DNA from: a virus
Taxonomy: Duplodnaviria; Heunggongvirae; Uroviricota; Caudoviricetes
Length of the DNA: 64,000 nt
IMG/VR virus record: IMGVR_UViG_3300048598_000131
Strand: one strand, 5' to 3'
A program made the translations under genes and the position numbers. This document shows, piece after piece, positions 1-64,000 of the stretch. How positions within the stretch are numbered: the stretch's first letter is position 1; every line of letters starts with the position of its first letter. The notes below the pieces were generated by a model, which saw nothing but the letters and a program-made list of their open reading frames with translations, was not told the DNA's origin and did no database searches.

Positions 1-215
1 GTTATAAGGATGGGTTTGGTATTGATAGGGGAACAAGCACATGTTCGTTCCCGAAAGGGGAGGAGAAAATTCTTTATAAGGATTTGTACTTGGTAGAGGT
101 GAGTTGTGCGCGGTTGACTAGTCAAATGTGCTGGATGGTCTGAGAGTCTAACTAGGATATTTCTTCTGGAAGGGTTGGACGATTTTTCTGCTAATAAATA
201 GAAACTAAGTATATT

Positions 216-650
216 ATGATAAGATATGTTTTAGGATTCATGTTTTTGGACAACGAGCGTGTTGCGTTGATTCGTAAGAAACATCCAAAATGGCAAGAGG
301 GATGTTTAAACGGGATTGGCGGCAAAATCAATGATGGTGAGTTTCCCGACGCAGCAATGCAGCGAGAGTTTAAGGAGGAAACAGGTTTGGATACTTCACA
401 CGTCGGCTGGTATAAATTCTGTGTGATGGGAAATAGCTTGTTTGATTGCAAATGCTATACTGCGCATTGCTCGTTGCACGAGTGGGAGGCTATCGCCACT
501 CAGACCGATGAAGAGGTGGTAAAGCTGCCTATTAGCAAGATTAAGCAGCATAAGTGCATATCCAACGTGCCCTGGCTCGTTGAAATGGCTCTAAATGGCT
601 TGAATCATGATTTTGAGGCTGAAGTGCGCTATCCTTTTGAGAAGGAATAA
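216..650 (+). CDS. NUDIX (MutT-like) hydrolase
   Basis: Nudix box in the translation: GGKINDGEFPDAAMQREFKEETGL fits G-x5-E-x7-REUxEExGU. Preceded by an VALIRKK...W segment typical of Nudix folds. Start could also be the in-frame ATG at 240. Confidence 0.8.
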   Translation: MIRYVLGFMFLDNERVALIRKKHPKWQEGCLNGIGGKINDGEFPDAAMQREFKEETGLDTSHVGWYKFCVMGNSLFDCKCYTAHCSLHEWEAIATQTDEEVVKLPISKIKQHKCISNVPWLVEMALNGLNHDFEAEVRYPFEKE

Positions 651-652
651 TT

Positions 653-937
653 ATGATATATCCATACTCTGTAAATTTAAGCAATGAACAGCTAGTAAAG
701 CTGTTGAAAGATTTAAAGCACCTTGGAGTTGGCGGGCTACTTTCTGTAAGATTTAAAACAGAGAGCGGGCCAATTGAGGCGTTCACAGGTTATGTCTGGC
801 AACTTGATGCAAAGTATGAGCACGTGGTTCTGACGCAGATAGAAGAGCCCTACGCGTCAAAAGACCTTGTGATTAAGGACATTGTTAGCATTCTGTGGCG
901 TGATCCCCTTGTGTTCAACTGTTCAGGCGGCGAATAA
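653..937 (+). CDS. hypothetical protein
   Basis: 94-aa ORF tightly packed after the NUDIX gene (3-nt gap). No recognisable motif. Confidence 0.45.
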   Translation: MIYPYSVNLSNEQLVKLLKDLKHLGVGGLLSVRFKTESGPIEAFTGYVWQLDAKYEHVVLTQIEEPYASKDLVIKDIVSILWRDPLVFNCSGGE

Positions 938-980
938 ATTAAAAATAAATGTTGACAATGACGTAGATAATGTATACATT
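936..980 (+). promoter_or_regulatory. sigma70-type promoter with conserved A/T-rich upstream element (AAATTAAAAATAAATGTTGACA)
   Basis: TTGACA at 952-957. A TACATT -10-like hexamer follows 17 bp later at 975-980. The upstream AAATTAAAAATAAAT element recurs at at least 9 other sites in the window. The downstream ATGTATACATTT is shared with the 11.9-kb copy. Confidence 0.5.
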
Positions 981-1002
981 TTAGTCCAATAAATCTATTT
1001 TT

Positions 1003-1665
1003 ATGCACGAATACAGTAATCAATCAACTCCGGTAGAGCCTACCGAACAAAAAGTTAAAGCCAAAGCACGTAAGGTGCGCAAAACTGCTAAAGTCAGCAA
1101 AGCGCGGAATGCGTGTAAAGCGCGTAATCGATTGCTTGAGCGCACAAGCCGATTGCTTAAGGACTATGCGCAGTTGAAATCGCCATACTATGCGACTTAC
1201 GGTCCAGGTGTCGTTTATCCGGTGTTTAGTATCGTGAAGGTAGCACGAGATATCGCTACGGCAAAGTACGACAATTCTTTTTATCATGAAACTTGGTCGG
1301 ATCACCGTGCCGGGGTTGCTGCTAATGCACAGTCTGCTGTGAGCGAATTAAACGGTGTATTCACTAAGATAGGTAAGCTATCTCGATCATCGGTGGCTTG
1401 GACACCGCAGCATTCATTGTGTGCAACGGTATGTGTTGATCAAACGAATGTAACAGTGCCCTTATTTGCTGTGCACGTGTGTAATTGCGATGGCATAGAC
1501 GGTATCAAGATCGTGATCGGACCATCTGATCTGGCTGCTGAAGCTAACGCAGATAACGATAAGCCCGTGTTCATTCCTTTTACTAAGACAAACTACAAAG
1601 AGGCAATCAACACATTTCGGTTGTGGTGCACGGCTTATCTGTCTAACCTAATCGTAGTATATTAA
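1003..1665 (+). CDS. hypothetical protein, paralog family A (member 1, divergent)
   Basis: The C-terminus IPFTKTNYKEAINTFRLWCTAYLSNL is homologous to the C-termini of the next two ORFs (VPLLLYYTDNDYKSVLSTFRTWLIKYISNLL). Confidence 0.55.
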   Translation: MHEYSNQSTPVEPTEQKVKAKARKVRKTAKVSKARNACKARNRLLERTSRLLKDYAQLKSPYYATYGPGVVYPVFSIVKVARDIATAKYDNSFYHETWSDHRAGVAANAQSAVSELNGVFTKIGKLSRSSVAWTPQHSLCATVCVDQTNVTVPLFAVHVCNCDGIDGIKIVIGPSDLAAEANADNDKPVFIPFTKTNYKEAINTFRLWCTAYLSNLIVVY

Positions 1666-1668
1666 ATC

Positions 1669-2382
1669 ATGAAAAAATCAACAAAGCACAAAATGAATAA
1701 GTGCAACGGAATAACATCGGTTGAGATAGAGCGCATGCTTGAACTCGAAGGAAAAGCGCTTAAGCACACCATCAGTAAGGCTGAACAAGCTGAGCTTGAT
1801 GCACTCAGGGAAAGTCATCCAGATATTGATGCTAACGGATTGAGTGGGTTATACCTGCTTGGGAATCTTATAACAATAAACGCATTAGCAAATCAGTATG
1901 CAGGAAAACATACTGATGAGCGTCAAGAGCCTAAGAGCGAATGCAATGATGGTGACATATATGCTCAAGCTCAGACACGTGCAGCGGCTCGGAATAGCGC
2001 GGCTAGAGCTGAAGAGAAGGCGAAGGCTACCTGGTATGAGGTTAGGCTGGCTATTCAGCGCTATTTGCGCGATTTGGATGGCAAGTCTAGTAAGATCGGT
2101 AAGTTAGGAGTAGCGTTCGATAACGCACCAGATAATGACGAAATTGCTACGTTATACGCTACAAGTTCATGCGGTGAAGGTTTTACACTGTTCACGGTTG
2201 ATGCTACGCGTAATGCTACGAATGAAGGCTTTAAGGTGAGTGCTGGAAACTCCTCCTTGGCTGTATCTGCGAGCGAATATAGCGCTGTTCCTTTGTTGCT
2301 GTATTATACGGATAATGATTATAAGTCAGTGCTGTCTACTTTTAGAACGTGGCTCATTAAGTATATATCAAATCTTTTGTAA
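1669..2382 (+). CDS. hypothetical protein, paralog family A (member 2)
   Basis: 237 aa. The N-terminus MKKSTKHKMNKCNGITSVEIERMLELEGKALKHTISKAEQAELDAL and the C-terminus VPLLLYYTDNDYKSVLSTFRTWL are shared with 2410..3123. Confidence 0.6.
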   Translation: MKKSTKHKMNKCNGITSVEIERMLELEGKALKHTISKAEQAELDALRESHPDIDANGLSGLYLLGNLITINALANQYAGKHTDERQEPKSECNDGDIYAQAQTRAAARNSAARAEEKAKATWYEVRLAIQRYLRDLDGKSSKIGKLGVAFDNAPDNDEIATLYATSSCGEGFTLFTVDATRNATNEGFKVSAGNSSLAVSASEYSAVPLLLYYTDNDYKSVLSTFRTWLIKYISNLL

Positions 2383-2409
2383 TCCTTTAGCATTTTATTT
2401 TTATAAATT

Positions 2410-3123
2410 ATGAAAAAGCGTAATGAAGCAAACAAGTGTAAAGGTATGACAATGACTGAGGCAGAACGTTGGCTTGATCTCGGAATGAAGGAGCTTAAGC
2501 ATACCATCAGTCAGTCTGAGCAGGCCGAACTTGATGCACTCAATAAAAGCTATCCTAGCGCTGACATCAAAGCATTAAGTGCACTAACCTTATTGGTACG
2601 CACTTTGACTGGGGCTGTAGACACAAAAGTAGCGAGTGACTGTCAGTCTCAAGAGCCTAAGAGCGATGAGTCAAATAGTAGCGTATACTCTGATGCTGTG
2701 CAGCGAGCCGCAGACTTTCGGAAGGTGAAACCGACTAATTACACAGTAGGAAGCGTTGTCGAGCTTAAAGTTAGATCGGCTGTTCAGGACTACTTGAAAG
2801 AGCTGGACAATAAATCTGTTATATTTGATAGGCTTAACAAGCTTAGAACGCTTACACCTGAGAGTAACGTGTCTACGACTGAAATTGCTTCGTTGAAGGC
2901 TACAACTTCGTGCGGTGAAGACATTACTCTGTTTATTGTTACGGCTGTGTGCGCGAATGGTAAACAGGGCATTAAGGTGAATGTCGGGCCTACAGACATA
3001 GCAATAGCTTCAAATAATTACAGCGAAGTTCCGCTATTGTTAGTATATACAGACGATGATTATGCGACAATGCTCAGCACTTTTAGAACTTGGCTGGTAG
3101 ATTATGTCGCACGCTTGCTGTAA
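2410..3123 (+). CDS. hypothetical protein, paralog family A (member 3)
   Basis: 237 aa, same length as 1669..2382. Carries the conserved KCKGMTMTEAERWLDLGMKELKHTISQSEQAELDAL and VPLLLVYTDDDYATMLSTFRTWL blocks. Confidence 0.6.
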   Translation: MKKRNEANKCKGMTMTEAERWLDLGMKELKHTISQSEQAELDALNKSYPSADIKALSALTLLVRTLTGAVDTKVASDCQSQEPKSDESNSSVYSDAVQRAADFRKVKPTNYTVGSVVELKVRSAVQDYLKELDNKSVIFDRLNKLRTLTPESNVSTTEIASLKATTSCGEDITLFIVTAVCANGKQGIKVNVGPTDIAIASNNYSEVPLLLVYTDDDYATMLSTFRTWLVDYVARLL

Positions 3124-3153
3124 CGACCTAATAGCTCTATTACATAAAATAGT

Positions 3154-3381
3154 ATGAATATCGATACATTTAAGCCCCTAGTCATTGAGAGACCTGTGCT
3201 AAAGTCTAAAACCGTCGCTTATGGTAATTTAGCCGCTGGCTGCTTCTTTGAAATAGGTAGCGAAGTATTTATTGCCATGGGCTCTGCTGAGAAGGCTTTT
3301 AGCCTTAAGAGTTTTTCAGTTAAGACTCTGCGTATGGACACGCTAGTTCTTCCACTTCGCGGTAGAGTAGTCATAGACTAA
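3154..3381 (+). CDS. small protein, paralog family B (G-VF...LF-AM...AFSL...LV-PL motif), member 1
   Basis: 75 aa. Shares the motif GCFFEIGSEVFIAMGSAEKAFSLKSF...DTLVLPL with the five downstream ORFs. Confidence 0.55.
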   Translation: MNIDTFKPLVIERPVLKSKTVAYGNLAAGCFFEIGSEVFIAMGSAEKAFSLKSFSVKTLRMDTLVLPLRGRVVID

Positions 3382-3387
3382 AAAGCT

Positions 3388-3630
3388 ATGGATACAAAAT
3401 GCTACGTAGTAAGGCCAGTATCCACCGCACATGATGCAAATAAGAATGAGCGTGTGCCTTATTCTAGCCTATCTCCTGGCGCCGTGTTTGTACTGGATGA
3501 CGAGCTGTTTATGGCCATAGCAACTAGTATGGAGGAGGCCTTTAGTCTTGATTCATATAAAATTAAGGAGATAGGCGGAGATACTTTAGTTATCCCTTTG
3601 CATGATGTAATATTGAGTTTAATAAAATAA
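3388..3630 (+). CDS. small protein, paralog family B, member 2
   Basis: Contains GAVFVLDDELFMAIATSMEEAFSLDSY...DTLVIPL. Confidence 0.55.
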   Translation: MDTKCYVVRPVSTAHDANKNERVPYSSLSPGAVFVLDDELFMAIATSMEEAFSLDSYKIKEIGGDTLVIPLHDVILSLIK

Positions 3631-3635
3631 ACGCT

Positions 3636-3869
3636 ATGAAATCGAATAATAAACCTATGCGAATAAAGCGTGAATCACACGCGTGTAAGGCAATAGCTTA
3701 TGACGTTATAGAGCCTGGATGCGTATTTGAGAGCGAAGGTGAGCTGTTCATAGCTATGTCCACGACTGTTGGTGCGGCTTTTAGTTTAAAGACTTTTGAG
3801 ATTAAGCCAGTGAATTTAGATGTCCTCGTTACACCATTACGCAGTGCAACTTTAACCTTGGTTGATTAA
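3636..3869 (+). CDS. small protein, paralog family B, member 3
   Basis: Contains GCVFESEGELFIAMSTTVGAAFSLKTF...DVLVTPL. Confidence 0.55.
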   Translation: MKSNNKPMRIKRESHACKAIAYDVIEPGCVFESEGELFIAMSTTVGAAFSLKTFEIKPVNLDVLVTPLRSATLTLVD

Positions 3870-3874
3870 GCAGT

Positions 3875-4162
3875 ATGAAATTAAATAAAACAAAATCTAA
3901 GGAGTCAGATACTGAGGAGTTTACACCACTGATTATCACGCGCGAAAAACCGCAGCCCAAGAAGTATGCGTGTAGAACATTACAGGCGGGCACGGTATTC
4001 GAGTTCGAAGAAAATCTATACCTGATAATGTCGAACAAGGATGGACACAATAGTGGTGTCGAATTTCCGGTTTTTTGCCTTAGTACGTGCACCGTTAATT
4101 ACATAAGTTCAGATGCACTTGTGCGTCCAGTGAAGAGCGCAGAATTGACTATAAATTACTAA
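3875..4162 (+). CDS. small protein, paralog family B, member 4
   Basis: Contains GTVFEFEENLYLIMS...ALVRPV. Confidence 0.5.
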   Translation: MKLNKTKSKESDTEEFTPLIITREKPQPKKYACRTLQAGTVFEFEENLYLIMSNKDGHNSGVEFPVFCLSTCTVNYISSDALVRPVKSAELTINY

Positions 4163-4167
4163 GTAAT

Positions 4168-4464
4168 ATGAAAGAACAAGAAAACAACAACAATGAGTCT
4201 AGTTCAGCTGAGCTTAATCAGGCAGGTGCCCCTGAATTTGCACAAATCGCTGTGCACGTTGCCAAGAGAAAGCCTAAGCTAGTGAAGCTTAGGCATCTAG
4301 GCGTTGGTCGTGTGTTTAAATTTGAGGATAAGCTGTATCTATCAGTCGACTACGTGAATAACGATAGTTACGCTTTGCTCTTGGAATCATTTTCTCTGCG
4401 CCATGTAGGTGCAGATTCTCTAGTGCAGCCCTTGTACAATTCGGTGATACTTGCAGAAGACTAG
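4168..4464 (+). CDS. small protein, paralog family B, member 5
   Basis: Contains GRVFKFEDKLYLSV...SFSLRHV..DSLVQPL. Confidence 0.5.
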   Translation: MKEQENNNNESSSAELNQAGAPEFAQIAVHVAKRKPKLVKLRHLGVGRVFKFEDKLYLSVDYVNNDSYALLLESFSLRHVGADSLVQPLYNSVILAED

Positions 4465-4783
4465 CTACAACAGACTAAAAATAGGATATACTATGATGCC
4501 AAATGATACAGCAGAACATGGAGAAATGCCTGCAAGCTTTAGCAGACTCGTTGCCGATAAGTCCGAGCAGTTGTCCGTGCGCTATGTTGAGCGTGAGGCT
4601 GAGGAAGTCCGTTACAGTACCCTGTGTGTAGGACAAGTGTTCAAGTATAAGGGTATACCTTACGTAGCTGCGATCTCGGAAACAGGTTCGGCATTTAACC
4701 TACATGCGTTTAAGATGGATTGCATTGGCCGTGAGGCACTCGTTCGTCCGTTGCACAATCCAGTGCTAAGCGTATCGCGTTAA
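4451..4783 (+). CDS. small protein, paralog family B, member 6
   Basis: Contains GQVFKYKGIPYVAAISETGSAFNLHAF...EALVRPL. The real start may be the ATG at 4493. Confidence 0.5.
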   Translation: MQKTSYNRLKIGYTMMPNDTAEHGEMPASFSRLVADKSEQLSVRYVEREAEEVRYSTLCVGQVFKYKGIPYVAAISETGSAFNLHAFKMDCIGREALVRPLHNPVLSVSR

Positions 4784-4788
4784 TCGGT

Positions 4789-5094
4789 ATGAGAACAAAA
4801 AGTGTTGATCTGGAATTTAAGGTGCATACGCGACGGCTTTTGCAAGAGATTGCTAACCATACAAATCAGCCGACACTGTGTCAGCCTTTGAGTATATTTG
4901 CCTCTATCTTAGTTCAGGTCGCTACCAGGGCCTCTGAGCTGAATGATGACAGGCTGAATGCACTGATGTGCCAGTTGGCGCTCTACGATGTCGCAGATCC
5001 TGATAGCGCGTTATACGACGTAAAGCTAGTTGAATCAATCATTGCTAAAGGAGAAATTCATGAAGACAAAACACAAGACAAAGCTGTCGTCTAA
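4789..5094 (+). CDS. hypothetical protein
   Basis: 101-aa ORF. Its 3' end overlaps the Lar-like ORF that follows. Confidence 0.4.
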   Translation: MRTKSVDLEFKVHTRRLLQEIANHTNQPTLCQPLSIFASILVQVATRASELNDDRLNALMCQLALYDVADPDSALYDVKLVESIIAKGEIHEDKTQDKAVV

Positions 5095-5296
5095 AGCGAA
5101 GATCGTTTTAAAACCTTGCCCGTTCTGCGGTAATACCAATATAGAGATTCGGTCAAATGGCATTGGAGACTACTACTGTATCTGTGCTGGCCATGATGAT
5201 GACGACGAAGGCTGTGGTGCTCGAACAGATGATGCTAGGTGCGAAATACAGGAGCAAGCGATTGAGCGTTGGAATAGGCGCTGTGCGAAGGATTAG
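5060..5296 (+). CDS. Lar-family zinc-ribbon protein (restriction-alleviation-like)
   Basis: Contains KPCPFCG...YYCIC..C.......AIERWNRRC, i.e. a CxxC..CxC zinc ribbon plus a C-terminal W-N-R-R, typical of Lar family. Start chosen at the ATG at 5060, preceded by AAAGGAGAAATTC (strong SD). The longest ORF begins at 5030. Confidence 0.6.
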   Translation: MKTKHKTKLSSKAKIVLKPCPFCGNTNIEIRSNGIGDYYCICAGHDDDDEGCGARTDDARCEIQEQAIERWNRRCAKD

Positions 5297-5298
5297 CC

Positions 5299-5493
5299 AT
5301 GAATAAGCTAGAAGAGGCGCTTAGCATGTTGAAGCACGTGCAGTGGGTTGAATACTACAATCCCGATAGTGGTATAGATTGTTTTTGTCCTGTCTGTCGA
5401 GCGGACATGAACGTCGGGCACTATGCTAGCTGCGAGCTGGCTAACCTGATTAATAGAATCCAGCAGGAGTTAGCCGTGAAGAAGACTGAGTAA
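5299..5493 (+). CDS. small CxxC zinc-ribbon protein
   Basis: 64 aa with CFCPVCRAD...C. Confidence 0.45.
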   Translation: MNKLEEALSMLKHVQWVEYYNPDSGIDCFCPVCRADMNVGHYASCELANLINRIQQELAVKKTE

Positions 5494-5507
5494 TTGAATA
5501 CGCGTAT

Positions 5508-5945
5508 ATGAACGATGTATATAGTTTATACTGCCTATTTGCATATAAGCCTTTTAGCATTGATGAGGATGGAATGATACATCAAGGTGCCTCCATAGTG
5601 CGGCAAGACGTCAGAAAGATGAGTATCATTGAGCATGTTCAGCTTATTCTAAGCGTCAATGCACACTTGGCTAAAGATGAGCTGGGCTTTGGAGAGATTA
5701 AAATTGCACAGAGCCGACACATGTATGTCGAAGGTGATGAAGATGATAACGAATTTGATCCGACAGATTACGGTATGTATTTCTGGTTAAAGGAGTCAAG
5801 CCGTGAATATCAGGAGATCATAGCAGAAGCGAAGGCACGCAATATTGTTCTAGGCCACATAGAAAAAGTTGAAAATGAAATACAGCCTGAAGCTAAAGAG
5901 CGAGCGCTGTACAAACGATTAAAGGAAAAATATGAAGGAAAATAG
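5508..5945 (+). CDS. hypothetical protein
   Basis: 145-aa ORF. Begins YSLYCLFAYKPFS, similar to the start of the next ORF (YLYCIIAYKRNS). Confidence 0.5.
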   Translation: MNDVYSLYCLFAYKPFSIDEDGMIHQGASIVRQDVRKMSIIEHVQLILSVNAHLAKDELGFGEIKIAQSRHMYVEGDEDDNEFDPTDYGMYFWLKESSREYQEIIAEAKARNIVLGHIEKVENEIQPEAKERALYKRLKEKYEGK

Positions 5946-6411
5946 TCTTATCCATGAACCTGCGCCTGATAATAAAGGCCAGTATCTTTACTGTATAATT
6001 GCATATAAGCGCAATAGTGGTTGTATTGACTACGGCTTATATTCTAGTGATAGTATTCTACGTAGGCATATATCAGAGGCTGATGTCACTGCTGAGTGGT
6101 CAAACATAATGTGGATAGATGCACAACGTGAGAATGATGAGGTTGCTTACGAAGATGTCAACATATTAAAGAGCACACGTGCTATTGGTGAGGATGAATT
6201 ATGGGATGACGTTCCTTACGTCTGGTTGAATGGCTACAGCGATGAAGCTAAACGGTTGTACGTAAAGGCGGAAGAGATTTTTGTTCAGAGGATGCAGAAA
6301 GAAAAGGATGAGAAGGCTGCTAGAGAAAAGCAGGAATCGGAGGAAAATATAGCACGTGTGCAGGCCGAAGAAAGGCGTGAATACGAACGGTTAAGAGCTA
6401 AGTTCGAATGA
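5932..6411 (+). CDS. hypothetical protein (paralog of 5508..5945 N-terminal region; Glu/Lys-rich C-terminus)
   Basis: 159 aa. The N-terminal block QYLYCIIAYKRNSGCIDYG resembles that of the preceding ORF. Confidence 0.5.
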   Translation: MKENSLIHEPAPDNKGQYLYCIIAYKRNSGCIDYGLYSSDSILRRHISEADVTAEWSNIMWIDAQRENDEVAYEDVNILKSTRAIGEDELWDDVPYVWLNGYSDEAKRLYVKAEEIFVQRMQKEKDEKAAREKQESEENIARVQAEERREYERLRAKFE

Positions 6412-6426
6412 TAGGACAAGCCGTAT

Positions 6427-6684
6427 TTGTGTTACCAGAGGCAATTAAGTTTATGGGGAGGTGCTACGAAAATATATACTAAGCCAGATAAAAATTGCCC
6501 ATCGTGTAGTGGGACAGGAATTACTGATACCGGTGGTTTCACTCCGTGGGGAAGTCCTATTTTTGACAAGTGTCCTTGCATCACGCTGGTTGAAGTTGCT
6601 GATTCTAGGAAAAGACATAATAGGTCTTTATACTGTTTAAATAGTAAGTTTAAACAGAAATACGCTAAACGTGTTTCTGTTTAG
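6427..6684 (+). CDS. hypothetical Cys-containing small protein
   Basis: 85-aa ORF containing CPSCSGTG...CPC. Confidence 0.4.
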   Translation: MCYQRQLSLWGGATKIYTKPDKNCPSCSGTGITDTGGFTPWGSPIFDKCPCITLVEVADSRKRHNRSLYCLNSKFKQKYAKRVSV

Positions 6685-6687
6685 TTT

Positions 6688-6957
6688 TTGCAAAGTTTTA
6701 TGAGTGTAGAAGTTGATATTAAGTGTCTTAACTCGTGCAATGCTTTTGAACATGATCCGTGGAGCGTCGTAGCGGACCGTTTAAAGCCATACAGCATCAG
6801 TCTTAATGGCTATATCAATGAGATGGATTGGATTGGCTATGCCACTTGGCGCAATGTTAAGGTGGTGATTTCTACAGAAGACGGGTTATGCGCAGAATTT
6901 AATCTATCAGCTCCAGTGCCCTGTAGCGCTAAGTTTAAAAATGTTAGGATAATTTAG
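6688..6957 (+). CDS. hypothetical protein
   Basis: 89-aa ORF lying 3 nt after the previous stop. Confidence 0.45.
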   Translation: MQSFMSVEVDIKCLNSCNAFEHDPWSVVADRLKPYSISLNGYINEMDWIGYATWRNVKVVISTEDGLCAEFNLSAPVPCSAKFKNVRII

Positions 6958-6970
6958 ATATTACTCCGTT

Positions 6971-7387
6971 ATGACTAGAGTATCATCACCTGTTCCATTA
7001 GACTGCACTAAAGCGCGCTATATTGAGGAGGTGGATTTCATAGGTAACACTACACTTTTCTGGCAGTATGAGATCGAGCACGGAAAAGTCACGCACATGA
7101 GCGTGGATAGCCTTGTAGTAGAAGGCAGGCTATTTGTTACAACAGAGATATTAGAGAAGCAGATGCTTAATGGTAAAAAGAAATGGAAAGAGCCAGAGGC
7201 GGTGGCTAACTATTTTCGAAGCGGTTTCAAGTTAGAGATTCTGCCTAAGGATTGGAATATTTACATGATACGTCACTATCCGCTTACAGTCAAAACACTT
7301 TCGATACTAGTTCCTGGAGGCTTATACTTGGATTTTGTTAAGCGCAGAGCCACAGTGTCTTATGGATATAATTTGTGCTATAACTAG
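6971..7387 (+). CDS. hypothetical protein
   Basis: 138-aa ORF. Confidence 0.5.
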   Translation: MTRVSSPVPLDCTKARYIEEVDFIGNTTLFWQYEIEHGKVTHMSVDSLVVEGRLFVTTEILEKQMLNGKKKWKEPEAVANYFRSGFKLEILPKDWNIYMIRHYPLTVKTLSILVPGGLYLDFVKRRATVSYGYNLCYN

Positions 7388-7390
7388 CCA

Positions 7391-7434
7391 AATTAAATAA
7401 ATTTGTTGACGATTGAACTGTTCAATGATAGATT
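7391..7434 (+). promoter_or_regulatory. sigma70-type promoter (AATTAAATAAATTTGTTGACG ... TAGATT)
   Basis: TTGACG at 7406-7411. After a 17-bp spacer, TAGATT at 7429-7434. The predicted TSS falls at about 7441, i.e. at the ATG at 7442. Confidence 0.5.
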
Positions 7435-7441
7435 GTGTACT

Positions 7442-8005
7442 ATGAATATCTCATTGGCCATGTTTGATGATTGCGATGAATCTGAACTCACCGCGATTGA
7501 AGTATCGGCAAAAGCCGAGCTTGAAACGGCTGCTACAGCCGCATGTAAGGATTGGGCGCAGAAAGGCGATTGGGGTGAAAATGGCGCCGTTGTTCATGTG
7601 CATTGGGAAGTTGTTGGTGTGGATGGAAGTACGGCGCACGAGTTGGTCGGGGAATCGGGTGATGTGGATGTTGAAATTGAGCCAGATCATGCGAGCTTAA
7701 TCAGGCGGTGCGGCGGCGCAGATCACAAGACAGAGGATGGTCGATGTGGCTCAGATCCAGCCAGCCATGACTGGACAAGCGCAGGCGAAGATGGGTGCTC
7801 GGACAATCCAGGTGTATTTGCACTCGGAGGCACCAAGATAGAATACAACACGCATTGCCGACGCTGCGGACTGCACCGAAGGATAATTAATCCAGGTGAA
7901 GCTCGGAATCGTGATGATCATGCAGTGTATGAATATCACATGTTGACCGATGACGCAATCTCTCAGCACCGTAATGAGGGCAGCATGGATAGTGATTTAG
8001 ATTAA
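7442..8005 (+). CDS. hypothetical protein (acidic, His/Cys-containing)
   Basis: The ORF-track start at 7403 is a TTG that lies inside the promoter -35 element. The in-frame ATG at 7442 is more plausible and may give a leaderless mRNA. Confidence 0.5.
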   Translation: MNISLAMFDDCDESELTAIEVSAKAELETAATAACKDWAQKGDWGENGAVVHVHWEVVGVDGSTAHELVGESGDVDVEIEPDHASLIRRCGGADHKTEDGRCGSDPASHDWTSAGEDGCSDNPGVFALGGTKIEYNTHCRRCGLHRRIINPGEARNRDDHAVYEYHMLTDDAISQHRNEGSMDSDLD

Positions 8006-8011
8006 CAGTTT

Positions 8012-8497
8012 ATGAATATTTTTTCTTGGTTCAAACGAAAGAATCCAAACAGCTTGATTCAGATCGATTATGGTAAGCTCAGCGATCGAGTGCTGAAGGA
8101 CATAGAGAGCAATTTTAGGTTTGAGCCACGCGGGTTTAATTTGAGCGATGCGGATCGAGCCTTTTTAGGCGTTGACATAAAAGTAACAGAGATCACGGCT
8201 TACTACTGCACGCCTGAGACTTCTCTATGGGAAAAGGACCGAAGATGCTATTATTTGTTTGTCGTAGATAAGAGCAGATTTACTGAGACTGTCGGAGGTC
8301 CTATCTACTATATTTCGCCTTACTACACTAGTTTAAGCAATTATCAATTTTCACAGCTGAGATTTCGAGACGCTAAGCAATTGGCGGATTTCACTGCGGC
8401 TATAACGCGCTTGCAGTTTAGGCTTAGCACGAACACAACTAATGCTCACGCTAAGCGCATTCTTAGCTGTTTTCCAGGCGTGGATTATAAGTTATAA
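8012..8497 (+). CDS. hypothetical protein, paralog family C (member 1)
   Basis: MNIFSWFKRKNPNSLIQIDYGKLSDRVLKDIESNF is similar to the start of 8504..8995. Confidence 0.55.
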   Translation: MNIFSWFKRKNPNSLIQIDYGKLSDRVLKDIESNFRFEPRGFNLSDADRAFLGVDIKVTEITAYYCTPETSLWEKDRRCYYLFVVDKSRFTETVGGPIYYISPYYTSLSNYQFSQLRFRDAKQLADFTAAITRLQFRLSTNTTNAHAKRILSCFPGVDYKL

Positions 8498-8503
8498 CTT
8501 AGC

Positions 8504-8995
8504 ATGAATATTTTAGCTCTATTCAAGCGAAAGAAGCTTAGTGTGTCACTTGAGCTTGATTACTGTAAACTCAGTAATCAAGTGATCAAGGACATGGAAG
8601 ACGTGTCCAAGTTTGAGGAGCGTGAATCGGATTTTACAGATAAATTGAAGTCATTCGCAGGTTGTAAAGCCGATTCAGATGCTATATGCCTTTTCTATTG
8701 CAATGTTAATCCGTCCATGTGGCTAAAGTATAGGTGTCCTTACTATTTGATTAGAGTAGACTACAGTTGGAATAGCGAGAGCAGCGATTTTGGATACTAC
8801 ATTGCGCCTGCGTCTCAGACCACGGCTTGCACTGAATTTACTCGGCTTCGTTTTGAGAACGAGGATCATCATAAAGCTTTTGTGACAGCTTTTGATAATG
8901 TATACTTAGCATTATCTAGCAAGCATAACAGCGCTAAGTACAGAGATATTGCAGAATGTTTTCCAGATGTAGTGCATAAAAGCTATGAGCATTAA
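8504..8995 (+). CDS. hypothetical protein, paralog family C (member 2)
   Basis: MNILALFKRKKLSVSLELDYCKLSNQVIKDMEDVS. The two genes have nearly equal lengths (163 and 161 aa). Confidence 0.55.
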   Translation: MNILALFKRKKLSVSLELDYCKLSNQVIKDMEDVSKFEERESDFTDKLKSFAGCKADSDAICLFYCNVNPSMWLKYRCPYYLIRVDYSWNSESSDFGYYIAPASQTTACTEFTRLRFENEDHHKAFVTAFDNVYLALSSKHNSAKYRDIAECFPDVVHKSYEH

Positions 8996-9326
8996 GCTGC
9001 TTGTTTATTTGTATTTAGCGGTCTCTATCATTTTTGAAATGTGTGGAGATTATTGTGTAAAGATTGCGTCTATAAGCGTAGGTAGTAAATCCAAATTTAT
9101 GTGGATTGTATCGCTCGTAGCTTATAATTTTATGCTTATCGCTTGGATGATTGCAGTAAAGTATGCCAAAGTGATTACGATTCCTGGCACTGTTTGACTT
9201 GTATGCGGTCAGATAGCCGTAATAGTCGTAGGCGTGGGCATACTGCATGAACATGTCACGCTAATACAGCTTGTAGGTCTAGGCTTAGCCGTTGTAGGTT
9301 TGGCACTATTAGGATCAACAAATTAA
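8985..9326 (+). pseudogene. SMR-family (EmrE/SugE-like) small multidrug-resistance transporter interrupted by an in-frame TGA at 9195-9197
   Basis: Residues 1-70 (LAVSIIFEMCGDYCVKIAS ... IPGTV) and the in-frame continuation after the TGA (LVCGQIAVIVVGVGILHEHVTLIQLVGLGLAVVGLALLGSTN) together form a 113-aa, 4-TM protein. Its motifs align with SMR proteins: the TM1 Glu, IP.GTAYA.W.G.GAV, and ILLLGE/LLSLGLIVAG. The stop sits in the same frame. It is a UGA followed by C. Confidence 0.5.
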
Positions 9327-9446
9327 CTTTTATTTTAATTTGATTTAACTTTGTGCCGTGCTATAGTAGCAATGATTTAAGACTAGTCCCGTTTCTTCTA
9401 CTGAGGATTGGCCTTAAAACTTTCATAATAATTAATATAACATATA

Positions 9447-9479
9447 AGCTAGCATAGTTAGAAGCTGTGCTAGCTTTTT
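9447..9479 (+). terminator. hairpin + T-run (intrinsic-terminator-like), repeat copy 1
   Basis: AGCTAGCA tagttagaagctg TGCTAGCT, then TTTT. Confidence 0.5.
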
Positions 9480-9598
9480 AGCGTACGACACGGCTTTAAT
9501 TTGACTTAGCTCTGCGTTGTGATACAGTATCATTGCTTAAGGCTAATCTCAACGCTGTTCGTTGAGGGAGTGGCCTTGAAATTACATATATCATATTT

Positions 9599-9634
9599 AA
9601 GCTAGCATGGTGTAGCAATCATGTTAGCTTTTTA
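9599..9634 (+). terminator. hairpin + T-run, repeat copy 2
   Basis: AAGCTAGCATG gtgtagcaat CATGTTAGCTT, then TTT. One G-U pair in the stem. Confidence 0.5.
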
Positions 9635-9728
9635 GTGTACGACACAAATATAATTTGACATTCACTGCGCTTGCTGTAATTTGTAATCATTAAGACTGCA
9701 AGTCCTCGTTAGTCCTAGGCGATAGTTG

Positions 9729-9762
9729 AGCTAGCATAGATCATAAGCTGTGCTAGCTTTTT
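9729..9762 (+). terminator. hairpin + T-run, repeat copy 3
   Basis: AGCTAGCA tagatcataagctg TGCTAGCT, then TTTT. Confidence 0.5.
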
Positions 9763-9848
9763 AGCGTACGCCTTAGTTTCGATTTGACATTCTGTGCACA
9801 CGTGTTACATTCATTTTACTTTTAAGTAGGCCTGCCGACTAATCCGGT

Positions 9849-9886
9849 AGCTAGCATAGTTATAAGCTGTGCTAGCTTTTTCTTTT
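9849..9886 (+). terminator. hairpin + T-run, repeat copy 4 (immediately 5' of the tRNA)
   Basis: AGCTAGCA tagttataagctg TGCTAGCT, then TTTTCTTTTG. Ends 1 nt before tRNA position 1. Confidence 0.5.
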
Positions 9887-9962
9887 GTCTCTATAGCTCA
9901 AATGGATAGAGCACGAGATTTCTAATCTTGTGATTTTGGTTCGATTCCAAATAGAGACACCA
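9887..9962 (+). tRNA. tRNA-Arg (anticodon UCU), CCA encoded
   Basis: Hand-folded cloverleaf. The acceptor stem GTCTCTA pairs with TAGAGAC. The D-arm is GCTC/GAGC. The anticodon stem CGAGA/TCTTG encloses the loop TTTCTAA, giving anticodon TCT. The T-arm is TTTGG-TTCGATT-CCAAA. ACCA is at the 3' end. Length 76 nt. Confidence 0.9.
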
Positions 9963-9965
9963 TCA

Positions 9966-10010
9966 AATTAAAAATAAATGTTGACTACTGTACAGTCTAT
10001 GCTACTGTGT
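9966..10010 (+). promoter_or_regulatory. sigma70-type promoter motif (AATTAAAAATAAATGTTGACT)
   Basis: TTGACT at 9981-9986 with the conserved upstream element. The -10 is unclear. Confidence 0.4.
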
Positions 10011-10091
10011 ATTCATCACATAGCTCTACCCTATCAGGTGTGATTAAACCCGAGCAACTACGCTCGCAAAATGAGCTTGAAAGGAAATGAA

Positions 10092-10910
10092 ATGAAAGTG
10101 CATGTGAAGCAAGACGTGGCCGCAGCAATTCGAGCTGGGATTGAACCAAGTGAACTTACAGAGATCGATTTACCGATCAGTCTTTTAACTGCGGAACAAC
10201 GCGATTATATCGCTGATCGCAGGCATTATGTTTGGCCCGTGACAAAAGGCACCCCTGAGGAGGTGATCGCGGTCCTCGATAAAGATATCGCCGAATATAA
10301 GCGTTGTCAGGCGGAAGCCGAGGCTGAAGTCAAAGTCTGGCTGAAAGAGGCTAAGCCACAGCCAAAGGGGCACAGGAGCGAAGAAGGCATTAGCTGGATG
10401 GAATATGCAGTATACTACCCAAATTGTTATTCGCAAGGTATAGCGGCTTGGGCTGATAAAGAAATGAGTGAGAAAGTGGCTAAGCGCTACGCGGAGCTTG
10501 AGGCAGAGTGCAAGAAGCTTAATGCTGAATCACGTGCAAAGGTTCAGCCGCAGATCGACCGGATTAAAGCTCAGAGGGAAGAACGGGCACGGATTGAGGC
10601 AGAGCATGAGATGTTAGCGACTAAGGCTAAAGAGGAGGAACGCCTTAAGACCGGCATTGTGCGCATTCATTTAGAGCGGGGCACGCGTAGTACTTGGGGA
10701 GAGCCCTGGATTGCTATAGTGATTCCTCAGAACGGTCGTCGCCCAGAGTACGACTTCAGCAAAGGGAAGTACGACGAGACAACAGAGGAGCTGTCGATTC
10801 CGGCCAAGCCCGGTGATGTGATTGCTTATGGCCAGAGAAATTATAAAAAGGCCAGTGACACGATACATCACGTTGTTACCTTCTTAAAAGACGGTTCTTT
10901 TAAGGAATAA
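10092..10910 (+). CDS. hypothetical protein with central Ala/Glu/Lys-rich coiled-coil segment
   Basis: The longest ORF starts at 10071. The in-frame ATG at 10092 is preceded by AAGGAAA (SD, spacer about 5). The region ...AEAEAEVKVWLKEAKPQ...KAKEEERLK reads as coiled-coil. Confidence 0.55.
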   Translation: MKVHVKQDVAAAIRAGIEPSELTEIDLPISLLTAEQRDYIADRRHYVWPVTKGTPEEVIAVLDKDIAEYKRCQAEAEAEVKVWLKEAKPQPKGHRSEEGISWMEYAVYYPNCYSQGIAAWADKEMSEKVAKRYAELEAECKKLNAESRAKVQPQIDRIKAQREERARIEAEHEMLATKAKEEERLKTGIVRIHLERGTRSTWGEPWIAIVIPQNGRRPEYDFSKGKYDETTEELSIPAKPGDVIAYGQRNYKKASDTIHHVVTFLKDGSFKE

Positions 10911-11230
10911 TGACAGCAAAAGAATTTAAATCCATTCGTGCCCAGCTCGAATTAAAACAATACGAGCTGGGTAAAAAGTTAGGCATACGCGCTTCTCGTA
11001 CATGCCGCTACGAAAATGGTATGAGTAGAATTCCAGAGGATGTAGCTACGAAGTTGCTGCACTTACAGCAATTAGATACTTATGCTAGATCACTCAATAA
11101 ATTTATTAAGTCTAAAGAGGGAAAGGCCGCTGTACGTTTAGCGCTTACGCGAACAGAAGTTGCGATTAAGCAGTTGCATGAATCGTGTGAGGCCTATAGA
11201 ACGTTTCTGGACGATGAGGTAACTATCTAA
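10910..11230 (+). CDS. XRE-family helix-turn-helix transcriptional regulator
   Basis: Contains LKQYELGKKLGIRASRTCRYENGMSRIPEDVATKLLHL, a canonical HTH_XRE pattern. The ATG overlaps the upstream stop (TAATG). Confidence 0.7.
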   Translation: MTAKEFKSIRAQLELKQYELGKKLGIRASRTCRYENGMSRIPEDVATKLLHLQQLDTYARSLNKFIKSKEGKAAVRLALTRTEVAIKQLHESCEAYRTFLDDEVTI

Positions 11231-11243
11231 TAACATTTAGTAT

Positions 11244-11552
11244 ATGCCATTCTTTAAAAAGAAAATTGATGTAAAGTCAGTAGGTAGTGCAGAGATGAAA
11301 AGCACCTTGGTATTCTTAAAGGAACGTCGAGACTCTTTGGAGTCAGAGGTGAAAGAATTACGCGTTACGCTTAAGGAAAAAGAAACTAGGTTGACTAATC
11401 TAATAAGAGTTTACAATAATTTGTCGTTGTTAGACATGGAGATTAAAGCTAAGCTAGCTAAGATCAGTGAACGGGACATAATTAAAGAGCGGGATAGAAT
11501 CAGAGAGCGACAGGCTAGACTGCATGAAGCAGGTATAACTGAAGGTTTATAA
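11244..11552 (+). CDS. hypothetical coiled-coil protein
   Basis: 102 aa with heptad-like charged repeats. Confidence 0.5.
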   Translation: MPFFKKKIDVKSVGSAEMKSTLVFLKERRDSLESEVKELRVTLKEKETRLTNLIRVYNNLSLLDMEIKAKLAKISERDIIKERDRIRERQARLHEAGITEGL

Positions 11553-11566
11553 TTTAGCCACATATG

Positions 11567-11599
11567 AAAGCTCGTAGATTGAATCTCTACGAGCTTTTT
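11567..11599 (+). terminator. rho-independent terminator between convergent genes
   Basis: AAAGCTCGTAGA ttgaatc TCTACGAGCTTT followed by TT. A perfect 12-bp stem. Confidence 0.7.
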
Positions 11600-11608
11600 G
11601 CTGTACGA

Positions 11609-11893
11609 CTATAACCTGATTAATTGTTCGAACTCAGGTGTGAGCCGTTTGATCGTGGGCAGGTTAGTGCTTAGGACTTGGGCACAGCGGCGTAGAGACG
11701 ACACAGCTTGGTTCTCGATGCCGGAAAGAAAAGCCAATTTGCATATAGCCGTATAGGCTGCGTTTACCTCGTGCTTTAGAAGGTCTTCACATCCAAGTGC
11801 TTTGAACATTTCCACTTCTTTCGGTGAAAATTCTGGGTAAGTTTCGTCTCTCAGTTGTTGATTTTGGGCTGTTGAATTCATGTCGTCTACCAT
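11609..11893 (-). CDS. hypothetical protein (one of only 6 minus-strand genes called)
   Basis: 94-aa ORF convergent with the upstream plus-strand block. Divergent from the promoter region at 11.9 kb. Confidence 0.5.
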   Translation of the reverse strand: MVDDMNSTAQNQQLRDETYPEFSPKEVEMFKALGCEDLLKHEVNAAYTAICKLAFLSGIENQAVSSLRRCAQVLSTNLPTIKRLTPEFEQLIRL

Positions 11894-11915
11894 ATCTTAA
11901 AATGTATACAAGTCA

Positions 11916-11969
11916 AATTAAAAATAATTGTTTACATTTGAAAATCGTGTGCTACGTTATGTATACATT
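11916..11969 (+). promoter_or_regulatory. sigma70-type promoter motif (AAATTAAAAATAATTGTTTACA ... ATGTATACATTT)
   Basis: TTTACA at 11931-11936 with the conserved upstream element. The downstream ATGTATACATTT block is identical to the one after the 952 promoter. Confidence 0.4.
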
Positions 11970-11978
11970 TACTAGCCT

Positions 11979-12440
11979 ATGTTAACCTATAGAAAGTCAC
12001 ATACAGATCACGCAGAATTACATACTAATGAGCGTAAGATGCTCGATCAAATCGATACGTACATCGATTTGATTTACATCTATTTTAAGGCTAATCAAAA
12101 GGAGGAGACAGCACGAGATTATCTGCTCTATACGTTTTTGCTTAAGCTGGATGAGATGATGATAGATCAGCTTGAGCGGCCTGCGCTGTTCGCTCAGTAT
12201 GAGTTTGACGTATTTGCCTACATTAAGGAGGCGCGTATCCCGGTGCTTAAGCAGCTGAAGCTTGTGGACGGCTGTATGCTCTTTGAGATGGAAGACGGCT
12301 CGTGTAAGTCAATCTATGATTTACGCGTTATTTTGGAAGCACAGTACGACAGTGAGAGTAAGCTACGTGCTTTGACATGGGACTACAATGCGTTTTTGCT
12401 GAGTGCCTGGGGGCTAGGATCTGTTAGTAAGAAGAGATAA
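11979..12440 (+). CDS. hypothetical protein
   Basis: 153-aa ORF. Confidence 0.5.
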   Translation: MLTYRKSHTDHAELHTNERKMLDQIDTYIDLIYIYFKANQKEETARDYLLYTFLLKLDEMMIDQLERPALFAQYEFDVFAYIKEARIPVLKQLKLVDGCMLFEMEDGSCKSIYDLRVILEAQYDSESKLRALTWDYNAFLLSAWGLGSVSKKR

Positions 12441-12463
12441 CTATTTAATATAAACTAAATACT

Positions 12464-12949
12464 ATGACTGATAATGAAATTGAAAAATTGATACGGGCAA
12501 AGATTGATGAAGCACTAGGAGACCGATCTTTGCTAATTGCGCGCTGGCGTGCGCTCGATCCTAAGGCCGATGCTAGCCGTATCAATGTGTTTCCAAATCA
12601 TAAATTCAGGCACTATCACTATAGCTCAGGCAAAGACGCGTGGTCGGTTGAAGTTTCAGCTCCATGGGATGTTCACGTAAGAGCCGTGAAGTATCCTGTG
12701 GAATTGAGCGATAATGCTGTGTCATTTAATGTTAAAGCCGTGTTGGAGCGCTATAAGCTAATTGTTGATGCTTTGGTTGATCTTGCAAAGAAAGATTCTG
12801 GTGAACGTGCTCTTGCACAGGCTATTCCGAAGCACGATGATCCAACAATTTCCATTTATGTTGAAAATGGGGCTTACACACTTAGTCTTTGTAGACGTCA
12901 TCTTACGTTAGATGACGTGAATTCACTGTTGGCTAAGCTTAAATCTTAA
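12464..12949 (+). CDS. hypothetical protein
   Basis: 161-aa ORF. Confidence 0.5.
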   Translation: MTDNEIEKLIRAKIDEALGDRSLLIARWRALDPKADASRINVFPNHKFRHYHYSSGKDAWSVEVSAPWDVHVRAVKYPVELSDNAVSFNVKAVLERYKLIVDALVDLAKKDSGERALAQAIPKHDDPTISIYVENGAYTLSLCRRHLTLDDVNSLLAKLKS

Positions 12950-12953
12950 TCAT

Positions 12954-13823
12954 ATGAAAGACACATTATTTGAACCTGTAGTCGGAATACCAAAGTCATT
13001 TGAACAGTATGCAGAGAAGTTAAAGGGCGAAGATGATTCAAAATCATGCTTTCTTACTTTAGTCTCTGGTGCGAAAGAGCCAGAAGTCTGTAGCTGGGCA
13101 CATGACATGATGAATATGTACAAAGCTTGGTTTGAGAGCCTGGGCATGAAGTGTATTGTGCTGCATACAGCGTGCCTTGATGGTAAGCCAGAGCTTATCG
13201 CACGTGCGACGTTGCTGATAGTGGGTAACTATGCTTATGGCATTGGCAAGTGTGAGACGGGCATTCATCGGTGTAGTCGCTGGACGAAATTTAAGCCGAC
13301 GGCTATGCTGTGTACATGCTTTGTCTCAGTAGAGGTTTTACCGTTTGACGCTATAAGCGTTAAAGACTACGAAGCTGAGTTATTCTATTCTGTAGGTTTC
13401 GACTTTTTGGCTGGATCGTCTACGACGATTATTACTGCGATGCGTGAAGGAGCCGAAGCGAGTGTTACACTTACACCTGCTACTGAAATTAGCGTGATCG
13501 GGGCTTGCGTTAAAAATGACATAGCTGTTCCTAAGACAGAATATAAAGAGTCGGATGTTGCTACAGTTAAGGGAGGCAACTTAGAATCGGATATTATGGT
13601 TGCTATGGTCAAGCACCTGCTTGCCGCGAGATTGAACAACGGAGCGTTTAGCATAGCGTGGGGTAACATTATTCGCAGCTATGTGTTTGCGCCGTATACG
13701 GCGATAAAGGACAGCCGTAATGGCTATGAGACGGCTAACGTGAACGGAGTAGTGAACGGCGATTTAAACGAGTTAGTTGCCTTGTGGTTTGAGCACGGTT
13801 GTCCTAATACCTGCTCAGCATAG
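12954..13823 (+). CDS. hypothetical protein
   Basis: 289-aa ORF with good coding look. No motif recognised. Confidence 0.55.
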   Translation: MKDTLFEPVVGIPKSFEQYAEKLKGEDDSKSCFLTLVSGAKEPEVCSWAHDMMNMYKAWFESLGMKCIVLHTACLDGKPELIARATLLIVGNYAYGIGKCETGIHRCSRWTKFKPTAMLCTCFVSVEVLPFDAISVKDYEAELFYSVGFDFLAGSSTTIITAMREGAEASVTLTPATEISVIGACVKNDIAVPKTEYKESDVATVKGGNLESDIMVAMVKHLLAARLNNGAFSIAWGNIIRSYVFAPYTAIKDSRNGYETANVNGVVNGDLNELVALWFEHGCPNTCSA

Positions 13824-13831
13824 CGTGTTTT

Positions 13832-13877
13832 AAATTAAAATTTAATGTTGACATTTAAATAGGATGCACTATATTAA
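13832..13877 (+). promoter_or_regulatory. sigma70-type promoter (AAATTAAAATTTAATGTTGACA ... ATATTA)
   Basis: TTGACA at 13848-13853. After a 17-bp spacer, ATATTA at 13871-13876. The predicted TSS falls at about 13883, which coincides with the ATG (possible leaderless transcript). Confidence 0.5.
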
Positions 13878-13882
13878 ATAGT

Positions 13883-14314
13883 ATGAACATTGTTTTGGAC
13901 ATTACAGTAGTCGATGTTGAACGATCGGGGAGTGTGCTCGAAGCGATTAGGCGTAACATATATTACTCGAACAATCTGTACGAAGGGCAGGTTGGCTCGT
14001 CAAAGATGACGACGTTTACAGGTAAGGTCGTAAATCGCACTGTAGACGACTACGCTGAGACAGCACTGATTGACTTGGATGCTGATGCTTATATCGACGT
14101 AGAGAGTGGCAGGGCGGCTTATCTGGATGAGGATAAGCGCGTTCAATGGACGCCTAAGAGCCGAGTTTGCCTAGTACCCCCGGACTACACGCAAATAGCT
14201 CAGTATCCGGCTTCAACAGCCAAGATGATTGAGGCGCTGAATGTTCATGTAGATTGTAGCGATTTGGTAAGATGGAAAGAAATCAGTGAAACAATTGAAA
14301 ACAAAAATCGATAA
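13883..14314 (+). CDS. hypothetical protein
   Basis: 143-aa ORF. Confidence 0.5.
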   Translation: MNIVLDITVVDVERSGSVLEAIRRNIYYSNNLYEGQVGSSKMTTFTGKVVNRTVDDYAETALIDLDADAYIDVESGRAAYLDEDKRVQWTPKSRVCLVPPDYTQIAQYPASTAKMIEALNVHVDCSDLVRWKEISETIENKNR

Positions 14315-14319
14315 GAATT

Positions 14320-14511
14320 ATGACTAGATACTATGCGTTAGTTGAAGTGGTAAAAGACAACATAACAGGCACTGAACCTTTCGTGGTCGTACAGTCGACG
14401 AAGGACAGACAGCCTGTGGTCTTGCACGATCAAGCGATGGAAGAGGATATCACGTGGGTAGGCCCGGTGCGCGTTAAGATGTTCAATCTTGGAGTGCTTC
14501 ACGCGGACTAG
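14320..14511 (+). CDS. hypothetical small protein
   Basis: 63-aa ORF. Confidence 0.4.
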   Translation: MTRYYALVEVVKDNITGTEPFVVVQSTKDRQPVVLHDQAMEEDITWVGPVRVKMFNLGVLHAD

Positions 14512-14526
14512 GCACAATTTCTAGTA

Positions 14527-14757
14527 ATGAACGCTAAACAACAGGTTTTATCTGATCAACTTTGGTCGGTGGTTAAGCCAAGGTGTGGCACCGCTGATGC
14601 CATTGAAGAAATGAATGCTAAGATGTTGGCTTTTCATTCAGCGTTGCATTCTACGCGAAAATCTGATCCCAGGCTTGTTCATTACGCGAAGGCGGTGATG
14701 GAGCGCGATATTTCAGCGGCTGAGCTGTTCAGAAGTATAATTAGTAGTAATTACTAG
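14527..14757 (+). CDS. hypothetical small protein
   Basis: 76-aa ORF. Confidence 0.4.
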   Translation: MNAKQQVLSDQLWSVVKPRCGTADAIEEMNAKMLAFHSALHSTRKSDPRLVHYAKAVMERDISAAELFRSIISSNY

Positions 14758-14784
14758 GTAAATGTTTTTAACAAGGAATAATGT

Positions 14785-15210
14785 ATGAGCGATTCTAGTG
14801 AAGATCCGGTTATTGAGTCTGCAATAGCTGGGCTTAAAGATGTCACGGGCAAAGAAGTTAAGCGCACGGACGAAGGCTTGGTCTTCTACGATCATTTTAC
14901 CGGGAGATACTGGCTTGCTCCTTGGACGACCGCGCGTGCTTTTGCCAATTGGACGCGCAACGTCGGAGGCTATAACGCGTGGCGACTAAATTTTGAATTC
15001 ATACGACTGAGCTATTATAGTCCGGCTGAGGCGGCTAAAGCTATTCAGAGATCGAATGAACCACGCAATGATCCTGATGAGTATGTTGAATATTTCATGG
15101 CTTTGTTCTATAGAAAGCCCACAAAAGATGAGCTGGCTTACGCAGATATTTTTGAGATGTGCGAGAATAAAGTAGAAGAGATTAGTGCATCGAACAAAAT
15201 GAAAGATTAG
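14785..15210 (+). CDS. hypothetical protein
   Basis: 141-aa ORF. Confidence 0.5.
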   Translation: MSDSSEDPVIESAIAGLKDVTGKEVKRTDEGLVFYDHFTGRYWLAPWTTARAFANWTRNVGGYNAWRLNFEFIRLSYYSPAEAAKAIQRSNEPRNDPDEYVEYFMALFYRKPTKDELAYADIFEMCENKVEEISASNKMKD

Positions 15211-15213
15211 CCT

Positions 15214-15438
15214 ATGAATATCATATTGGATAAAGGTGTGTGTTTTGGAGAGCTTAAACCGGGTGATGTATTTGTGCGCCGTGATGATTCGAGTATGATT
15301 ACACTTATAAAAGCTGAAGTCTCCGCGTGGCACGGTACTGCAAATGCCTATAGTATTCGTAACGGTGGTGCTTACAGCCTTAAATCTGATTGTAAGTGCA
15401 TTCGGCGTTCTGCGGAAATTGTAATTAGCGATTTATAA
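15214..15438 (+). CDS. small protein related to paralog family B
   Basis: LKPGDVFVRRDDSSMITLIKAE resembles the G.VF..(D/E)..L(F/Y) core of family B at 3.1-4.8 kb. Confidence 0.45.
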   Translation: MNIILDKGVCFGELKPGDVFVRRDDSSMITLIKAEVSAWHGTANAYSIRNGGAYSLKSDCKCIRRSAEIVISDL

Positions 15439-15445
15439 ACTAGGT

Positions 15446-15664
15446 ATGAAAATAACAGATAATAGGTCAAAAAGCATATTTCTTAGGATAAGAGATATTA
15501 AGCCGGGTGAAGCCTTTACAATAGATAAAGACAATACTCCATACATGAAAACAGATGAAGGTGATAATGATTGTGCGCTTAATCTTGTTACTAGCGAACC
15601 TCAGCTAGTTGATCCAGGAGTTCCTGTTGTGCGGCTTAATGCCATAGTTATAACCGGCGCGTAA
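15446..15664 (+). CDS. small protein related to paralog family B
   Basis: IKPGEAFTIDKDNTPYMKTDE shows the same pattern. Confidence 0.45.
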   Translation: MKITDNRSKSIFLRIRDIKPGEAFTIDKDNTPYMKTDEGDNDCALNLVTSEPQLVDPGVPVVRLNAIVITGA

Positions 15665-15667
15665 AGA

Positions 15668-15711
15668 TATTTAAATTTAATGTTGACTTTCGGTACACGT
15701 GCATTATCTTA
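15668..15711 (+). promoter_or_regulatory. sigma70-type promoter motif (TTAAATTTAATGTTGACT)
   Basis: TTGACT at 15683-15688. A TATCTT-like -10 lies 16-17 bp downstream. Confidence 0.45.
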
Positions 15712-15723
15712 TCCGTATAACCT

Positions 15724-16158
15724 ATGAGCACGACAAACAATTACTCGGTGGTCCTTATCCCAAAGAAAAATGGGAAATGGACGGTCATCAGCGGACATGG
15801 CAACTATAAAGGTACTTTCAGCAGTGAATTCGCTGCTAGAAGCTACTGCCTTAAAGCCAAGCTCACTCCTATTGATGCCAATAGCACCCTTGGGATGAGC
15901 GCGATCAAGAATTATCGGCACGGTAATGGAAGCCGACGTATGACCGTGGTAACTGTGGATAACACGTCGTACGACGTTACCGTGAAAGGCGACAAGATAG
16001 ACTTTAAGCATTACGCCAAAGGTCCCTATTTGGCTGTAAGCGGCAAGAATAAGGTGTTGGCCGCTGCTCGTAGGGGCGATGACGTTGTTCAGCTTAAGAC
16101 CACTGATTTCTTGGGTGAAACATGGGATGTGAACGAATTAGTAGCCTATTTGGGCTAG
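15724..16158 (+). CDS. hypothetical protein
   Basis: 144-aa ORF. The overlapping minus-strand ORF is judged spurious. Confidence 0.55.
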   Translation: MSTTNNYSVVLIPKKNGKWTVISGHGNYKGTFSSEFAARSYCLKAKLTPIDANSTLGMSAIKNYRHGNGSRRMTVVTVDNTSYDVTVKGDKIDFKHYAKGPYLAVSGKNKVLAAARRGDDVVQLKTTDFLGETWDVNELVAYLG

Positions 16159-16159
16159 T

Positions 16160-16658
16160 GTCTAGCCCTGCTTGCCAGTTTGTTGTGGCGATGGATTGGC
16201 AAGAGCACGCATGCAGAAACATCCCAATGCTGTATGCGTGCATCCTTTCTTGGCTGAACTTGCGATGATTCAGCCAAGATAATATGACACCTGCGCGTAA
16301 TCAGGTTACTCAGTTATTCGCAGGCGTAGTTTAGCAGCGTTGCTGATGTTTAGGATTTGTACATCAGTTGATACGCGCTGACTAAGCCAGTAGTCTTACG
16401 CTGCTGGCTTCATCAATTTGCTGCGGTTTCAGCCTGTGCTCATATGCCGGTGGTCTTCCGGCAACTGAGATCGCAGCGACTATTTTGTGATAGGTCAGTA
16501 GTGTATTATGGTTAATGGTTGGAACTATTAGCTGTGTGCACGCATAGGCAGTATTGGCCTATCACGCTAATTTAGCAGGTTGGTTCGTAGAATAGGGCAC
16601 TGATTGGTGGTAGGTGCTGAAGTGGGGATGACCAACCTGCTATTAAATTTTACTGCGT
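16160..16658. other. about 500-bp ORF-free, GC-richer, hairpin-dense region (candidate structured ncRNA / cis element)
   Basis: No ORF of at least 60 aa on either strand. Multiple inverted repeats: CTTGCCA..TGGCAAG, GGCTGAA..TTCAGCC, GCCAG..CTGGC, and AGCAGGTTGGT..GACCAACCTGCT (11 bp). Confidence 0.35.
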
Positions 16659-16928
16659 ATGTCACATTTTCGATTAGTGTTAATCATCCTGCTGCTAAAA
16701 GTAGTAGGTTTATTTTTAATAGTCGCTGGAGGTTATGCTGCGATTCAGACGGGTTACTGGATAATTTACATGCTTTCTGAAATGAAGTCTGGAGAGCTAT
16801 TCATGAGCATTTTGATTTTAATTTTTAAGCTCTGCTGGATTGTTTCGTCCGAAGTGTGCGCTAACCTGTGCATTGCTCAGTGTCATGCGTATAGTTCAGG
16901 GCTATTGATGATTAACAATACTAAGTAG
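16659..16928 (+). CDS. possible small hydrophobic protein
   Basis: 89-aa ORF that is very hydrophobic. Its odd composition means it could be non-coding. Confidence 0.3.
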   Translation: MSHFRLVLIILLLKVVGLFLIVAGGYAAIQTGYWIIYMLSEMKSGELFMSILILIFKLCWIVSSEVCANLCIAQCHAYSSGLLMINNTK

Positions 16929-16947
16929 CTTTATTTTACGAAATATT

Positions 16948-17130
16948 ATGGCTAGTGAACCTGAGTCAGTGATTATTGGTCAATACTCTGGAGATAATAA
17001 AATCCAGGATTATGCGCGCAGTGCACATGACTGTGCAAAGGCTAGTGCACAAAATCCAGGACTAACTGCAATTGTGGATTATGCAAAGGCTATGAACGAT
17101 TATATGACTTCAGTAAAAAAGCTTACTTAA
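16948..17130 (+). CDS. hypothetical small protein
   Basis: 60-aa ORF. Confidence 0.35.
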   Translation: MASEPESVIIGQYSGDNKIQDYARSAHDCAKASAQNPGLTAIVDYAKAMNDYMTSVKKLT

Positions 17131-17178
17131 GCCACTCGTGAACTTGTTGAGTGCGTCTGTAAAATTGCTGAGTTACAG

Positions 17179-17451
17179 ATGGCTAAGGCCGAGGTTAAGC
17201 AGCCTGAGGTTAAGGTGATCAGCAGGAATCGATGCGACTATTTAAGTGAGACTGTAGACTATATCGAAGAACTTGCCCGGCAGTCAAAAGCTAAGGTTGA
17301 ACATATTGAAAAAATTGTCAGTCAGGTAGATGCTATATGGAAAGATGCGTCAGATCATAAAGCTTCGTCTTCTACATCTGATTCAGACGGTAATGGTTTA
17401 GACGAAGACTTAGGCGAAGACTTAGGAGACGGCTATGATGTATACAAATAG
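17179..17451 (+). CDS. hypothetical protein with acidic C-terminal tail
   Basis: 90 aa, ending DSDGNGLDEDLGEDLGDGYDVYK. Confidence 0.5.
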   Translation: MAKAEVKQPEVKVISRNRCDYLSETVDYIEELARQSKAKVEHIEKIVSQVDAIWKDASDHKASSSTSDSDGNGLDEDLGEDLGDGYDVYK

Positions 17452-17505
17452 CATAAGGTTTAATACTTATACTATACTAAGCAAATTTGATTATAGTGTA
17501 CAATT

Positions 17506-17844
17506 ATGACTATTAACAAAGAGGCCTTACTGATGGCTAGACAATCATTATCTAAAGCTATTGCTTGGATGCTGAAGTTGGAGCTTGTTGGATTTTTGGG
17601 TATGACCGCTTTCTATTGTGGTCTTGCACGCCGCGTGCATGCGGATATAGATTTGGCTACATTTTCGTTTGTTGTGCCTTATTGGATTGTTTGCACATTT
17701 TATAATGTATTCATCTATGCTAGCTGCTTAGGCCCTGAATACGATTATGCCGTCGATAAACTAAAGGACGAACAGGCTAAGAAAGATGCTGAACAGATAA
17801 AACGTGGTTTGCAAAATAAATTAATTAAGTATGAAACAAACTAA
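17506..17844 (+). CDS. hypothetical membrane protein
   Basis: 112 aa with two predicted TM segments. Confidence 0.45.
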   Translation: MTINKEALLMARQSLSKAIAWMLKLELVGFLGMTAFYCGLARRVHADIDLATFSFVVPYWIVCTFYNVFIYASCLGPEYDYAVDKLKDEQAKKDAEQIKRGLQNKLIKYETN

Positions 17845-18301
17845 AAATAAGACTGTGTGCACAGATGTGAAGCGCTGCGCACGATGTGGCAAAAATCATT
17901 TAGGCATTAAATTTGTGCCATTTAAACGTTGTGGTAGTTCACATTTCTCGCATTGGGCACCTTGTCCTACGACGCACGAGCCTATCCTGATGACTGTATT
18001 GCCCGATACACCAGAAGTCGAATCAGGCATAACACAGCTCCGTAAAATGCTGCAAGATGTTTTGGATGGCTCAATTAAGAGCATCAATTATGCGTCAACG
18101 AAGCCTGTAACTGTAGTCTATAGCTGTTTACAACCAGGTAGCATTTTTAAGCATGGCGGCGATTTTTATTTTGAGCTGCCGACGTGCTGTGATTTGCGAA
18201 TGGGTGCAGTTAGTCTGAGTAAGTTAAAGCCCGCGAGTTTTGACCGTAGGACAAAGGTTAGCGTGTTTGGCACGGTTGACATAAATTGGACACAAAAATA
18301 A
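17831..18301 (+). CDS. hypothetical Cys/His-containing protein
   Basis: 156 aa with CARCGKNH...C. The start overlaps the previous gene. Confidence 0.5.
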   Translation: MKQTKNKTVCTDVKRCARCGKNHLGIKFVPFKRCGSSHFSHWAPCPTTHEPILMTVLPDTPEVESGITQLRKMLQDVLDGSIKSINYASTKPVTVVYSCLQPGSIFKHGGDFYFELPTCCDLRMGAVSLSKLKPASFDRRTKVSVFGTVDINWTQK

Positions 18302-18311
18302 TAATAATAGT

Positions 18312-18590
18312 ATGAGTAACGATAATCTAATAAATAAAGTGATTGGCAAGCCAGAGGATCAACCCGCAGGAGCTACCGGTATTAAGCTGTTAGAGCCGTA
18401 CAAACTGAGAGACATGATTGATAATATCAATCATCTGATCGAGCTTAATCTTGCTAAGAATGAAAAGCTTGAAGAGATGAAAAACGCGCTTATCAGTAGA
18501 CACGGCTATTATACCGATTCATCGGGAAAGGTTAGAAGTAAGTGCGATGATACTGTGCTGTATATTCCGAAGCCTGTAGGCAAAGTCTAG
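18312..18590 (+). CDS. hypothetical protein
   Basis: 92-aa ORF. Confidence 0.45.
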   Translation: MSNDNLINKVIGKPEDQPAGATGIKLLEPYKLRDMIDNINHLIELNLAKNEKLEEMKNALISRHGYYTDSSGKVRSKCDDTVLYIPKPVGKV

Positions 18591-18604
18591 TAGAAAGTTC
18601 GTGT

Positions 18605-18907
18605 ATGGATAATGAGTATTATAGTGTTGGGTTAGACATGCTTAGCGCTAGCGAGCTATCTATACAGAAAAGTATTAAGAATATAAGTAAGCTAACGGAA
18701 AACGGAGCCACATCAGATAAGCAGAGGCTTGTGCTCGAACAGCTTGATGCCATCTTTATGGCAGAGGCTGTTCGCAAGAAACTATTAGAGAAGTATCGCA
18801 TGAGCATACTAGGTAAATTTGCGCTCACATTGTCTAAAGATGATAGATCGGATAGACTACTTGTTCACGACAAGACTGGATTTATAGATTACGAGTTTAA
18901 ATTCTAG
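18605..18907 (+). CDS. hypothetical protein
   Basis: 100-aa ORF. Confidence 0.45.
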   Translation: MDNEYYSVGLDMLSASELSIQKSIKNISKLTENGATSDKQRLVLEQLDAIFMAEAVRKKLLEKYRMSILGKFALTLSKDDRSDRLLVHDKTGFIDYEFKF

Positions 18908-18965
18908 CCTAAAAGTAAGCAAAAATATTTATTGTAATTTTATGATTACAGGTTAAATTGTACCT

Positions 18966-19334
18966 ATGAATAAAGATTGTTGTCCCATGTGCGGGTGTCC
19001 CATCGTTGCTACGGCAGAAGGATTAGGCGATGATCCTTTATGCTACTGTGAATGCTGGCACTGCAAGATGCGGACAGAAGCAGGTCCAGACATTGATACA
19101 GCAAGGAACAACTGGGAAACATACACAAAAACGTACAGACCAGCTTGGGTGTCTTCCGCAGATTTGAAACCATTTCGGGATACTCGTGTAATCGCTCGGG
19201 TTGAAAGTGATACTGATTTTGAATATTGTGCCGCCCACTACGATTCAAAGGACCGTGCTTGGATTATCGAAAATGGAAAATTGCCAAACGGCGTGGTTGT
19301 TCGTTGGATTAACGCTTGCCCGATTAAAATTTAA
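18966..19334 (+). CDS. Lar-like zinc-ribbon domain protein, paralog family (member 1)
   Basis: CCPMCGCPIV...CYCECWHCKMRTEAGPDIDTARNNWE is an N-terminal Lar-type ribbon with a conserved W-N motif. The C-terminal domain ends WINACP. Confidence 0.55.
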   Translation: MNKDCCPMCGCPIVATAEGLGDDPLCYCECWHCKMRTEAGPDIDTARNNWETYTKTYRPAWVSSADLKPFRDTRVIARVESDTDFEYCAAHYDSKDRAWIIENGKLPNGVVVRWINACPIKI

Positions 19335-19346
19335 CACCTCAATTGT

Positions 19347-19745
19347 ATGAATAAATCCGATAAGGTGACTAATGCTAATTTACCTGCTTGCCCGGTGTGC
19401 GGCTGCACGGTTATTAAAAATATTCTGCTATTTCCAGATAAGTTTATGCACATGAAAGAATGTGCGAACTGTCATGCAGTTTCGCCTGCGGCTAAGACAG
19501 AAGATGAAGGGATAGACAGTTGGGTAAATTTTGTTAATACTCAGCTTCCTACCTGGATTCCTGTTACCTCTTTTTTGCCTTACCCTTTTGCGCGTGTTAT
19601 TGTGCGCTTAGCCACTGATTCTCACGTCAGATATAGCTTAGCCTACTATGATGGCGACTTAGATAAGTGGATTGTAATAGGCGATGAATTGCAAAACAGC
19701 ACGATCACTCACTGGATCAACGCAGCTCCGACAACAAATGGATAA
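19347..19745 (+). CDS. Lar-like zinc-ribbon domain protein, paralog family (member 2)
   Basis: CPVCGC...CANCHAVSPAAKTEDEGIDSWVNF. The C-terminus HWINAAP matches members 1 and 3. Confidence 0.55.
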   Translation: MNKSDKVTNANLPACPVCGCTVIKNILLFPDKFMHMKECANCHAVSPAAKTEDEGIDSWVNFVNTQLPTWIPVTSFLPYPFARVIVRLATDSHVRYSLAYYDGDLDKWIVIGDELQNSTITHWINAAPTTNG

Positions 19746-19748
19746 AAT

Positions 19749-20183
19749 ATGTCTAGTCGTTTAATTAGTATGAGGAGTGGAAAATACGGAGAGGTTAAGT
19801 CCTGCGCTTGGTGTGGTAGCACTGATGTTGGAGGAGTTAAGCACATAGACAAAGACGCGTTTATTGTGCAGTGTCATAACTGTGGTAATGCGCTAGAGCA
19901 CGGAGTAGACACAGTAGATGGTGCTGTCGTCGCTTGGAACAAAATTAACACAAATGTGTGCCCATTGTGGCATTTTTCTAATAAAATATTACCTGACACG
20001 ACTCGTTTGGTAATGGCTATTGTGGCTGTGTATGATAGCAATAATAGCGATGTTGATAGGCATTTTTACACATGCCAAGCTCGCTATGATAAGAGTAGTG
20101 ACATTTGGACGTTACCAAGTTGGTTTGAGGGCTTGAGGATTTGTGTAATTCAATGGTCTCCTTTGGCTTTAGTCCAGGACTAA
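19749..20183 (+). CDS. Lar-like zinc-ribbon domain protein, paralog family (member 3)
   Basis: CAWCGS...CHNCGNALEHGVDTVDGAVVAWNKIN. The C-terminus reads IQWSP. Confidence 0.5.
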   Translation: MSSRLISMRSGKYGEVKSCAWCGSTDVGGVKHIDKDAFIVQCHNCGNALEHGVDTVDGAVVAWNKINTNVCPLWHFSNKILPDTTRLVMAIVAVYDSNNSDVDRHFYTCQARYDKSSDIWTLPSWFEGLRICVIQWSPLALVQD

Positions 20184-20213
20184 CATTAAAATAGTTAAAG
20201 TATTTATCAAATT

Positions 20214-22214
20214 ATGATTAAATTGGAACATACTGTTAAAAACCGAAATGCAGTTGGTATAGTGACATTACCAGCTAATGTGAAATCTCCATTTGAGTGC
20301 GGCACTGCCTTTGCGTTTACTATCGATGTAGCAACAATAGGCAATAAAATTAAATACATACTGGAATGCAGGCGTAACTCCGATGCGGGCGTACTGGGAA
20401 TACATGGTTCGTTTGACACGTTTAAATATGCTACAGACTATGCAGAGCGTGAGCTTGAACGCTACATAGCTGTTGCACATGTTAAGTCTTATGTGACATG
20501 GACGTGCTCGGATAGGTGTAAGGCGTGTGGTCTATCTGATTTTTCTATTCATTTTCCTCCGCTTAAAGATATAGTATATTTCGCTATTCAGGAATTACCA
20601 GATGCAGACGGCATAGTGCGCTATGCACTATCAGTTATAGTTCACGCTGGAAATGATTTGCATTATGTTGCTTACGATACGTTTACAGTTGAGTATAGTG
20701 CCATGGACTACGCTATGACTCAATTTTTTGAGTATCTTAAACAACGGCGGTTAGTTGATAGGTTTGGCATTAGGCTAGGCTGCGCTAAAGTGAAGTCTAC
20801 GGAATTTTCTAAGGCTAAAGATGAAGTTAAACTTGGGACTAAAGGCAGTAATCTGAGTGCTATGATTAAGACAGACAAATCAGCAGAGGACTGGCTTAAG
20901 CCTAGTGATTACATGCCGTACGACTACGTAGTAGTAGAGATTAATTATACTACTGATTTTCGTTCAGATGACACGCTTTCGTGCTTAGCCTATCACGCTA
21001 AATCAAGTTGGTACATTGCTGGTACACCAAAGCGTGTAAGACGCGTAGTGGCTAGCTGGAGGCCACATCCTGCTGATATGATAAACTTGAACGAAGTTAA
21101 ACCTGAATCTGACGTGCCTAAGCTTAGCTGGTTCGACGCTAAAAAGGTTTTGCCTGCTAAGAAGGGTTGCGTTTTGGGCTATTATAAGTCAGGTGAACAA
21201 GGGATGTATGCCTCGGTTTACTATAGCGCCGAGAGAAAGCGCTTTATTGGCTATGACGATATGGATGGCTGTCGTTTTTATACTGAACCAACGCACTGGG
21301 CCTACCATGAAGACGTTCTTACTTGGTATAGTGCTGGAAACTATATTCCTAGAACGAATAGTGTCATAGTGGCAAAGTTTGAAGAGTTTAAATACGAAGA
21401 CGTGTGTGTATCAATGTCCTATGACAAGGATAGCCGACAGTGGATCGCTCCATTTCCACGTCCTGATTCAAAAGGCCAAACCGTGGCTTTTGCCGAGATT
21501 CCAAATGGTCCAGACATAACTGTAGGGCCTACTCCTAGCATGAGTGAGGCAGAAATTGCAGTATTAAGTTGTATAAAGGCTGCTCCTGCGGGAAATGTTA
21601 AAAATGCGACGGTATCTGATGATTTGAAAGCTATAGATAGCAAGCTGGATGTGATTGGAATAAACGAGCTTAATCCCAATGAAGTTGTTAAGCACGAGAT
21701 AGATAGTAAGACTGTGGCGTGCTTTAATAAGGTTATTCATAGTTTATCGGACAAGGCCAGTGGATATATTAAATATGCTCCATCCGATTGGACATTTTGG
21801 CATCCTATTGCGGATATGATTGTGGATATAGTTGGCCCGAGATCAGGCCAGTCATGCTTGTATAAATTTAGTAATAATAAGCTGCGTTTAGTCTCGCGTA
21901 ATACACAACAGCACGCAAATGACCTAGACTGCTGTGTGAAGACTAATTTGCGCATAATTGATGCTGTTAGCGTTGCTTCAAATCTGGCCGTTATAAGTGA
22001 CGTAATTGAGCGCATAAACCGCGATGCAGTTAGATGCGATTTTTGTAATAGTCCGATTACTTGGCATCACTCTGATAGTCATCCAGATGATGGACGCGAT
22101 GTGCTGGCATGCTTTGTCTCTGGACAGTATTTGCTATTGCGCATCAGCCGTATTGTAGCCGGTGAATGGAGCTTTGATTTTGGTCCTGGTCAGTTTTTGT
22201 GGGCTGACATGTAA
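20214..22214 (+). CDS. hypothetical large protein (666 aa)
   Basis: Long uninterrupted ORF. No motif recognised by eye. Confidence 0.6.
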   Translation: MIKLEHTVKNRNAVGIVTLPANVKSPFECGTAFAFTIDVATIGNKIKYILECRRNSDAGVLGIHGSFDTFKYATDYAERELERYIAVAHVKSYVTWTCSDRCKACGLSDFSIHFPPLKDIVYFAIQELPDADGIVRYALSVIVHAGNDLHYVAYDTFTVEYSAMDYAMTQFFEYLKQRRLVDRFGIRLGCAKVKSTEFSKAKDEVKLGTKGSNLSAMIKTDKSAEDWLKPSDYMPYDYVVVEINYTTDFRSDDTLSCLAYHAKSSWYIAGTPKRVRRVVASWRPHPADMINLNEVKPESDVPKLSWFDAKKVLPAKKGCVLGYYKSGEQGMYASVYYSAERKRFIGYDDMDGCRFYTEPTHWAYHEDVLTWYSAGNYIPRTNSVIVAKFEEFKYEDVCVSMSYDKDSRQWIAPFPRPDSKGQTVAFAEIPNGPDITVGPTPSMSEAEIAVLSCIKAAPAGNVKNATVSDDLKAIDSKLDVIGINELNPNEVVKHEIDSKTVACFNKVIHSLSDKASGYIKYAPSDWTFWHPIADMIVDIVGPRSGQSCLYKFSNNKLRLVSRNTQQHANDLDCCVKTNLRIIDAVSVASNLAVISDVIERINRDAVRCDFCNSPITWHHSDSHPDDGRDVLACFVSGQYLLLRISRIVAGEWSFDFGPGQFLWADM

Positions 22215-22232
22215 TTTTTAAAACTATGAAGT

Positions 22233-22256
22233 CTGAGTAGTGTACTCAGGCTTTTT
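22233..22256 (+). terminator. rho-independent terminator
   Basis: CTGAGTA gtg TACTCAG, then GCTTTTT. Confidence 0.6.
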
Positions 22257-22279
22257 GTTAACTATTTAAATCCTAGTAT

Positions 22280-23635
22280 ATGCAATCATTTGATATTCAT
22301 ACTTTTGCTTGGCTGGCATTTCTGGCGCCGTTAGGACTATTTTGGCAGCAGGTAAGATCATTTGTGCTACGGCTGCTTGGCATTTTGATTAAGACTAGAA
22401 TGATTGAAGACTATACATTTTCAGAGGTGTACTACGTGTACTTGCACGATAAGTATCCTTGGTATAGGACAGATAATTATAAAATAGCACGTAACGGAGC
22501 ACAGTCTAAGGAATACAAGTGCATGGTTGAAGCGTACTTAAAGCTTCCGACTACTGAGATTATTCTGTATAAGTATTTCATACCTGTAATTGTTAGGGGC
22601 AGAAAAAATCGTGGAGTACAGATAATATATTTTAAATGGACATTTCCTTTTGAAAATCTATTTCGTATCTTAGACAGAGACTATGTAGCTAGCAGAATGG
22701 ATGCGTCTAAAAAGAGGCAAGAATTAAATGGTACAGGTAGAGATAGATTCGAAATAATTACTGAATCAGGTAGTTTAGGCCAAAAGTCTGACGGCCCTAT
22801 GAGCTACGCGGATAAGGCGATAAGAGATAAAGCTGAATCTGTTTCTGAACAGAATAAGACTGATGAAGATGCTGCTATTTTTGGCACGTATTCGGCTATA
22901 AATAGACGAGACACTTGGTGCAGCCTAGGATGGGATGTACTGGATTATGAATATTGTAGCGCTAATCCAGAAAAGGATCGGTTTCAAGAAACACCTGTGG
23001 CCAAAAAGGTGTTTAATCAGCTTAATACGTGGATTAGAGCTAAGCAGTGGTATGGAGAGCGTAATATACCTTGGAGGATAGGCTACATGTTCTACGGTGA
23101 TCCAGGTAATGGCAAGTCCACTCTAGCCGTGGAAATTGCTAAAAGGTTACAAATTTCATTGACCGTGTTTAATCTGCCTAGCATGACCGATTATGATTTT
23201 ATACGCGCGTGTCAAAGGGATGCGTGTAATAATGAAGTAGGTGTAGTGCTATTTGAAGATATAGATACTGTGTTTGAAAAAAGAAAAAATGTTAATGATA
23301 CAAGCATGCAGCATGGTGTGACATTTCAGTGTTTTTCAAACAAGCTAAGTGGTGCAGAAGGAATAAGGAATAGAATTATAATAATGACTGCAAATAATCT
23401 ATCTCAAATAGATCCAGCACTGTTGCGCAAGGGTCGGATAGATGAGCAGTTATTTATTGGACCGTTAACGCAGGCTGAAAAAGCAAAATTTGCTGCTACT
23501 ATTTTTGATGACGCTGAAACTATTCAGCGCGTAGTCAACGAGGGTGTTGACGATACTACAGCTGCGTTTGAATATCGGTGTACGTCAGAAGCACTGAATC
23601 AGTTCTGGAAAAATAAACATGTGGATAATTTATGA
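22280..23635 (+). CDS. membrane-anchored AAA+ ATPase (BCS1-like)
   Basis: N-terminal hydrophobic segment. Walker A GDPGNGKST. Walker B VVLFEDID. Sensor/Arg-finger region MTANNLSQIDPALLRKGRID. Confidence 0.75.
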   Translation: MQSFDIHTFAWLAFLAPLGLFWQQVRSFVLRLLGILIKTRMIEDYTFSEVYYVYLHDKYPWYRTDNYKIARNGAQSKEYKCMVEAYLKLPTTEIILYKYFIPVIVRGRKNRGVQIIYFKWTFPFENLFRILDRDYVASRMDASKKRQELNGTGRDRFEIITESGSLGQKSDGPMSYADKAIRDKAESVSEQNKTDEDAAIFGTYSAINRRDTWCSLGWDVLDYEYCSANPEKDRFQETPVAKKVFNQLNTWIRAKQWYGERNIPWRIGYMFYGDPGNGKSTLAVEIAKRLQISLTVFNLPSMTDYDFIRACQRDACNNEVGVVLFEDIDTVFEKRKNVNDTSMQHGVTFQCFSNKLSGAEGIRNRIIIMTANNLSQIDPALLRKGRIDEQLFIGPLTQAEKAKFAATIFDDAETIQRVVNEGVDDTTAAFEYRCTSEALNQFWKNKHVDNL

Positions 23636-23979
23636 GGCTAATCGATTTAATAACAAAAATACTAAATAAAAGCATAAACAACGTGCCGGATGTTAAGTGT
23701 AGTCCTGCACATCACGACTGCTGGTCGTCTGGGTGTCGAGCGGTGGTGAAGGCCGTGGATAAGGCTCTGTGCGAATTAGAGCCTGAGCTTAAGCTTAGTG
23801 ATGATCAGCTAGACGCGTGGGCAGCAAAATATGACATTGGCCTATCGCCGGTTGATTTAAGGTCTGCGGTTGATGACTTGCTGACAAGTTTTGAAGATAC
23901 AGCAGAAGCTAAGGACAAGCAGTTAGAGCCACTGGCTAATGATGTTGAATGGCCACCGATGCAGGAAGTGAAGTTCTAG
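23632..23979 (+). CDS. hypothetical protein
   Basis: 115 aa. The ATG overlaps the upstream stop (ATGA). Confidence 0.5.
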   Translation: MRLIDLITKILNKSINNVPDVKCSPAHHDCWSSGCRAVVKAVDKALCELEPELKLSDDQLDAWAAKYDIGLSPVDLRSAVDDLLTSFEDTAEAKDKQLEPLANDVEWPPMQEVKF

Positions 23980-23991
23980 TAACAGTTCTAT

Positions 23992-24699
23992 TTGCGCATG
24001 AATAATTCAAGCATTACGCCGGATAATTGGCTGTTAGCCAGGAATCTAGACGCTGAAAATCATAGCCCGTTGTCATTAGAAACCGAATTAAAACACGTTG
24101 CAGCTCGCTATGAATTAGAAGCATACACGCATGGAATCGCTGATGGCATAAAAGGGTTCTATAAGTATAAGTCTATAGATATTAACTCAGTTTCTAAAGA
24201 GGAGTTAATAGCGTTGATAGCTAGCGAATACGATTCTGTGATGAAAAAGTGGAGAGATAAAGTGTGCCCAGCTGCTAAAGGCTTGTCCAGTGAATATGAC
24301 AAAAATGAGCCAACAGCTTTTATTCCGTGTGACGCGTTTCTTGCTTATGTTTTAAAGTACACAAAATCAATATCGTTTAGGAGGATAGACGAGATATTAT
24401 CAAAAATACACGATACTAGGCCCTGTTATTGCATCCTCTGGGATAACACTTCTGTGTTGGAAGCAGCTACGAATTATCCTAATCTAATTTACTATGAGCG
24501 CGGAACTAATTGCGTTAGCAGAAGAGACGATGATCATTATGACGCGACTTATGTGGAAAATGCATTTCATGAGGATGGACAGCTAAGATTTGCTGAAGAG
24601 GTGGCTAAAGACTTAGACACTATTTTGACTGATTATTTTAAGCGCTATAACCAAATGCCTGAGGAAAGTAGAGCAGAAAGAAAAAGTAGTAAAGTGTAA
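23992..24699 (+). CDS. hypothetical protein
   Basis: 235-aa ORF. Confidence 0.5.
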   Translation: MRMNNSSITPDNWLLARNLDAENHSPLSLETELKHVAARYELEAYTHGIADGIKGFYKYKSIDINSVSKEELIALIASEYDSVMKKWRDKVCPAAKGLSSEYDKNEPTAFIPCDAFLAYVLKYTKSISFRRIDEILSKIHDTRPCYCILWDNTSVLEAATNYPNLIYYERGTNCVSRRDDDHYDATYVENAFHEDGQLRFAEEVAKDLDTILTDYFKRYNQMPEESRAERKSSKV

Positions 24700-24734
24700 G
24701 TCCATTTCGTCCTAGCTACAGCGGTAGTTAAGGC

Positions 24735-25298
24735 ATGAAGAAGTTAGTGGGATCGGACATTGGATCATATGTGTTTACTCCAGCTAGTCGCACAATCGCA
24801 ATTAGTGGAGTGTCCGGTTTGTCGTTAAATCAATTTTTGCTTATTACTAACGTAACTAGTAATAAAATAGTATATAATTTCGCAGATTCTACCCTTGGTG
24901 GCACGCTATCCGGTAATATTCTGACATTAGCCTACGATACAACGGCAATGTCAGCCGATGATTCGTTACAGATATACATCGATCAACCTTATGCCACGGA
25001 TGACGAAATTACTCTTCTTAGACGTATTGTCAAACTTCTCGAATCTTCAGCTACTGTAGATAGCTCTAATAGGCAAAAAATCATTGTAGATAACATTGCT
25101 GCGGTTGCTCCAACTGTAAACGTAGCAGGGCCTAACGGTACACTAACAAGCAATAATCCGTCCGCTAACTTATACAGCGGATCTAGCGTAACGCCTGTAG
25201 GCATATTTGAAACTCCTGTTGATCAGCGCTGGCGCATCATTGATGCTGCTCATGCAACATACGCTGCTTGTATTCGTTCACAACTAGTTAATTCATAG
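24735..25298 (+). CDS. hypothetical protein (possible virion structural component)
   Basis: 187 aa, Ser/Thr/Asn-rich. Lies immediately upstream of the large repeat protein. Confidence 0.5.
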   Translation: MKKLVGSDIGSYVFTPASRTIAISGVSGLSLNQFLLITNVTSNKIVYNFADSTLGGTLSGNILTLAYDTTAMSADDSLQIYIDQPYATDDEITLLRRIVKLLESSATVDSSNRQKIIVDNIAAVAPTVNVAGPNGTLTSNNPSANLYSGSSVTPVGIFETPVDQRWRIIDAAHATYAACIRSQLVNS

Positions 25299-25300
25299 AT

Positions 25301-28159
25301 ATGGCAATCACTAATAACCTTAAAAAGGGTATAGATTTACCGACATGGGAATGGCTTAGATTTCAACCAGCTGTAAGCACAGCAGGCACAGTAATGTGTA
25401 CTTCAGATGACGGATCTGATCGGTACATCTATTACTTGAATACTACTACATTTTATCGTTATGATGCTTGGACTGACGGCTGGCAAACGCTAGCTCCTGC
25501 CATAACAGCCCCATCGACAGCAGCTTCTTTAAAATATACAGTGTATGGAGGATATCGCGGTAACTGCTTAGGTGCCACGTCTAATACAATTACTATTCCT
25601 GGGTTAAAGAATAACGCGCTTTTAGGTTATAAAATTAGAATTTTGTCAGGGACAGGAATGGGGCAGGAAAGAACTATCTCTAGTATAACCGATGCGACTA
25701 TTCAAGATTCAGGCATTATTACTGCGGGTGGCAACACATCTTTAACCGATAGCACTAAGAAATGGGCAATAAATCAATGGGTTGGATATCAAGTGCGCAT
25801 AGTCATGGGCACAGGTCTTTCTCAGATAAGGAAAGTGTTATATAACGATTCAACTAATATATACTGGTATGATGCTAATTACCAGCAGCTTGAACCCTGG
25901 GCCAATACTACGTTACCTACAGCCTTGTCTGCTACAGCTCCAAACCAAGCTCACTACTATATCGAATCATCAATTGCTACTGTTGATTCTAATTGGACAG
26001 TACAACCTGATGCTTCATCTAGCTTTTGCGTGCTAAGCGGTGGCGTTTGGTATCTCACATCGGCTACAACGACTCCTTACGGTATTCTTTTCTTTTATGA
26101 CGTGGTTAGCGATACTTGGACAACTAAAACAGGTATGTTCGGTGTATTGCCAACATCAGCTTTGACACAAGCAGGTTCTCCAGAATTTCCATTAGAGCGA
26201 ACAGGTGAAGTAGGGGGTGCGTATCTAACAGGCACAGCGACCGCAGCAAGCAATACTGACAGGTCTTTGACTGATTCGTCTAAGGCATTAACCGTGGGAA
26301 TGTACAATAACTATCAAATTCGTATCACAGGAGGTACAGGAATTGGGCAAAGGCGCAGGATAGTTACGTCTACAGCGGATATGTTCTATATTGAATATCC
26401 GTGGGATATCGTTCCAGATACTACTTCAACCTATTCTATTTTTGCGAATGTTGATAATATCTACGTAATGGGTGGATCGAATGGTTCTACTATTTTTAAT
26501 TACTCAGTAGAAAAGGATTTATGGACTTATGGACATGTCATAGATTGTGGCACTGTTACTACCTTTTCTGCGGCTTATGCGGGGCAAGAACCGTTCGGAC
26601 TATCTTCAGGAACACGTAATGCGGGAGGAATTTACACCGTAAATGCAACACCAGTTGCAGCAGGTTCAGGCTATGTTGTAGGAGACCTATTGACATTAAC
26701 TACTGGGGGTTCAAATGGTACTGTTAGAGTTACAGGCATATCAGGACTTGGGGCAATCACATCTGTATCATTATACCGTTGCGGATCTGGTTATTCAACA
26801 GGAACATCAGCAACTTCTGGCGGAACAGGTTCTAGCGCGACAATCAGTATTACAGCGGTTGGTTATACAGGATATCTAACAACAGTCGTAAATCACAATC
26901 TATGTGTGGGAGATTCTGTTGTCATAACGGGTAGTAATGAAACAAATTGGAATAGCACATTCACTCTTATTGGTTGTAACTCTCTTACAACTTTCGAGAT
27001 AGCAATACCTTCGTCTACAGGTTCTGCCGGTCCTAGTACGAATATTACTAGCACAACTATTACTGATTCAACAGCAAGTTGGGCAACGAATGAACTTGCA
27101 GGCTGTATTTGTATGCTTCAGGCACCTGGCACAACGCCAGCCACAGTTTATCAGCGCAGAATTGCAAGTAATGCAGCAACATATCTCACGTTTACCACAA
27201 CAATGGCGTCAAATCCTGTTAGTGGCACTTGGCGTTATGCAATTACGAGGCAATGGGGACTAGGGTCTGACACTCAATATAAGACTGCTAATCAAAGTAA
27301 TACAGGGTTTGCTACAAGTGGAACAACGACTACATTGGTAGATTCTTCAAAAGCTTGGAAAGCAGGTCAATGGCTTGGTTATAAATTAATCGTGGTGTCT
27401 GGCACAGGCTGGGGAACAGGTGAAATAACTATTAATAGTAATTCAACTAATTCTTTAGTTTTTTCTACTCAAACTTTTACACCGGATGCAACTACACGAT
27501 ACATTATTGCAGACGGCTTTGGAACAGCTTCTGCCACAGGTACAACCACAACTTTAATAGATAGCTCTAAAAACTGGATTACCAATCAATGGGCTGGACA
27601 GCAGGTGCGAATGCTCTCTGGAACAGGAGCTGCGCAGTTTTCAACAATTCAAAGCAATACCGCGACAACTTTAACATTTACTGCTGTAACAACAGCACCT
27701 GTGGCCGACACACAATACATGATTCAAGGAGTGCTCCCAAGAGGTGCTGGTTGCAGTAATCAATGGGCCTTTGGCGGGACTGATGCAACTAAAGCAGGTA
27801 AATATCTTTATAGTGCTAGAGGTGGCGGTACTACAGGGTTTGATCGTTATGATATTACGACTAACTTATGGGATATAAACTTATCCGCTTTACCATTAAG
27901 CGAAACGCTCAATACTGGAACAATGGTAGCATATGATGGAGTGAACCGTATTTATTTCACAGTTAATGCCACTGGTCGTGTGCTCTATGTCGATTTGACT
28001 ACGCTAAAGATAGGCTCATTGAGCACAACACCATTTGCTCAGGGCACAGCGCTAACCGGTAATAAAATGGAAATAATTACTACTCCTGATGGCTTGAACT
28101 ATTTGTATGTTATGAGACATACAGGTCAGGAATTCTTCCGAACTCTTATTTTCCTATGA
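25301..28159 (+). CDS. large internally repeated protein (952 aa), probable structural/fibre-like protein
   Basis: At least 5 copies of a roughly 35-aa module T/I-DS-x-K-x-W-x-x-N-Q/E-W/L-x-G-Y/Q-x-x-R-I/M-x-x-G-T-G. Examples: TDSTKKWAINQWVGYQVRIVMGTG, TDSSKALTVGMYNNYQIRITGGTG, VDSSKAWKAGQWLGYKLIVVSGTG, IDSSKNWITNQWAGQQVRMLSGTG. Confidence 0.65.
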   Translation: MAITNNLKKGIDLPTWEWLRFQPAVSTAGTVMCTSDDGSDRYIYYLNTTTFYRYDAWTDGWQTLAPAITAPSTAASLKYTVYGGYRGNCLGATSNTITIPGLKNNALLGYKIRILSGTGMGQERTISSITDATIQDSGIITAGGNTSLTDSTKKWAINQWVGYQVRIVMGTGLSQIRKVLYNDSTNIYWYDANYQQLEPWANTTLPTALSATAPNQAHYYIESSIATVDSNWTVQPDASSSFCVLSGGVWYLTSATTTPYGILFFYDVVSDTWTTKTGMFGVLPTSALTQAGSPEFPLERTGEVGGAYLTGTATAASNTDRSLTDSSKALTVGMYNNYQIRITGGTGIGQRRRIVTSTADMFYIEYPWDIVPDTTSTYSIFANVDNIYVMGGSNGSTIFNYSVEKDLWTYGHVIDCGTVTTFSAAYAGQEPFGLSSGTRNAGGIYTVNATPVAAGSGYVVGDLLTLTTGGSNGTVRVTGISGLGAITSVSLYRCGSGYSTGTSATSGGTGSSATISITAVGYTGYLTTVVNHNLCVGDSVVITGSNETNWNSTFTLIGCNSLTTFEIAIPSSTGSAGPSTNITSTTITDSTASWATNELAGCICMLQAPGTTPATVYQRRIASNAATYLTFTTTMASNPVSGTWRYAITRQWGLGSDTQYKTANQSNTGFATSGTTTTLVDSSKAWKAGQWLGYKLIVVSGTGWGTGEITINSNSTNSLVFSTQTFTPDATTRYIIADGFGTASATGTTTTLIDSSKNWITNQWAGQQVRMLSGTGAAQFSTIQSNTATTLTFTAVTTAPVADTQYMIQGVLPRGAGCSNQWAFGGTDATKAGKYLYSARGGGTTGFDRYDITTNLWDINLSALPLSETLNTGTMVAYDGVNRIYFTVNATGRVLYVDLTTLKIGSLSTTPFAQGTALTGNKMEIITTPDGLNYLYVMRHTGQEFFRTLIFL

Positions 28160-28314
28160 GCATCGATGAACTAGTTCAGATACTAACTAATGAATTAACT
28201 GATCTAATTAACAGGCAACAACTTGCGTTACAACTTGGCGATGTTGATGCCTATACCGAACTAGAGCAAAAGATCGCAGATACTAAGGTTAGTCTGAACA
28301 AACTAAAAAGTTGA
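28156..28314 (+). CDS. possible small coiled-coil protein (52 aa) translationally coupled to the 952-aa gene
   Basis: ATGA start/stop overlap at 28156-28159. Reads MSIDELVQILTNELTDLINRQQLALQLGDVDAYTELEQKIADTKVSLNKLKS. Below the ORF-track size cutoff. Confidence 0.35.
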   Translation: MSIDELVQILTNELTDLINRQQLALQLGDVDAYTELEQKIADTKVSLNKLKS

Positions 28315-28360
28315 TTTATACTAACCGTATAAGGCTTACATCTGATTTTAGCGCGGAAGT

Positions 28361-28400
28361 AAAATTAAATGTTTACAATGGCTAAAATCAAGTGTAAGCT
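28361..28400 (+). promoter_or_regulatory. sigma70-type promoter motif (AAAATTAAATGTTTACA ... TAAGCT)
   Basis: TTTACA at 28372-28377 and TAAGCT at 28395-28400 (17-bp spacer). Confidence 0.4.
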
Positions 28401-28433
28401 CATTTTGTGTACAAATATAGCGTTCTCTAAACT

Positions 28434-28805
28434 ATGAGAAATGATTTGTTGTTAAAGCTAAATCAGATCAGGGAGTCAAGTGACATTCCTACAATGCTCT
28501 TGGCTAGAATTATTCGTTTGATTTATCAGATGCCGTACAACGTGTGTGCGACTGAAATAGCCCAGGTGAATCATAACTGTTTTGAACTTACATGGAACGG
28601 CTGTAGCGGAGAGTTTAATACTGAACTAAAATTAAACATTACAGATAAGACGGCGGATTATGTGTATATTTTGGGTAAGGTTAAAAAGACAGGAAAATTT
28701 GATATCAAAGCTAAAAAAGCACTTAATCCGAGTGTGTTTAATTTAATTAGCGTATTTGTTGAAGATGATAGTCAAACTAATCTAATACAGACAAAGGCGT
28801 TGTAG
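28434..28805 (+). CDS. hypothetical protein
   Basis: 123-aa ORF. Confidence 0.5.
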   Translation: MRNDLLLKLNQIRESSDIPTMLLARIIRLIYQMPYNVCATEIAQVNHNCFELTWNGCSGEFNTELKLNITDKTADYVYILGKVKKTGKFDIKAKKALNPSVFNLISVFVEDDSQTNLIQTKAL

Positions 28806-28854
28806 TCCATCTTAGCTACGCTGATCTATGCGCATAAAATTAAGTAGTTAAAAT

Positions 28855-29229
28855 ATGGATTCTTACTCTACAAATTTAGTTGAAGAAATTAAAAAATATC
28901 TATGCACGCAGTATGACTGTCAATCGTGGGAGGACTTTGTAGATGGGCAAGAAAACGGCGATTGCCAGCTTATTGTGTCCTATATTGCAAGCGAATTTCC
29001 ATCTGTTAAAAAGTGCTTTGGAGAGATTGAACGTGATATTCCTTACATAGATGAAGATGATGAAGAACAAATTCTACAGGTGCATCATTGGGTGGAAATA
29101 TCGGGAAGATATTTCGATTTTTCAAAAGGAACGCTGAAAGATTGTATTAATTTTGAACATATTTACGATCCATATGTAGACGACTGTGATTTATTTCGAT
29201 ACAGGACTATGGCTAGACGTAATCGATAA
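28855..29229 (+). CDS. hypothetical acidic protein
   Basis: 124-aa ORF. Confidence 0.5.
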   Translation: MDSYSTNLVEEIKKYLCTQYDCQSWEDFVDGQENGDCQLIVSYIASEFPSVKKCFGEIERDIPYIDEDDEEQILQVHHWVEISGRYFDFSKGTLKDCINFEHIYDPYVDDCDLFRYRTMARRNR

Positions 29230-29239
29230 GGACTAATGT

Positions 29240-29506
29240 ATGTGTGACTCTGATATTAGAGGCGAAGGTCTTATAACTGCTGGCGGTACGTTCGGACCGC
29301 GCAAACCATTCGAAATTGAGTCTTCGTGCCTGATTTTGGTTGCTAGAGTAAAAGAAGATCAATGGTGTACAACGATAAACTATGAGGCTTACTCAGACTC
29401 TGATCTTACGTACATGCAACAGGCGACTTTAAAAATCTGGTGCAAGAACCAAGGATTAGACTATGACCGGTTTTTGGAGAAAAATTTACTTGGTATAGAA
29501 AGCTAA
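29240..29506 (+). CDS. hypothetical protein
   Basis: 88-aa ORF. Confidence 0.45.
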   Translation: MCDSDIRGEGLITAGGTFGPRKPFEIESSCLILVARVKEDQWCTTINYEAYSDSDLTYMQQATLKIWCKNQGLDYDRFLEKNLLGIES

Positions 29507-29728
29507 TAACTATGGAATTCTTGTTCGAATACCACATAGACATGTTGCTATTAACGCCTTCAGTGCGACTTGTGCGTGGTACGTGCACAAATCCGGCGTG
29601 TAAGGCTAATCACTATATGTTGGAAATTGGATGGTTCTTTTGGACGATAGGCTTAGCGCGGTAGCGCTATACCAATTTATATCATGTTATAACCACTTTT
29701 GGATATAACCTGATATAAATGATTATAA

Positions 29729-30058
29729 TTGAACGGTATGAAAGAAAAAGAGCAGCTAAAGCCAAATTATGCACCTGTGTATGCAGCAGCGCTCTATCCT
29801 GGACTTGCACGTATAGCTCATCAGCACGGTTATGCTCTTGCTGCGCATGGTTCTTGCGCAAACGATTTTGATTTGATTTTTGTACCGTGGACAGAGCAAT
29901 GTTCGTCTATGGACACTGTTGTTAAGGAAATTACGACAGAATTTGCCATTACGGAATGCGGCAGTCCGTCAGTGCGACCGCACGGCAGGATAAGCCGGTT
30001 CTTTTCAGTCGGTTTTGGAAGATGCGCGCTAGATATTTCCTTTTTTCCACAGGTGTAA
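29729..30058 (+). CDS. hypothetical protein
   Basis: 109-aa ORF following a 220-bp non-coding gap. Confidence 0.5.
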   Translation: MNGMKEKEQLKPNYAPVYAAALYPGLARIAHQHGYALAAHGSCANDFDLIFVPWTEQCSSMDTVVKEITTEFAITECGSPSVRPHGRISRFFSVGFGRCALDISFFPQV

Positions 30059-30173
30059 ATGTAGCTACACTTAAAATAATTAAAAAATAATGTAGACAGT
30101 TAATCAAAAGTGTGCAATAGGTTATTAAGTGTTAGATTTATACTAACTTAAAATTAACTTAAAACAAAGTACC

Positions 30174-30419
30174 ATGGCTAAAAATACAAAAAATAAAACG
30201 GTCCGCTCTGCCGGACAAAAACTGATCAGTATCCCTGTGTCGGATGATTTCATGTACGCAGTGGATGAAGGCCTGCCAAAAGTTGGGTTCGCTTCGCGTT
30301 CAGAGATGATTCGCATGGCGATCATCAAGCTTTACGAAGCAAATGGGATCAAAATTGATCCCAGCTTGGCTATGCCACCGTCTCGTGTAGGCAAAGGTGG
30401 CCGTCCTCCCAAAAAGTAA
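30174..30419 (+). CDS. ribbon-helix-helix (CopG/Arc-like) DNA-binding protein with basic C-terminal tail
   Basis: ISIPVSDDFMYAVDE....GFASRSEMIRMAIIKLYE gives the beta-strand, helix and helix pattern of RHH. Ends GKGGRPPKK. Preceded by the AATTAAAAAATAATGTAGACA promoter-like motif at 30078-30098. Confidence 0.55.
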   Translation: MAKNTKNKTVRSAGQKLISIPVSDDFMYAVDEGLPKVGFASRSEMIRMAIIKLYEANGIKIDPSLAMPPSRVGKGGRPPKK

Positions 30420-30494
30420 TATCTGAAATCTACGCGGACGGCAGCGTGTAATCGCCGTGGCAGCTCGGAAAGACGAGCCTTCTTAAAATTCCCT

Positions 30495-31532
30495 ATGAAA
30501 AACAAAAGAGATATTCTGTACTCAGATGACGGCGATAAGTCGCAGATTAAATCCAGTGTATTTGAATCAGCATCAGCGGTTGAGCTGGTGCTTTTATTTG
30601 TGATTATAGCCATGGTGTTGGTGTTTGGAGCTATGAGCACGGTGTTTACTGTGGCCGCTAGTGATGAGGCTGTTGTGACACAATTTGGAGCATACGACCG
30701 GACTGTCGGCCCGGGCATTCACATGAAATTTCCATGGATCGAGAACGTTCGAAAAGTTCCTGTCAAAAGCCAGCTACGCATGGAATTTGGCTTTAGAACA
30801 GGCGCTACACGCGATACAGAGCAGCGGGCTGGCGGTGGTAGTCGTAATCGCACACATTATACAGATGCGCCTAAAGATGAGGCTGAAGTGCTTACAGGAG
30901 ACTTATATGTCATTCACCTAGAGTGGAGCACGCAGTTTCGAATCACGTCAGCTAAAGATTGGCTGTTTAGCTTGCGAGATCCATTAGCTACATTTGCTGA
31001 CTTGAATGAAGCTACGGTGCGCGAAATACTTGGTGATCGCACGTTTGATGAGGCTCTAACCACAGGTAGAACTGAGATACAAGAAGAAGTGCACCGAGTC
31101 TTGCAAGCTAGGTGTAAGCTGTATGGATTACCCATAACTGTGGATCAAGTCATTTTGCAGGATGTGGCGCCGCCAGCATCAGTGCAACAAGCGTTCATTG
31201 AAGTGAATGGCGCACTTCAAGAGAAAGAGACGTTGATCAATAACGCTCAAAAGGAATATAACGCTGTAATTCCAAAAGCTAGAGGAGAGGCCATTGCTCT
31301 AGTCTCTAAAGCAATTGGAAATGCCACGGAGCAAACAAATAAAGCTTACGGTGATATTGCGCGGTTCAGGGCGCTATACGCGTCATACACGAACTCACCG
31401 GAAATGACGCGAATTCAGCTTTATATCGATGCGATGAATTCGTTTAGTACTTGCGGTGTGTCAAAAGTAGTCGTTGATGATAAGTTGCCGCCTGGTTTTA
31501 TCTATGCTCCAAACCTTAAGTTAACAAAGTAA
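30495..31532 (+). CDS. SPFH/band-7 protein, HflK-like
   Basis: N-terminal TM, then VVTQFGAYDRTVGPGIHMKFPWIENVRKVPVKSQ and ...AQKEYNAVIPKARGEA..., which are typical of HflK. Confidence 0.75.
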   Translation: MKNKRDILYSDDGDKSQIKSSVFESASAVELVLLFVIIAMVLVFGAMSTVFTVAASDEAVVTQFGAYDRTVGPGIHMKFPWIENVRKVPVKSQLRMEFGFRTGATRDTEQRAGGGSRNRTHYTDAPKDEAEVLTGDLYVIHLEWSTQFRITSAKDWLFSLRDPLATFADLNEATVREILGDRTFDEALTTGRTEIQEEVHRVLQARCKLYGLPITVDQVILQDVAPPASVQQAFIEVNGALQEKETLINNAQKEYNAVIPKARGEAIALVSKAIGNATEQTNKAYGDIARFRALYASYTNSPEMTRIQLYIDAMNSFSTCGVSKVVVDDKLPPGFIYAPNLKLTK

Positions 31533-31544
31533 TCTGTACAAATT

Positions 31545-32471
31545 ATGAAACGTTTAAGCTTAATCGTAATGACAGTTATGGCCTTTTTCTTGCTGTCGCT
31601 CATCATGGGATGCTATTGGATAGTTGAAGAAGGCAATCAAGGTTTTTTGACCACGTTTGGAAAGCCCGCTAGTGCAACTTATACGAATGCAGGGTATTAT
31701 GTAAAGTTTCCATTTATTCAGTCAGAACATATCTTTGAAAAGCGTGTTTTGGATTGGGATGGAAATCCAAACCTAGTATCAACCAGAGATAAGCGAATGA
31801 TTTACATTGATCCGTTCGCTCGTTGGAGAATTACGGATGCTAAGACATTCTATAGCAAATTTGTGGACGAAAGCACAGCTATTGTGCGCCTGGACGACGT
31901 GTTAGATGGCGCTACGAAAACTGTTGTTGCTGAGCACGATTTAGCGGATGTAGTCAGGTCTAAGCCGCGCAAAGACGATCCAACTCTAGTGACTTTTAGC
32001 TCTGGAAGAGAACAACTAGAGTCGGAGATATTGGCTTTGGCTAGATCGAGCATCACCAATTGGGGAATTGAAATCCTGGACGTGCGTTTGCAGCGCGTTA
32101 AATATGAATCAGATAACTTGGCAAAGATTACTGTACGTATGGCCGCAGAGCGCAGAGCTGTTGCCGAGAAATACCGGTCAGAAGGACAAGGTGAAGCCGA
32201 GCAAATCCTTGGCAATAGGGACAAAGAGCAAAAGGTGTTAATGTCTGATGCTCAGCGTAAAAGTGCAGAGATAGCAGGTAAAGCCTTGGAAAAGTCTATG
32301 GCGATCTATGCGAGTATTGTGCAAGATAGTCAAGGTAATCCGAGCGCAGATGCTGAAAGGCTTTATGAATATAGCGCGATGCTATCTTTATATACTAAGA
32401 TGTTTTCAACTAATGATGTTGTTGTTCTATCTACAACAAACAGCTTTTTGACGCACCTCAAGGGAAAATAG
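31545..32471 (+). CDS. SPFH/band-7 protein, HflC-like
   Basis: N-terminal TM, then GNQGFLTTFGKP...YYVKFPFIQSEHIFEKRVLDWDG...WRITDAKTFY, which matches the HflC pattern. Adjacent to the HflK-like gene, as in bacterial hflKC operons. Confidence 0.75.
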   Translation: MKRLSLIVMTVMAFFLLSLIMGCYWIVEEGNQGFLTTFGKPASATYTNAGYYVKFPFIQSEHIFEKRVLDWDGNPNLVSTRDKRMIYIDPFARWRITDAKTFYSKFVDESTAIVRLDDVLDGATKTVVAEHDLADVVRSKPRKDDPTLVTFSSGREQLESEILALARSSITNWGIEILDVRLQRVKYESDNLAKITVRMAAERRAVAEKYRSEGQGEAEQILGNRDKEQKVLMSDAQRKSAEIAGKALEKSMAIYASIVQDSQGNPSADAERLYEYSAMLSLYTKMFSTNDVVVLSTTNSFLTHLKGK

Positions 32472-32476
32472 CACGT

Positions 32477-32510
32477 AATCCCTTGGGCTAATTCGGCTCA
32501 AGGGATTTTT
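32477..32510 (+). terminator. rho-independent terminator after the HflKC-like pair
   Basis: AATCCCTTG ggctaattcggct CAAGGGATT, then TTT. Confidence 0.7.
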
Positions 32511-32550
32511 AAATATTTTTGTTTACTTTTAGCTAAAAGTCTGTAGATTA
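32511..32550 (+). promoter_or_regulatory. sigma70-type promoter (ATATTTTTGTTTACT ... TAGATT)
   Basis: TTTACT at 32522-32527 and TAGATT at 32544-32549. Confidence 0.4.
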
Positions 32551-32555
32551 CTGTT

Positions 32556-32834
32556 ATGCAAGAAAAAGTCTATATCACCTACGATGCTTTAACAAAGGGC
32601 ATAGTTTGCGCAAATGCCGAAGTGTGCGGTAGCAATCACGAAGACATTTCTGTGCACATACCATATTCTCTTTATGTAAAGTATTACAAAAAAGGAGATT
32701 GGTTTCGCACGAAGGAGGAGGCCGTAGCTAGAGCCGAAGCAATGCGCAAAAAGCGAATAGCTTTGATTAACCGGCAGTTGGAAAAGTTGTCTAAGCTGGA
32801 TTACAACGTGATCTGTGATCGCACAGTTTCTTAA
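32556..32834 (+). CDS. small protein, paralog family D (member 1)
   Basis: MQEKVYITYDALTKGIVCANAEV...WFRTKEEAVARAEAMRKKRIALINRQLEKLSKL. Confidence 0.55.
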   Translation: MQEKVYITYDALTKGIVCANAEVCGSNHEDISVHIPYSLYVKYYKKGDWFRTKEEAVARAEAMRKKRIALINRQLEKLSKLDYNVICDRTVS

Positions 32835-32875
32835 TCACTTTTGTGCATGCTTAAATAACTTAGAAAGTTTAATCT

Positions 32876-33136
32876 ATGAAAGAAAAATTTTATGTCACGA
32901 ACTATGCCCTAACAAAGGGAATATTGTGTATGACAGGTGAGGTAGACGCTAGCAGACAAGATGTGCTTATTTCGGGTTTTCAATTTTTTCACAAAAATGA
33001 GTGGTTTCGAACGAAGGAGGAGGCTGTAGCTAGAGTTGAAGCTATGCGTCAGGAGAAGATTGAGTCCATTAATCGGCAATTGGCTAAGTTGACTAAAATG
33101 GATGTTACAAAGGTTACAGACACTACTACAGACTAG
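32876..33136 (+). CDS. small protein, paralog family D (member 2)
   Basis: MKEKFYVTNYALTKGILCMTGEV...WFRTKEEAVARVEAMRQEKIESINRQLAKLTKM. Confidence 0.55.
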   Translation: MKEKFYVTNYALTKGILCMTGEVDASRQDVLISGFQFFHKNEWFRTKEEAVARVEAMRQEKIESINRQLAKLTKMDVTKVTDTTTD

Positions 33137-33155
33137 ATACTTATAAATTAGTGCT

Positions 33156-33413
33156 ATGCAAGAAAAAGTTTACATCACGAAGTACGCGCTGACTAAAGGC
33201 ATTTATCATTTATCTGCGGAAATTGATGGAAAGTATGCGCATGCTACATTGCCGGGGGCGCACTTTCCTTCGGTGTTTTCTGCTAGCGAGTGGACTCGTT
33301 CGAAAATAGACGCTGAAGATAGGGCCACTGATATGCGCTGCAAGAAAATTAAGGCTTTAGAAAGAAAAGCAGCTGTGTTAGTTAGGATAAATACAAAAAT
33401 TGTGGAGATTTAA
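33156..33413 (+). CDS. small protein, paralog family D (member 3)
   Basis: MQEKVYITKYALTKGIYHLSAEI... Confidence 0.5.
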   Translation: MQEKVYITKYALTKGIYHLSAEIDGKYAHATLPGAHFPSVFSASEWTRSKIDAEDRATDMRCKKIKALERKAAVLVRINTKIVEI

Positions 33414-33415
33414 TT

Positions 33416-33694
33416 ATGGAAAAACAAATTTATGGAGAGCGTAAAGGCTATTGGCACACACGGTGCCATACGGATGATCACGGGCATGATATCGCGTGCC
33501 GGATCATGACGCCTGATAACGGAGCTATCTACGCTAAAACTGAGGCTGACGCAATCTGGCTTTGCCATCAGCTTAACACACTTACAACTCAAGTTGAATC
33601 TCTTACAGCTTGTTGTAAGATTTTGGACGCTAAAGTGAAGGAATGTTCTAGGCAACCACATCATGAGCAAGAATCAGACATTATTTACAAATAA
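33416..33694 (+). CDS. hypothetical His/Cys-rich small protein
   Basis: 92-aa ORF. Confidence 0.4.
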   Translation: MEKQIYGERKGYWHTRCHTDDHGHDIACRIMTPDNGAIYAKTEADAIWLCHQLNTLTTQVESLTACCKILDAKVKECSRQPHHEQESDIIYK

Positions 33695-33706
33695 TGTCTA
33701 AAGCAT

Positions 33707-34036
33707 ATGAGAGTTACCAGCGATGAAGCTAAGTTTGCAGTGCTTGGATATCTTACCGGAGGTAGTGGCATGTTCGAACGTAAATTATCTAAAGAAGATT
33801 TGTCTGAAAGTGAAGATTTACTTCGTGAGATACTGCGCGAGTTACAGCATATTTCACGGTGCGTAGAGGCATGCGCAAAGAACAATTTAGCCACAGCAGA
33901 AGAGGTGGAAAGTGTAAAGAACTTGATAGTCGCGGACATGACGTATCGAAACGTTCCTCTGGTGGTCTACACTGAAATTCCTGAAAGCTTAAGAAATGTT
34001 AAAATAGACGAGAGTAAAGATCGCATTGACATCTAA
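33707..34036 (+). CDS. hypothetical protein
   Basis: 109-aa ORF. Confidence 0.45.
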   Translation: MRVTSDEAKFAVLGYLTGGSGMFERKLSKEDLSESEDLLREILRELQHISRCVEACAKNNLATAEEVESVKNLIVADMTYRNVPLVVYTEIPESLRNVKIDESKDRIDI

Positions 34037-34140
34037 GATAAGTCTTAGCCTCATGAATTTTAAATATTCATACGCGGTATTTGAGCTATTCATAATCATA
34101 CTCGCGTTGCTGGTTATAGCCCAGCTTACAATTTTATACT

Positions 34141-34494
34141 ATGACATTATTAAATAGTTATACAGATGGAAAGAAACAAGTAACAGCATACATTGTAAAA
34201 GATGCAGTAAACACAGGAATTATATGCGCTACAGGGTGCGTGTATAAAAGGTCTCCGCATACCCTATACGCCGTGGTCAACGGACGAGAATGTGTGTATA
34301 AACAGAGTGAGTGGGACTATTCAAAAGAAGAAGCAGAGAAGAAAGCCTTGCGTTTAAAAACTGATTATCTTCTGAAAGGCCAGAAGATATTAACCACGAA
34401 ACTAGGCCATCTTGTTCGGCTCCAGCAAGAGATCGACGCATTTAAACGGCAACTAAAAACTGTGGAAGATCGGCCTCTATACGCCGCATCCTAA
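34141..34494 (+). CDS. small protein, paralog family D (member 4, divergent)
   Basis: TAYIVKDAVNTGIICATGCV...SEWDYSKEEAEKKALRLK follows the same YxTxxALTKGIxC...W..(S/T)KEEA pattern. Confidence 0.5.
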   Translation: MTLLNSYTDGKKQVTAYIVKDAVNTGIICATGCVYKRSPHTLYAVVNGRECVYKQSEWDYSKEEAEKKALRLKTDYLLKGQKILTTKLGHLVRLQQEIDAFKRQLKTVEDRPLYAAS

Positions 34495-34683
34495 ATATAT
34501 ATTATGTCAGCTACATCTTACTATTTGGCGCTGGGCGTAGTTGCTCTATGTAATTTTTTACTCATAGTCGTGCTTTTGTGCAATCGGCCTCGTAGCGACG
34601 AAGAAATGCTAAGACCGAATAAGCCTGCGCCTAAAGCGGATGATGCCGATTACTGCCGTGATCGTGTAGATTCTATTTGAAAT

Positions 34684-35028
34684 ATGGCCTACGTGCTATC
34701 AGATGACTACTACAATCTCAATAAGGGACAACCTATTGAGATTGTTTCATTTAAGGCATCAATAGATGAAGCTTGGGCATTATTTAATCGGAGATTGTTC
34801 AAGCTTCCAATGTCTATGCTTAGGCATAGACCTGATGTTGGAGAGAGCGTTCTTGTGCACAATAGAGATAGGATTTTGGAACGTTTACCCGTAGTAGCCG
34901 TATTAGATAGTCAGTATTTAATTAAATCTGGATTATCTGTCTATCGCGCCTACGACGTTCTGAATTATGGGCACGAATACTGGGCAGAGAAAAGCCTGCC
35001 TAGTCATTGGAAAGAATTGCTATGCTAA
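34684..35028 (+). CDS. hypothetical protein
   Basis: 114-aa ORF. Confidence 0.5.
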   Translation: MAYVLSDDYYNLNKGQPIEIVSFKASIDEAWALFNRRLFKLPMSMLRHRPDVGESVLVHNRDRILERLPVVAVLDSQYLIKSGLSVYRAYDVLNYGHEYWAEKSLPSHWKELLC

Positions 35029-35309
35029 AGATCGATAATGTGCACACTGATGATGCAGGTAGGTTAGTCGTGAACTATATTGTTAGTCATTCTACTCCTG
35101 GAAGAGAAGGTACAACTGTGTCTGAACCAATGACACTAACCTGTGCTAATAGAGGCAGCGGCGAATGGACGTGCAGCATGAAAATAGAAGACGCTACTGG
35201 TGATACGCCGCAAGCTGTATTGCTCAAGCTTCAATCTTGGCTTGAGCGCTTAAGCATTGCGCTAAAAGATAGCGAGAAGGCTACTGTGACACTGCCAGGT
35301 AGATTTTAG
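35007..35309 (+). CDS. hypothetical protein
   Basis: 100-aa ORF. Confidence 0.45.
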   Translation: MERIAMLKIDNVHTDDAGRLVVNYIVSHSTPGREGTTVSEPMTLTCANRGSGEWTCSMKIEDATGDTPQAVLLKLQSWLERLSIALKDSEKATVTLPGRF

Positions 35310-36439
35310 GCCTTGATGACGTCAATCTTGAGTGTTTTGTCTGCCTTTTCGACACTTAATTCATACTTTGTTCCACTGAGTGTGCAGCCAATAGCAGTGA
35401 GCAATCCTGTGATTTCAGCGATCTTTTCAGCGCTTTGAACTAAGCAATCATAGTGGCCGTAGGGTGAATCATAGTCATCGCTTACTTTGTAGTAATGAAG
35501 CATGTCACCCTTAATCGCAACATTGCCTACCTCAGTGACAGTTATGCTCTTATTACTGACAGAGCGTGCGCGAATGGTAATCTCAGGATTATCAAGTTTA
35601 CCCTCTGTGAATCCAGTGATTGGTCGGGCAAGGAGCAGAGTTAACTTCAAAATTAATCCATTTTTTGCTTCTAAAGCCTTTTCAGCTTCTGTCGGCTGAA
35701 TTGCGATACCAATCCATTCAAATCGATATCCAGGCTTTTCGTTGAAAGCGTCCAGATCATCAATAGCATCGGCAGACAGATAGTATTCAGCGGTATGGCG
35801 TAGCTGGACGTAGTTGATATCTTTAACCCTGTGAGTAGAACCATCGGGCATCTCTTTGCTCTTGCAAACAAAGCGCTTGATGGGGCAGTCTGGACGTATC
35901 TTGTAGCCGTATTTTTGAGCCTCCGTAGCTGCCATTTCAACCGTCATCTCAGGCATGCTCGCCGCAGCAGGTAATTTAGGTGCAGCTTGTTTCGGCGCAG
36001 CCTGCTGGTTTACGATGGCATTGGCTTTAGCAGCTGTCTCAGCGTCAGGAGCCATCCAGCACTTGTTATCCGAATTCCAGCGGCATCCAAGGGCTTTCAG
36101 CCTGTCTTTCACAGGATAGGTATTTCCGGTGATCGGTACCTGCTGTGCACGCTTTTGTGCGAATGCTGCGTCAGCAGCTGTGGCCGCATCAAGATCTGCT
36201 TGATTTGGATTGCTTAAGCCAGCAATCAGTTGTCGAATAGACCGGTCCCCAGTGACAGTCCATCGAGGATCATTTTCGCCGTTGCCTGATCTAGCCCAAA
36301 ATTTTCCACCATGCTTTTTGATGATTTCTCGATACTTACGCGTATCACCTCTGATTACAGCAGTAGGCCTGGTGTAATCAGTTAAAATTTTCACAACTAA
36401 TTCTGCCGGTAATTTCTGTGTTTTATATTCGGCGCTCAT
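35306..36439 (-). CDS. hypothetical protein (377 aa), minus strand
   Basis: Long minus-strand ORF. Its own conserved promoter motif lies upstream on the minus strand. Confidence 0.6.
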   Translation of the reverse strand: MSAEYKTQKLPAELVVKILTDYTRPTAVIRGDTRKYREIIKKHGGKFWARSGNGENDPRWTVTGDRSIRQLIAGLSNPNQADLDAATAADAAFAQKRAQQVPITGNTYPVKDRLKALGCRWNSDNKCWMAPDAETAAKANAIVNQQAAPKQAAPKLPAAASMPEMTVEMAATEAQKYGYKIRPDCPIKRFVCKSKEMPDGSTHRVKDINYVQLRHTAEYYLSADAIDDLDAFNEKPGYRFEWIGIAIQPTEAEKALEAKNGLILKLTLLLARPITGFTEGKLDNPEITIRARSVSNKSITVTEVGNVAIKGDMLHYYKVSDDYDSPYGHYDCLVQSAEKIAEITGLLTAIGCTLSGTKYELSVEKADKTLKIDVIKA

Positions 36440-36444
36440 GTTTG

Positions 36445-36485
36445 TACTATGGCATACTTTAACTATTCGTCAACATTAAATTTTA
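36445..36485 (-). promoter_or_regulatory. sigma70-type promoter on minus strand (reverse complement of AAAATAAAATTTAATGTTGACG)
   Basis: On the plus strand, GTCAACATTAAATTTTATTTT at 36468-36489. Drives the minus-strand gene that starts at 36439. Confidence 0.45.
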
Positions 36486-36571
36486 TTTTGTTTTGTAAGT
36501 TGACAAATAGGCTATGAGTTGTAGGTTAAACGCTGTTAATTCCATAGTTGTTTTAGTTGTTTAATCGTGTA

Positions 36572-36600
36572 AACAGCGTACTATTTAGTACGCTGTTTTT
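36572..36600 (+). terminator. rho-independent terminator-like hairpin
   Basis: AACAGCGTAC tattta GTACGCTGTT, then TTT. Confidence 0.5.
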
Positions 36601-36604
36601 GTTA

Positions 36605-36643
36605 AAATTAAAAGTTGACATAGCGCTATTAAGCTTTTAATTT
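36605..36643 (+). promoter_or_regulatory. sigma70-type promoter (AAAATTAAAAGTTGACA ... TAATTT)
   Basis: TTGACA at 36615-36620 and TAATTT at 36638-36643 (17-bp spacer). Confidence 0.45.
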
Positions 36644-36736
36644 AATACATGTCCTTCTTTTTAAAAATCTTTTCAAAAAGGCACAAGAAGAAGCGACAGC
36701 CTTCGCTACCCACAGAATCACAGAATAGACACATAT

Positions 36737-37204
36737 GTGTATACTGTGAGTATAAGAAGAAACCATTTTGTGACTGTAGTTTGTGTCAAAAATGTAATGA
36801 GTAGTATGGCTAAGACAAAAAAATCAGTGCATCAAGCACACCAAATAAATCATGTAAATCAAGTAAAGCGAGTCCAACCCACGAAAGGCCCGTACACGCG
36901 CAGTGATTGTGCAGTAAAAGGTCCAAAGGGCGAGCCAATAATTTATTGCTCTTCTTGTTGGGGTACTCATACTTTTCAAGATCCAGAGCGGGGGCAGGAA
37001 AGCTGCACAGATTACAGTGTAAACGATGATGAGGCCAGAGCAAATGCTGACTTTATTGTTAAAGCCTGCAACAATTACGAAGTGATGCGTGATCTCTTGG
37101 ACAAGGCTTCAGCACAGCTATTTAAGATAGCAACATCTTCAGAGGAGAATGAATTGGCTCTTAATATCGCTGCTCTTCTGCACAAGCTTGAAATTACGGG
37201 CTAA
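36737..37204 (+). CDS. hypothetical Cys-containing protein
   Basis: 155-aa ORF. Alternative in-frame starts at 36797 and 36806. Confidence 0.45.
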   Translation: MYTVSIRRNHFVTVVCVKNVMSSMAKTKKSVHQAHQINHVNQVKRVQPTKGPYTRSDCAVKGPKGEPIIYCSSCWGTHTFQDPERGQESCTDYSVNDDEARANADFIVKACNNYEVMRDLLDKASAQLFKIATSSEENELALNIAALLHKLEITG

Positions 37205-37573
37205 ATCTGTGATGCGCCTTAAGCGTTTTTTACGCTGTTCCTACTTGGCAATGTATATTGCTATAACGAGAGAACAATACATCCGCAGAAAGTGTATGTA
37301 TGTGCATTATTTTGTTAACAGCTATCTAGCTGTAGTTCCAAATACTTGGTTTTGTAATTACTGTAAGAGACAATCGAATAATTTGATATACAAGCGAATT
37401 CCTAGAGTTTATAGAAAAAAGAATTTAAAAGGTCTGCTGCTTTGCGTTACTCACTTTAAGGTTACGCCTGCGTACTTAGACGGTGGTGAGGGCATGTATA
37501 TTGCCGCAGGTCCCTACTTAACACCGCTGCGCAAAAGACGCCGGTTCTTAGACAACGTTCGCTATCTGCTAGG

Positions 37574-37587
37574 TGTTCCACGTGGAA
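37574..37587. promoter_or_regulatory. perfect 14-bp palindrome GTTCCACGTGGAAC 4 nt upstream of the ATG at 37592
   Basis: Read directly from the sequence. Candidate operator or translational-control site. Confidence 0.3.
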
Positions 37588-37591
37588 CAAA

Positions 37592-38089
37592 ATGACACTC
37601 ACTGAAAATAACATTGCTCAGCTGATAATATCACGGTCTAGGTCTCGTATTATAATGCCACGATATACTCCGTCTAACTGGTGGGAGTGTGATGTTTACG
37701 AGATCACGGATTCTGGTTACGCACGAGAGTACGAGATTAAGCTGAGTGTTTCGGATTTTAAGGCCGATGCTGATAAGTGGGACAGAAAGCACACGCGCAA
37801 TAAGCACTGTTTACTCGAATCAGCTGATGAACAGTGTCCCAAACATTTCTATTTTGTAGTGCCAGAATCTTTGATATCAGTGGCTGAAGTCCCAGTTTGG
37901 GCTGGTCTCATTTACGTAATTGACAATCATCCAGGCAGTTTGTTTGGAACTGTTTACTCAAGATTTTGCTTAAGCACCGTGAAAGAAGCTCCAGTGATTA
38001 ACGCTAAAAAAGTTTCTGACAAACAAATTAATGCTGTCAAAGAAACTGGTTATTGGAGATATAGGTCTATGCTTTTAAATTCTAAATAG
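37592..38089 (+). CDS. hypothetical protein (possible PD-(D/E)xK-like motif ECDVYEIT...EYEIKLS)
   Basis: 165-aa ORF. The nuclease assignment is only a motif-level guess. Confidence 0.45.
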   Translation: MTLTENNIAQLIISRSRSRIIMPRYTPSNWWECDVYEITDSGYAREYEIKLSVSDFKADADKWDRKHTRNKHCLLESADEQCPKHFYFVVPESLISVAEVPVWAGLIYVIDNHPGSLFGTVYSRFCLSTVKEAPVINAKKVSDKQINAVKETGYWRYRSMLLNSK

Positions 38090-38344
38090 TTATGGAAAGT
38101 ACCAAGCTCTCGAAAGAACGACGCGTAGCTGAAACAAAAATTGCGTTAGATCGCACTAAATCACTTGATTTTAAACTTGTTGCCTATCTCGCCTTTAATC
38201 GAAGAAAATCTGGGCTAAAACAGGCGTAATTAGGCTATAACAATTTTAAAATAAGATTGTTGCACTATGTAGAATACTGTGTTATGCTGAGACTAGGCTA
38301 AATTCGAGCAGGCGTTCTAAACTGACAGCGTATTTAAAACAGCT

Positions 38345-38977
38345 ATGATTCCTACAAACCCATATGGAAATGTGGATTTAACGCACGGTGATGTTCCTAA
38401 AGGCTGTGTACACGTTCCAGGACAGCGGTTATCGGTTACGTGCAAGTCTATAGGCATTGAATGTGCTCCAGCAGTTACAGGATGGTCCAAAAATCGTTAC
38501 GGTTATTCTCCGGTTACAGACGGTGTTGTAATCCACGCTAAGGACAAAGCTAAGTTGCTCGCAGCTATTGCCAAGCGCGATAAAAATCGTTTATCTCCAG
38601 CTTCAAGACTGGCTCTACGTGCAAAGAGACAAAAGCGTGATACAGCTGATTTTTCTGAGCTGATACGCCAAAGATATCCATCAATGCCAGAAAGCGATGT
38701 AATGGCCTGTGCTGAGCATGCTACAGAGATAGGAAGTGGCAGAGTTGGCCGGACGTCAGATGATGTGGATACTGTGCGTTGTGCGGTTGTAGCTTATGCA
38801 CGTCACAACTACACAGACTATGATAGTCTACTTAGCAGATATAGAAGTTCAGGTAGTGATGGCCGAGACCAGGCCAGAGAAGAAGTATCGGATGATATTC
38901 GCAAAAAGGTAGCTGAGTGGGAAACGCCTAAGCCATCAGTTGCCGAGTGTATTGTGTCCAGTTTGATTAGTCAATAA
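38345..38977 (+). CDS. hypothetical basic protein
   Basis: 210-aa ORF. Confidence 0.5.
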   Translation: MIPTNPYGNVDLTHGDVPKGCVHVPGQRLSVTCKSIGIECAPAVTGWSKNRYGYSPVTDGVVIHAKDKAKLLAAIAKRDKNRLSPASRLALRAKRQKRDTADFSELIRQRYPSMPESDVMACAEHATEIGSGRVGRTSDDVDTVRCAVVAYARHNYTDYDSLLSRYRSSGSDGRDQAREEVSDDIRKKVAEWETPKPSVAECIVSSLISQ

Positions 38978-39012
38978 TTTCCTGCCGTTGTCTTAATCTT
39001 AGACGACGCTTA

Positions 39013-39047
39013 TAGCGCCCAAGGTGCTTTTCCGTCACCTTGGGCGC
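39013..39047. terminator. strong hairpin between convergent genes (bidirectional terminator candidate)
   Basis: AGCGCCCAAGGTG cttttccgt CACCTTGGGCGCT. A 13-bp perfect stem. Confidence 0.6.
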
Positions 39048-39059
39048 TCTTATGTACAG

Positions 39060-39440
39060 TTATACCGTTTTACAGTCGTTTTCATCTTTTACGACATAGC
39101 CTGTGTCTTGCCTATTTAGATTTATTTTATTTTTAGCGACGTAAGCTGCGTACATATCATCTGCGCTGATGCCCATGACTTGTGCTAGGCTGATGATGAA
39201 GTGCAGCATGTCAACAATCTCAACTTTTGCATTTTGCTTATCGAATTTTTGATAGTGTGCCCACCATTTCCAAGGCACGCTGTCTGTGAGCTCAGCAAGC
39301 TCTTGCGAGAGTGCACGACAGTAGTTCAGGGTCCATTTTATTTGCTCGGCTTCTGTCATACTGTCGGTATCAACACCGATTCTGGCGTTGAGTGCCTTTT
39401 GCATTTGAAATAGCGAATTTAATTTATCTGAATTTTCCAT
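39060..39440 (-). CDS. MazG-like / all-alpha NTP pyrophosphohydrolase (dimeric dUTPase-like)
   Basis: EAEQIKWTLNYCRALSQELAELTDSVPWKWWA and DMLHFIISLAQVMG have a MazG/dimeric-dUTPase-like helical pattern. Confidence 0.5.
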   Translation of the reverse strand: MENSDKLNSLFQMQKALNARIGVDTDSMTEAEQIKWTLNYCRALSQELAELTDSVPWKWWAHYQKFDKQNAKVEIVDMLHFIISLAQVMGISADDMYAAYVAKNKINLNRQDTGYVVKDENDCKTV

Positions 39441-39519
39441 TCAAAATAGAACAAATTATATTTTTGTGTTGACTATACAATAGCTTGGCCTATAAAAGGT
39501 AAAAATCATTGCAACTCTT

Positions 39520-39714
39520 ATGACAAATCATATTCTATTAAGCGTGAATAACGCGATTAAACGTTGTAAAATACTCGCAGTTATCGATGACTATTACCTG
39601 GTTAAAGTCGGTAACGGATTAAATAGATTCAGAGTATATTGCGACGGATTCACAAGTTATAAGGAATATTCAGATTTGCCACATAGGTGGCAGCGAGCAA
39701 TTAAGACAGTATGA
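39520..39714 (+). CDS. hypothetical small protein
   Basis: 64 aa. Overlaps the thyA start (ATGA). Confidence 0.4.
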
Positions 39715-40505
39715 AGCAATATCTACAATTATTAGATCACGTATTAACACACGGTAAATTACGTCATAATCGAACAGGAGTGGATACCTGCTCTGTGTTT
39801 GGCGCACAAACCACATTCGATTTAAGTCAAGGGTTTCCTTTGTTAACCACGAAGAAAATGCACCTAAAATCGGTCATTTATGAACTGCTTTGGTTCATAA
39901 AAGGAGACACTAATATTAAGTATTTAAACGATAATGGTGTCTCTATCTGGAATGAGTGGGCAGACGCAAATGGAAACTTAGGTCCTGTATACGGTGAGCA
40001 ATGGCGGCGTTGGAAAACTTCAGATGGCAGAGTTGTTGACCAACTTGGAAATGTGATACAGGAAATCAGGAGTAATCCAAGTAGTAGAAGACTTATCGTA
40101 TGTGCGTGGAATCCAGGAGAAGTGGATAAGATGGCGCTTCCTCCGTGTCATACCCTTTTTCAATTTTACGTCCACGACGGCTTATTGGATTGTCAGCTTT
40201 ATCAGCGTAGCGCCGATTTATTTCTGGGCGTTCCGTTTAATATCGCATCGTATGCCCTATTGACGATGATGGTTGCACAAGTATGCAATCTTGAACCAGG
40301 TAACTTTGTGCATACTTTTGGCGATCTTCACCTTTATTCAACACATTTAGACTTAGCCCGGATGCAGCTAAAGCGCGAGCCACGGCCATTACCGACAATG
40401 CAGCTAAATCCAGTTATAATTGATATTGATGCTTTTGGCTATAGCGATTTTACGCTTACCGGATACTATCCTCACGAAGCAATTAAGGCAGAGGTTGTGG
40501 TGTAG
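39711..40505 (+). CDS. thyA: thymidylate synthase
   Basis: Near-complete match to the classical ThyA signature: RTGVDT..FG, LLWF.KGDTN, ALPPCH..FQFYV (catalytic Cys), [25 protein letters not shown] (Asn giving dUMP specificity), GDLHLY. Confidence 0.92.
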
Positions 40506-40518
40506 ACAACAATAATTT

Positions 40519-40803
40519 ATGAAAAATTTGAGTGCAGAAGAAATTACTAATATATACGCAGAAACCATAAAAGAGGCTAAAAGGCGATTTGACGAAGCCA
40601 TGTTTAGCCTAAGGTCAATAGACTATACGATTGGCACTAACGTGCGCTATATGGATAAAAGTGACTGGGTACAGGCTGTAGTTGTTGATCACAGCTTAAG
40701 CTATCCGTCTACGATTATTGTAAAGCGTAAAGACGATGGCACACTAGTTAGGGTAGATCTAATTGATGTTAAAAAATCAGTGGAGACAAAAAATGACCTT
40801 TGA
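40519..40803 (+). CDS. hypothetical protein
   Basis: 94-aa ORF. Confidence 0.45.
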   Translation: MKNLSAEEITNIYAETIKEAKRRFDEAMFSLRSIDYTIGTNVRYMDKSDWVQAVVVDHSLSYPSTIIVKRKDDGTLVRVDLIDVKKSVETKNDL

Positions 40804-41056
40804 AGAATCTGTTAGTTGCTTAGCCGACGCTCTCAAACAATCTCAGGACAAACTGGTTGCTGACTATAATCGAGATGTGCTTAAGCTGTGTGAGAAAGAA
40901 CTGCCTGTTGGAACAGCTGTACATTGGATGTGCTGTGATGGCACTAGCGAAGATGGCGTTGTAGTAGGCTACAGTACAAATGCTACAGTGATTGCGCGTA
41001 TGTTCGACGGTCTTACTGAAGAGTTGAACGTGGATCAGATTGTAAAAAACAGTTAG
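40763..41056 (+). CDS. hypothetical protein
   Basis: The likely true start is the in-frame ATG at 40793, preceded by GGAGA. Confidence 0.45.
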   Translation: MMLKNQWRQKMTFEESVSCLADALKQSQDKLVADYNRDVLKLCEKELPVGTAVHWMCCDGTSEDGVVVGYSTNATVIARMFDGLTEELNVDQIVKNS

Positions 41057-41098
41057 TTACGCAAGTAAAATCAAGTTAGCTGCGTAAACGTAGTTAAC

Positions 41099-43495
41099 TT
41101 GATGTTTGCGAGTAATGCCTACTATCAGTACGTTGATGCACACGGGCGCCTAATCTTTGTATCTGGCGGAAGTCTCATAGACAAAGGGGATTGGACGGCC
41201 TTGTCAGATTATGCGTACGGAAATGTAGTAGCTTACTCAGATAATCTTTATGTTGCTTTAGGGACAATTAGTGCACCTGGATCAACACCGGCGGCTTTAA
41301 CCTACGGTTACACAGATAATCCACTGTGGGCTGAGCTAACGTTAAAGATGGTGAGTGTTCCATCCACAGGTGGAACTACGGTTACACCGCCTACTACAGC
41401 TGTTAGTAGCTTAGATACGGGAGCTGTCTATCAGATTGTAAATGGCTATGGAATATCGAAGTACATATCTGGTAGTAATGTAACACTAAAGGGACCTTGG
41501 GACACTACGGTATCTTACATTGTAAATGACGCTGTAATTTACAACGGTGTTATTCTTGTGTGCGTAGTTCCTGTATCTCCTCCACAGACTTATCCTTATT
41601 TAGGCGTCTATGGCACAGGTAACTTTACTTATTGGTCTTATCTTACATTGACTAGCTACACTAGCTCGTCAGTGCTAGTAACCGGGTACACTGCTTATCA
41701 GAGCCAAGTTGTACTAGGTGGTCCTACTGGTCCAACAGGCTATACAGGCTACACAGGTTCATCTGGTGATCAGGGTTCGACGGGTTTTACCGGCTATACA
41801 GGATATACGGGTCCATTGGGATTCACAGGTTACACAGGCTATACTGGACCTTTTGGCTTGGGTGACACAGGATATACAGGATACACTGGAACTACGGGAC
41901 CTCAGGGCATACCTGGAATTCAAGGCTCAACCGGTTATACAGGTTACACAGGACCACAAGGTCAAGATTCTACAGTAACGGGTTATACGGGATTTACAGG
42001 CTACACGGGTTCTCCAGGAACTAATGGAATTCAAGGTTCAACCGGTTATACAGGGTACACCGGTCCTACTGGACCTGGAAATTTTACAGGTTACACTGGC
42101 TATACAGGCGTTTCTGGATCACAGGGATCCACAGGTTACACAGGATTTACAGGTCCACAGGGAAACCAAGGTAATCAAGGTTTAATCGGTTACACTGGAT
42201 TTACAGGATATACTGGAAGTCAAGGTGGAGTAGGCAGCACAGGCTACACTGGCTATCAAGGTCCTACAGGATACACTGGTTATACTGGTCCACAAGGTAT
42301 TCAGGGTGTAACAGGGTATACCGGCTACACAGGATATACCGGAAGAACGGGTTACACAGGGTACACCGGACCTACAGGCGTTACAGGATACACAGGGTAC
42401 ACTGGACCGTCTGGAAGTAACGGTAGTCAAGGGACTACCGGTTATACAGGTTACACTGGAAATCAAGGATCCACGGGCTATACAGGATATACTGGTCCAA
42501 CAGGAACTGCTTCGAATGTAACGGGTTACACTGGATATACCGGTCCGCAGGGATCATCCTATACGGGTTACACAGGATATACTGGTGGATTAGGGAGCAC
42601 AGGACAGACCGGTTACACCGGTTATACTGGCCCGGCAGGACTAGCATCCACTGTAACTGGATACACTGGCTATACGGGACCTTCAGGCAGCAATGGAAGT
42701 CAGGGCACTACCGGTTATACGGGATATTCAGGTTCATCAGGCACTACGGGATATACAGGCTACACCGGTCCTTCAGGAAGTAACGGTAGTCAAGGTTCAA
42801 CAGGCTACACAGGTTACACAGGACCTGCTGTAACAGGCTATACCGGTTTTACAGGTCCAGCTTCTACAGTAACAGGATATACTGGCTACACGGGATATAC
42901 CGGTAGGACAGGTTATACAGGATACACTGGTCCACAAGGACAAACAGGATATACGGGTTATACTGGTCCAACGGGTGCTGCTTCTACTATTACAGGATAC
43001 ACTGGATACACGGGCTACACAGGTTCGTCTGGAGCTGCATCTACGATTACTGGTTATACAGGTTACACTGGGCCTTCAGGTAGTAACGGAAGCCAGGGCA
43101 ACACAGGATATACGGGTTATACAGGATACGCGTCAACAGTTACGGGTTATACCGGTTACACAGGCCCACAAGGATTAGCCTCTACAATAACAGGGTATAC
43201 CGGTTATACCGGTTCTCAAGGTGGCATAGGTTCTACGGGATATACAGGTTACACAGGTTCATCTGGTAATACTGGTTCATCCGGTTCAACTGGTTACACA
43301 GGGTACACAGGATATACAGGACCACAAGGGATAGCTTCCACCATAACTGGATACACAGGATACACCGGAATATCAGGTTCAACTGGCTATACTGGCTATA
43401 CAGGTCCTCAGGGTCCAACCGGTCCAAGCGGCTCAGGCGGATCAGGCGACGTAACAGCAGCCTATGTGGCTGCGATTGCAATTGCACTAGGATAA
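41099..43495 (+). CDS. collagen-like triple-helix-repeat protein (Gly-Tyr-Thr triplets), fibre protein 1
   Basis: About 200-aa N-terminal non-repeat domain (..[16 protein letters not shown]..). Then about 600 aa of uninterrupted G-X-Y triplets, dominated by [20 protein letters not shown]. Confidence 0.75.
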
Positions 43496-43499
43496 ATCT

Positions 43500-44627
43500 A
43501 TGAATTACGACGGAGCTACTGGCTACACAGGTTATACAGGTTACACTGGCCCTTCAGGAGGACCGGCAGGACCTCGCGGAGTAGACGGTCCAACAGGTTA
43601 CACTGGCTACACAGGTCCACAAGGCGCTACAGGTCCAGGTTATACGGGGCCTCAAGGAGCCATGGGGCTAAAAGGCACTACGGGCTATACGGGCTATACT
43701 GGTGCATCTGGCTCGGACGGCAGAAGCTATACAGGTCCTCAAGGCGTCCAAGGAGGGACTGGCTATACAGGTTATACAGGATACACTGGATCAACTGGAT
43801 CAACAGGTCCAGGCTATACAGGTCCACAGGGACCAGCCGGATTAAAAGGAAGCACTGGTTACACTGGCTATACCGGCGCAGCAGGCAGAGATGGTGCTAG
43901 CTATACAGGTTACACAGGACCTCAAGGCCTAAGGGGATTTACAGGCTATACGGGTTACACTGGAGTAGGCGGCGTCACCGGTTACACAGGCTACACAGGT
44001 CCAATGGGAATTATGGGGAGTAGAGGATACACTGGCCCTCAGGGCGATACCGGCTACACCGGTTATACTGGCTATACTGGAAGTAGAGGGCTGTCCGTGA
44101 CTGGCTACACTGGCTATACAGGTCCTAGTGGCACAGTAGGCACGACAGGCTCACAAGGCACTACGGGCTATACCGGCTACACAGGTTCAGCCTCTACAGT
44201 CACTGGCTATACGGGTTACACAGGCCCGCAGGGCATAATAGGCAAGGGTGGTAGTCAAGGTCCTGTCGGTTATACTGGATACACTGGTTATACCGGCCAA
44301 TCTGGTGACATGGGTCCACGTGGATTTACAGGATATACCGGTTACACTGGTCCTAAGGGACCAGCAGGTGGTGGAATACGCGGTGTAAGCGGCGTTATTG
44401 ATTTGGACACGTCTTCTGTATCGGGCAGCTTCAGCGTAGCCGTTGATTTTAGCACATTAACGTCTGTAGTGCTTACAGTAGCACGGCCACATGGATCTTC
44501 GGTTATTTATGCCAATCTGGATAGCTCTGCCACGTATTATAGTAATGGTTCTATCGTCGTAGGCTACGATCTAAGCGCACTTCCAGCAACAGATGCCTAT
44601 CGTCTGCATTATGTGATTTTAGCTTAA
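43500..44627 (+). CDS. collagen-like triple-helix-repeat protein, fibre protein 2
   Basis: G-X-Y triplets for about 290 aa. The C-terminal roughly 85-aa non-collagen domain is [12 protein letters not shown]...YRLHYVILA. Starts 4 nt after the previous collagen-like gene. Confidence 0.75.
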
Positions 44628-44638
44628 TTAAAGACAAA

Positions 44639-44673
44639 TGTTAACGTGCGTCTAGTTCTAGCACACGTTAACA
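44639..44673. promoter_or_regulatory. inverted repeat TGTTAACGTG-N15-CACGTTAACA
   Basis: 10-bp perfect arms at 44639-44648 and 44664-44673. Lies directly after the collagen-like gene 2 stop. No T-run follows. Confidence 0.3.
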
Positions 44674-44729
44674 ATATACAGGAGTTTAACACTTGAATTT
44701 GTTTAAGTCAGTATAGAACTATTTAAACT

Positions 44730-44972
44730 ATGACAATTTCTGCTAGTTTAGTCTACCGTGCTGTTAATGGAGACGATACGGCACATAATCAACTTGTAGC
44801 TTTTATTTCTGAAAATATAGCTAATGGCTTTAATTTTGATGATTTAGTCGTTGAAGCTGCGGATTGTGAAGCTAGTCAAGTACCAACAGACTATCAATTA
44901 GATTGCTATCAGCAGAGGCTAATAAAAGACGTAGCGCATCATTTCATTGAGCACAAACTTGTAATTAAATAA
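44730..44972 (+). CDS. hypothetical protein
   Basis: 80-aa ORF. Confidence 0.45.
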   Translation: MTISASLVYRAVNGDDTAHNQLVAFISENIANGFNFDDLVVEAADCEASQVPTDYQLDCYQQRLIKDVAHHFIEHKLVIK

Positions 44973-45349
44973 TGCTGCGATACAAGGACATACACATTAC
45001 TGCTGTAGGCGACGGATTTGTTGTAGCTAGATACGTTGTAGATGGACACAGTAGACATTTAGTTTACTGGAATAACGATAATGCGCAGTGGTTGTCTAGC
45101 TGTGCAAAACCGATGTCGTACGCGTTAGCTAATACTCTACAGCATAAGCTGGCTGATGCAGAGCTACAAGAACTATACACTTATGATTCAGTAGCATATC
45201 TAAGATCAGTTAATCCTATATTAGGACTGCGATTAGTTCTTAAAAAACTAATTTCTAAGCACAAGCTAGCAGGCTATTCTGCGCGCTGTTTTAGATATAA
45301 GCTGTCCAAGTGTAGGCTTAAAATTGCGAAAGCATTATGCGAACACTAG
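44972..45349 (+). CDS. hypothetical protein
   Basis: 125-aa ORF. Confidence 0.45.
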   Translation: MLRYKDIHITAVGDGFVVARYVVDGHSRHLVYWNNDNAQWLSSCAKPMSYALANTLQHKLADAELQELYTYDSVAYLRSVNPILGLRLVLKKLISKHKLAGYSARCFRYKLSKCRLKIAKALCEH

Positions 45350-45864
45350 CTAAAATTTATTCAGATATAGTAAAAGAATTTCCTTATCATTCAGATAAGG
45401 GTAGTAGTCACAGTTATATATCAGTATACGATAGTTTATTTGATAGCATCAAAGACAATAAGATGCGCGTACTAGAGATAGGTGTTGAGTACGGAACATC
45501 TTTGATAATGTGGGCTCGCTATTTTAAAAATTCGGAAGTTGTAGGCCTAGACATCAATACGGCTAATGTAAAATACGATGTTAGTCCGGCTAAGCTTATT
45601 CAGGGTAATTCACTAGATAAAAGCCTTAATTTAGGCATGTTTGATCTTATAATTGATGATGGGGGCCACGATGTAGAAACGCAGGCTAATACGATTTTGA
45701 ATATGCGTGATAGGCTATATCCTGGCGGGCATTATGTGATAGAGGACATCTTTGTTGAGAATGTTAAAAGTTTAAGTAACCTATTAGGTAAAAATACGTG
45801 TGTATACGATTTACGTGCACTAAAATATAGAGCTGATGACATAGTAATATGTTCTGTAAAGTAA
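45337..45864 (+). CDS. class I SAM-dependent methyltransferase (sugar/macrolide O-methyltransferase-like)
   Basis: DKGSSHSY..YD.LF......VLEIGVEYGTSLIMWARYF....VVGLDI.......G....IIDDGGHD is a Rossmann SAM-binding pattern. Confidence 0.6.
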   Translation: MRTLAKIYSDIVKEFPYHSDKGSSHSYISVYDSLFDSIKDNKMRVLEIGVEYGTSLIMWARYFKNSEVVGLDINTANVKYDVSPAKLIQGNSLDKSLNLGMFDLIIDDGGHDVETQANTILNMRDRLYPGGHYVIEDIFVENVKSLSNLLGKNTCVYDLRALKYRADDIVICSVK

Positions 45865-45879
45865 ACAAAATAAGATTAT

Positions 45880-46482
45880 ATGGATGATACAACAGCTACA
45901 ACTCCAAGTACAACGGTAACTAGTACTGACACAGCTACTACAGTTACAACTCCTAGCACTGATACAGTAACTCCTAGCACGAGCACTGTTACTGATACAG
46001 TAACTCCTAGCACAAGCACTGATACAATAAGCACAACAACTACAGCTCCAACTACAGCTCCAAGTACAACTCCAAGTACAACATCAAGCACAACGGTGTC
46101 GAATACAAGTGTGGATACGACGACTACAGCTACAAGTACGGATACTGTAACTCCTAGCACAACGGCTACCACAACAACTACCACAACAACTACTACGCCT
46201 ACGCAAGTTACAGCTTATGCAGTGAGTAACGGGGACGACATTCCAAGCGTGCTGTTTACGGATAAGCAAGTAGCTGATCATCTTAATCTAAGTAGAGGAA
46301 TATCTTCAGAATACACAGTAAGCGTTGATCCTAACGACGATAGCATTGGCACGATTACAATTACGCGTAAAGTTGCGTTAGATAATACAGTAGCTAGTGA
46401 CTTTTTTAAAAGCAGTGCTTTGTCTAAGCTTACTACAGATGAAGTAACTGCGCTTAAGAGTGCTTGGAATGTTAAAAGCTAA
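45880..46482 (+). CDS. Thr/Ser/Pro-rich mucin-like low-complexity protein with C-terminal globular domain
   Basis: The first roughly 110 aa are almost only T/S/P/A/V/D (TTATTPSTTVTSTDTATTVTTPSTDTVTPSTSTV...). The C-terminal 90 aa are ordinary. Confidence 0.55.
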   Translation: MDDTTATTPSTTVTSTDTATTVTTPSTDTVTPSTSTVTDTVTPSTSTDTISTTTTAPTTAPSTTPSTTSSTTVSNTSVDTTTTATSTDTVTPSTTATTTTTTTTTTPTQVTAYAVSNGDDIPSVLFTDKQVADHLNLSRGISSEYTVSVDPNDDSIGTITITRKVALDNTVASDFFKSSALSKLTTDEVTALKSAWNVKS

Positions 46483-46885
46483 ATTTTTTGAATAGCCATT
46501 CAACGCTAACTTTAGCTACGGCTGTGATGGCTATTACAGCAAGGACTGCAATTATAGCCCATTTTCCGGTAAAATATTGCTTCCAATCCCATAAGGTGTT
46601 TAGCCTAGGACTTATAGACTCCGAGATATCTTTTTTAATTCCGTCTATGTCGCTATAGCGCAACTCAGTTTCCGCCAGTCGCTTTTCTGCCTCTGAAAAA
46701 CGTTTGCTGTGTTCGATTACGGTATTGAGCGTCCAATTCGACTGATTTTCCAGTTTACTCACAGCTTCCACGAGATAACGTTCATCATCTGGTAAATTTT
46801 TTATCAGATGACTTGGAATGCTGCTTTTAAACACTGGAATGGGCGAATCAACTGAATTGTCGCTTCCACAGCTCATGTCTTTCAT
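46472..46885 (-). CDS. hypothetical protein with C-terminal transmembrane anchor
   Basis: 137 aa on the minus strand. The C-terminus reads WAIIAVLAVIAITAVAKV. Confidence 0.5.
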   Translation of the reverse strand: MKDMSCGSDNSVDSPIPVFKSSIPSHLIKNLPDDERYLVEAVSKLENQSNWTLNTVIEHSKRFSEAEKRLAETELRYSDIDGIKKDISESISPRLNTLWDWKQYFTGKWAIIAVLAVIAITAVAKVSVEWLFKKFSF

Positions 46886-47115
46886 TTCAACATTAAATAC
46901 AGTTTAACATCAACAGTGCTAAGATATAGCACTCATTTAGTTCTAACAGGCTAGGGCAGTCAAAAAGTGCGTACACGAATACTATTAGCTATAATGATTA
47001 CACTAATATTAATACTGAATACATCGCAAGTGCTGCTACGCTAGACGCTGTAGATAAAGTGCCCAAAATTACATAAAATGTGCTAGTCGTATTTAAGACT
47101 TAAATGTAGTTAACT

Positions 47116-47376
47116 ATGAAGCGAGTGATCATATTAGTTTCGTTGGTTGTGCTAATGAGCCTATTTGGATGTGCAGCAGGAAAAAATAGGGTATATCCTG
47201 TAGTTGGCTTTGGATGGATATCTGTTGCAACAAATACTGAGGATTTGTCTGTAATAAAAACAACTCTTATAGGGCCTGGAATAAATATGAGATCACAGTC
47301 AGTAGTTGTTGGTTACGAACAGTCTGTGATAGTAAAAGCAAAGACAAATGCTGATAACATAATTGAGGTAAAATGA
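47116..47376 (+). CDS. putative lipoprotein
   Basis: Signal peptide plus lipobox: MKRVIILVSLVVLMSLFGC. Confidence 0.55.
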   Translation: MKRVIILVSLVVLMSLFGCAAGKNRVYPVVGFGWISVATNTEDLSVIKTTLIGPGINMRSQSVVVGYEQSVIVKAKTNADNIIEVK

Positions 47377-47765
47377 GAAATATTTACGTTGCTTTAGCCG
47401 CTATATGCTTAATCTGTGGGTGCAAAGCGCCGACATCGAGCACAATTGTTTTTACGACAACAGTGCTAGGTTTTGAAGTAGCTCAGAATCCAGTCAGTCA
47501 GATGTATCAGGCAAGATTGGGCTATGTTAGAGCAGAAGCTGCTTACACTCCATCGACTAATTCTGATTTGATAACTGAAATGAGATGGAATTCTATTTTT
47601 ACGACTGGAGGGCTTTATCAGCGCATGGCCATCGGCAAGACGGCTGTTGATAATTCAATGTACATGTTCGTAAAAGACGATAACGGAAAAATAGATACGA
47701 ATACGGTAACAAAGCTGATATCGATAGGTGAAGCTAAAATCAAAGCAGCGAATACAAATCGGTAG
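47373..47765 (+). CDS. putative lipoprotein
   Basis: MRNIYVALAAICLICGC has a lipobox-like cysteine. The start overlaps the upstream stop (ATGA). Confidence 0.55.
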   Translation: MRNIYVALAAICLICGCKAPTSSTIVFTTTVLGFEVAQNPVSQMYQARLGYVRAEAAYTPSTNSDLITEMRWNSIFTTGGLYQRMAIGKTAVDNSMYMFVKDDNGKIDTNTVTKLISIGEAKIKAANTNR

Positions 47766-47770
47766 AATTT

Positions 47771-48823
47771 ATGGCGTGGAATTCGGCGCTTAACTATGTC
47801 TATTTTGATAAGAGTTTAAAAACGTATTCAGTATATGGATATTCTTTAAACTTTAAAGGCACGTGGATACTGTCTACTCTCTATTCTAAACTTGATGTAG
47901 TAAGCGTAGGCACAGACCTGTACGTAGCCTTGTGCGCTAATCAAGGTATAAAGCCTAGTGGCACTGTTAGCACGCAGTGGTCAGCACTGATACAGGTAAA
48001 TAATACGTTGTCAGGCTCTGGAGGTTCTACAGGCTATACTGGACCTGCGGGTGCAGATGGAAGCATAGGGCCAACTGGATATACGGGTTACACAGGGCCT
48101 AAGGGAGATTCTGCTGATTTAGGCCCTGATGTCATAAATTGCAGTAATATCAACTGGGGTAACGGGACTGATCAGGTAAATTCTCAACAGATGCCCTACG
48201 CGAATAGTGGCTATCCTAGTTTAATCACTGTTGCTGCTGCGCTAGACCATTTGCTTTATGTACCGCTGGTAATAAATGCCTTCACTAATACGGTTAATGT
48301 GGTCGAAATTGGAGCGACTGTAAGCTCAGTTCAACTAGATTGGGTATATAACAAAAGTGTAACAAGCCAACATCTAAGCGTAGGTCCGTCTTCTTTAGAT
48401 GTGAGTCTTAGAGATTACACAGATAGTTCGTCATATACATCAAATAAAACATATACACTGTATGCTTCTGACGGAACAACGAGTCTAACGGCATCTACTT
48501 CTTTAATTTTTAGACCGAGAAATTATTATGGTCAAAGCGCGTCTAGCACGTTAAATAATTCAGGCGTACTTGCTTTAGCTTCAAATCCATTAGCTTCTGG
48601 AAAGGGCTTGAGTCTTAGCAACTATGTCATATCTAGCGCTTATATGTGGTTTTGTTATCCAGCTGGCTATGGCACGGCAAATTTTACGGTTAATGGATTA
48701 GCCAATACTGCTTGGACACTTACTACACTATCGCTTACAAATGCGTCTGGTTATACACAGAACTATTACTGTTATAGATCAAACAACGTGTTAAACGGAA
48801 CATATAGTTTTACATTATCTTAG
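47771..48823 (+). CDS. short collagen-like protein with C-terminal globular domain, fibre protein 3
   Basis: The N-terminal domain (..[17 protein letters not shown]..) resembles the N-terminus of 41099..43495. It has about 15 G-X-Y triplets ([28 protein letters not shown]), then a 230-aa non-repeat domain. Confidence 0.65.
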
Positions 48824-48827
48824 CAAT

Positions 48828-51800
48828 ATGCCTACCATACCAGGTACAGTAGTAGCAGCAGCAATAACAACGGGTGATACCAATCTTTTATTTTCAATTG
48901 GTGATACAAATGAAATGCAGGGAGGCCATCATTCAGTAGCAGCAGATACTGATAGAGACAATATACCTAGCGCGAGACGAACAGAAGGTATGAGCTGCTG
49001 GGTACAGACGAGCCAGAAACTTTATAGGCTTGTAGGTGGTATAGACAATTCTAATTGGACTGAAGTTACCGTAGCTCCAACCGGTTATACTGGTTACACT
49101 GGTCCTCAAGGTCCTGGAGGAGAAGATGGAGGCCCAACAGGATACACAGGGTACACTGGACCTACAGGAGTTACCGGTTATACCGGTTACACTGGGCCGC
49201 AGGGAAATGCATCAACAGTTACGGGCTATACCGGTTACACTGGTTCATCAGGTAGTCAAGGCAGCACTGGATTTACTGGTTTTACCGGGTACACCGGATA
49301 TCAAGGGATTCAGGGATCAACTGGCTACACTGGATTTACAGGACCACAAGGAATACAAGGAGTTACAGGATATACTGGCTACACCGGTTATACTGGAAGA
49401 ACTGGATATACAGGATATACTGGAAATCAAGGTTCAACCGGCTACACTGGTTATACTGGTCCATCAGGCGCGCAAGGGACTACAGGGTATACCGGTTATA
49501 GCGGTCAAACAGGCTATACGGGTTACACCGGACCGCAAGGAAGTCAAGGGAGTACCGGCTATACAGGATTTACAGGACCTATCGGAGCTGCATCAACTGT
49601 AACAGGGTATACGGGATACACTGGTTATACGGGAAGAACGGGATACACCGGTTACACTGGTTCACAAGGAATTCAAGGTGCTACTGGTTATACAGGATTT
49701 ACAGGACCACAGGGAGTGCAAGGCGTAACGGGTTATACGGGATACACAGGTAGTCAGGGTGCCCAAGGCAGTGCTGGATTAGCAGGCGATACAGGATATA
49801 CCGGATATACAGGTTATACAGGACCTCAAGGAATTACAGGATACTCGGGTTCTCCAGGTCCAACAGGCTACACTGGCTATAGTGGTCAAGGCTATTTAGC
49901 CCATAGCTATTCAGCGCTTACGCTTACACTAGGCTCAGTGGCCTATGCAACAGCAGAAACTAATTTAGCTTATGCCGTAAGTGATAGAGTGCAGTTAACA
50001 TGTACCAGCGATCCTGCTGTATGGATGGCTGGATTTATTACAAATTATGACGGTGTAAATTCGTACGTAATAAATGTAGACCTGCTTAATGGTAGTGGAT
50101 CATATACAAGTTGGTCAGTAAGCTTGACAGGTAGGCTAGGAGCAACCGGTTATACAGGCTATACCGGAGCACAAGGAATTCAAGGTGCTACCGGCTACAC
50201 AGGCTATCAAGGTCCTACAGGTTATACCGGATTTACCGGTCCACAAGGTATTCAGGGTGTAACAGGTTACACAGGATATACTGGTAGAACAGGATATACG
50301 GGTTATACTGGTCCGCAAGGACAAACAGGATATACGGGTTATACTGGTCCACAAGGAAGCCAAGGTTCTACAGGTTATACAGGTTATACAGGATTTACGG
50401 GCTATACGGGTTACACGGGGCCTTCAGGCAGCAATGGAAGTCAAGGCTCAACTGGTTACACCGGGTACACAGGAGCTGCATCAACAGTTACGGGGTACAC
50501 CGGCTACACAGGTGCTGCGTCTACTGTAACAGGCTACACAGGTTATACCGGTCCTGTAGGTGCTGCATCAACTGTAACAGGGTATACAGGATACACTGGT
50601 TCTACTGGTCAAACAGGATACACAGGCTACACTGGTCGAACAGGATATACGGGCTACACTGGATCTCAGGGAATTCAAGGATTTACGGGTTATACAGGAT
50701 ACACTGGTCCAGCAGGTAGCAACGGTAGTCAAGGTAATACTGGTTACACAGGGTACACTGGCTATACAGGTCCTGTTGGTGCTCCATCAACTGTGACAGG
50801 TTATACTGGTTATACAGGATCTTCTGTAACAGGCTATACCGGATACACCGGTCCTCAAGGGCCGCAAGGACCGGGTGGAGAGAGCGGAGGCCCTACAGGA
50901 TATACAGGATATACAGGAGTAACGGGCTACACAGGGTACACAGGCTATACGGGACCTCAAGGACTAACAGGCTATGCAGGTTCAGCTGGTCCGACTGGCT
51001 ACACAGGGTATACAGGTTCAGGCTATTTGGCTTACAGCTATTCTGCGCTTACCGTCACTCTAGGATCAGTTGCTTATGCTACAGTTGAATCGGGCTTGGC
51101 TTACAGTATAGGGGATAGAGTTCAGCTTACTTATACAAGTGACTATAATATATGGATGTCAGGTACGATAACCGGATTTGATGGCGTAAATTCGTACGTG
51201 ATAAATGTGGATGCCACAAGCGGCAGTGGCTCATATATAAGTTGGTCAGTAGGTTTAGCTGGTAGAATTGGTTTTACTGGCTATACTGGACCTCAGGGAA
51301 TTCAAGGCTCTACAGGCTATACTGGTTACACAGGCAGTCAAGGCAATACCGGCTATACAGGATATACAGGACCTCAGGGTATCACAGGATACACTGGATA
51401 TACAGGTCCTGCTTCTACAGTAACAGGCTACACAGGATATACTGGTAGAACGGGATACACGGGATATACGGGTGGAACTGGTTATACCGGTTATACAGGT
51501 TACACAGGACCTGTTGGTAGCGCTTCTACGGTTACTGGCTACACAGGATTTACAGGTTATACCGGTCCGCAGGGTATTCAAGGAACTACAGGGTACACAG
51601 GGTACACCGGTTACACAGGGCCTGCTTCAACTGTTACAGGTTACACAGGTTACACTGGACGAACAGGATATACAGGTTACACAGGCCCACAGGGCACTAC
51701 TGGATATACAGGTTACACTGGACCTGCTGGATCTGCGTCTACAATTACAGGCTATACCGGTTACACTGGATATACTGGTCCTAGCGGCGTAACAGGCTAT

Positions 51801-54800
51801 ACAGGTTTTCAAGGAACTACAGGCTATACAGGTTACACAGGCTACACAGGTCCCGCTGGATTACAGGGGCCTACTGGCTATAATGGGGATCAGGGACCTA
51901 CGGGCTACACTGGTTACACCGGTTCAGGCTATTTAGCGTCAACTACTTCAACCCTTACAATTACAACCGGATCTGTAGCTTTTTCTACACTTAATAGCGG
52001 ATTAGCCTACGAAATCGGAGATAGAATACAGGTAACATCCACGAGTAGCTCTGATTTATGGATGTCTGGATATATAACAGGATTTGATGGTGTTAATCTA
52101 TACACATTTAATGCTGATACTTGCAACGGTGCAGGATCTTACAGTAGTTGGTCAGTGAGCCTAGCAGGAAAACCTGGCTCTACTGGTTATACAGGCTATA
52201 CAGGTCCACAAGGAAATCAAGGAACTATAGGATTTACTGGCTATACTGGATACACTGGAGTAACAGGTTACACAGGTTACACAGGTCCGCAGGGAAATGC
52301 ATCTACTGTAACAGGATACACAGGATATACAGGCAGAACTGGCTATACAGGTTATACCGGTCCGCAGGGAGCAACCGGTTACACCGGATTTACTGGTCCT
52401 CAAGGAATTCAAGGTGTAACTGGTTATACAGGTTATACAGGTTCACAAGGTATTACGGGCTACACAGGCTACACCGGAGCTGCGTCTACGGTTACGGGTT
52501 ATACAGGATATCAAGGAATTCAAGGTAGTACAGGATATACAGGCTACACTGGATCACAAGGCAATACGGGTTATACTGGCTATACGGGTCCTACTGGTGC
52601 AGCGTCTACTATTACAGGTTATACAGGTTTTACTGGCTATACTGGTCCACAAGGGAATCAAGGTGTCACAGGCTACACAGGATTTACAGGTCCAGCTGGT
52701 GCTGCATCAACTGTTACTGGTTACACAGGCTATACCGGTTACACAGGTCCAACAGGATTGGCTTCTACAGTAACAGGCTACACTGGCTATACAGGGAGAA
52801 CTGGCTATACAGGTTACACTGGATCAAATGGTGCTACAGGTTATACAGGCTACACAGGTTCAGCCTCTACAGTTACTGGCTATACTGGCTACACAGGATA
52901 TACTGGTCCACAGGGATTAGCCTCTACTGTTACAGGTTACACTGGCTACACAGGACCGCAAGGGAATCAAGGTGTCACAGGCTACACAGGATATACGGGT
53001 TACACTGGACCATCTGGCGCCGCATCTACTGTTACGGGCTACACTGGATACACGGGCTACACTGGTTCGCAAGGAATTCAAGGTCCTACAGGCTATACAG
53101 GATTTACAGGCCCTACTGGTTCAGCATCTACTGTTACTGGATACACAGGATATACTGGCTACACAGGATATCAAGGGGTCACAGGATATACGGGCTACAC
53201 CGGTCCTTCAAGAGGCAACAATATTGTTGTAGCCCTTCCAGCTAATGTCGGTGATTATACAGAAATAGGAAATTGGCTAAAGGCGAACGGACCACACAGT
53301 CTTATTTTAACAGCTACTTTATCAGATTTAGGCATGTCGGTGTCTCAGACATATCTGATAAATACAAGGTTTAATCTTACCTCTGGAACGTGGTATCGGC
53401 TAGTTCCGTCTAATATAAACACGCAACCAGAGATAACTTTCGACATAGATTTAAGTCAGACAAATAGCTATCTATACTTAAGAATACGAAAAACAAATGG
53501 TACATCAGCTAGTAATGTAAATATATACATACTAAACACAGGATACGCTGATGACGCTTTTACACAGACATATGGAACAGGTAGCACAACTGTTCCGACT
53601 AATAGTCTTACATGCGGCGTAGGACCTACAGGATATACGGGTTATACTGGGCCTGCTTTAAGCAGAATGTTTGATTTAGGACTGTTGCCCGCTGCTACTG
53701 CTAATTATGCACGTTATTATAGATTTGCTACGTTGCCTGTTAGCAGTGCAAGTACTTTTGATACACTGTGGTTGCACATGACTACAGGGGGCTGGATATC
53801 TGCTTCAAAAACTTATATTGATTTTAAGTGCGGTAATAGAGGCGGGTTTTACTACACATGGAATTACACAGGTTCATCGCCTAGAACAGGCAGCTATAAT
53901 AGTTTACAGGCTTACATAGAATCTACAGGAGCAGTTACGCTATACGTGACGGTAGCGGCTAATTCATACAGCTGTAGCGGAGTTTCAGTCATAAACAGCG
54001 AAGGTGCTTCAGTTGAAACTAGCTTCGTATACTTGGGAGATAATGTCACGCCTACAGGCACTCTAGCCTTTGATAGCGCAACATATTCAGTGTATGATAC
54101 TGAAGGCTCCGTGACGTCGAATATGCTGGGTGATACCCACTGGGTTCCAGGGACTGTAGGATCGCAAGGAACGTATAAATATTATAATGCTTACGGCACT
54201 GGTTCAAATAACAGTGTGTCTGTGATACAGGGGCCACATACTGAAGACATTGTGGCATGGCATGCTCCAGCGACAGGTCAGTCTACCTATGATGGTGGAT
54301 TTGATACGCCTTACATGACGATAGACAATAATAAGGCGTATAGATATACATGCTGGGTAAGTGTTGCAAATGATAACACAAATGGTGCTTATATCTATTT
54401 TGGACATAATGCTGGCTCTCTTTTAAACTTAGATGGTTCCACTCAGGTTTCTCCGAATTTTACTTATGTACCTCCTTCAGCGCTTACTTTAGGCAGATGG
54501 TACTTGATGGTTGGATATATATGGCCTAATGCCACAAGTAGAACTGCATCATCTAATCTTGGCGGTATATACGACGGAGTAACTGGTGCACAGATAGCTA
54601 ATGGAACTGATTTTAAGTGGGCATCTACGTCAGTTACTGCGTCATTAGTTACCACGGCTTTAGCGTCCACGACAGCTGTTGGAGACTTTTACTGGTGTGA
54701 ACCAGCTATAGAAGAGCTAAGCGGCAAAGAAAGACCGCTTAGTACCATACTTGGGTTAAAATCGGCTGTGAGCACGGTAGTTTCAGTTGTACTTCCTACC

Positions 54801-57011
54801 AGTAGCGTAAACAGCTATACTGAAATTGGAAATTGGTCTATTCCGAGTGGTGGACACACACTGCTAGTGACTATTACAGCGTCTTACACGGGATTTTCAA
54901 CTTCTCAGACGTATTCTATAAATACTAGCTATAACTATACAGGCGGCGTGTGGTATAGATTAGTACCGGCAGGCGTAGCCTCTTACTGTTTTGATCTGGA
55001 TATGAGCCAGACAAACAATGGGCTTTATCTTCGAATTAGAAATATATACGGAACACTAACCGCAGGTTCTGCCACGGTTTACATGCTGAACCTTGGTTTG
55101 GCAAATGATATCTTTACGCAGACATACGGCACGGGAACGACTACTGCGCCTGCCTCTAGCATAAATAGTGGTTTAGGCCCTACAGGATATACTGGCTACA
55201 CTGGACCTCAGGGAGTTATCGGCTACACCGGCTACACCGGTCCACAGGGAGTTACGGGCTACACTGGATTTACAGGACCTACGGGTGTTACGGGTTACAC
55301 TGGATACACAGGTTATACCGGTCCTCAGGGAAATGTAGGTTATCAAGGTGCGCAGGGTAATCCTGGTGCTACAGGTTATACCGGCTACACTGGCCCAACT
55401 GGAGTAACAGGTTATACAGGTTACACAGGTTACACAGGAGGAACTGGCTACACAGGTTATACAGGCTACCAGGGAGTTACGGGCTATACCGGTTACACTG
55501 GTCCATCAGGTATTACTAAGGTATCTGTTGCACTTCCAGTTAATTTAAATGATTACACAGAAATCGGTAACTGGGTTATTGGCAACGGTCCACATAGCTT
55601 ATTTATATCCATTACAGTGGCTGGGTCTGGCATATCAATATCTCAGACATACACGATAAATACCTATTACAATTATACTCTAGGCACATGGTGCAAAGTA
55701 GTACCGGCGAATATCGCAGATTATCAGTATGAAAAGTATGATTTAGACATATGTCAGACAAATAATACGCTTTATCTGCGAATTAGAAACACCTACGGGA
55801 GTTTTACCGGCTATGCCAATGTTTACATGCTAAACCTTGGTTATGCAAATGATGTTTTTACACAGACATACGGCACAGGTAATACAACAGCGCCTACGTC
55901 TGTTTTAAGCGGAGGCTTAGGTCCAACTGGTTATACAGGTTACACAGGGCCTTCAGGTAGTAACGGAAGCCAAGGCTCAACAGGTTATACCGGTTACACA
56001 GGTCCAGCCGGAAGTAATGGTAGCCAAGGAAGCACGGGTTACACAGGGTATACAGGTCCTGCTGGAATTACTGGTTCAAATGGAAGTAATGGTAGTACGG
56101 GATATACGGGATATACTGGTTATACCGGACCTGCTTCTACGGTAACAGGATACACAGGTTACACAGGATATACAGGTAGAACAGGATATACAGGTTATAC
56201 TGGCCCACAGGGAGTTACAGGATATACAGGATATACTGGTCCATCCGGCGCTGCATCTACGGTAACAGGCTACACAGGTTATACCGGTAAAGGCTACTAT
56301 GCAACGAGTGCGTCAACGCTTACGCTTACCACCGGTTCTGTGGCGTTTACGACTAGTCAGTCTAATCTGGCGTATGCTGTAGGTTCGAGAGTAAGACTTA
56401 CCTATAATAGCAGCAATTGGATGGAGGGCTATTTAACTGCTTATGATGGCGCATCCCTGTTTACTGTTAGCGTTGATAGCGTAAAAGGCAGTGGAACATA
56501 TAACGCGTGGACGTGTAACATGAGCGGTGAATACGGTGCTACTGGTTATACCGGCTACACTGGTCCTACTCCATCATCCTACGTTGCGCGCATAATTGCC
56601 GGTACAAACGTTACAATTGATCCAACTACCGGTACTGGCACTGTTACAATAAGCGTGTCGTCATCGTCTGATTTGCGCGTTAAGAAAAATATAAGACCGT
56701 TTACTGACGGCTTGAGCGTTTTGGAAAAATTACCCATAGTTCAATGGGAATTTAATGGTGCAGGAAATACAGTCGACGGCAAACACGGAATGGGTATCAT
56801 AGCCCAAGAAGTCGTCGATAAAATACCTTATTGTATCGGAACACGTAAAGGAAAACTACATCCAGATGATAAGGATGAAACTGATATATATACTGTTTGC
56901 AATGCTGATCTTGTTTGGGTTCTCGTTGTTGCTTACCAAGAGCTGTTAAAGTCTCACAGGCTGCTTGAGGAACGCGTGGCTAAGCTTGAGACTACTAGCG
57001 CTAAATATTAG
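48828..57011 (+). CDS. giant modular collagen-like tail-fibre/tail-spike protein (2727 aa) with C-terminal peptidase-S74 intramolecular-chaperone domain
   Basis: Long GYTGYTG.. collagen-like stretches alternate with repeated globular modules. Module A is about 85 aa ([19 protein letters not shown]...W..G.IT.(F/Y)DG(V/A)N.Y) in 4 copies at about nt 49890, 51021, 51927 and 56292. Module B is about 140 aa ([13 protein letters not shown]......H.L.......G.S.SQTY.INT.(F/Y)N....G.W(Y/C).(L/V)VP......LYLRIR...G......[17 protein letters not shown]) in 3 copies at about nt 53213, 54775 and 55514. A unique roughly 370-aa domain sits at about 53650-54770. The C-terminus [14 protein letters not shown]...GIIAQEV matches the SD.R.K.NI start of the endosialidase/T5-pb1-type auto-cleaving chaperone. 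Confidence 0.8.
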
Positions 57012-57022
57012 TTCTAATTCAG

Positions 57023-60000
57023 GTGCTGACAGGCATAAACTATGATTTTTGCAATGGGTTGCACCTGAAATTAGATGGCTACGGAGATGCATCAGATCGA
57101 TTTGATGTAAACCTTTATGACACTAGTAACAGGCTTAGTTCATTGTACAAATCTATTGGTTATAATGAACTACTGTCAGTAGATAAAACGTATTATATAC
57201 CTTGGCGCATCGTTATTAGCCAAGGCCCTTCTGTACTGTTTGATTATACGCTGTCATTACAGGACAAAAAGGTCGTGATAGCTAGTAGCTTAGGACTAGG
57301 CGATACACTCGCGTGGATTCCTTATGTCGATGTATTTCAAAAAGTGCATAAGTGCGCTGTTACTTTCTGGTCGAATTATTCCGATCTTCTTAAATCAGGC
57401 TATCCAAACATTCAATTTACCTCAGATAGCCATTGCGATAATGTATATGCGATGTATCAGCTCGGTTGTAACGACACTATTGGGGGTAAACTATCTCCTG
57501 AGATTTGGTACAAGCAGAATTTGCAAGACGTAGCTAAAACAATATTAGGACTAACTGGTTACGGAGAATTAAAACCAAGTATTGTTTTAGAAGACAATTT
57601 ACAAGACGATCTGTTTAAAGTTGTGTGCATAGCTACAGAGGCTACGTTTGACTGTAAACAGTGGAATTATCCACACGGATGGGAGCACTTAGCTTTTTGG
57701 CTGAAACAGCAGGGCTATACTGTAGTCAACTTAAGTGTTGATAGTAAAAAGATAGCTGGAATAGTCAGCATAGGTAAAAATGCTTCGTTGTTGGATATTG
57801 CCCTTTACATTAAGCACTGTAAATTTTTCATTGGTTTATCCTCTGGGTTGTCCTGGTTAGCTTGGGCTTTTGGTAAAAACATGGCCGTAATATACGGTGC
57901 AACTGAAAGTTGGCATGAGTTCAAAGATAAAATAGCTATTTGTCCACCTGAAGGCGTGTGTCACGGGTGCATACACGCAGGACAGATAGACCGGTCTAAA
58001 CCGGATTGGTGTCCAATGGGTAAAAGTTTTGAATGCACTAAAAGCATAAATCCTCAGCAGGTCATCGATGCTATAAAAGGCTATTTAGTTGCGTCTAAAT
58101 CTACGTTCTTATCGACTATGAATAAACCGCTATGGTCATTTGTACTAATCGCAAAAAATGAGGCAAAGACACTGCCACGATTTATGGGTTCGATAAAAGA
58201 GTTCACGAATCGCGGAGGTATAACAGTGGTGGTGGACACGGGGTCTACAGACGGCACACCTGAGGTGGCGCGCAAATTGGGTTGCATTGTTTACGAAGAG
58301 GGGCGCCGATTTATGACAACAATTTCAGCGGATTTAGCCAATGGGATAAACACGCGGTTTATTGTTGGTGATGATAAGGCAGTTGTATCTAGTGGCCAAG
58401 AACTTTTTGATTATTCAGCAGCCAGAAACTACGCAGCGAGCAAGGCTCCTACTGATGTGATTGCTATGCCTGATTGCGACGAGGCTTGGACAAAATTAGA
58501 CATAGATGCGATCAACAAGGCCATAGAAGATGGTATTGAGCGCTTTGAATACAATTTCGTGTTTAGTCACGATCAATTTGGAAATGAAGTTGTTAAGTTT
58601 CTGCACAGTAAGTTTTATGACCGGAGAAAAGTGCACTGGGAAGGGATAATTCATGAGCTATTGATGGGTGATAGCCGCACAAAGTTTTTTGACGAAAGTG
58701 TGATGAAGTTAGAGCACTGGCAGAATCATGAAACAAATAGATCAGGCTATTTGACCGGATTGGCTCTAGATTGCTATCTGCATCCCGAGAAAGACAGAAA
58801 TAGTCATTATTTTGCGCGTGAAATGCTGTTTATGGGCCGCTATAAATCAGCGATCAAAGAATTTGAGCGGCATATGGCGATGGATAAGTGGCTTCCTGAA
58901 AAAGCGCAGAGCATGATTTATGTTGGAGATTGCTATATCGCGCTGGGAGAAATACAGAAGGGCTTAAACAGTTACTTTCAAGCTTACTGCATGGATGGTA
59001 GTAGACGCGAATCGCTGCTTAAGCTCGCGCATCACTACTATAGACAAAACGATGCACAGCGCACAGCTGCTTTTGCTGCGGCATCGTTGACCGTTCCTTG
59101 GAACAATTTCTATTGCAATACCATGACAGATTATACATTTGAGCCGCATCAGCTCATGTACTGGTCTCTTTGGTGGTTAGGCGATCGAAAAGGCTCTAAA
59201 GAACACTGGGATAAAGCCTTTAACTGTGCAAAGTTTAATCCAAAATTCATTCAAGATGGCGTGTTTTATAACGATTACAAAGAATCAGGAATTGATGGTT
59301 GGATGAACTACAAAGAATGCGTATGGCTACACGGCGTTGCCAATAAAATGGATTCTATTTGTGAGATTGGCTCTTGGAAAGGTCGTAGTACACACGCTTT
59401 ACTGAGTGGGACTAAAGGAACAGTAACGGCTGTTGATCATTTCAAAGGATCTGTCGGAGAAGATGGGCCACATGCAGAAGCGAAGCAACCGGATGATCCC
59501 GTGTACAGACAGTTTATAGAAAACACGAAAGGCTTTGACAACTTAAACGTGTATCGGTCATCCAGTTTAGAAGCAGCAGCACATTTTGAGGGCCAGAAGT
59601 TTGACATGGTTTTTATTGATGCTGAACATAGCTATGAAGCAGTTAAAAAAGACATAAAAGCATGGAAATCAAAAGCTAAGCTCTTAATTTGTGGTCATGA
59701 CTATTCAGATGATTGGCCAGGGGTAAAACGTGCTGTGCATGAAGAGATAGGACTGGTTGATCACTGCGAATCTATATGGTACAAGTGGCTGGTAAATCCA
59801 AAAGTGAGTATCGTTATACCGACGCTAGATCGGCCAGAAAAGCTGGAGAGACTGCTTAACGGAATTAAAGACTGTGCTGGATATTCAAACTATGAAGTAA
59901 TTGTAAAGCAAGACAGCTTTCCTCCGTATAATATCGGTGTTCCTGTGCTGGTTAAGACGGCTGTGGCCGAAAGTAGCGGTGATCTTGTAATGTATCTTGG

Positions 60001-61003
60001 AGATGATTGCGTGCCTAAGCCAGATTTCCTGTTGAATGCTGTGTTGGACATGGCCAGATGGTTTCCTAACTTAGACGGATTAATTGCGTTAAACGATGGC
60101 TACTGGAAGGGCGAGATGGCTACGCACTGGCTGGCGAGCAAAAAATTACTTCAATACCTTGGCGGTGAATTTTTCCATACTGGATATTATCATGCAGGTT
60201 GTGACAATGAGCTAACTGAGCGCTGTCGAATGCTAAACAAGTATGCTTGGAGTGAGCGTGCCTTGGTAGACCATGATCATCCAATTAAAACAGGTTTTAA
60301 GCCTGAACAAATGGATGCTACGATGCAGTTTGCCTATCAAGATGTTCGGCGAACTCATGACCAAAATCTACTTGAAAAACGGTCTAAAATGTTTGGTTTT
60401 ACAGTTAAAGATTTTCATATTGAGCCAGTTGTTCCTAGACAAATATATACTATATGGCTTAATGACAGCCTAGACTATCCTGACTTGATTAAAAAGTGCA
60501 TAGCTACTCACAATTGGCCTGGCTATAGACATCGACTTATTACACTGGATAACTGTAATAAGGATTCAAATTACGTTAAGCGCTGTATTGAGTTAAGACA
60601 GTGGGCTCGCGCCGCAGACTATTTGCGAGCATACTATCTATGGAAAACAGGCGGTATTTACATCGATGCAGACATGGAGGTGCTTAAAGACTTTGACGAC
60701 TATTTAACCTCTCCATTAACTTGTGACAGAGAAGACAACGGATTTATTGCCAATAGCTTTATAAGCGCAAATCAAGGTAATAGAATACTGAAGGCTTATA
60801 TGGACGGTCTTGACGGTAAAGAATTTGACATGAGCGCCGATAGCACGTGGCATAACGGAATGGGCGCGTGGACAGTGCTCATTCAAAACGAATTGAATGG
60901 AGGCGCTAAAGACATCAATGTGCTGGATATTGGTAGCCTACGAGGTAGACTGCTGCATTACTATTCAAGGTCGTGGACGCAAACACCGGCGGTGCTTAAG
61001 TAA
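57023..61003 (+). CDS. multidomain glycosyltransferase/methyltransferase polyprotein (1326 aa): GT9-like, GT2, TPR, SAM-MTase, GT2, GT32-like (DXD)
   Basis: GT9 (heptosyltransferase-like): KVVIASSLGLGDTLAWIPY...GYPNIQF with FIGLSSGLSWLAWAFGKNMAVIYG. GT2: WSFVLIAKNEAKTLPRFMGSI...VVVDTGSTDGT. TPR-like helices at about 600-680. SAM-MTase: ICEIGSWKGRSTHALLSG...FIDAEHSYEAVKKDI...ICGHDY. Second GT2: KVSIVIPTLDRPEKLERLL...YLGDDCVP. C-terminal Gly_transf_sug/GT32-like: IYTIWLND...YLRAYYLWKTGGIYIDADMEV. Confidence 0.8.
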   Translation: MLTGINYDFCNGLHLKLDGYGDASDRFDVNLYDTSNRLSSLYKSIGYNELLSVDKTYYIPWRIVISQGPSVLFDYTLSLQDKKVVIASSLGLGDTLAWIPYVDVFQKVHKCAVTFWSNYSDLLKSGYPNIQFTSDSHCDNVYAMYQLGCNDTIGGKLSPEIWYKQNLQDVAKTILGLTGYGELKPSIVLEDNLQDDLFKVVCIATEATFDCKQWNYPHGWEHLAFWLKQQGYTVVNLSVDSKKIAGIVSIGKNASLLDIALYIKHCKFFIGLSSGLSWLAWAFGKNMAVIYGATESWHEFKDKIAICPPEGVCHGCIHAGQIDRSKPDWCPMGKSFECTKSINPQQVIDAIKGYLVASKSTFLSTMNKPLWSFVLIAKNEAKTLPRFMGSIKEFTNRGGITVVVDTGSTDGTPEVARKLGCIVYEEGRRFMTTISADLANGINTRFIVGDDKAVVSSGQELFDYSAARNYAASKAPTDVIAMPDCDEAWTKLDIDAINKAIEDGIERFEYNFVFSHDQFGNEVVKFLHSKFYDRRKVHWEGIIHELLMGDSRTKFFDESVMKLEHWQNHETNRSGYLTGLALDCYLHPEKDRNSHYFAREMLFMGRYKSAIKEFERHMAMDKWLPEKAQSMIYVGDCYIALGEIQKGLNSYFQAYCMDGSRRESLLKLAHHYYRQNDAQRTAAFAAASLTVPWNNFYCNTMTDYTFEPHQLMYWSLWWLGDRKGSKEHWDKAFNCAKFNPKFIQDGVFYNDYKESGIDGWMNYKECVWLHGVANKMDSICEIGSWKGRSTHALLSGTKGTVTAVDHFKGSVGEDGPHAEAKQPDDPVYRQFIENTKGFDNLNVYRSSSLEAAAHFEGQKFDMVFIDAEHSYEAVKKDIKAWKSKAKLLICGHDYSDDWPGVKRAVHEEIGLVDHCESIWYKWLVNPKVSIVIPTLDRPEKLERLLNGIKDCAGYSNYEVIVKQDSFPPYNIGVPVLVKTAVAESSGDLVMYLGDDCVPKPDFLLNAVLDMARWFPNLDGLIALNDGYWKGEMATHWLASKKLLQYLGGEFFHTGYYHAGCDNELTERCRMLNKYAWSERALVDHDHPIKTGFKPEQMDATMQFAYQDVRRTHDQNLLEKRSKMFGFTVKDFHIEPVVPRQIYTIWLNDSLDYPDLIKKCIATHNWPGYRHRLITLDNCNKDSNYVKRCIELRQWARAADYLRAYYLWKTGGIYIDADMEVLKDFDDYLTSPLTCDREDNGFIANSFISANQGNRILKAYMDGLDGKEFDMSADSTWHNGMGAWTVLIQNELNGGAKDINVLDIGSLRGRLLHYYSRSWTQTPAVLK

Positions 61004-61021
61004 TCATCTTGACGCCAGCAT

Positions 61022-61486
61022 TCAGTTGCTGGCGTCTTTTTGTACAGCTTGGCCAGATTTGTCTACGTGTGATAGCATTGATCCAAGTAAAGGCACGCGG
61101 TCTTCAACGCGCTTTAGGAGCCATTTGTGCGCTAGCCACGCGCCAGCGCCTATGATTGCTCCTAGAAGTATGTTTCGCCCTAGCCAGACTCTGAAGCTTG
61201 TATGCGCAGGTATGTCTGAAATTAGCGGGGTAAAGGTCATGCCCCACAGGATACACGCTAGCGGTATGCCGTTATTTGGGAAGTTTTTAGCTAATCTCAG
61301 TGCATAGCCAAAAATTATGCAAGTTATGCCCACAAGCAGACTAGAGGGTAGTCCGTACAGCGAATTGAGCAGCTGTATGAAACTATCTGAAAAGCTGTTG
61401 TCTACGTCATAGAGGCTCGGAACGTTTGTGTCTCCATAGGCGCAAAACGCACTCGTCACTAAGCATAAACAAATGCAGTATTTCAT
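61022..61486 (-). CDS. hypothetical secreted/membrane protein
   Basis: 154 aa with an N-terminal signal-like segment MKYCICLCLVTSAFCAYG. Three more hydrophobic segments follow. Confidence 0.5.
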   Translation of the reverse strand: MKYCICLCLVTSAFCAYGDTNVPSLYDVDNSFSDSFIQLLNSLYGLPSSLLVGITCIIFGYALRLAKNFPNNGIPLACILWGMTFTPLISDIPAHTSFRVWLGRNILLGAIIGAGAWLAHKWLLKRVEDRVPLLGSMLSHVDKSGQAVQKDASN

Positions 61487-61489
61487 AAT

Positions 61490-61939
61490 TTAACTACGCC
61501 AGTTATGCTCAGGGCAAGCTTCTGTTTTTAGCTTGGCCTTGCTGAATACAATACATCTGCATATTTGGCATTGAAACCAACGATAGTTTTTGCATGCTTT
61601 GCACGCTGTAATTCTATCGGTATATTCAGTGTCTGACACTAGTGGATAGCCTGCTTCTTTCCAGAGCTTAACAGCTTCGAATAAGTGTTTAAAGACATCA
61701 GACCAGGCTAATGGTTCTATTTCTTTGCTATTTTTAGCCCCGCAGCACCTTTTAATTTTTGTATTTTCGGTTTTATTAGCTGCGATCGGCATGTAACCAA
61801 CAGCCTGTATTCCTGGAAATTTTTTAAGCGGACAACCTAATGTATTTTGCAGTGAATGTCCGAGCATGCAAACACCTTTCCAATTTGCGCAATTAGTACA
61901 AATGGCTTTGCGTGCATAAAATATTTTAGAGTCAATCAT
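61490..61939 (-). CDS. hypothetical Cys-rich protein
   Basis: 149 aa with about 17 Cys, including CTNC...C, CKAC and CQIC pairs. Confidence 0.5.
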   Translation of the reverse strand: MIDSKIFYARKAICTNCANWKGVCMLGHSLQNTLGCPLKKFPGIQAVGYMPIAANKTENTKIKRCCGAKNSKEIEPLAWSDVFKHLFEAVKLWKEAGYPLVSDTEYTDRITACKACKNYRWFQCQICRCIVFSKAKLKTEACPEHNWRS

Positions 61940-61955
61940 CTCAAGTAGTTACGAT

Positions 61956-63635
61956 GTGAAAGTGAACACAATTGTTACACGGCTGATAGAGATGAATTTG
62001 ATTAATGGAAAAGCTCTAGACCAAGAGCTAGATCAAATATCTTCGGGAATCATTGATCCTAAGCTGGAAGTATGGTTTAAGAAAGTCGTAAGATATTGGG
62101 TGTTTAATTTAGATAAGTTAAATCAGCCATATCATGCACAGGCAGAACCTAGGTCTAAACGCGTTGGCGGAAGACCATCAGATTTTTACGTTAATCCAGG
62201 CCCTGGACCACTGTATGATCCTAGCCAAGCTCCAAAGGATAAATCGGGTGTATGTCCTGTGTGCAAAGGCCAAAAAGGGGTTTACACTGATGATAAATGG
62301 ACTGCATGCAAATACTGTAATGGCACAGGTGCGTACGAGGTTCCTTATGGAGGCGGTTCAAAATGTGAACTGTGCAAAGGAAAAGGCCGTGTTAAAAAGC
62401 AGAATGGTTTAACGATTCCTGCCGATACAGATGATCCTGATTCAAAAGAATGTCCAGCGTGCAAAGGCATAGGTAGCAAAGAAACATGCAGAGCTTGTAA
62501 TGGAAGAGGGCACAAAGGGGCTACAAATGAGCCGTGTGATGTGTGTAAAGGCAGTGGAATTAGACCGGTTAAATCTGCTATAGGAAGTGAAGGATTTCAT
62601 ATAGGAGATTCTAAAGTAGTTGATTTGGTAAATTCTATACTAAATGAGGTTAATGATAATTATGATCCAGCGGATAGAACGTATGCTACTGCGCTTAATA
62701 CAGGTGGTAATGAATGTGAGACGTGCCGTGCTATTGGTAAAATAGATCCTGATTGTCCATACTGCCATGGAACAGGAATCATTGACGCTGATACAGCAAG
62801 AGACATAAAGGCTAATTTTAATAAGTTTGATCCGAGTCAGGCCAAAGATTCAAGATTTTACGGCGAAGCTCCTACAAAGAGTGAATTAGAGCCGTGGATG
62901 AAAGGTAACGACTATCAATTTTTTGATCCTATTCGAACAAGTGATAGATATCTATTTGAACTTCTTAATAATTTAGTACACTATTTGAATTTTATACATG
63001 ATAATTTAGAACTACCTGATGAAACGCATACTGAAATATACGGCGAAATTGATGATGTAAAAGATTTGCGTAAAAGGATAGAGGCTAGAAAACTACAGGC
63101 TAAAAGTGCGTATAAAAAAATAGAACAATCATTGGCACATCCTAACGATATTGATGTGTTTAAATCAATAATGTCTGATTGTTATGACTGGATAGATAAA
63201 ATACATAATAATTATGTATTTTCATTAGTTAATGGTTTTCGCACATTAAAACGGGAGGGTTCATTTGTGCTTAAGCAGTGTTTGTCTGTAGACGCAGTGT
63301 TGAAGGGAGCAAGTGTGCCTTGGCTTGTTATGCCTAGGGAGACAAAACATGAATGGTGTTTAAATCGACCGTATAGTGCTAATGACTATTTTAATCACGG
63401 TACGATATACTACGTAGAAAAAGACGGAATGGCATATTTCTCTATATACGTTTCAGCAAAAGATAGTAGGTACTTTAATCAGTGTAAGTTACCTAATAAT
63501 GAAGTGTTAGACAAAGTTCCTGACATCGAGAAAGAAGTTGCTCCGTTTCTAGTAGACACTAATTTTGAGCCAGAAGATTTTAAGCCTGATGCTAAAAATT
63601 TGGGCGATATGATTCAGGCTATGCGCTTGGCGTAA
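61956..63635 (+). CDS. protein with eight DnaJ-type CxxCxGxG zinc-finger repeats plus a large C-terminal domain
   Basis: The repeats are CPVCKGQKG, CKYCNGTGA, CELCKGKGR, CPACKGIGS, CRACNGRGH, CDVCKGSGI, CETCRAIGK and CPYCHGTGI. The spacing is like the DnaJ cysteine-rich domain. There is no J domain. Confidence 0.65.
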   Translation: MKVNTIVTRLIEMNLINGKALDQELDQISSGIIDPKLEVWFKKVVRYWVFNLDKLNQPYHAQAEPRSKRVGGRPSDFYVNPGPGPLYDPSQAPKDKSGVCPVCKGQKGVYTDDKWTACKYCNGTGAYEVPYGGGSKCELCKGKGRVKKQNGLTIPADTDDPDSKECPACKGIGSKETCRACNGRGHKGATNEPCDVCKGSGIRPVKSAIGSEGFHIGDSKVVDLVNSILNEVNDNYDPADRTYATALNTGGNECETCRAIGKIDPDCPYCHGTGIIDADTARDIKANFNKFDPSQAKDSRFYGEAPTKSELEPWMKGNDYQFFDPIRTSDRYLFELLNNLVHYLNFIHDNLELPDETHTEIYGEIDDVKDLRKRIEARKLQAKSAYKKIEQSLAHPNDIDVFKSIMSDCYDWIDKIHNNYVFSLVNGFRTLKREGSFVLKQCLSVDAVLKGASVPWLVMPRETKHEWCLNRPYSANDYFNHGTIYYVEKDGMAYFSIYVSAKDSRYFNQCKLPNNEVLDKVPDIEKEVAPFLVDTNFEPEDFKPDAKNLGDMIQAMRLA

Positions 63636-63687
63636 TCATTATTTTTTACTTGCAAATCTTGCGTTGATGGTGTTCTTTTGTATACAA

Positions 63688-64000
63688 ATGAATGTCATTA
63701 ACGTATGCGACGTTGAAAAACGCGTTAATTGCTACTCTGCACGAGCAAAATTACCAGCAGTGCGCTGTTGGATTAATACTGTTGCACGAAATCATTTCTT
63801 AGGCAAATTAAGTGCGAGCGATATTGAGGCAAATTTCAAGAAATATGATCCAAATGATGTCTTTATGGCCAAGAGGGAGGAATTACCTGATTGGGCTAAA
63901 TGTGCGCTGAAACGCAATGAACCACTAATGTGGTTTGATTTGCACCGTTCTCAGAATGCTGGCATTTGGAATGTCCTAGATAACATTTTGCTGTGGTTTA
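63688..64000 (+). CDS. hypothetical protein, 3'-truncated by window end
   Basis: Open from the ATG at 63688 to the window edge, with no stop: MNVINVCDVEKRVNCYSARAKLPAVRCWINTVARNHF.... Confidence 0.4.
   Translation, partial: MNVINVCDVEKRVNCYSARAKLPAVRCWINTVARNHFLGKLSASDIEANFKKYDPNDVFMAKREELPDWAKCALKRNEPLMWFDLHRSQNAGIWNVLDNILLWF

What the first reader, a model, noticed from the sequence alone, without database searches (positions are those of the whole stretch)
16160..16658. About 500-bp ORF-free, GC-richer, hairpin-dense island in otherwise wall-to-wall coding DNA
Everywhere else intergenic gaps are 3-100 bp. This gap contains no ORF of at least 60 aa on either strand. It has local GC well above the flanks and several long-range inverted repeats: CTTGCCA/TGGCAAG, GGCTGAA/TTCAGCC, GCCAG/CTGGC, and an 11-bp pair AGCAGGTTGGT/ACCAACCTGCT about 50 nt apart. 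It could be a structured non-coding RNA, a replication origin or packaging site, or a self-splicing or mobile RNA remnant. It is followed by a short, very hydrophobic ORF (16659..16928) of doubtful coding status.
Basis: seen in the sequence. Interest (0 to 1): 0.55.

Follow-up and report, generated by a model that had tools for sequence, protein, structure and literature searches.

The report
Orphan hairpin-chain RNA in a phage
A 500-base gene-free stretch in an uncultured phage folds, on the gene-sense strand, into an exceptionally stable chain of about ten RNA hairpins that matches no known RNA family; it is probably a new phage non-coding RNA, but it has no relatives or expression data, so its function is only inferred.

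Summary
The gap is real: 16159-16658 has no ORF of at least 60 aa and no coding signal in any of the six phases. All frames carry mixed TAA/TAG/TGA stops, so it is not a recoded gene.

It folds far better than chance. The + strand RNA has an MFE of -209.9 kcal/mol against -160.7 +/- 6.2 for shuffles (z = -8). It holds the four lowest-energy 160-nt windows of 799 in the window.

The hairpin density is specific to the + strand and depends on G.U pairs:
- + strand with G.U allowed: seven uninterrupted stems of 11-15 bp, the top of all windows.
- - strand: three stems.
- Watson-Crick only: two stems.

This points to an RNA rather than DNA cruciforms. There is no Rfam match, tRNA or tmRNA, internal repeat, DnaA box or sigma70-like promoter. 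A terminator-like hairpin follows at 16688-16718.

The phage is a singleton. Flanking proteins have no homologues, and distant relatives (tape-measure protein 38-46% identical) are not syntenic, so covariation cannot be tested.

Best reading: an orphan, read-through-transcribed, nuclease-resistant structured non-coding RNA. A cis-acting operon-boundary element is the main rival.

The parts
16152..16718 (+). Proposed extent of the structured non-coding RNA module: the hairpin chain plus the terminator-like 3' end.
   Evidence: Fold of 16159-16725 gives -226.4 kcal/mol, 185 pairs (81 GC, 75 AU, 29 GU), 65% of bases paired, and mean pair probability 0.81-0.91. z = -7.95. The RNA ends are inferred, not mapped.
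16152..16168 (+). H0: a 7-bp hairpin, GGGCTAG-TGT-CTAGCCC, spanning the stop codon (16156-16158) of the upstream gene.
   Evidence: inverted repeat I24, 100% complementary.
16171..16203 (+). H1: 15 uninterrupted pairs, 5 of them G.U, with a 3-nt loop.
16205..16241 (+). H2: a 12-bp stem, GCACGCAUGCAG/CUGUAUGCGUGC. The apical part carries CAUCCCA.
   Evidence: (I8).
16248..16279 (+). H3: an 11-12-bp stem, UCUUGGCUGAA/UUCAGCCAAGA, with a loop of about 10 nt.
   Evidence: (I2). This is one of only two perfect Watson-Crick stems of at least 8 bp in the gap.
16287..16327 (+). H4: an interrupted hairpin, CCUGCG...CGCAGG, with an inner helix.
   Evidence: (I9).
16328..16383 (+). H5: a compound hairpin with an inner 8-bp stem, CUGAUGU.../...ACAUCAG (16342-16368), and an 11-nt loop, UUAGGAUUUGU.
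16384..16410 (+). H6: an 11-bp hairpin, AAGCCAGUAGU-CUUAC-GCUGCUGGCUU.
   Evidence: (I7).
16418..16479 (+). H7: a 15-bp basal stem, a 12-nt internal loop containing GUGCUCAU, and an apical 6-bp stem, GCCGG(U)/CCGGC, with a 7-nt loop.
   Evidence: (I10, I12).
16486..16566 (+). H8: an 81-nt extended hairpin with a 15-bp basal stem and a 12-bp G.U-rich apical stem. It contains the palindrome GTGCAC.
   Evidence: (I4, I22).
16573..16642 (+). H9: a perfect 12-13-bp basal stem, UAGCAGGUUGGU/ACCAACCUGCUA, enclosing a 44-46-nt apical domain.
   Evidence: (I6).
16688..16718 (+). Intrinsic-terminator-like hairpin, CCUGCUGCU-AAA-AGUAGUAGG, followed by UUUAUUUUUA. It lies inside codons 10-20 of the hydrophobic ORF.
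   Evidence: It is the only + strand terminator-like site between 12.3 and 19.9 kb. It is a consensus match only; function is untested.
16659..16928 (+). 89-aa ORF with two predicted hydrophobic segments. It is probably a real small membrane protein whose start lies 17 nt after H9, in an unpaired A/U-rich linker.
   Evidence: Translation. Coding score is the lowest of 16 ORFs but phase-specific. No Pfam, PHROG or phage tblastn match. Its start is unpaired in the fold.
15724..16158 (+). Upstream 144-aa ORFan gene, which gives the context. The RNA would be made by read-through from this transcription unit.
   Evidence: Positive in-frame coding score. It has no homologue apart from itself. The nearest + strand promoter-like site is 15683-15710.

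Best explanation
The gap encodes a roughly 0.5-kb structured non-coding RNA on the + strand, the same sense as all flanking genes.

Proposed mechanism:
1. It has no recognisable promoter of its own, so it is made as part of the rightward polycistronic transcript that also carries gene 15724-16158.
2. As it emerges it folds locally into at least nine consecutive long hairpins. Seven have uninterrupted stems of 11-15 bp with many G.U pairs, and the linkers between hairpins are only 1-8 nt.
3. The transcript ends, at least partly, at the terminator-like hairpin at 16688-16718.
4. About two thirds of its bases are paired and almost no single-stranded entry sites are left. The RNA should therefore resist RNase E and exonucleases, outlive the flanking mRNA and accumulate as a discrete stable RNA.
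5. It then acts through its helices and loops, as a binding platform or decoy for a host or phage factor. This would resemble the abundant ORF-less large RNAs seen in other lytic phages.

Shown here: it is non-coding; its stability is exceptional; the + strand is preferred; there is no own sigma70-type promoter; a terminator-like end follows.

Inferred: that it is transcribed, that it accumulates, and that it acts in trans.
For: - No ORF and no coding signal in six phases, while all neighbours score as coding.
- + strand RNA has an MFE of -209.9 against -160.7 +/- 6.2 kcal/mol, z = -7.95.
- The four lowest energies of 799 windows are in the gap.
- Energy density is -0.42 kcal/mol/nt, against -0.16 to -0.34 for the nine other ORF-free gaps. 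It is also the GC-richest of them.
- Strand and RNA specificity:
  - The - strand folds 49 kcal/mol worse.
  - There are 29 G.U pairs against a single A.C 1x1 mismatch in the MFE fold.
  - With G.U allowed on the + strand: 7 stems totalling 92 bp, the top of all windows. Window mean is 25 +/- 14, and 0 of 1000 shuffles reach 92.
  - On the - strand: 3 stems totalling 33 bp, not the top of the window. With Watson-Crick pairs only: 2 stems.
- No sigma70-like promoter in the gap, and a terminator-like site directly downstream.
- Precedent:
  - ICP1's most abundant transcript is an ~800-nt RNA from an ORF-less ~1-kb gap (PMC7567579).
  - Phage K has two lncRNAs (PMC9241854).
  - Duplex structure protects RNA from RNase E during cyanophage infection (PMC3113571).
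Against: - There are no expression data of any kind.
- There are no homologues, so there is no covariation support.
- As DNA, both strands also fold significantly (z = -6.5 each), because the Watson-Crick cores are shared.
- The G.U: A.C excess in ungapped stems (20:6) is only modestly above the ~2:1 expected from G+T-rich composition.
- A bead-like chain of simple hairpins, with no GNRA or UNCG tetraloops among the predicted loops (seen by eye in the, 36 folds), is unlike the multi-junction architecture of known large functional RNAs. It fits a cis-acting mRNA element equally well.
- No promoter of its own was found, although the scan covers only sigma70-type promoters.
- The terminator-like hairpin lies inside a probably real ORF.
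Confidence: 0.45

Rival explanations
1. Cis-acting mRNA element at an operon boundary. The hairpin chain and terminator form a long structured untranslated spacer inside the polycistronic transcript.

It would protect the upstream early mRNAs from 3'-to-5' decay and from RNase E. It would also attenuate or time read-through into the hydrophobic ORF and the genes beyond it.

Possible alternative pairing: UUUAGCAG (16330 and 16571) against CUGCUAAA (16692-16699), which lies in the terminator's 5' arm.
For: - No own promoter, and same sense as the flanking genes.
- The only + strand terminator-like site in 7.6 kb lies 46 nt after H9.
- A chain of simple hairpins is typical of processing and stability elements.
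- UUUAGCAG occurs twice at hairpin feet, and its exact complement sits in the terminator arm (D6, I16, I20).
- The 3' arm of H9 and the 5' arm of the terminator are 80% identical over 15 nt (D3).
Against: - Known stabiliser and attenuator elements are one or two hairpins, not 500 nt, and that is a large cost in a tightly packed phage genome.
- The competing antiterminator pairings (8-9 bp) are much weaker than the perfect 12-bp H9 stem that would have to open.
- The start codon of the downstream ORF is unpaired and so not gated.
- None of the other nine ORF-free gaps in this phage uses such an element.
Confidence: 0.3
2. DNA-level cis site: a replication origin, packaging site, or injection-stop or pause site that uses extruded hairpins, as proposed for the untranslated repeat regions of phage T5.
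For: - Both strands fold significantly with DNA parameters (z = -6.5).
- T5's essential iss site lies in a gene-free region rich in inverted repeats and palindromes (bioRxiv 10.1101/866236).
Against: - With Watson-Crick pairs only, the gap has just 2 stems of at least 8 bp and is not the densest region.
- Its exceptional status needs G.U (G.T in DNA) pairs on one strand.
- No direct or tandem repeats or iterons.
- No DnaA box in the gap.
- The gap is GC-richer, not AT-rich.
- Cumulative GC skew rises smoothly through it.
- None of the 41 window proteins scanned against PHROGs or Pfam, including the gap's neighbours, matched a terminase or replication-initiator family.
Confidence: 0.08
3. Functionless relic: a decayed mobile element (MITE, REP or BOX-like), a degenerate intron, or a dead gene whose hairpins are left over or incidental.
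For: - It is a singleton with no conservation evidence.
- It sits in a hypervariable ORFan-rich region where insertions are common.
Against: - z = -8 and seven uninterrupted 11-15-bp stems are not expected from a decaying sequence.
- No terminal inverted repeats of note, and no second copy in the window.
- Two gap segments gave no extended match in 185,579 reference genomes.
- No intron or ribozyme model matches at E <= 10.
- Coding-potential traces are absent in all phases.
Confidence: 0.12
4. Hidden protein coding: small peptides under 60 aa, or a gene read with a non-standard code. The phage carries an RF2-like gene.
For: - An RF2-like protein lies 2.3 kb upstream.
- Short ORFs of 36-58 aa exist in and across the gap.
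Against: - All six frames have mixed TAA, TAG and TGA stops, 9-15 each.
- Coding scores are negative and phase-independent.
- The rest of the window is read normally with code 11.
Confidence: 0.03

Closest known systems
Orphan large non-coding RNAs of lytic phages: the ICP1 ~800-nt RNA between gp139 and gp140, and the two phage K lncRNAs
   Same: - Arises from an ORF-less gap of about 0.5-1 kb in an otherwise tightly packed lytic-phage genome.
- Belongs to no curated RNA family.
- Function is unknown (PMC7567579, PMC9241854).
   Different: Those RNAs were discovered by RNA-seq as very abundant transcripts. Here, expression is only inferred. No sequence similarity could be tested beyond the negative blastn search against 50,697 phage records.
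Ornate large bacterial and phage RNAs: GOLLD, ROOL, OLE, HEARO, raiA
   Same: - Size class of about 0.5 kb or more.
- Occurs in a phage.
- Structure is strong relative to the flanks.
- GC is richer than in other intergenic DNA.
   Different: - No covariance-model match, even at E <= 10.
- Not adjacent to a tRNA; the only tRNA is 6.2 kb away.
- The predicted architecture is a linear chain of long simple hairpins, not multi-way junctions and pseudoknots.
Phage T5 untranslated repeat regions and injection stop signal (iss)
   Same: A gene-free, stop-codon-rich stretch in the early part of a phage genome, full of inverted repeats and palindromes (bioRxiv 10.1101/866236).
   Different: T5 iss is defined by nested direct repeats, paired DnaA boxes and a distant inverted copy. 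None of these is present here. The signal here is strand-specific and depends on G.U pairs.
Intercistronic processing and stability hairpins of phage mRNAs (T7 early RNase III sites, lambda sib); named from general knowledge, not tested here
   Same: - Long, near-perfect stems lying between genes on a polycistronic sense transcript.
- Would protect 3' ends and define transcript boundaries.
   Different: Those are single hairpins of about 40-60 nt per junction. Here, ten sit in tandem with no genes between them.
Type I toxin-antitoxin mRNAs (hok/sok-like); named from general knowledge
   Same: A long, highly structured untranslated RNA upstream of a small hydrophobic membrane ORF.
   Different: - The ORF is 89 aa, larger than typical type I toxins.
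- Its start codon is not sequestered.
- No family match.
- No antisense RNA gene was demonstrated; only weak - strand promoter-like sites lie downstream.

Membership tests
Any Rfam 15 family (4227 covariance models) | Covariance-model score at or above the family's gathering threshold. | tested here: not met
   The whole-window gathering scan found only tRNA-Arg at 9887. In 15900-17000 at E <= 10 there were only three sub-threshold chance hits, at 15-18 bits against thresholds of 52-140.
GOLLD / ROOL / OLE / HEARO / raiA large RNAs | Match to the family model. | tested here: not met
   No hit to any of these models at E <= 10.
GOLLD / ROOL large RNAs | Frequent location next to tRNA genes in phage or prophage genomes. 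| tested here: not met
   The only tRNA in the 64 kb lies 6.2 kb upstream.
Group I intron | Conserved P3-P9 catalytic core (model match), and interruption of a recognisable host gene. | tested here: not met
   No intron model hit. The upstream ORF ends at a normal stop, and neither flanking ORF has homologues that would indicate a split gene.
Group II intron | Domain V/VI model match, and usually an RT/maturase ORF. | tested here: not met
   No model hit. No ORF in the gap. No RT domain in the neighbours that were scanned.
tRNA / tmRNA / tRNA-like array | Cloverleaf detected by ARAGORN at default stringency. | tested here: not met
   Zero genes at default settings. Only junk calls appeared at 50-70% thresholds.
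CRISPR array or repeat-RNA antitoxin (ToxI-like) | Tandem or interspaced direct repeats. | tested here: not met
   No tandem repeats. No direct-repeat family longer than 16 nt with two imperfect copies. Self-blast is empty.
T5-type injection stop signal | Nested direct repeats, paired DnaA boxes and a distant inverted copy, all within the terminal repeat. | tested here: not met
   No direct repeats. No DnaA box in the gap. No second copy in the window. Position relative to the genome ends is not testable.
Iteron or DnaA-type replication origin | Iterons, an AT-rich unwinding element, and often a skew inflection. | tested here: not met
   No iterons. GC is 0.47, above the window mean of 0.425. 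Cumulative GC skew is monotonic.
Retron / DGR non-coding RNA | An adjacent reverse transcriptase; for DGR, a template repeat matching a variable repeat. | tested here: not met
   No RT domain among the proteins scanned. No part of the gap repeats elsewhere in the window beyond 14-nt chance matches.
MITE / REP / BOX-type repeated hairpin element | Multiple copies in the same or the host genome. | tested here: not met
   Single copy in the window. The 22-mer scan of reference genomes found nothing. The 94 hits of the hairpin-pattern scan share only the hairpin itself, at most 36 nt. This is a limited test: exact patterns from two segments only.
Orphan phage lncRNA (ICP1 or phage K type; a descriptive class, not a homology family) | An ORF-less gap of about 0.3-1 kb in a phage genome. 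| tested here: met
   500 bp that is ORF-free and non-coding by composition.
Orphan phage lncRNA (ICP1 or phage K type) | A discrete, abundant transcript in infected cells. | not testable with these tools
   No transcriptome data are available, and the source contig is not in the searchable DNA collections.
Type I toxin-antitoxin (hok-like) | A small hydrophobic toxin ORF, with translation blocked by the mRNA fold and by an antisense RNA. | tested here: inconclusive
   A hydrophobic 89-aa ORF is present, but its start is unpaired. Only weak - strand promoter-like sites lie downstream, at 17037 and 17287.

The most novel reading that the evidence does not exclude
This is the first sighting of a new class of phage-encoded ~0.5-kb 'hairpin-chain' RNA that accumulates during infection and acts in trans. 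One possibility is a duplex-rich decoy or sponge for a host nuclease or an RNA-sensing defence protein. Another is a self-associating scaffold: the apical part of H8 carries a GUGCAC palindrome, and the CAUCCC in the H2 loop is complementary to the GGGAUG in the H9 internal loop.
Probability: 0.22. Interest if true: 0.65.

Novelty: new variant of a known kind. Interest (0 to 1): 0.42.

Why it matters
Large non-coding RNAs are repeatedly found to be among the most abundant transcripts of lytic phages, yet almost none has a known function. A half-kilobase RNA made almost entirely of long helices would be a structurally simple and experimentally tractable example. It can be synthesised, probed, and tested for nuclease resistance, for protein partners and for effects on read-through.

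If it acts in trans, it could reveal an RNA-based host-takeover or anti-defence strategy. If it acts in cis, it shows how a phage without Shine-Dalgarno-led genes insulates neighbouring gene modules.

As it stands, it is one uncorroborated locus in one uncultured phage, so the practical value is as a candidate, not a discovery.

Tried and rejected
1. Recoded or frameshifted gene: rejected, on stop types in six frames and Markov coding scores.
2. Known RNA families: none. Relaxed ARAGORN gave only junk.
3. DNA-level relatives of the gap:
   - blastn against 50,697 phage records and 72,556 plasmids: none.
   - Three gap 18-19-mers in IMG/VR: two found nothing, and one found contig L001. L001 was a chance match, with no blastn or tblastx similarity beyond it.
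   - A 24-mer in JGI metagenomes: none, so even the source contig is not in that collection.
   - Two patterns in reference genomes: none, or hairpin-only matches.
4. Synteny anchors:
   - IMG/VR scans with four neighbouring proteins (the 144-aa, 90-aa, 666-aa and 289-aa products): nothing.
   - In the protein collections, the 144-aa and 666-aa proteins match only themselves. Exhaustive HMMER found only weak hits to repeat proteins.
   - Exact look-ups of encoding contigs failed.
   - The RF2-like protein hits only cellular RF2s.
   - The AAA ATPase gives only generic-domain hits.
5. Tape-measure anchor: 21 loci at 38-46% identity, plus Pam2.
   - Synteny stops one gene upstream of the tape-measure gene.
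   - No blastn or nhmmer similarity to the gap in 342 kb.
   - No comparably folding ORF-free gap; the best is -0.28 against -0.42 kcal/mol/nt.
6. Paralogues or internal repeats: none.
7. DnaA boxes: none in the gap.
8. CsrB-like GGA-loop sponge: I counted only 4 GGA in 500 nt by eye in the sequence, which is no enrichment.
9. Loop-to-start-codon antisense targeting: the best duplex is -14.6 kcal/mol, to the start of gene 15724. That is within the shuffled-loop null, whose minimum is -14.8.
10. A covariance model was not built. With a single sequence and no candidate homologues, it could add nothing.
Full report
CONTEXT

The window is part of a very divergent tailed phage. Nearly all genes are on the + strand. 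Recognisable genes:
- Collagen-like tail fibres at 41099-43495, 43500-44627 and 48828-57011.
- A tape-measure-type protein at 25301-28159, about 40% identical to that of Pseudanabaena phage Pam2.
- An AAA ATPase, a thymidylate synthase and methyltransferases.
- One tRNA-Arg.

The genes around the finding, 13.9-20.2 kb, are small ORFans. None of the 46 gene starts inspected has a Shine-Dalgarno sequence; the leaders are A/U-rich. The host is therefore probably an SD-independent lineage such as Cyanobacteria or Bacteroidota.

Yes for the core claim.
- The stretch with no ORF of at least 60 aa on either strand is exactly 16159-16658.
- Each of the six frames has 9-15 stops of mixed type. Stop-codon recoding or a single frameshift therefore cannot rescue a gene, which mattered because an RF2-like gene lies nearby.
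- A frame-specific second-order Markov model trained on 28 long genes of this window scores the gap at -0.065 to -0.085 nat/nt in all six phases, with no phase preference. All 15 neighbouring small ORFs score +0.011 to +0.064 in frame and strongly negative out of frame.

Three supporting statements were overstated.
- Other gaps are not all 3-100 bp. An 816-bp ORF-free stretch lies at 9255-10070, and five more of 189-297 bp exist.
- GC (0.472) is only +1.2 SD above the window mean and equals that of the upstream gene. It is, however, the GC-richest of the ten ORF-free gaps.
- The repeats are local hairpins, not long-range pairings.

IS IT MORE THAN CHANCE?

Clearly.
- As + strand RNA, the 502 nt fold at -209.9 kcal/mol, against -160.7 +/- 6.2 for dinucleotide shuffles (z = -7.95).
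- In a scan of 799 overlapping 160-nt windows, the four lowest energies of the whole 64 kb are all inside the gap. Every window across it has z between -4.7 and -5.5.
- Energy density is -0.42 kcal/mol/nt, against -0.16 to -0.34 in the other nine ORF-free gaps. Those gaps are AT-rich promoter/terminator spacers.

The fold is a chain of local hairpins: H0 at 16152-16168, then H1 to H9 between 16171 and 16642.
- Linkers are 1-8 nt.
- 65% of bases are paired.
- Mean pair probabilities are 0.8-0.9.

RNA OR DNA, AND WHICH STRAND?

The - strand RNA folds 49 kcal/mol worse. With DNA parameters, both strands fold equally well (z = -6.5).

A model-free count settles most of this question. I counted uninterrupted stems of at least 9 bp with loops of 3-60 nt (for the Watson-Crick-only count, at least 8 bp with loops of 3-40 nt).

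| Pairing rule | Stems in the gap | Summed bp | Standing in the window |
|---|---|---|---|
| G.U allowed on + strand | 7 (15, 12, 11, 11, 15, 15, 13 bp) | 92 | Highest; mean 25 +/- 14; 0 of 1000 shuffles reach 92 |
| G.U allowed on - strand | 3 | 33 | Not the top |
| Watson-Crick only | 2 | - | Unremarkable |

The exceptional hairpin density therefore exists only for a + strand RNA, which is also the sense of every flanking gene.

One caveat applies. In strictly ungapped stems, the G.U: A.C ratio is 20:6, against about 2:1 expected from the G+T-rich composition. That single measure is only suggestive.

WHAT IT IS NOT

- No Rfam family matches, either at gathering thresholds or at E <= 10.
- There is no tRNA or tmRNA.
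- There are no tandem or direct repeats, so it is not a CRISPR array, a ToxI-like repeat RNA or an iteron set.
- There are no DnaA boxes.
- No piece of the gap recurs in the window, so it is not a DGR template and not a repeated element.
- T5's injection-stop region was the best DNA-level analogue I could find. It is defined by nested direct repeats, paired DnaA boxes and a distant inverted copy (bioRxiv 10.1101/866236). None of these is present.
- There is no sigma70-like promoter in the gap on either strand. Promoter-like hits in the region are at chance frequency.
- The only + strand terminator-like site between 12.3 and 19.9 kb is CCUGCUGCU-AAA-AGUAGUAGG plus UUUAUUUUUA at 16688-16718. It lies 46 nt after H9, inside the hydrophobic ORF.

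COMPARATIVE EVIDENCE: NONE OBTAINABLE

- The flanking 144-aa and 666-aa proteins match only themselves among 5.8 billion clusters. An exhaustive HMMER search of 1.84 billion representatives gave only weak repeat-protein hits.
- The source is a single 99,354-bp JGI contig that is not in the searchable DNA collections.
- DNA searches of phage and plasmid records found nothing. Exact-pattern scans of IMG/VR, JGI metagenomes and reference genomes gave nothing or chance hits.
- The tape-measure gene retrieved 21 loci at 38-46% identity, but they do not help:
  - Synteny ends one gene upstream of it.
  - None shares sequence with the gap.
  - None has a comparably folding ORF-free island.

Covariation, which is the decisive test, therefore cannot be run.

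MECHANISM

Best-supported reading (confidence 0.45): a roughly 0.5-kb + strand non-coding RNA.
- It is made by read-through from the upstream genes.
- It folds co-transcriptionally into a chain of long helices.
- It ends, at least partly, at the 16688 terminator.
- It has almost no single-stranded segments, so it should resist RNase E and exonucleases and accumulate. Duplex formation is known to protect RNA from RNase E in cyanophage infection (PMC3113571).
- Abundant ORF-less large RNAs of unknown function are documented in ICP1 and phage K (PMC7567579, PMC9241854).

That it acts in trans is an inference from two things: its size, and the cost of 500 nt in a compact genome.

Main rival (0.30): a cis-acting operon-boundary element that stabilises upstream mRNA and attenuates read-through.
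- This fits the absence of a promoter, the terminator and the simple hairpin architecture.
- It also fits the UUUAGCAG / CUGCUAAA complementarity between two hairpin feet and the terminator arm.
- Against it: such elements are normally one hairpin, the competing pairings are weak, and the downstream start codon is not sequestered.

Lesser rivals:
- A DNA-level site (0.08).
- A functionless relic (0.12).
- Hidden coding (0.03).

THE HYDROPHOBIC ORF

The ORF at 16659-16928 encodes 89 aa with two hydrophobic segments.
- It has the weakest coding score of the 16 small ORFs, but a clear phase preference.
- Its start is A/U-rich like the other gene starts.
- It abuts the next gene.
- It has no family or phage match.

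I treat it as probably real. The terminator-like hairpin then lies within its codons 10-20.

VERDICT

This is a real, statistically robust, + strand-specific structured non-coding island that belongs to no known family. It is best filed as an orphan phage large ncRNA candidate, a new variant of a known kind. Interest is moderate (0.42). The structure signal is strong, but there is a single instance, no expression data, no conservation evidence and no demonstrated function.

Noticed in passing
window 9255-10070: This 816-bp ORF-free stretch is an ordered array.
- A terminator hairpin, AGCTAGCAT(A/G)G...CTGTGCTAGCTTTTT, is repeated four times (about 9447, 9600, 9731 and 9850).
- These copies are interleaved with three TTTGAC(A/T)-type promoters (about 9493, 9654 and 9783). 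The promoters would drive transcripts of about 65-100 nt that end at the next terminator.
- tRNA-Arg(tct) follows at 9887-9962, then a further promoter before gene 10071.
- The + strand folds at z = -5.8, against -2.1 for the - strand.
It looks like an early-promoter cluster with two or three candidate small RNAs, reminiscent of the promoter-stem-loop cassettes of T4-type phages (that comparison is from my own knowledge).
   Followed up: partly
window 12954-13823: A phage-encoded RF2-like protein of 289 aa, about 31% identical to cellular release factor 2.
- Only the PCRF domain is detected by Pfam.
- The translation contains no GGQ or SPF motif (it reads 'VKGGNLES').
- It may therefore be a non-catalytic release-factor mimic.
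- No sign of stop-codon recoding was seen in this window.
   Followed up: partly
window, all gene starts (e.g. 1003 to 61956); promoter at 9654-9683: None of the 46 gene starts inspected has a Shine-Dalgarno sequence; all leaders are A/U-rich. One promoter reads TTTG-N19-TAATTTG, which fits the Bacteroidota -33/-7 consensus as well as TTGACA-type spacing. The host is probably an SD-independent lineage (Bacteroidota or Cyanobacteria) and remains undetermined.
   Followed up: partly
window 16437-16444 versus 15724-15731: The exposed internal loop of H7, GUGCUCAU, is perfectly complementary to AUGAGCAC, the start codon region of the adjacent upstream gene (duplex -14.6 kcal/mol). It is the best of all loop-to-start-site pairings, but it lies within the shuffled-loop null (minimum -14.8), so it is not significant.
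   Followed up: yes
window 16330-16338, 16571-16578, 16691-16699: UUUAGCAG occurs at the 5' feet of H5 and H9. Its exact complement, (G)CUGCUAAA, forms the 5' arm and loop of the terminator-like hairpin. In addition, the 3' arm of H9 and the 5' arm of the terminator are 80% identical over 15 nt. This is a possible antiterminator topology. It is untested and energetically unfavourable.
   Followed up: no
window 16219-16225, 16621-16630, 16533-16541: CAUCCC in the H2 loop is complementary to GGGAUG in the H9 internal loop, a possible contact between the 5' and 3' parts of the RNA. The apical part of H8 carries the self-complementary GUGCAC, a kissing-dimer type palindrome. Both could easily be chance.
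   Followed up: no
window 36200-36740: The divergent intergenic region between the - strand gene 35306-36439 and the + strand gene 36737-37204 is the other hairpin-rich spot. It has 7 stems on the + strand and 6 on the - strand, with z = -4.4 and -4.5. It is AT-rich (GC 0.31) with terminator-like hairpins, and is probably a bidirectional terminator/promoter region.
   Followed up: no
window 28160-28433 and 29589-29728: Two further small ORF-free gaps after the tape-measure gene fold strongly. The window 28241-28400 has z = -6.2, and 29589-29728 has z = -5.9 on the + strand. They contain long A/U-rich perfect hairpins and are probably terminators.
   Followed up: no
window 48828-57011 and 57023-61003: A 2727-aa collagen-repeat fibre protein has a C-terminal S74 intramolecular-chaperone domain. 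It is followed by a 1326-aa protein that combines glycosyltransferase-like and DNA-methyltransferase-like regions.
   Followed up: no
L024-L117 (reference genomes): The hairpin pattern AAGCCAGTAG-N4-9-CTGCTGGCTT occurs 94 times in reference genomes, against about 6-7 expected by chance by my own estimate. Many hits are in Vibrio and Photobacterium. Similarity to the gap never extends beyond the hairpin (at most 36 nt). These are generic AAGCC...GGCTT terminator-type hairpins, not relatives.
   Followed up: yes

Follow-up and report, generated by a model that had tools for sequence, protein, structure and literature searches.

In many bacteria, FtsH is the sole essential AAA+ protease of the membrane, and its inhibition by lambda CIII represents a phage strategy against host AAA+ proteases. 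The control of FtsH by HflKC is still debated, with a closed cage and an open 'nautilus' as the competing arrangements. In E. coli, HflKC cages FtsH and controls its access to membrane substrates (PMC12048511). The same complex regulates aerobic respiration, a role that is independent of FtsH (PMC12005517). The part that the hfl locus has historically played in lysogeny decisions of lambda is cited in PMC10269572 and PMC7012835. The phage SPFH genes reported so far are single genes only.

The analysed window is a stretch of 64,000 nucleotides, part of a 99,354-bp contig, from an uncultured tailed phage (IMG/VR record IMGVR_UViG_3300048598_000131). It carries a complete copy of hflK-hflC that has long been resident in the phage, under a phage promoter and together with a small, probably DNA-binding regulator.

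Organization of the hfl unit

The initial annotation of this DNA described a ribbon-helix-helix (RHH) gene followed by an HflK/HflC pair and closed by a strong terminator. An ORF check recovered the pair and the three co-oriented ORFs at matching coordinates. The unit comprises the following features.

30073..30123, plus strand: phage promoter with an A/T-rich upstream element, AATG, a -35 element TAGACA (30093-30098) and a weak -10 element at ~30115-30123, identified from the window-wide motif
30144..30164, plus strand: tandem direct repeat TAACTTAAAA-T-TAACTTAAAA (period 11 nt), lying downstream of the promoter and upstream of the RHH start, identified from exact 10-mer copies
30174..30419, plus strand: probable ribbon-helix-helix protein, 81 aa, assigned from the family profile and the homologue set
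30495..31532, plus strand: hflK homologue, 345 aa, assigned from TIGR01933, the E. coli alignment and the AF2 model
31545..32471, plus strand: hflC homologue, 308 aa, assigned from TIGR01932 and the E. coli alignment
32477..32520, plus strand: intrinsic terminator with a 13-bp stem and 5-nt loop (32477-32507) followed by a U-rich tract, identified by folding against shuffles

The spacers measure 75 nt between the RHH gene and hflK and 12 nt between hflK and hflC, and the three genes are probably transcribed together. An attenuator in the gap between the RHH gene and hflK was considered and ruled out, the gap having no significant RNA structure (z -0.05). A terminator-like site inside hflK (30569-30592) lies within coding sequence and was taken as a chance occurrence.

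A conserved promoter motif had been proposed upstream of the RHH gene, and a copy of AAWWWAATGTTGACW was indeed found 76 nt upstream of the RHH start, at 30084-30098. This motif occurs 13 times in the window against 3.4 expected, a count that was reached in 0 of 100 shuffles, and it is common to the hfl unit and at least seven other window genes. When aligned, the promoter copies of the window read TTGACA-N16/17-TAnnnT; in the copy at 30084-30098 both hexamers are degenerate, making it weaker than the others. The terminator is as strong as had been suggested, with an MFE of -22 kcal/mol (z -5.27) that none of 200 shuffles equalled, and its stem at 32477-32507 is followed by UUUAAAUAUUUUU.

Identity and architecture of HflK and HflC

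Profile searches bore out the assignment of both proteins to the SPFH/band-7 superfamily, with Pfam Band_7 matched at E values of 1e-25 (HflK) and 9e-27 (HflC). Their individual identities were established using NCBIfam equivalog models: HflK scores 221.1 bits over the whole protein (TIGR01933, cut-off 159.4), and HflC scores 180.7 bits over profile positions 4-318 of 318 (TIGR01932, cut-off 134.4). As expected of a distant lineage, HflK falls below the enterobacterial model PRK10930 (138 vs 660). PHROG 200 is matched by both window SPFH proteins.

Each protein has the single N-terminal hydrophobic helix that had been read from the sequence, the hydrophobic segment of HflK covering residues 20-56 and the TM segment of HflC residues 1-29. 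In HflK, the TM helix is followed by an SPFH domain, long coiled-coil helices and a C-terminal tail; in HflC, it is followed by SPFH and coiled-coil regions. The AF2 model of HflK places the TM helix at residues 28-47, shows an SPFH region rich in beta structure and has further helices at 228-300 and 303-319, and a Foldseek search with this model ranks E. coli HflK chains first (E 1e-17). Against the chains of the solved FtsH-HflKC complex, phage HflK aligns to E. coli HflK 84-139 and 149-346, and phage HflC aligns to E. coli HflC 6-327. The invariant arginine R176 of phage HflK aligns to E. coli R193, near the Arg191 contact (PMC12048511), the numbering differing by two.

Both ORFs, of 345 and 308 codons, are intact. 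Near-invariant columns (at least 95% conserved in bacteria) are kept at 88% in HflK and 85% in HflC. These retention values of 0.88 and 0.85 compare with a bacterial mean of 0.98-0.99, and the loss of family-conserved residues is greater than in any typical bacterial orthologue. Non-conservative changes in the coiled-coil/C-terminal region include Y276N, R280Q and R308Q in HflK and L229Q, D248L and Y259V in HflC. The loss of conserved residues, several of them by non-conservative change, suggests that function may have shifted; under the bolder proposal given below, substitutions at conserved coiled-coil positions could lock the cage in an inhibitory, closed state.

The RHH gene and a candidate operator

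The assignment of the upstream gene to the RHH class is supported at the level of the family; the single sequence is a weak match, with 15.1 bits to RHH_1 where the cut-off is 20.5. A full HMMER search over 1.84 billion representatives identified 225 homologues. A family profile of 41 members matches the RHH domain of NikR in the PDB with an E value of 1.5e-6, and 14 of the 41 members match RHH_1. The C-terminal tail of the protein is basic and conserved (PxRxGKGGRP). In the AF2 monomer, a strand at 17-22 is followed by helices at 24-33 and 42-56, at a pLDDT of only 62, and a fold search (Foldseek) with this low-confidence model gave no meaningful match. Searching the PDB with phmmer returned spurious matches only, and a word-indexed search found only the protein itself. 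The protein has no TM segment, and no members of its family were found beside bacterial hflKC loci.

The 10-mer TAACTTAAAA has only two exact copies in the window, counting either strand, and these are the adjacent copies of the tandem repeat. The repeat at 30144-30164 is a candidate operator for the RHH protein, which would probably autoregulate through this site upstream of its own start.

Bacterial origin and amelioration

The best matches of both genes lie on the same bacterial contigs as adjacent hflK-hflC pairs, with identities of 58.5-61.5% for HflK and 49.5-55.7% for HflC; the HflC beside the closest HflK, on bacterial contig L001, is ~56% identical to phage HflC. HflK relatives at 39-46% identity were also among the matches listed in a scan of genome contigs. 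An 11-residue insertion in the SPFH region is common to phage HflK and the nearest bacterial HflK proteins, to which it is 59-65% identical. In 80 of 85 bacterial loci the pair is arranged K-then-C, with gaps mostly of -10 to +30 nt, and the phage order and short gap agree with this arrangement. In an NJ tree, phage HflK is sister to the closest bacterial clade, and both stand beside Limisphaerales and Verrucomicrobia sequences. The lineage of the nearest HflK homologues was set indirectly, via the HisRS on L001, which is 74-77% identical to Limisphaerales/Pedosphaera HisRS.

The composition of the pair is that of the phage. GC3 is 41-42% in hflK/hflC and 39 +/- 7% in the other window genes, as against 66-83% in the bacterial homologues, and the RSCU of the pair correlates at 0.68 with phage genes and at -0.26 with bacterial orthologues. 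Since the codon use is the phage's, the capture is old and the pair is no assembly chimera. Overall GC is 42.5% in the phage vs 54-60% in the donor-like bacteria, and given this gap of 12-18 points the present host may lie outside the donor lineage. Inferring a Verrucomicrobiota host from the donor lineage is tentative.

Phage context and rarity of the pair

The phage-like context of the window was upheld by homologues of tail-fibre and tape-measure proteins, by the layout of the genes and by PHROG matches. One strand carries 87 of the 95 ORFs, most of which are ORFans, and the hfl unit is flanked on both sides by densely packed unidirectional ORFans. The window holds 21 PHROG families, one tRNA and nucleotide-metabolism genes. 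The tail fibres that it encodes are collagen-like, with a match to phrog_6320 at E 4.5e-138 and a Peptidase_S74 chaperone domain. A 952-aa protein is a probable tape-measure: its identity to Pam2_66, from the tail module of Pseudanabaena phage Pam2, is 41%, and to proteins on IMG/VR contigs it is 40-46%. Across IMG/VR and JGI metagenomes, its homologues span 38-46% identity. The 10 kb on each side of these homologues contain no hflKC and no more than one other gene of the window, namely the 187-aa ORF at 24735-25298, in 2 of 7 IMG/VR loci. The link to the Pseudanabaena cyanophage consists of one shared structural gene and thyA.

Pfam and PHROG scans of ~90 ORFs found no capsid, portal or terminase gene in the 64-kb window, and no integrase, CI/Cro-like or CII-like gene; a 'portal' PHROG match proved to be a NUDIX domain. 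No bacterial housekeeping gene was found in the 64 kb. An AAA ATPase at 22280-23635 was considered as an FtsH-like partner encoded by the phage and rejected, as it is BCS1/p97-like and has no M41 peptidase domain; no IMG/VR relative of it was found. PADLOC defence models matched neither the three unit proteins nor four neighbours, and a defence-system reading of the unit was set aside on this ground.

Carriage of such a pair by a virus had been thought uncommon, and among 50,697 phage records no genuine one contains it. Pattern scans found no hflK-hflC pair on the IMG/VR contigs that they reached. Two matches in uncultured-phage GenBank records, at 110-115 bits, are under the HflK cut-off and unpaired.

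Proposed function and alternative explanations

We propose that a tailed phage took a whole bacterial hflK-hflC operon from a Verrucomicrobiota-related (Limisphaerales/Pedosphaera-like) lineage and kept the pair long enough to acquire phage codon usage. In the present unit, a sigma-70-type promoter of the phage's repeated family would drive the RHH gene, hflK and hflC up to the strong intrinsic terminator. In the infected cell, both single-pass membrane proteins would insert in the host inner membrane, where HflK and HflC may co-assemble into an SPFH cage like that of cellular HflKC. Most likely, this cage would then engage hexamers of host FtsH or close around them and retune the breakdown of membrane or regulatory substrates. 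That phage HflKC acts on host FtsH is plausible, a reading drawn entirely from the action of the HflK/HflC family in E. coli. Taken as a whole, the view that a captured, ameliorated hflKC within a phage unit yields products that cage or engage host FtsH and retune proteolysis to the phage's benefit stands, in our estimate, at an even chance.

A bolder proposal would make this phage the first virus known with a complete two-subunit SPFH cage. Its own HflKC, placed round host FtsH, would replace or out-compete host HflKC, thereby shielding phage membrane or regulatory proteins or redirecting FtsH; we advance this tentatively and hold it to be somewhat doubtful. If it is true, takeover would proceed by supplying the protease's native regulatory compartment and not an inhibitor. 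The keeping of both cage subunits through long phage evolution is a natural experiment, and their joint retention implies that a changed dosage or changed properties of HflKC may pay off in infection. The substitutions of the diverged phage HflKC may reveal which cage features matter. With this pair, the SPFH genes among the host-derived takeover genes of phages are no longer single ones only but include a full hetero-oligomeric system. For a phage group whose cultured relatives are very scarce, it also gives a tentative host or donor link to Verrucomicrobiota.

The phage proteins might instead form a membrane scaffold independent of FtsH, which could organise or stabilise microdomains of the host membrane in infection, for instance to sustain respiration or the energy supply, or could aid superinfection exclusion at the membrane. 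The respiratory role of E. coli HflKC (PMC12005517) fits this explanation, as do the SPFH genes that occur without a partner in T4-like and Vi01-like phages and in Burkholderia phage CSP3, and the phage copies differ at several family-conserved residues. An exclusion function is further suggested by the superinfection exclusion gene that adjoins the SPFH gene of PhiSH19 and by the PF14373 Imm_superinfect gene directly upstream of hflK in the closest bacterial relatives; however, the window has no Imm-like gene next to the pair, the gene upstream being that of the RHH protein, which has no TM segment, and PADLOC gave no match. Both proteins score as HflK/HflC equivalogs and not as generic SPFH proteins, and the retention of both partners points to the canonical hetero-oligomer. 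We consider the scaffold unlikely, though deserving of serious attention. An improbable explanation is a lambda-like control of lysis and lysogeny, in which the HflKC of a temperate phage would set the stability of the phage's own CII-like regulator via FtsH. The history of the hfl locus in the lambda decision (cited in PMC10269572 and PMC7012835) recommends it, and a small DNA-binding regulator sits within the hflK-hflC unit. Yet the large, unidirectional genome with many nucleotide-metabolism genes looks more like that of a virulent phage, and the analogy with lambda CII is without local support because no lysogeny genes (integrase, CI/Cro-like or CII-like; Pfam and PHROG, ~90 ORFs) were found in the 64-kb window.

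Two further explanations deny the pair a role in the phage. The hflK and hflC genes might be decaying passengers without function for the phage, as would fit conserved sites that are more substituted than in bacterial orthologues and a degenerate promoter copy. The intact ORFs of 345 and 308 codons have, however, outlasted complete compositional amelioration, 85-88% of near-invariant residues are retained, and the unit has a dedicated promoter, regulator and terminator, which together make decay very improbable. Alternatively, the pair might not be phage-borne at all, being a mis-assembled bacterial fragment or part of a window that is itself a bacterial island. The window has no capsid, portal or terminase genes in its 64 kb, scans of IMG/VR did not recover the contig, and every one of the nearest homologues lies on a bacterial contig; but in codon usage and GC3 the pair resembles the genes around it and differs from its bacterial homologues, and the promoter motif is common to at least seven other window genes. 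The unidirectional ORFan flanks, the tail-fibre genes, the tape-measure homologue, the many PHROG matches and the lack of any bacterial housekeeping gene in 64 kb also argue for a phage, and we give the bacterial explanation scarcely any credence.

Comparison with known systems

The phage pair has the same gene order and short gap as bacterial HflK/HflC, represented by the E. coli FtsH-HflKC complex (PDB 7VHP, 7WI3, 9CZ2). It also shares the architecture of the E. coli proteins (one N-terminal TM helix, SPFH domain, coiled-coil helices and C-terminal tail) and aligns to them over nearly the full length. Identity is ~26% to E. coli and ~60% to the nearest bacterial pair, and 12-15% of the family-conserved positions are altered. 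At 345 aa, phage HflK is shorter than E. coli HflK (419 aa), whose long cytoplasmic extension at the N terminus it lacks. The phage pair lies in a phage-like genome, behind a phage promoter and an RHH gene, and not in an hfq-hflX-hflK-hflC arrangement or another cellular setting.

The closest relatives of both genes are pairs of uncultured Verrucomicrobiota-like bacteria (P0002-P0021; L001-L005), which have the same K-C adjacency and insertion. These bacterial copies have a GC3 of 66-83% and lie among housekeeping genes, and none is accompanied by the RHH gene. A PF14373 Imm_superinfect gene precedes three of them, whereas in the phage the RHH gene comes before hflK.

Single SPFH/Band 7 genes of phages (T4-like 44RR, Aeh1 and RB43; Vi01-like PhiSH19; Burkholderia CSP3 orf75; PHROG 200) likewise encode SPFH-superfamily membrane proteins. 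In these cultured phages the genes stand alone and have weak Pfam scores, and for Burkholderia CSP3 its authors report no further hfl gene; here, HflK and HflC are both above their equivalog cut-offs. With lambda CIII, phage HflKC shares the proposed outcome, a changed FtsH proteolysis in infection. Lambda CIII is a small competitive inhibitor peptide, whereas the present phage would supply the host-type regulatory cage itself.

Gene layout and identity of the pair

An initial annotation, made from the sequence alone, had claimed a phage-borne HflK/HflC pair behind a ribbon-helix-helix (RHH) gene. The features considered here are as follows.

25301–28159, +, 952-aa protein without Pfam or PHROG match
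30084–30098, +, promoter motif copy ahead of the RHH gene, 76 nt before its start; -35 TAGACA, poor -10
30144–30164, +, tandem repeat TAACTTAAAA-T-TAACTTAAAA, between the promoter motif and the RHH start codon
30174–30419, +, RHH protein at family level, 81 aa (family profile against NikR RHH domains)
30495–31532, +, hflK homologue, 345 aa (Band_7, TIGR01933, AlphaFold2/Foldseek)
31545–32471, +, hflC homologue, 308 aa, 12 nt past the hflK stop (Band_7, TIGR01932)
32477–32507, +, intrinsic terminator just past the hflC stop, a 13-bp hairpin followed by a U-rich tract

The three ORFs share one orientation across 30174–32471. The two side-by-side ORFs match Pfam Band_7/SPFH (HflK, E 1e-25; HflC, E 9e-27), so the SPFH assignment of the annotation holds in profile searches. 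Both proteins also exceed the cut-offs of the NCBIfam equivalog models, supporting their identity as HflK and HflC: the 345-aa protein scores 221.1 bits with TIGR01933 (HflK, cut-off 159.4), and the 308-aa protein scores 180.7 bits with TIGR01932 (HflC, cut-off 134.4), covering this profile end-to-end. Since each falls far under the cut-off of the other's model, K and C are distinguishable. The N-terminal transmembrane (TM) pattern noted earlier was found as a single hydrophobic helix in each protein.

Searching PDB sequences with phmmer aligned the window HflK to residues 84–139 and 149–346 of E. coli HflK, and the window HflC to residues 6–327 of E. coli HflC, in both cases from solved FtsH-HflKC complexes. 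An AlphaFold2 model of HflK (18 input sequences, mean pLDDT 72) predicts a TM helix and a beta-rich SPFH region, together with two further helices, the first of them 73 residues long. With this model, Foldseek ranked E. coli HflK chains at the top (E 1e-17), and HflC, stomatin, prohibitin, erlin and flotillin lower. As HflK and HflC family members, the window proteins are unexceptional.

Conservation was scored at the alignment columns where 80 bacterial pairs agree to 95% or more. Of these columns, the phage HflK keeps 68 of 77 and the phage HflC 56 of 66; bacterial sequences, scored leave-one-out, keep 98–99% on average. About half of the phage changes are conservative, and the remainder group towards the coiled-coil and C-terminal region (Y276N, R280Q and R308Q in HflK; L229Q, D248L and Y259V in HflC). 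Fold and pairing have evidently been maintained, and the constraints on the phage proteins are somewhat altered; decay of the pair is a less likely explanation.

The RHH gene and regulatory signals

The single 81-aa sequence scores 15.1 bits with RHH_1, under the cut-off of 20.5, and a word-indexed search with it returned the self-match only. With a full HMMER search against 1.84 billion representatives, 225 relatives came up; their identity is typically 36–51% over residues 10–80. The consensus of 41 aligned members reads RxxGQKLxxVPxxExFxxxIDxxLxxxGYSDRSxFIRDAIxEKL...PxRxGKGGRP. Because the profile of these 41 members matches NikR RHH domains (H. pylori, E. coli and P. horikoshii; best E 1.5e-6) and that of HicB3, and 14 of the 41 match RHH_1 individually, the RHH gene claimed upstream of the pair is upheld at the family level. 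Near the 85 bacterial hflKC loci examined, the RHH family is absent, and its linkage to hflKC is thus the phage's own arrangement.

Intergenic regions of the window have in common a promoter-like motif consisting of an A/T-rich stretch, AATG, TTGACA, 16–17 nt and TAnnnT; the pattern AAWWWAATGTTGACW occurs in 13 copies, against 3.4 expected. The annotation had also given the RHH gene its own conserved promoter motif. A copy is present at 30084–30098, but its TAGACA -35 and poor -10 make it a weaker member of the family. The 10-mer TAACTTAAAA has just two exact copies in the window, both in the 30144–30164 repeat. We propose this repeat as a candidate operator and putative RHH site, as its 11-nt spacing would suit a tandemly binding pair of RHH dimers. 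The 75-nt gap between the RHH gene and hflK contains neither the promoter motif nor significant RNA structure (z -0.05). The strong terminator said to close the unit was recovered, with a hairpin of -22 kcal/mol (MFE; z -5.3) that none of 200 shuffles matched. The RHH gene, hflK and hflC are likely co-transcribed.

Window-wide, a Shine-Dalgarno-like 4-mer lies at -20 to -4 in just 10 of 87 plus-strand genes. The promoters, by contrast, are sigma-70-like (TTGACA-N16/17-TAnnnT behind an A/T-rich upstream element), a pairing of features that is unusual for host inference.

Phage context and other genes

Of 95 non-overlapping ORFs, 87 lie tightly packed on the plus strand, most of them without a database match. 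The window encodes four collagen-like tail fibres (phrog_6320, E 4.5e-138), among which a 2,727-aa collagen-repeat fibre (48828–57011, +) has a Peptidase_S74 intramolecular chaperone domain at its C-terminal end. Homologues with 38–46% identity to the 952-aa protein lie on seven IMG/VR contigs and on metagenome contigs of lake type. Its 41% identity to Pam2_66, from Pseudanabaena phage Pam2, is the only link found from the window to a cultured phage. Since Pam2_66 directly follows the distal-tail and minor-tail genes of Pam2, the 952-aa protein is probably a tape measure protein. The window also carries thyA, dUTPase, MazG-like and NUDIX genes, 21 PHROG families and a tRNA-Arg gene (anticodon TCT; 9887–9962, +), with a mismatch-free phage promoter motif directly after it (9972–9986). 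Neither capsid, portal or terminase genes nor bacterial housekeeping genes were found within the 64 kb, the part covered here of a 99,354-bp JGI contig that is absent from IMG/VR. The window very likely belongs to a phage.

Other genes of proteostasis type encode an AAA ATPase resembling BCS1, a protein with a DnaJ-type zinc finger and an RF2-like protein. These genes would suit a theme of host takeover, with no specific link to the hflKC pair. The 451-aa AAA ATPase (22280–23635, +) has mitochondrial BCS1 (E 1e-23) and p97/Cdc48-type ATPases as closest solved relatives; it was rejected as an FtsH, having no peptidase domain. The 559-aa protein (61956–63635, +) has a DnaJ-type CXXCXGXG zinc-finger domain, and no J domain was detected in it. 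A 289-aa PCRF-domain protein (12954–13823, +) best matches release factor 2 (prfB) and, as its 119 bits fall short of the 370-bit cut-off, is by this measure a truncated or divergent RF2-like protein. Stop codons in 83 window genes are TAA (51), TAG (27) and TGA (5), and the RF2-like protein and scarce TGA may be related to manipulation of stop-codon reading.

Right past the hflC terminator start four tandem paralogues of a small protein (32556–32834, 32876–33136, 33156–33413 and 34141–34494, +) with the motif MQEKVYIT.YALTKGI ... W.RTKEEA; three phrog_22725 matches probably stem from them. After the 2,727-aa fibre, a 1,326-aa protein (57023–61003, +) fuses several glycosyltransferase domains (GT9, GT2, DXD-type) to a methyltransferase domain.

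Origin of the pair

Closest to the window HflK is a tight group of homologues from uncultured Verrucomicrobiota-like bacteria (P0002–P0020) with 59–65% identity, and one further sequence (P0021) has 53%. The next matches fall to at most 47%, and those with a named source are Aminicenantes. An 11-residue insertion is common to the window HflK and the close group. On long contigs, members of this group adjoin cellular genes (HisRS, HU, IspH, sigma factor), with hflC next door in each; these hflC products are 56%, 50% and 51% identical to the window HflC. Relatives of both proteins thus lie on the same contigs, which argues that the two genes were acquired together. HisRS on the closest contig is 74–77% identical to Limisphaerales and Pedosphaera sequences. 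An NJ tree places the window HflK as sister of the entire close group, and the two together as sister of Limisphaerales and Verrucomicrobia HflK. On this HisRS identity and tree placement, the donor is a Verrucomicrobiota-like bacterium.

GC3 is 41–42% in the phage pair, 39 ± 7% in other window genes and 66–83% in the bacterial relatives, and for relative synonymous codon usage (RSCU) the pair has a correlation of 0.68 with phage genes, compared with -0.26 for the bacterial orthologues. This match to the window genes rules out a recent transfer or chimeric assembly and implies long residence in a low-GC genome; an artefact is among the less likely explanations. The same figures caution against equating the donor lineage with the present host.

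In three of the related bacterial contigs, a gene for a 76-aa PF14373 'superinfection immunity' membrane protein lies directly 5' of hflK (L002, 9760–9990; L003, 6336–6566; L004, 971–1201), which suggests an imm-hflK-hflC operon in those genomes. In L002, hflC is broken into ORFs of 88 and 228 aa (11034–12014), by either a frameshift, a long-read-assembly sequencing error or pseudogene formation.

Possible function

In E. coli, a 24-subunit assembly of HflK and HflC surrounds FtsH hexamers and regulates how membrane substrates gain access (PMC12048511). Whether HflKC inhibits or enhances degradation by FtsH is debated (PMC12048511), and HflK/HflC also influence respiration (PMC12005517). The best supported reading, to which we give an even chance as a whole, is that the phage pair would be expressed from a promoter of host-RNAP type, which the RHH protein may dampen, and that HflK and HflC would assemble in the host inner membrane and change FtsH proteolysis. 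The manipulation of FtsH put forward in the initial annotation is plausible on this analysis. The main rival is an FtsH-independent membrane role, which we hold to be rather unlikely; pointing towards it, the SPFH gene of phage PhiSH19 adjoins a superinfection-exclusion gene, and an immunity gene adjoins hflK in the closest bacterial relatives. A lambda-style role in lysogeny is less likely than either.

Comparison with other phages

A tblastn search with HflK matched four of 50,697 GenBank phage records. Of these, two represent 501-kb Salmonella contigs filed in error; the others are 'UNVERIFIED Bacteriophage sp.' faecal contigs with lone SPFH proteins of 24–26% identity, which score 110–115 bits, under the HflK cut-off. 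With HflC, just those Salmonella contigs were matched, besides a 1.4-kb Salmonella 'phage' fragment. The 2.9 million IMG/VR contigs yielded no relative in three pattern-based scans, of which one used a broad 21-sequence alignment, though a proteobacterial-type HflK would escape them. The remark that such a pair is uncommon in viruses agrees with these searches, which returned no genuine pair. In the literature examined, no paper tied hflK and hflC to auxiliary metabolic genes. What is new is the location: a phage transcription unit holds the complete pair in ameliorated form, and we found no precedent for this. The phage literature examined describes only single SPFH or 'HflC family' genes (44RR, Aeh1, RB43, PhiSH19, CSP3 and Seahorse), and the authors of CSP3 state explicitly that no partner gene is present. 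Whereas the SPFH genes of these phages stand alone, the phage studied here carries both hflK and hflC.

Follow-up and report, generated by a model that had tools for sequence, protein, structure and literature searches.

The fibre gene cluster

The window analysed here, one stretch of 64,000 nucleotides, comes from an uncultured freshwater phage, and the region described below is a fibre gene cluster of a tailed phage. The initial annotation placed four collagen-like fibre genes in it, at coordinates that proved exact: open reading frames (ORFs) at 41099-43495 (798 aa), 43500-44627 (375 aa), 47771-48823 (350 aa), and 48828-57011 (2727 aa). Three of these encode strong Gly-X-Y (GXY) proteins, but the third ORF (47771-48823) contains just 11 triplets. 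The features upstream of the largest gene are the following:

41099..43495, + strand: fibre protein A, 798 aa (Pfam Collagen, E=2.8e-64)
43500..44627, + strand: fibre protein B, 375 aa (Pfam Collagen, E=1.7e-32)
45337..45864, + strand: Methyltransf_24-like small class-I SAM methyltransferase between fibre genes (Pfam, E=6.8e-8; PHROG methyltransferase, E=7e-16)
45880..46482, + strand: mucin-like protein, 200 aa (translation; internal DNA repeat family D15)
47771..48823, + strand: protein C, 350 aa (GXY count; homology to Tunturi_5 gp28)

Fibre protein A probably begins with the ATG at 41102. Its residues 1-207 carry two CBM_5_12-like repeats (27.2 bits, Pfam cut-off 26.2); a GXY region of about 525 residues comes next, and the C-terminus is short and hydrophobic. 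Fibre protein B consists of 282 GXY residues and a globular C-terminal domain of about 85 aa that matched no Pfam family. Protein C combines a CBM5/12-like N-terminal motif, its 11 triplets, and a C-terminal domain of about 230 aa; it probably serves the giant fibre protein D, encoded by the next gene, as partner or adaptor. The first ~105 residues of the 45880-46482 product are nearly all Thr, Ser, or Pro, and this protein is a possible further O-glycosylation substrate. The fibre genes lie ~13 kb away from the sole recognisable tail gene, a tape-measure-like ORF (25301-28159), and their neighbours are non-structural.

Architecture of the giant fibre protein D

The gene for protein D is divided along its length as follows:

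48828..49082, + strand: N-terminal domain, aa 1-85 (tblastn matches to phage fibre N-termini)
49083..53210, + strand: four long (GYT)n collagen blocks with modules A1-A3 (GXY runs, module alignment, ST[VI]T interruptions)
53214..53621, + strand: module B1, aa 1463-1598, beta-sandwich (AlphaFold2, pLDDT 88.5)
53658..54782, + strand: unique region U, aa 1611-1985, ~375 aa (model, Foldseek, cluster matches)
54786..56570, + strand: B2, collagen, B3, collagen, A4, and a short GXY stretch (GXY runs, module alignment)
56667..57011, + strand: Peptidase_S74 intramolecular chaperone, aa 2614-2727 (Pfam 39.9 bits, motif)

Protein D is built of six collagen blocks split by small beta-modules, plus a CBM-like beta-sandwich. 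The first four blocks (aa 86-355, 435-732, 809-1034, and 1114-1461) are separated by A1 (aa 355-434), A2 (732-808), and A3 (1034-1113), and beyond U follow B2 (1987-2116), collagen (2117-2230), B3 (2231-2361), collagen (2362-2489), A4 (2490-2567), and the short GXY stretch. The modular build recognised earlier, with four copies of A, three of B, and one unique region, agrees with both counts and alignment; identity among copies is 48-74% for A and 54-63% for B.

Structure prediction, which the initial annotation had called for in module B and the unique domain, returned CBM-like and phage-fibre-like folds. The B1 model matched predicted phage tail-fibre/depolymerase proteins in BFVD (best E=5e-6, TM 0.67) and had no significant match in the PDB. 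The C-terminal ~200 residues of U (about 54183-54716) were modelled as a CBM-like jelly-roll (pLDDT 82.8), with Foldseek matches to CBM4/CBM22, agarase CBM, and MAM domains (E 7e-6 to 5e-4). In addition, 819 cluster representatives match U at E<=1e-3, and weak matches connect it to a Vibrio jumbo-phage 'virion structural protein'. The earlier suggestion that this ~370-aa domain binds a receptor is plausible in view of the model, and its C-terminal half is a putative receptor-binding domain.

The Gly-X-Y repeats

Counted in runs of four or more, strict triplets number 175 in A, 94 in B, 11 in C, and 434 in D, and Gly does recur at every third residue over long stretches, the longest uninterrupted runs spanning 41-47 triplets. 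The "12 kb of G-X-Y" first reported corresponds to the summed lengths of the four genes, whereas strict GXY amounts to 714 triplets, or ~6.4 kb. The description of X as mostly Tyr and Y as mostly Thr is borne out by the counts (202/434 and 289/434 triplets in D, respectively), yet a Thr-filled Y position, regarded as atypical at first, is typical of prokaryotic and viral collagens (PMC11923368). The Pfam Collagen model also matches D (E=1.7e-151), with protein C remaining under the threshold (19.9 vs 27.2).

The underlying DNA repeats had been called near-identical and thus a substrate for recombination or length variation. Their copies are just 60-78% identical, with 30 of the 32 synonymous GGN-TAY-ACN versions in use. 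The copies are codon-scrambled, exact repeats reach no more than 36 nt, and the DNA repeats are poor recombination substrates; the fibre gene of a relative is 100% identical across three independent assemblies.

Aromatic residues in X disfavour the collagen triple helix, and host-guest peptide studies place Tyr among the least favourable residues at this position. The repeats are nearly uncharged, Pro is scarce (~6% of repeat residues), KGE/KGD salt-bridge triplets are absent from them, and interruptions of a stereotyped ST[VI]T type (e.g., ...ASTVTG...) are frequent. Such features could suit another glycine-periodic fold, such as the polyglycine-II bundles that occur in some phage adhesins, or a disordered, glycosylated mucin-like brush. 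We consider either very unlikely, given the unbroken runs of Gly at every third residue, the strong Collagen matches, the presence of a trimerising S74 chaperone, the modules of trimeric-fibre type that flank the repeats, and the acceptance of Thr-rich, Pro-poor bacterial collagens as triple helices (PMC11923368; PMC3368898). A triple-helical shaft is the interpretation retained below.

A C-terminal intramolecular chaperone

The C-terminus of D had been read as a self-cleaving S74 chaperone, and this reading holds. Residues 2614-2664 match Peptidase_S74 well above the Pfam cut-off (39.9 bits vs 22), the sequence SDLRVKKNI begins at residue 2614 with the Ser2614/Lys2619 dyad kept, and the SDLRVK motif is invariant among relatives. 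The domain profile matches 6F45, the gp37 chaperone of phage S16 whose structure is solved (E=1.8e-5), and also MYRF 7DC3. Autocleavage of D is predicted before Ser2614, with Lys2619 as the partner residue.

S74 chaperones are known best from tail spikes and fibres. Those of K1F endosialidase, T5 pb1, and S16/T4-type gp37 resemble the domain of D in being C-terminal chaperones of ~114 aa, in the Ser-x4-Lys motif at the predicted cleavage site, and in the helical tail that ends the domain. However, their shafts are beta-helices or triple beta-helices where that of D is collagen-type, and D is far longer and has a dedicated glycosyltransferase gene next after it.

Relationship to phage fibres and site on the virion

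The C-terminal domain of protein C shares 34% identity with Tunturi_5 gp28 (E=5e-27). In this isolated jumbo myophage, gp28 lies directly upstream of gp29, a homologue of the D N-terminus, so that the C-D pair is syntenic with gp28/gp29; both are annotated 'tail fiber protein'. The N-terminus of D has tblastn matches to the N-termini of gp29 and of Bacillus phage G gp369 ('tail protein'), as well as to those of Pseudomonas phage Lu11 and Cellulophaga phage 'structural protein' genes, and it is the probable virion- or partner-attachment end. A common virion-attachment domain had also been proposed from an (N/D)LYVAL segment in A and C, but this segment is no evidence for one, because it is part of a CBM_5_12-like repeat that is found again at internal positions of a related jumbo-phage fibre.

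Other phage and prophage collagens, namely E. coli O157 EPclA-type proteins, mycobacteriophage 'collagen-like minor tail' proteins, and gp29 itself, likewise alternate GXY blocks with globular and CBM5/12-like modules (PMC3368898), and gp29 shares with D both the homologous N-terminal domain and a conserved adjacent partner gene. Protein D differs in its mostly Tyr X position (Ala or Pro in gp29), in its far larger collagen content of 434 strict triplets, and in its S74 end, stereotyped ST[VI]T interruptions, and linked multi-domain glycosyltransferase.

An origin of the window in a giant virus or in the genome of a cell, with the proteins as capsid fibrils or cell-surface collagens, is scarcely credible. 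Many IMG/VR matches to (GYT)5 do fall in contigs assigned to giant-virus MAGs, and 47 stretches of bacterial and archaeal genomes also contain the motif. Nevertheless, the genes here are small, densely packed, and on one strand, a 952-aa ORF is 41% identical to the tape-measure-position protein of Pseudanabaena phage Pam2, and a PHROG virion-protein match is present. Terminase or T4-type structural genes accompany the relatives and glycosyltransferase homologues on their contigs, and the Tunturi_5 synteny likewise speaks for a phage.

The initial reading of D as a "trimeric tail fibre" stands as regards collagen-like fibre proteins, while its "tail" element is less firm. A T4-like contig of 190 kb has the gene for a 606-aa Collagen+S74 protein directly upstream of its gp13, gp14, and gp15 homologues, a slot that we take to be the wac/fibritin (neck whisker) position in T4 gene order; attachment of the present fibres to the tail is therefore putative. 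They may instead sit on the neck or collar as whiskers, or on the head as fibres, comparable to fibritin or to the filaments on certain phage heads, and would then slow diffusion or establish a first, reversible contact. This is a possibility on the doubtful side: the cluster is not beside recognisable baseplate genes, and the predicted length of ~0.4 µm exceeds that of usual tail fibres (a 4689-aa relative would be clearly longer, by size alone), but the closest annotated homologues bear tail fiber or tail protein labels, albeit computational ones, the PHROG matches are tail-fibre families, and the S74 chaperone is best known as a feature of tail proteins. On balance, D is likely to be a trimeric, very long (~0.4 µm), O-glycosylated collagenous phage fibre, for which we infer attachment to the tail.

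A downstream glycosyltransferase polyprotein

A gene at 57023-61003, overlooked in the initial annotation, starts 12 nt past D and encodes a 1326-aa polyprotein (GT) that joins a TibC-like protein O-glycosyltransferase to GT2-TPR, methyltransferase, second GT2, and GT32 domains:

57023..58078, + strand: GT domain 1, TibC/AAH-like (BAHT-like), aa 1-352 (PDB TibC 4RAP, E=1.6e-31)
58136..61003, + strand: GT domains 2-6 (Pfam, NCBIfam, PDB TPR and GmaR matches, PHROG 13126)
61011..61036, + strand: terminator-like hairpin with a 10-bp stem, 7 G-C pairs, then a T-run

Domain 1 aligns end to end with TibC and keeps the catalytic Asp, three of the four sugar-binding residues (the Thr/Lys/Trp contacts), and all four iron-finger Cys. 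Unlike in TibC/AAH, the sugar-binding Arg286 is replaced (I259), the TIGR04414 equivalog score falls just under the cut-off (196.8 vs 200 bits), the domain is fused to five others, and an autotransporter substrate is absent. The remaining domains are GT2 (aa 372-~590), TPR (592-696), Methyltransf_24 (780-885), GT2 (~926-1120), and GT32/Caps_synth (1134-1229), and the GT2-TPR part matches the flagellin glycosyltransferase GmaR in the PDB. No membrane or secretion signal was evident when the sequence was read by eye. The terminator-like hairpin may close a C-D-GT transcription unit; no comparable + strand terminator was found between 57011 and 57023.

The conserved downstream enzyme gives strong contextual support to the earlier idea that the repeats are O-glycosylated, and GT probably O-glycosylates the fibre. 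For prokaryotic collagens rich in Thr, glycosylation of this residue is the accepted explanation (PMC11923368). The analogy drawn with BclA of the Bacillus exosporium is fair, although the defining GPT repeat is absent and no C1q-like C-terminal domain was detected with Pfam. Both are Thr-in-Y collagen-like filaments on a particle surface, with glycosyltransferase and methyltransferase genes close by, and work cited in PMC11923368 takes Thr glycosylation to stabilise or decorate the helix. They differ in the repeat (GYT here), in the viral context, in the TibC-like and GT2-TPR enzymes, and in that O-glycosylation is established for BclA Thr and proposed here. For virus-encoded glycosyltransferases, a role in modifying the virion surface has been proposed (Freeman et al. 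2023, cited in PMC12619734). As with mycobacteriophage capsid/tail-tube glycans and Mimivirus fibrils, viral glycosyltransferases adjoin structural genes, but the proposed target here is a collagen repeat fibre instead of capsid/tail-tube protein C-termini, and the enzyme families are different.

Linkage of fibre and enzyme, and a proposed model

Relatives whose GT is 59-62% identical keep the fibre-to-GT order, and at one locus (L004) the TibC-like part is a separate gene, a fusion/split pattern. A 42.8-kb phage contig encodes a CBM5/12-GYT collagen in which the AASTVTG interruptions are found again and, two genes downstream, a glycosyltransferase 43% identical to GT aa 348-749. Among the informative IMG/VR GT2-TPR loci, 4/5 have a GYT collagen ORF upstream within ~2.5 kb. 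A GT2-TPR homologue occurs in 8-10 of 120 viral (GYT)5 stretches (1.05 Mb in total).

It is unlikely, yet conceivable, that the fibres are real and GT acts elsewhere, its target being host envelope glycans, the DNA of the phage, or a different phage protein (e.g., the Thr/Ser/Pro-rich 45880-46482 product); envelope change would then mean superinfection exclusion or serotype conversion, and adjacency only shared late expression. The targets usually ascribed to phage glycosyltransferases are DNA or the host surface (PMC10202952; PMC12619734), and a mucin-like ORF lies within the cluster. Also counting against the fibre as target are the TibC acceptors, experimentally mapped solely to Ser, not Thr, in beta-helical autotransporters (PMC4358343), the sub-cut-off TIGR04414 score, the replaced Arg, a GT2-TPR locus (L066) that has replication genes beside it and no collagen neighbour, and the absence of GT from the stored stretch of most (GYT)5 loci. 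However, the family of domain 1 is known only as cytoplasmic protein O-glycosyltransferases, GT2-TPR resembles GmaR, no export signal is evident, and the tight gene order persists at identities as low as 59% as well as on unrelated viral contigs.

Ranked first among the explanations, though with moderate assurance, is a self-chaperoned trimeric collagen fibre of D that is O-glycosylated by the downstream GT. In this model, built from sequence, homology, and predicted structure, the C-terminal chaperone would register three D chains and nucleate folding, and the triple helix would zip from the C-terminus to the N-terminus, re-registered at every globular module. The chaperone would then cut itself off at Ser2614, leaving a homotrimeric fibre with ~370 nm of triple helix, held to the virion by the D N-terminal domain, probably through protein C, while the B-U-B region would bind a glycan on the host surface. 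Inside the infected cell, the GT polyprotein would O-glycosylate repeat Thr/Ser with what may be a methylated oligosaccharide, the ...ASTVTG... interruptions being possible further targets. These glycans would replace hydroxyproline and salt bridges in stabilising the Tyr-rich helix and may also shield the fibre. Beyond this phage, the pairing of a fibre with a large sugar-adding enzyme recurs in unrelated environmental viruses.

Collagen Repeats of the Fibre Cluster

The fibre cluster encodes three collagen proteins (A, B and D) and a fourth protein, C, that carries a short collagen linker. The initial annotation had listed all four as collagen-like genes, and the ORFs themselves lie exactly where it placed them:

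41099-43495: A, 798 aa, with a likely start at the ATG at 41102
43500-44627: B, 375 aa
47771-48823: C, 350 aa
48828-57011: D, the 2727-aa giant

Counted in runs of at least four, strict Gly-X-Y triplets number 175 in A, 94 in B, 11 in C and 434 in D, with longest runs of 47 triplets in A, 21 in B and 41 in D; run lengths of up to 47 triplets are far beyond chance. Glycine at every third residue over long stretches, as first described, is therefore a property of A, B and D but not of C, whose 11 triplets are all that it has. The Pfam Collagen family (PF01391) is matched above its gathering threshold by A (E = 2.8e-64), B (E = 1.7e-32) and D (E = 1.7e-151), while C stays below it (19.9 vs. 27.2 bits). 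The "about 12 kb" of G-X-Y sequence originally reported turned out to be the four gene lengths summed; strict GXY amounts to 714 triplets, or ~6.4 kb.

Tyr occupies X in 76 of the 175 strict triplets of A, 34 of the 94 of B and 202 of the 434 of D, and Thr occupies Y in 110, 48 and 289 of the same triplets; TGY heads the Yaa-Gly-Xaa triplets (274/714). Host-guest peptide studies rank Tyr among the residues that favour a triple helix least when placed in X. KGE triplets are absent, the sole KGD lies in the 11-triplet linker of C, and the charged residues among the 1302 collagen residues of D are 1 Lys, 11 Arg, 3 Asp and 3 Glu. An unfavourable residue in X, no KGE and near-absent charge thus leave the GYT repeat without both classical stabilisers, and low proline together with the absence of KGE and KGD from A, B and D calls the stability of any triple helix they form into question. 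KGE/KGD salt bridges have been proposed as a general collagen stabiliser (PMC11923368). A Thr-saturated Y position, taken at first to be atypical, proves normal for bacterial, archaeal and viral collagens: a survey of 58,002 collagen-like domains found TGA and TGP over-represented in these groups and ascribed this to Thr glycosylation (PMC11923368).

The repeats are punctuated by 25 stereotyped interruptions of the form ST(V/I)T-G; the GAASTVTG version is also present in the fibre of related contigs (L001-L003) and in the protein P0138. Half of the best 120 database matches to B carry at least 10 GYT triplets, and at least 120 stretches of IMG/VR, giant-virus bins included, contain (GYT)5, as do 47 stretches among 185,579 prokaryotic species genomes. 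The GYT repeat is unusual, yet not unique to the window. A literature search found no published description of it, and the peptide GYTGYTG matched only degenerate PCR primers. Many of the IMG/VR (GYT)5 matches (L068-L147) lie on GVMAG contigs, that is, in giant-virus metagenome bins; either giant viruses use GYT collagens too, or phage contigs were mis-binned.

At the DNA level, the repeats had been called near-identical and a substrate for recombination or length variation. The longest exact repeat in 16 kb is only 36 nt, of the 32 synonymous nonamers that GGN-TAY-ACN allows, 30 occur, and the repeat families are 60-78% identical, which speaks against near-identity. Nor is there length variation between three independent assemblies of a relative whose fibre has 4689 aa: across 3.3-8.3 kb of its gene they agree completely (100% identity). 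The repeats are codon-scrambled, and their DNA looks arranged against slippage, which leaves the recombination idea unsupported. Short ORFs within A and D (41718-41978, 49126-49602, 52148-52528 and others) are not to be counted as genes: they overlap the repeat genes in another frame or on the opposite strand and arise from the sequence periodicity; one artefactual overlapping frame even gives tblastn matches to the same frame in relatives.

Architecture of the Giant Fibre Protein

D contains six collagen blocks with 1302 residues of strict GXY in total, corresponding to a triple helix of ~370 nm when computed at 0.286 nm per residue. Module alignment bears out the modular build proposed for it, with four copies of module A, three of module B and one unique region:

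aa 1-85: N-terminal domain, matching the N-termini of annotated phage fibre/structural proteins
aa 355-434, 732-808, 1034-1113 and 2490-2567: module A, four copies, 48-74% identical
aa 1463-1598, 1987-2116 and 2231-2361: module B, three copies, 54-63% identical
aa 1611-1985: unique region U

The protein ends in an S74-type chaperone, as anticipated. Peptidase_S74 (PF13884) is matched at aa 2614-2664 of 2727 with 39.9 bits against a cut-off of 22, and the motif S2614-D-L-R-V-K2619 is intact and invariant in the relatives L001 and L004. Its Ser and Lys stand five residues apart, and we take them to be the catalytic dyad, as in endosialidase and T5 pb1. A profile of three orthologues matches the solved chaperone of phage S16 gp37 (6F45, E = 1.8e-5) and that of MYRF (7DC3, E = 8e-4), and a pattern scan of genome contigs with the chaperone alignment gave no confirmed relatives. 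Judged by these family matches, D is a member of both the Collagen and the Peptidase_S74 families.

Pfam has no match for module A, module B, U, the C-terminal domains of B and C, or the N-terminus of D; a weak match of module A to Gp18_dom_I (E = 0.002) fell under the threshold and was set aside. Module B, whose alignment proved too variable to serve as a search pattern, is predicted as a beta-sandwich (pLDDT 88.5). A fold search of the PDB with this model returned nothing significant (best E = 0.03), and its matches among predicted phage proteins carry tail-fibre or depolymerase annotations (best E = 5e-6, TM 0.67).

The C-terminal ~200 residues of U belong to a domain that is common but escapes Pfam: HMMER, run exhaustively, matched 819 cluster representatives at E ≤ 1e-3, and some carriers are T9SS-sorted bacterial proteins. 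A word-indexed search with the B1-U-B2 segment of D had given a single match, likely because the short GYT linker in the query filled the candidate list, and its count is thus no measure of rarity. The same segment found no match in a sequence search of the PDB and no confirmed relatives in a pattern scan of viral contigs. The U domain is modelled as a jelly-roll (pLDDT 82.8), with fold similarity to CBM4, CBM22, agarase CBMs and MAM domains (E 7e-6 to 5e-4; TM relative to the query 0.35-0.46). The receptor-binding function first suggested for the unique region thus finds a carbohydrate-binding-like fold in its C-terminal ~200 residues, and a putative glycan-binding, receptor-recognition role is a reasonable reading of that model.

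Attachment Candidates and Neighbouring Genes

An (N/D)LYVAL segment shared by the N-termini of A and C had been proposed as a common virion-attachment domain. The N-terminus of A carries two CBM_5_12-like repeats (PF02839, 27.2 vs. 26.2 bits, two stretches), and that of C, which has no Pfam match, is similar to it over 46 aa (39%, E = 2e-4), a real but weak similarity. The segment is part of the CBM_5_12-like repeat, and the same W..Y..D.V....Y.A-type repeat recurs many times, interleaved with collagen, within gp29 of the jumbo myophage Tunturi_5. Such reiteration marks it as a module rather than as evidence for virion attachment. A better candidate for attachment is the N-terminal domain of D, which matches the N-termini of Tunturi_5 gp29, Bacillus phage G gp369 ("tail protein"), Pseudomonas phage Lu11 and Cellulophaga phage "structural protein" genes.

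C and D appear to belong together. The C-terminal domain of C matches Tunturi_5 gp28 (E = 5e-27), and a C-like gene lies directly upstream of a D-like N-terminus both in Tunturi_5 and in a fecal phage contig, an order that argues for a conserved pair; in the window the two are 4 nt apart. They are probably an adaptor and its fibre, with the reservation that the gp28/gp29 labels are computational, the Tunturi_5 paper reporting no proteomics. Further small genes lie between B and C:

45337-45864 (+): small methyltransferase
45880-46482 (+): mucin-like 200-aa protein, Thr, Ser and Pro making up nearly all of its first ~105 residues, with the internal DNA repeat family D15
47116-47376 and 47373-47765 (+): two small ORFs directly upstream of C, with signal peptides and lipobox-like cysteines (LFGC, ICGC)

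The mucin-like product could be a further glycosylation substrate, and the last two products are likely phage lipoproteins.

Virus Type and Place of the Fibre on the Virion

The window is densely packed with small genes on the same strand and includes one tRNA-Arg(TCT) at 9887-9962, a ThyA gene and one PHROG virion-protein match. A 952-aa ORF at 25301-28159 (+) is 41% identical to Pam2_66 of Pseudanabaena phage Pam2, annotated as a "flagellar hook-length control protein" and placed behind minor tail genes, at the usual site of the tape measure. The window is best read as coming from a tailed phage. Outside the fibre cluster, this ORF is the only clear link to an isolated phage. A host in the Bacteroidota is hinted at by the T9SS-tagged carriers of the U domain, the Bacteroides and Cellulophaga phage matches and the lack of an obvious Shine-Dalgarno sequence before A.

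Other genes of the window merit mention. A 289-aa ORF at 12954-13823 (+) has a PCRF domain and a partial release factor 2 match (TIGR00020, E = 2.3e-34, far under cut-off), and by this match is a truncated RF2-like protein; in-frame stop recoding was not seen in the window's long ORFs. Tandem SPFH/Band-7 proteins (Pfam E = 1e-25; PHROG 200 "lipoprotein") are encoded at 30495-31532 and 31545-32471 (+).

Identification of D as a tail fibre was sound as to the fibre and less secure as to the tail. A virion fibre is well supported by homology to PHROG tail-fibre families, Tunturi_5 gp28/gp29, phage G gp369 and the module B fold, annotations that are themselves computational. The cluster lies ~13 kb from the 952-aa tail gene, amid non-structural genes, as do gp28/gp29 in Tunturi_5. 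On a 190-kb T4-like contig (L061, 10001-11821), a 606-aa Collagen+Peptidase_S74 protein with (GFT/GYT)GSQG repeats is encoded just upstream of gp13/gp14/gp15, which in T4 is the place of fibritin. Given this protein, the tail is only the most likely location, and we retain it as such. Glycosyltransferase and methyltransferase genes lie 3.5 kb upstream of the L061 protein.

A Multi-Domain Glycosyltransferase Downstream of the Fibre

Twelve nucleotides after D begins a 1326-aa glycosyltransferase ORF, hereafter the GT:

57023-61003 (+): the GT
aa 1-352: domain 1, TibC-like glycosyltransferase
aa 372-~590: domain 2, GT2
aa 592-696: domain 3, TPR
aa 780-885: domain 4, Methyltransf_24
aa ~926-1120: domain 5, second GT2
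aa 1134-1229: domain 6, GT32/Caps_synth

The only strong plus-strand terminator-like hairpin lies just past the GT (61011-61036) and none lies between D and the GT, an arrangement that makes C, D and the GT look co-transcribed. Two small ORFs on the minus strand (61022-61939) are conserved in relatives, all of which also keep, downstream of the GT, a 559-aa protein (61956-63635, +; 34-36% identity in L001, L002 and L004) whose zinc-finger domain is of the DnaJ type (CXXCXGXG).

Domain 1 matches TibC, the autotransporter heptosyltransferase of ETEC (PDB 4RAP), with E = 1.6e-31, and scores 196.8 bits against a cut-off of 200 over positions 10-372 of the 374 of TIGR04414; the alignment makes it a homologue of TibC/AAH that narrowly misses the equivalog cut-off. 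BAHT enzymes act in the cytoplasm, where they O-glycosylate repetitive protein substrates. The GT2-TPR part weakly matches GmaR (E = 1.9e-5), the flagellin O-GlcNAc transferase of Listeria. In TibC, the functional residues comprise the catalytic Asp110, the sugar-binding Thr226, Lys230, Arg286 and Trp305, and the iron-finger Cys339/342/358/370 (PMC4358343). Mapped onto the alignment, the catalytic residue corresponds to D94 of the GT; Thr226, Lys230 and Trp305 are kept as T208, K212 and W278, and all four cysteines as C313, C316, C330 and C338. Arg286 is replaced by Ile259, and the stereoselectivity position Pro300 by Ser273, as in AAH. No autotransporter is encoded near the GT, its neighbour being the collagen-like fibre. 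From these features the GT would work like a BAHT enzyme, but it is not to be filed as a bona fide one, since it lacks an autotransporter substrate, scores under the equivalog cut-off and has one sugar-binding residue changed. Among the papers listed by the literature search, none relevant joined TibC to phage.

Fibre-Glycosyltransferase Linkage in Other Viruses

Megablast of window positions 54000-62000 against INPHARED phages gave no match, and exact look-ups of C and the GT in the contig index yielded no entry. A protein identical to the GT (100%) is nevertheless listed on a 99,354-bp JGI contig, and orthologues with 62% identity occur on 15 contigs (L001-L003). In the latter, the preceding gene, across the same 12-nt gap, encodes the 4689-aa collagen of GYT type, which shares the chaperone and has modules resembling A, B and U. 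The fibre-to-GT order is also kept on a 153-kb ENA contig (L004), where the TibC-like part is a separate 364-aa ORF; a TAG ends this ORF, and 12 nt later an ATG opens the remainder of the GT without a change of frame (3588-3602), which may represent a genuine split, a sequencing error or readthrough. That the TibC-like part is fused in the window and separate in L004 argues for one pathway.

Loci outside this lineage repeat the arrangement in part. On a 42.8-kb phage contig, a CBM5/12-(GYT)n protein with the same GAASTVTG interruptions is followed by a Laminin_G_3 protein and then by a GT that shares 43% identity with aa 348-749 and 31% with aa 919-1141 of the window's enzyme. Six IMG/VR loci with the GT2-TPR segment were found; upstream sequence is present in five, and a GYT collagen ORF lies within ~2.5 kb upstream in four of these. 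Conversely, 8-10 of 120 viral (GYT)5 stretches (1.05 Mb in total) contain a GT2-TPR homologue, one also with a TibC-like domain. In L007 (13365-15306, +) and L008 (13365-14777, +), a long (G-S/T-S)n GXY ORF with a globular middle domain (97 + 80 triplets in L007) adjoins a cluster of three TibC/GT9-like proteins, two GT2s and a methyltransferase; the gene caller had put genes on the strand opposite this ORF. A collagen neighbour is absent at L066 and at more distant TibC-like GT clusters (L006). The association is not universal, yet it is far above chance for a family with a few hundred detectable members, by an informal, small-sample estimate.

Proposed Fibre Maturation and Its Implications

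Functional claims about this system rest on sequence, predicted folds and gene neighbourhood. On that basis, the chaperone would trimerise the chains and set their register, the helix would zip up from its C-terminal end, nucleating anew at modules A and B on the way to the N-terminus, and the chaperone would be released at Ser2614. The N-terminal domain of D would dock on the virion via C, and the B-U-B region would bind a host glycan. On Thr/Ser in the repeats or in the ASTVTG interruptions, the GT would assemble an oligosaccharide that may be methylated, and these glycans would stabilise and shield a helix devoid of hydroxyproline and salt bridges.

D would work like S74-matured phage fibres and, its glycosylation being putative, like a BclA-type glycosylated collagen filament. 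The analogy with BclA, drawn from the outset, extends to this manner of working and not to identity. BclA combines GPT repeats with a C1q/TNF-like C-terminal domain, whereas the window proteins have GYT repeats and no detected C1q-like domain, ending instead in the S74 chaperone (D), an 85-aa domain without a family match (B) or a hydrophobic tail (A).

Phage fibres of collagen type have been described before, as have S74 chaperones. What is new is the extreme length of a Tyr-rich, near charge-free, proline-poor helix and its conserved direct linkage to a protein-type glycosyltransferase gene. The coupling of GYT collagens with GT2-TPR/TibC-like glycosyltransferases recurs in environmental viruses and is apparently undescribed. 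A broader reading, to which we give somewhat less than an even chance, is that GYT collagen and a dedicated GT2-TPR enzyme form a self-contained collagen-maturation module of environmental viruses (phages, possibly giant viruses), in which O-glycosylation of the repeat replaces hydroxyproline and salt bridges as the helix stabiliser, with the GT2-TPR enzyme in this lineage also fused to a TibC-like one, and fibres of at least 0.4 µm thereby made possible. If true, the fibre of the 4689-aa relative would be substantially longer than 0.4 µm, collagen stabilisation would have a third, viral solution, and BAHT-like enzymes would gain their first non-autotransporter substrate class. Glycosylation of the repeats by the GT would explain how a stable triple helix arises from an unfavourable sequence without hydroxyproline or salt bridges, and would add receptor-binding fibres to the mycobacteriophage capsids as sites of virion glycosylation. 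It would also offer BAHT-like and GT2-TPR enzymes a simple repetitive substrate of use in glyco-engineering recombinant collagens. Such fibre glycosylation, if true, would bear on host recognition, protease resistance and the behaviour of particles in lakes.
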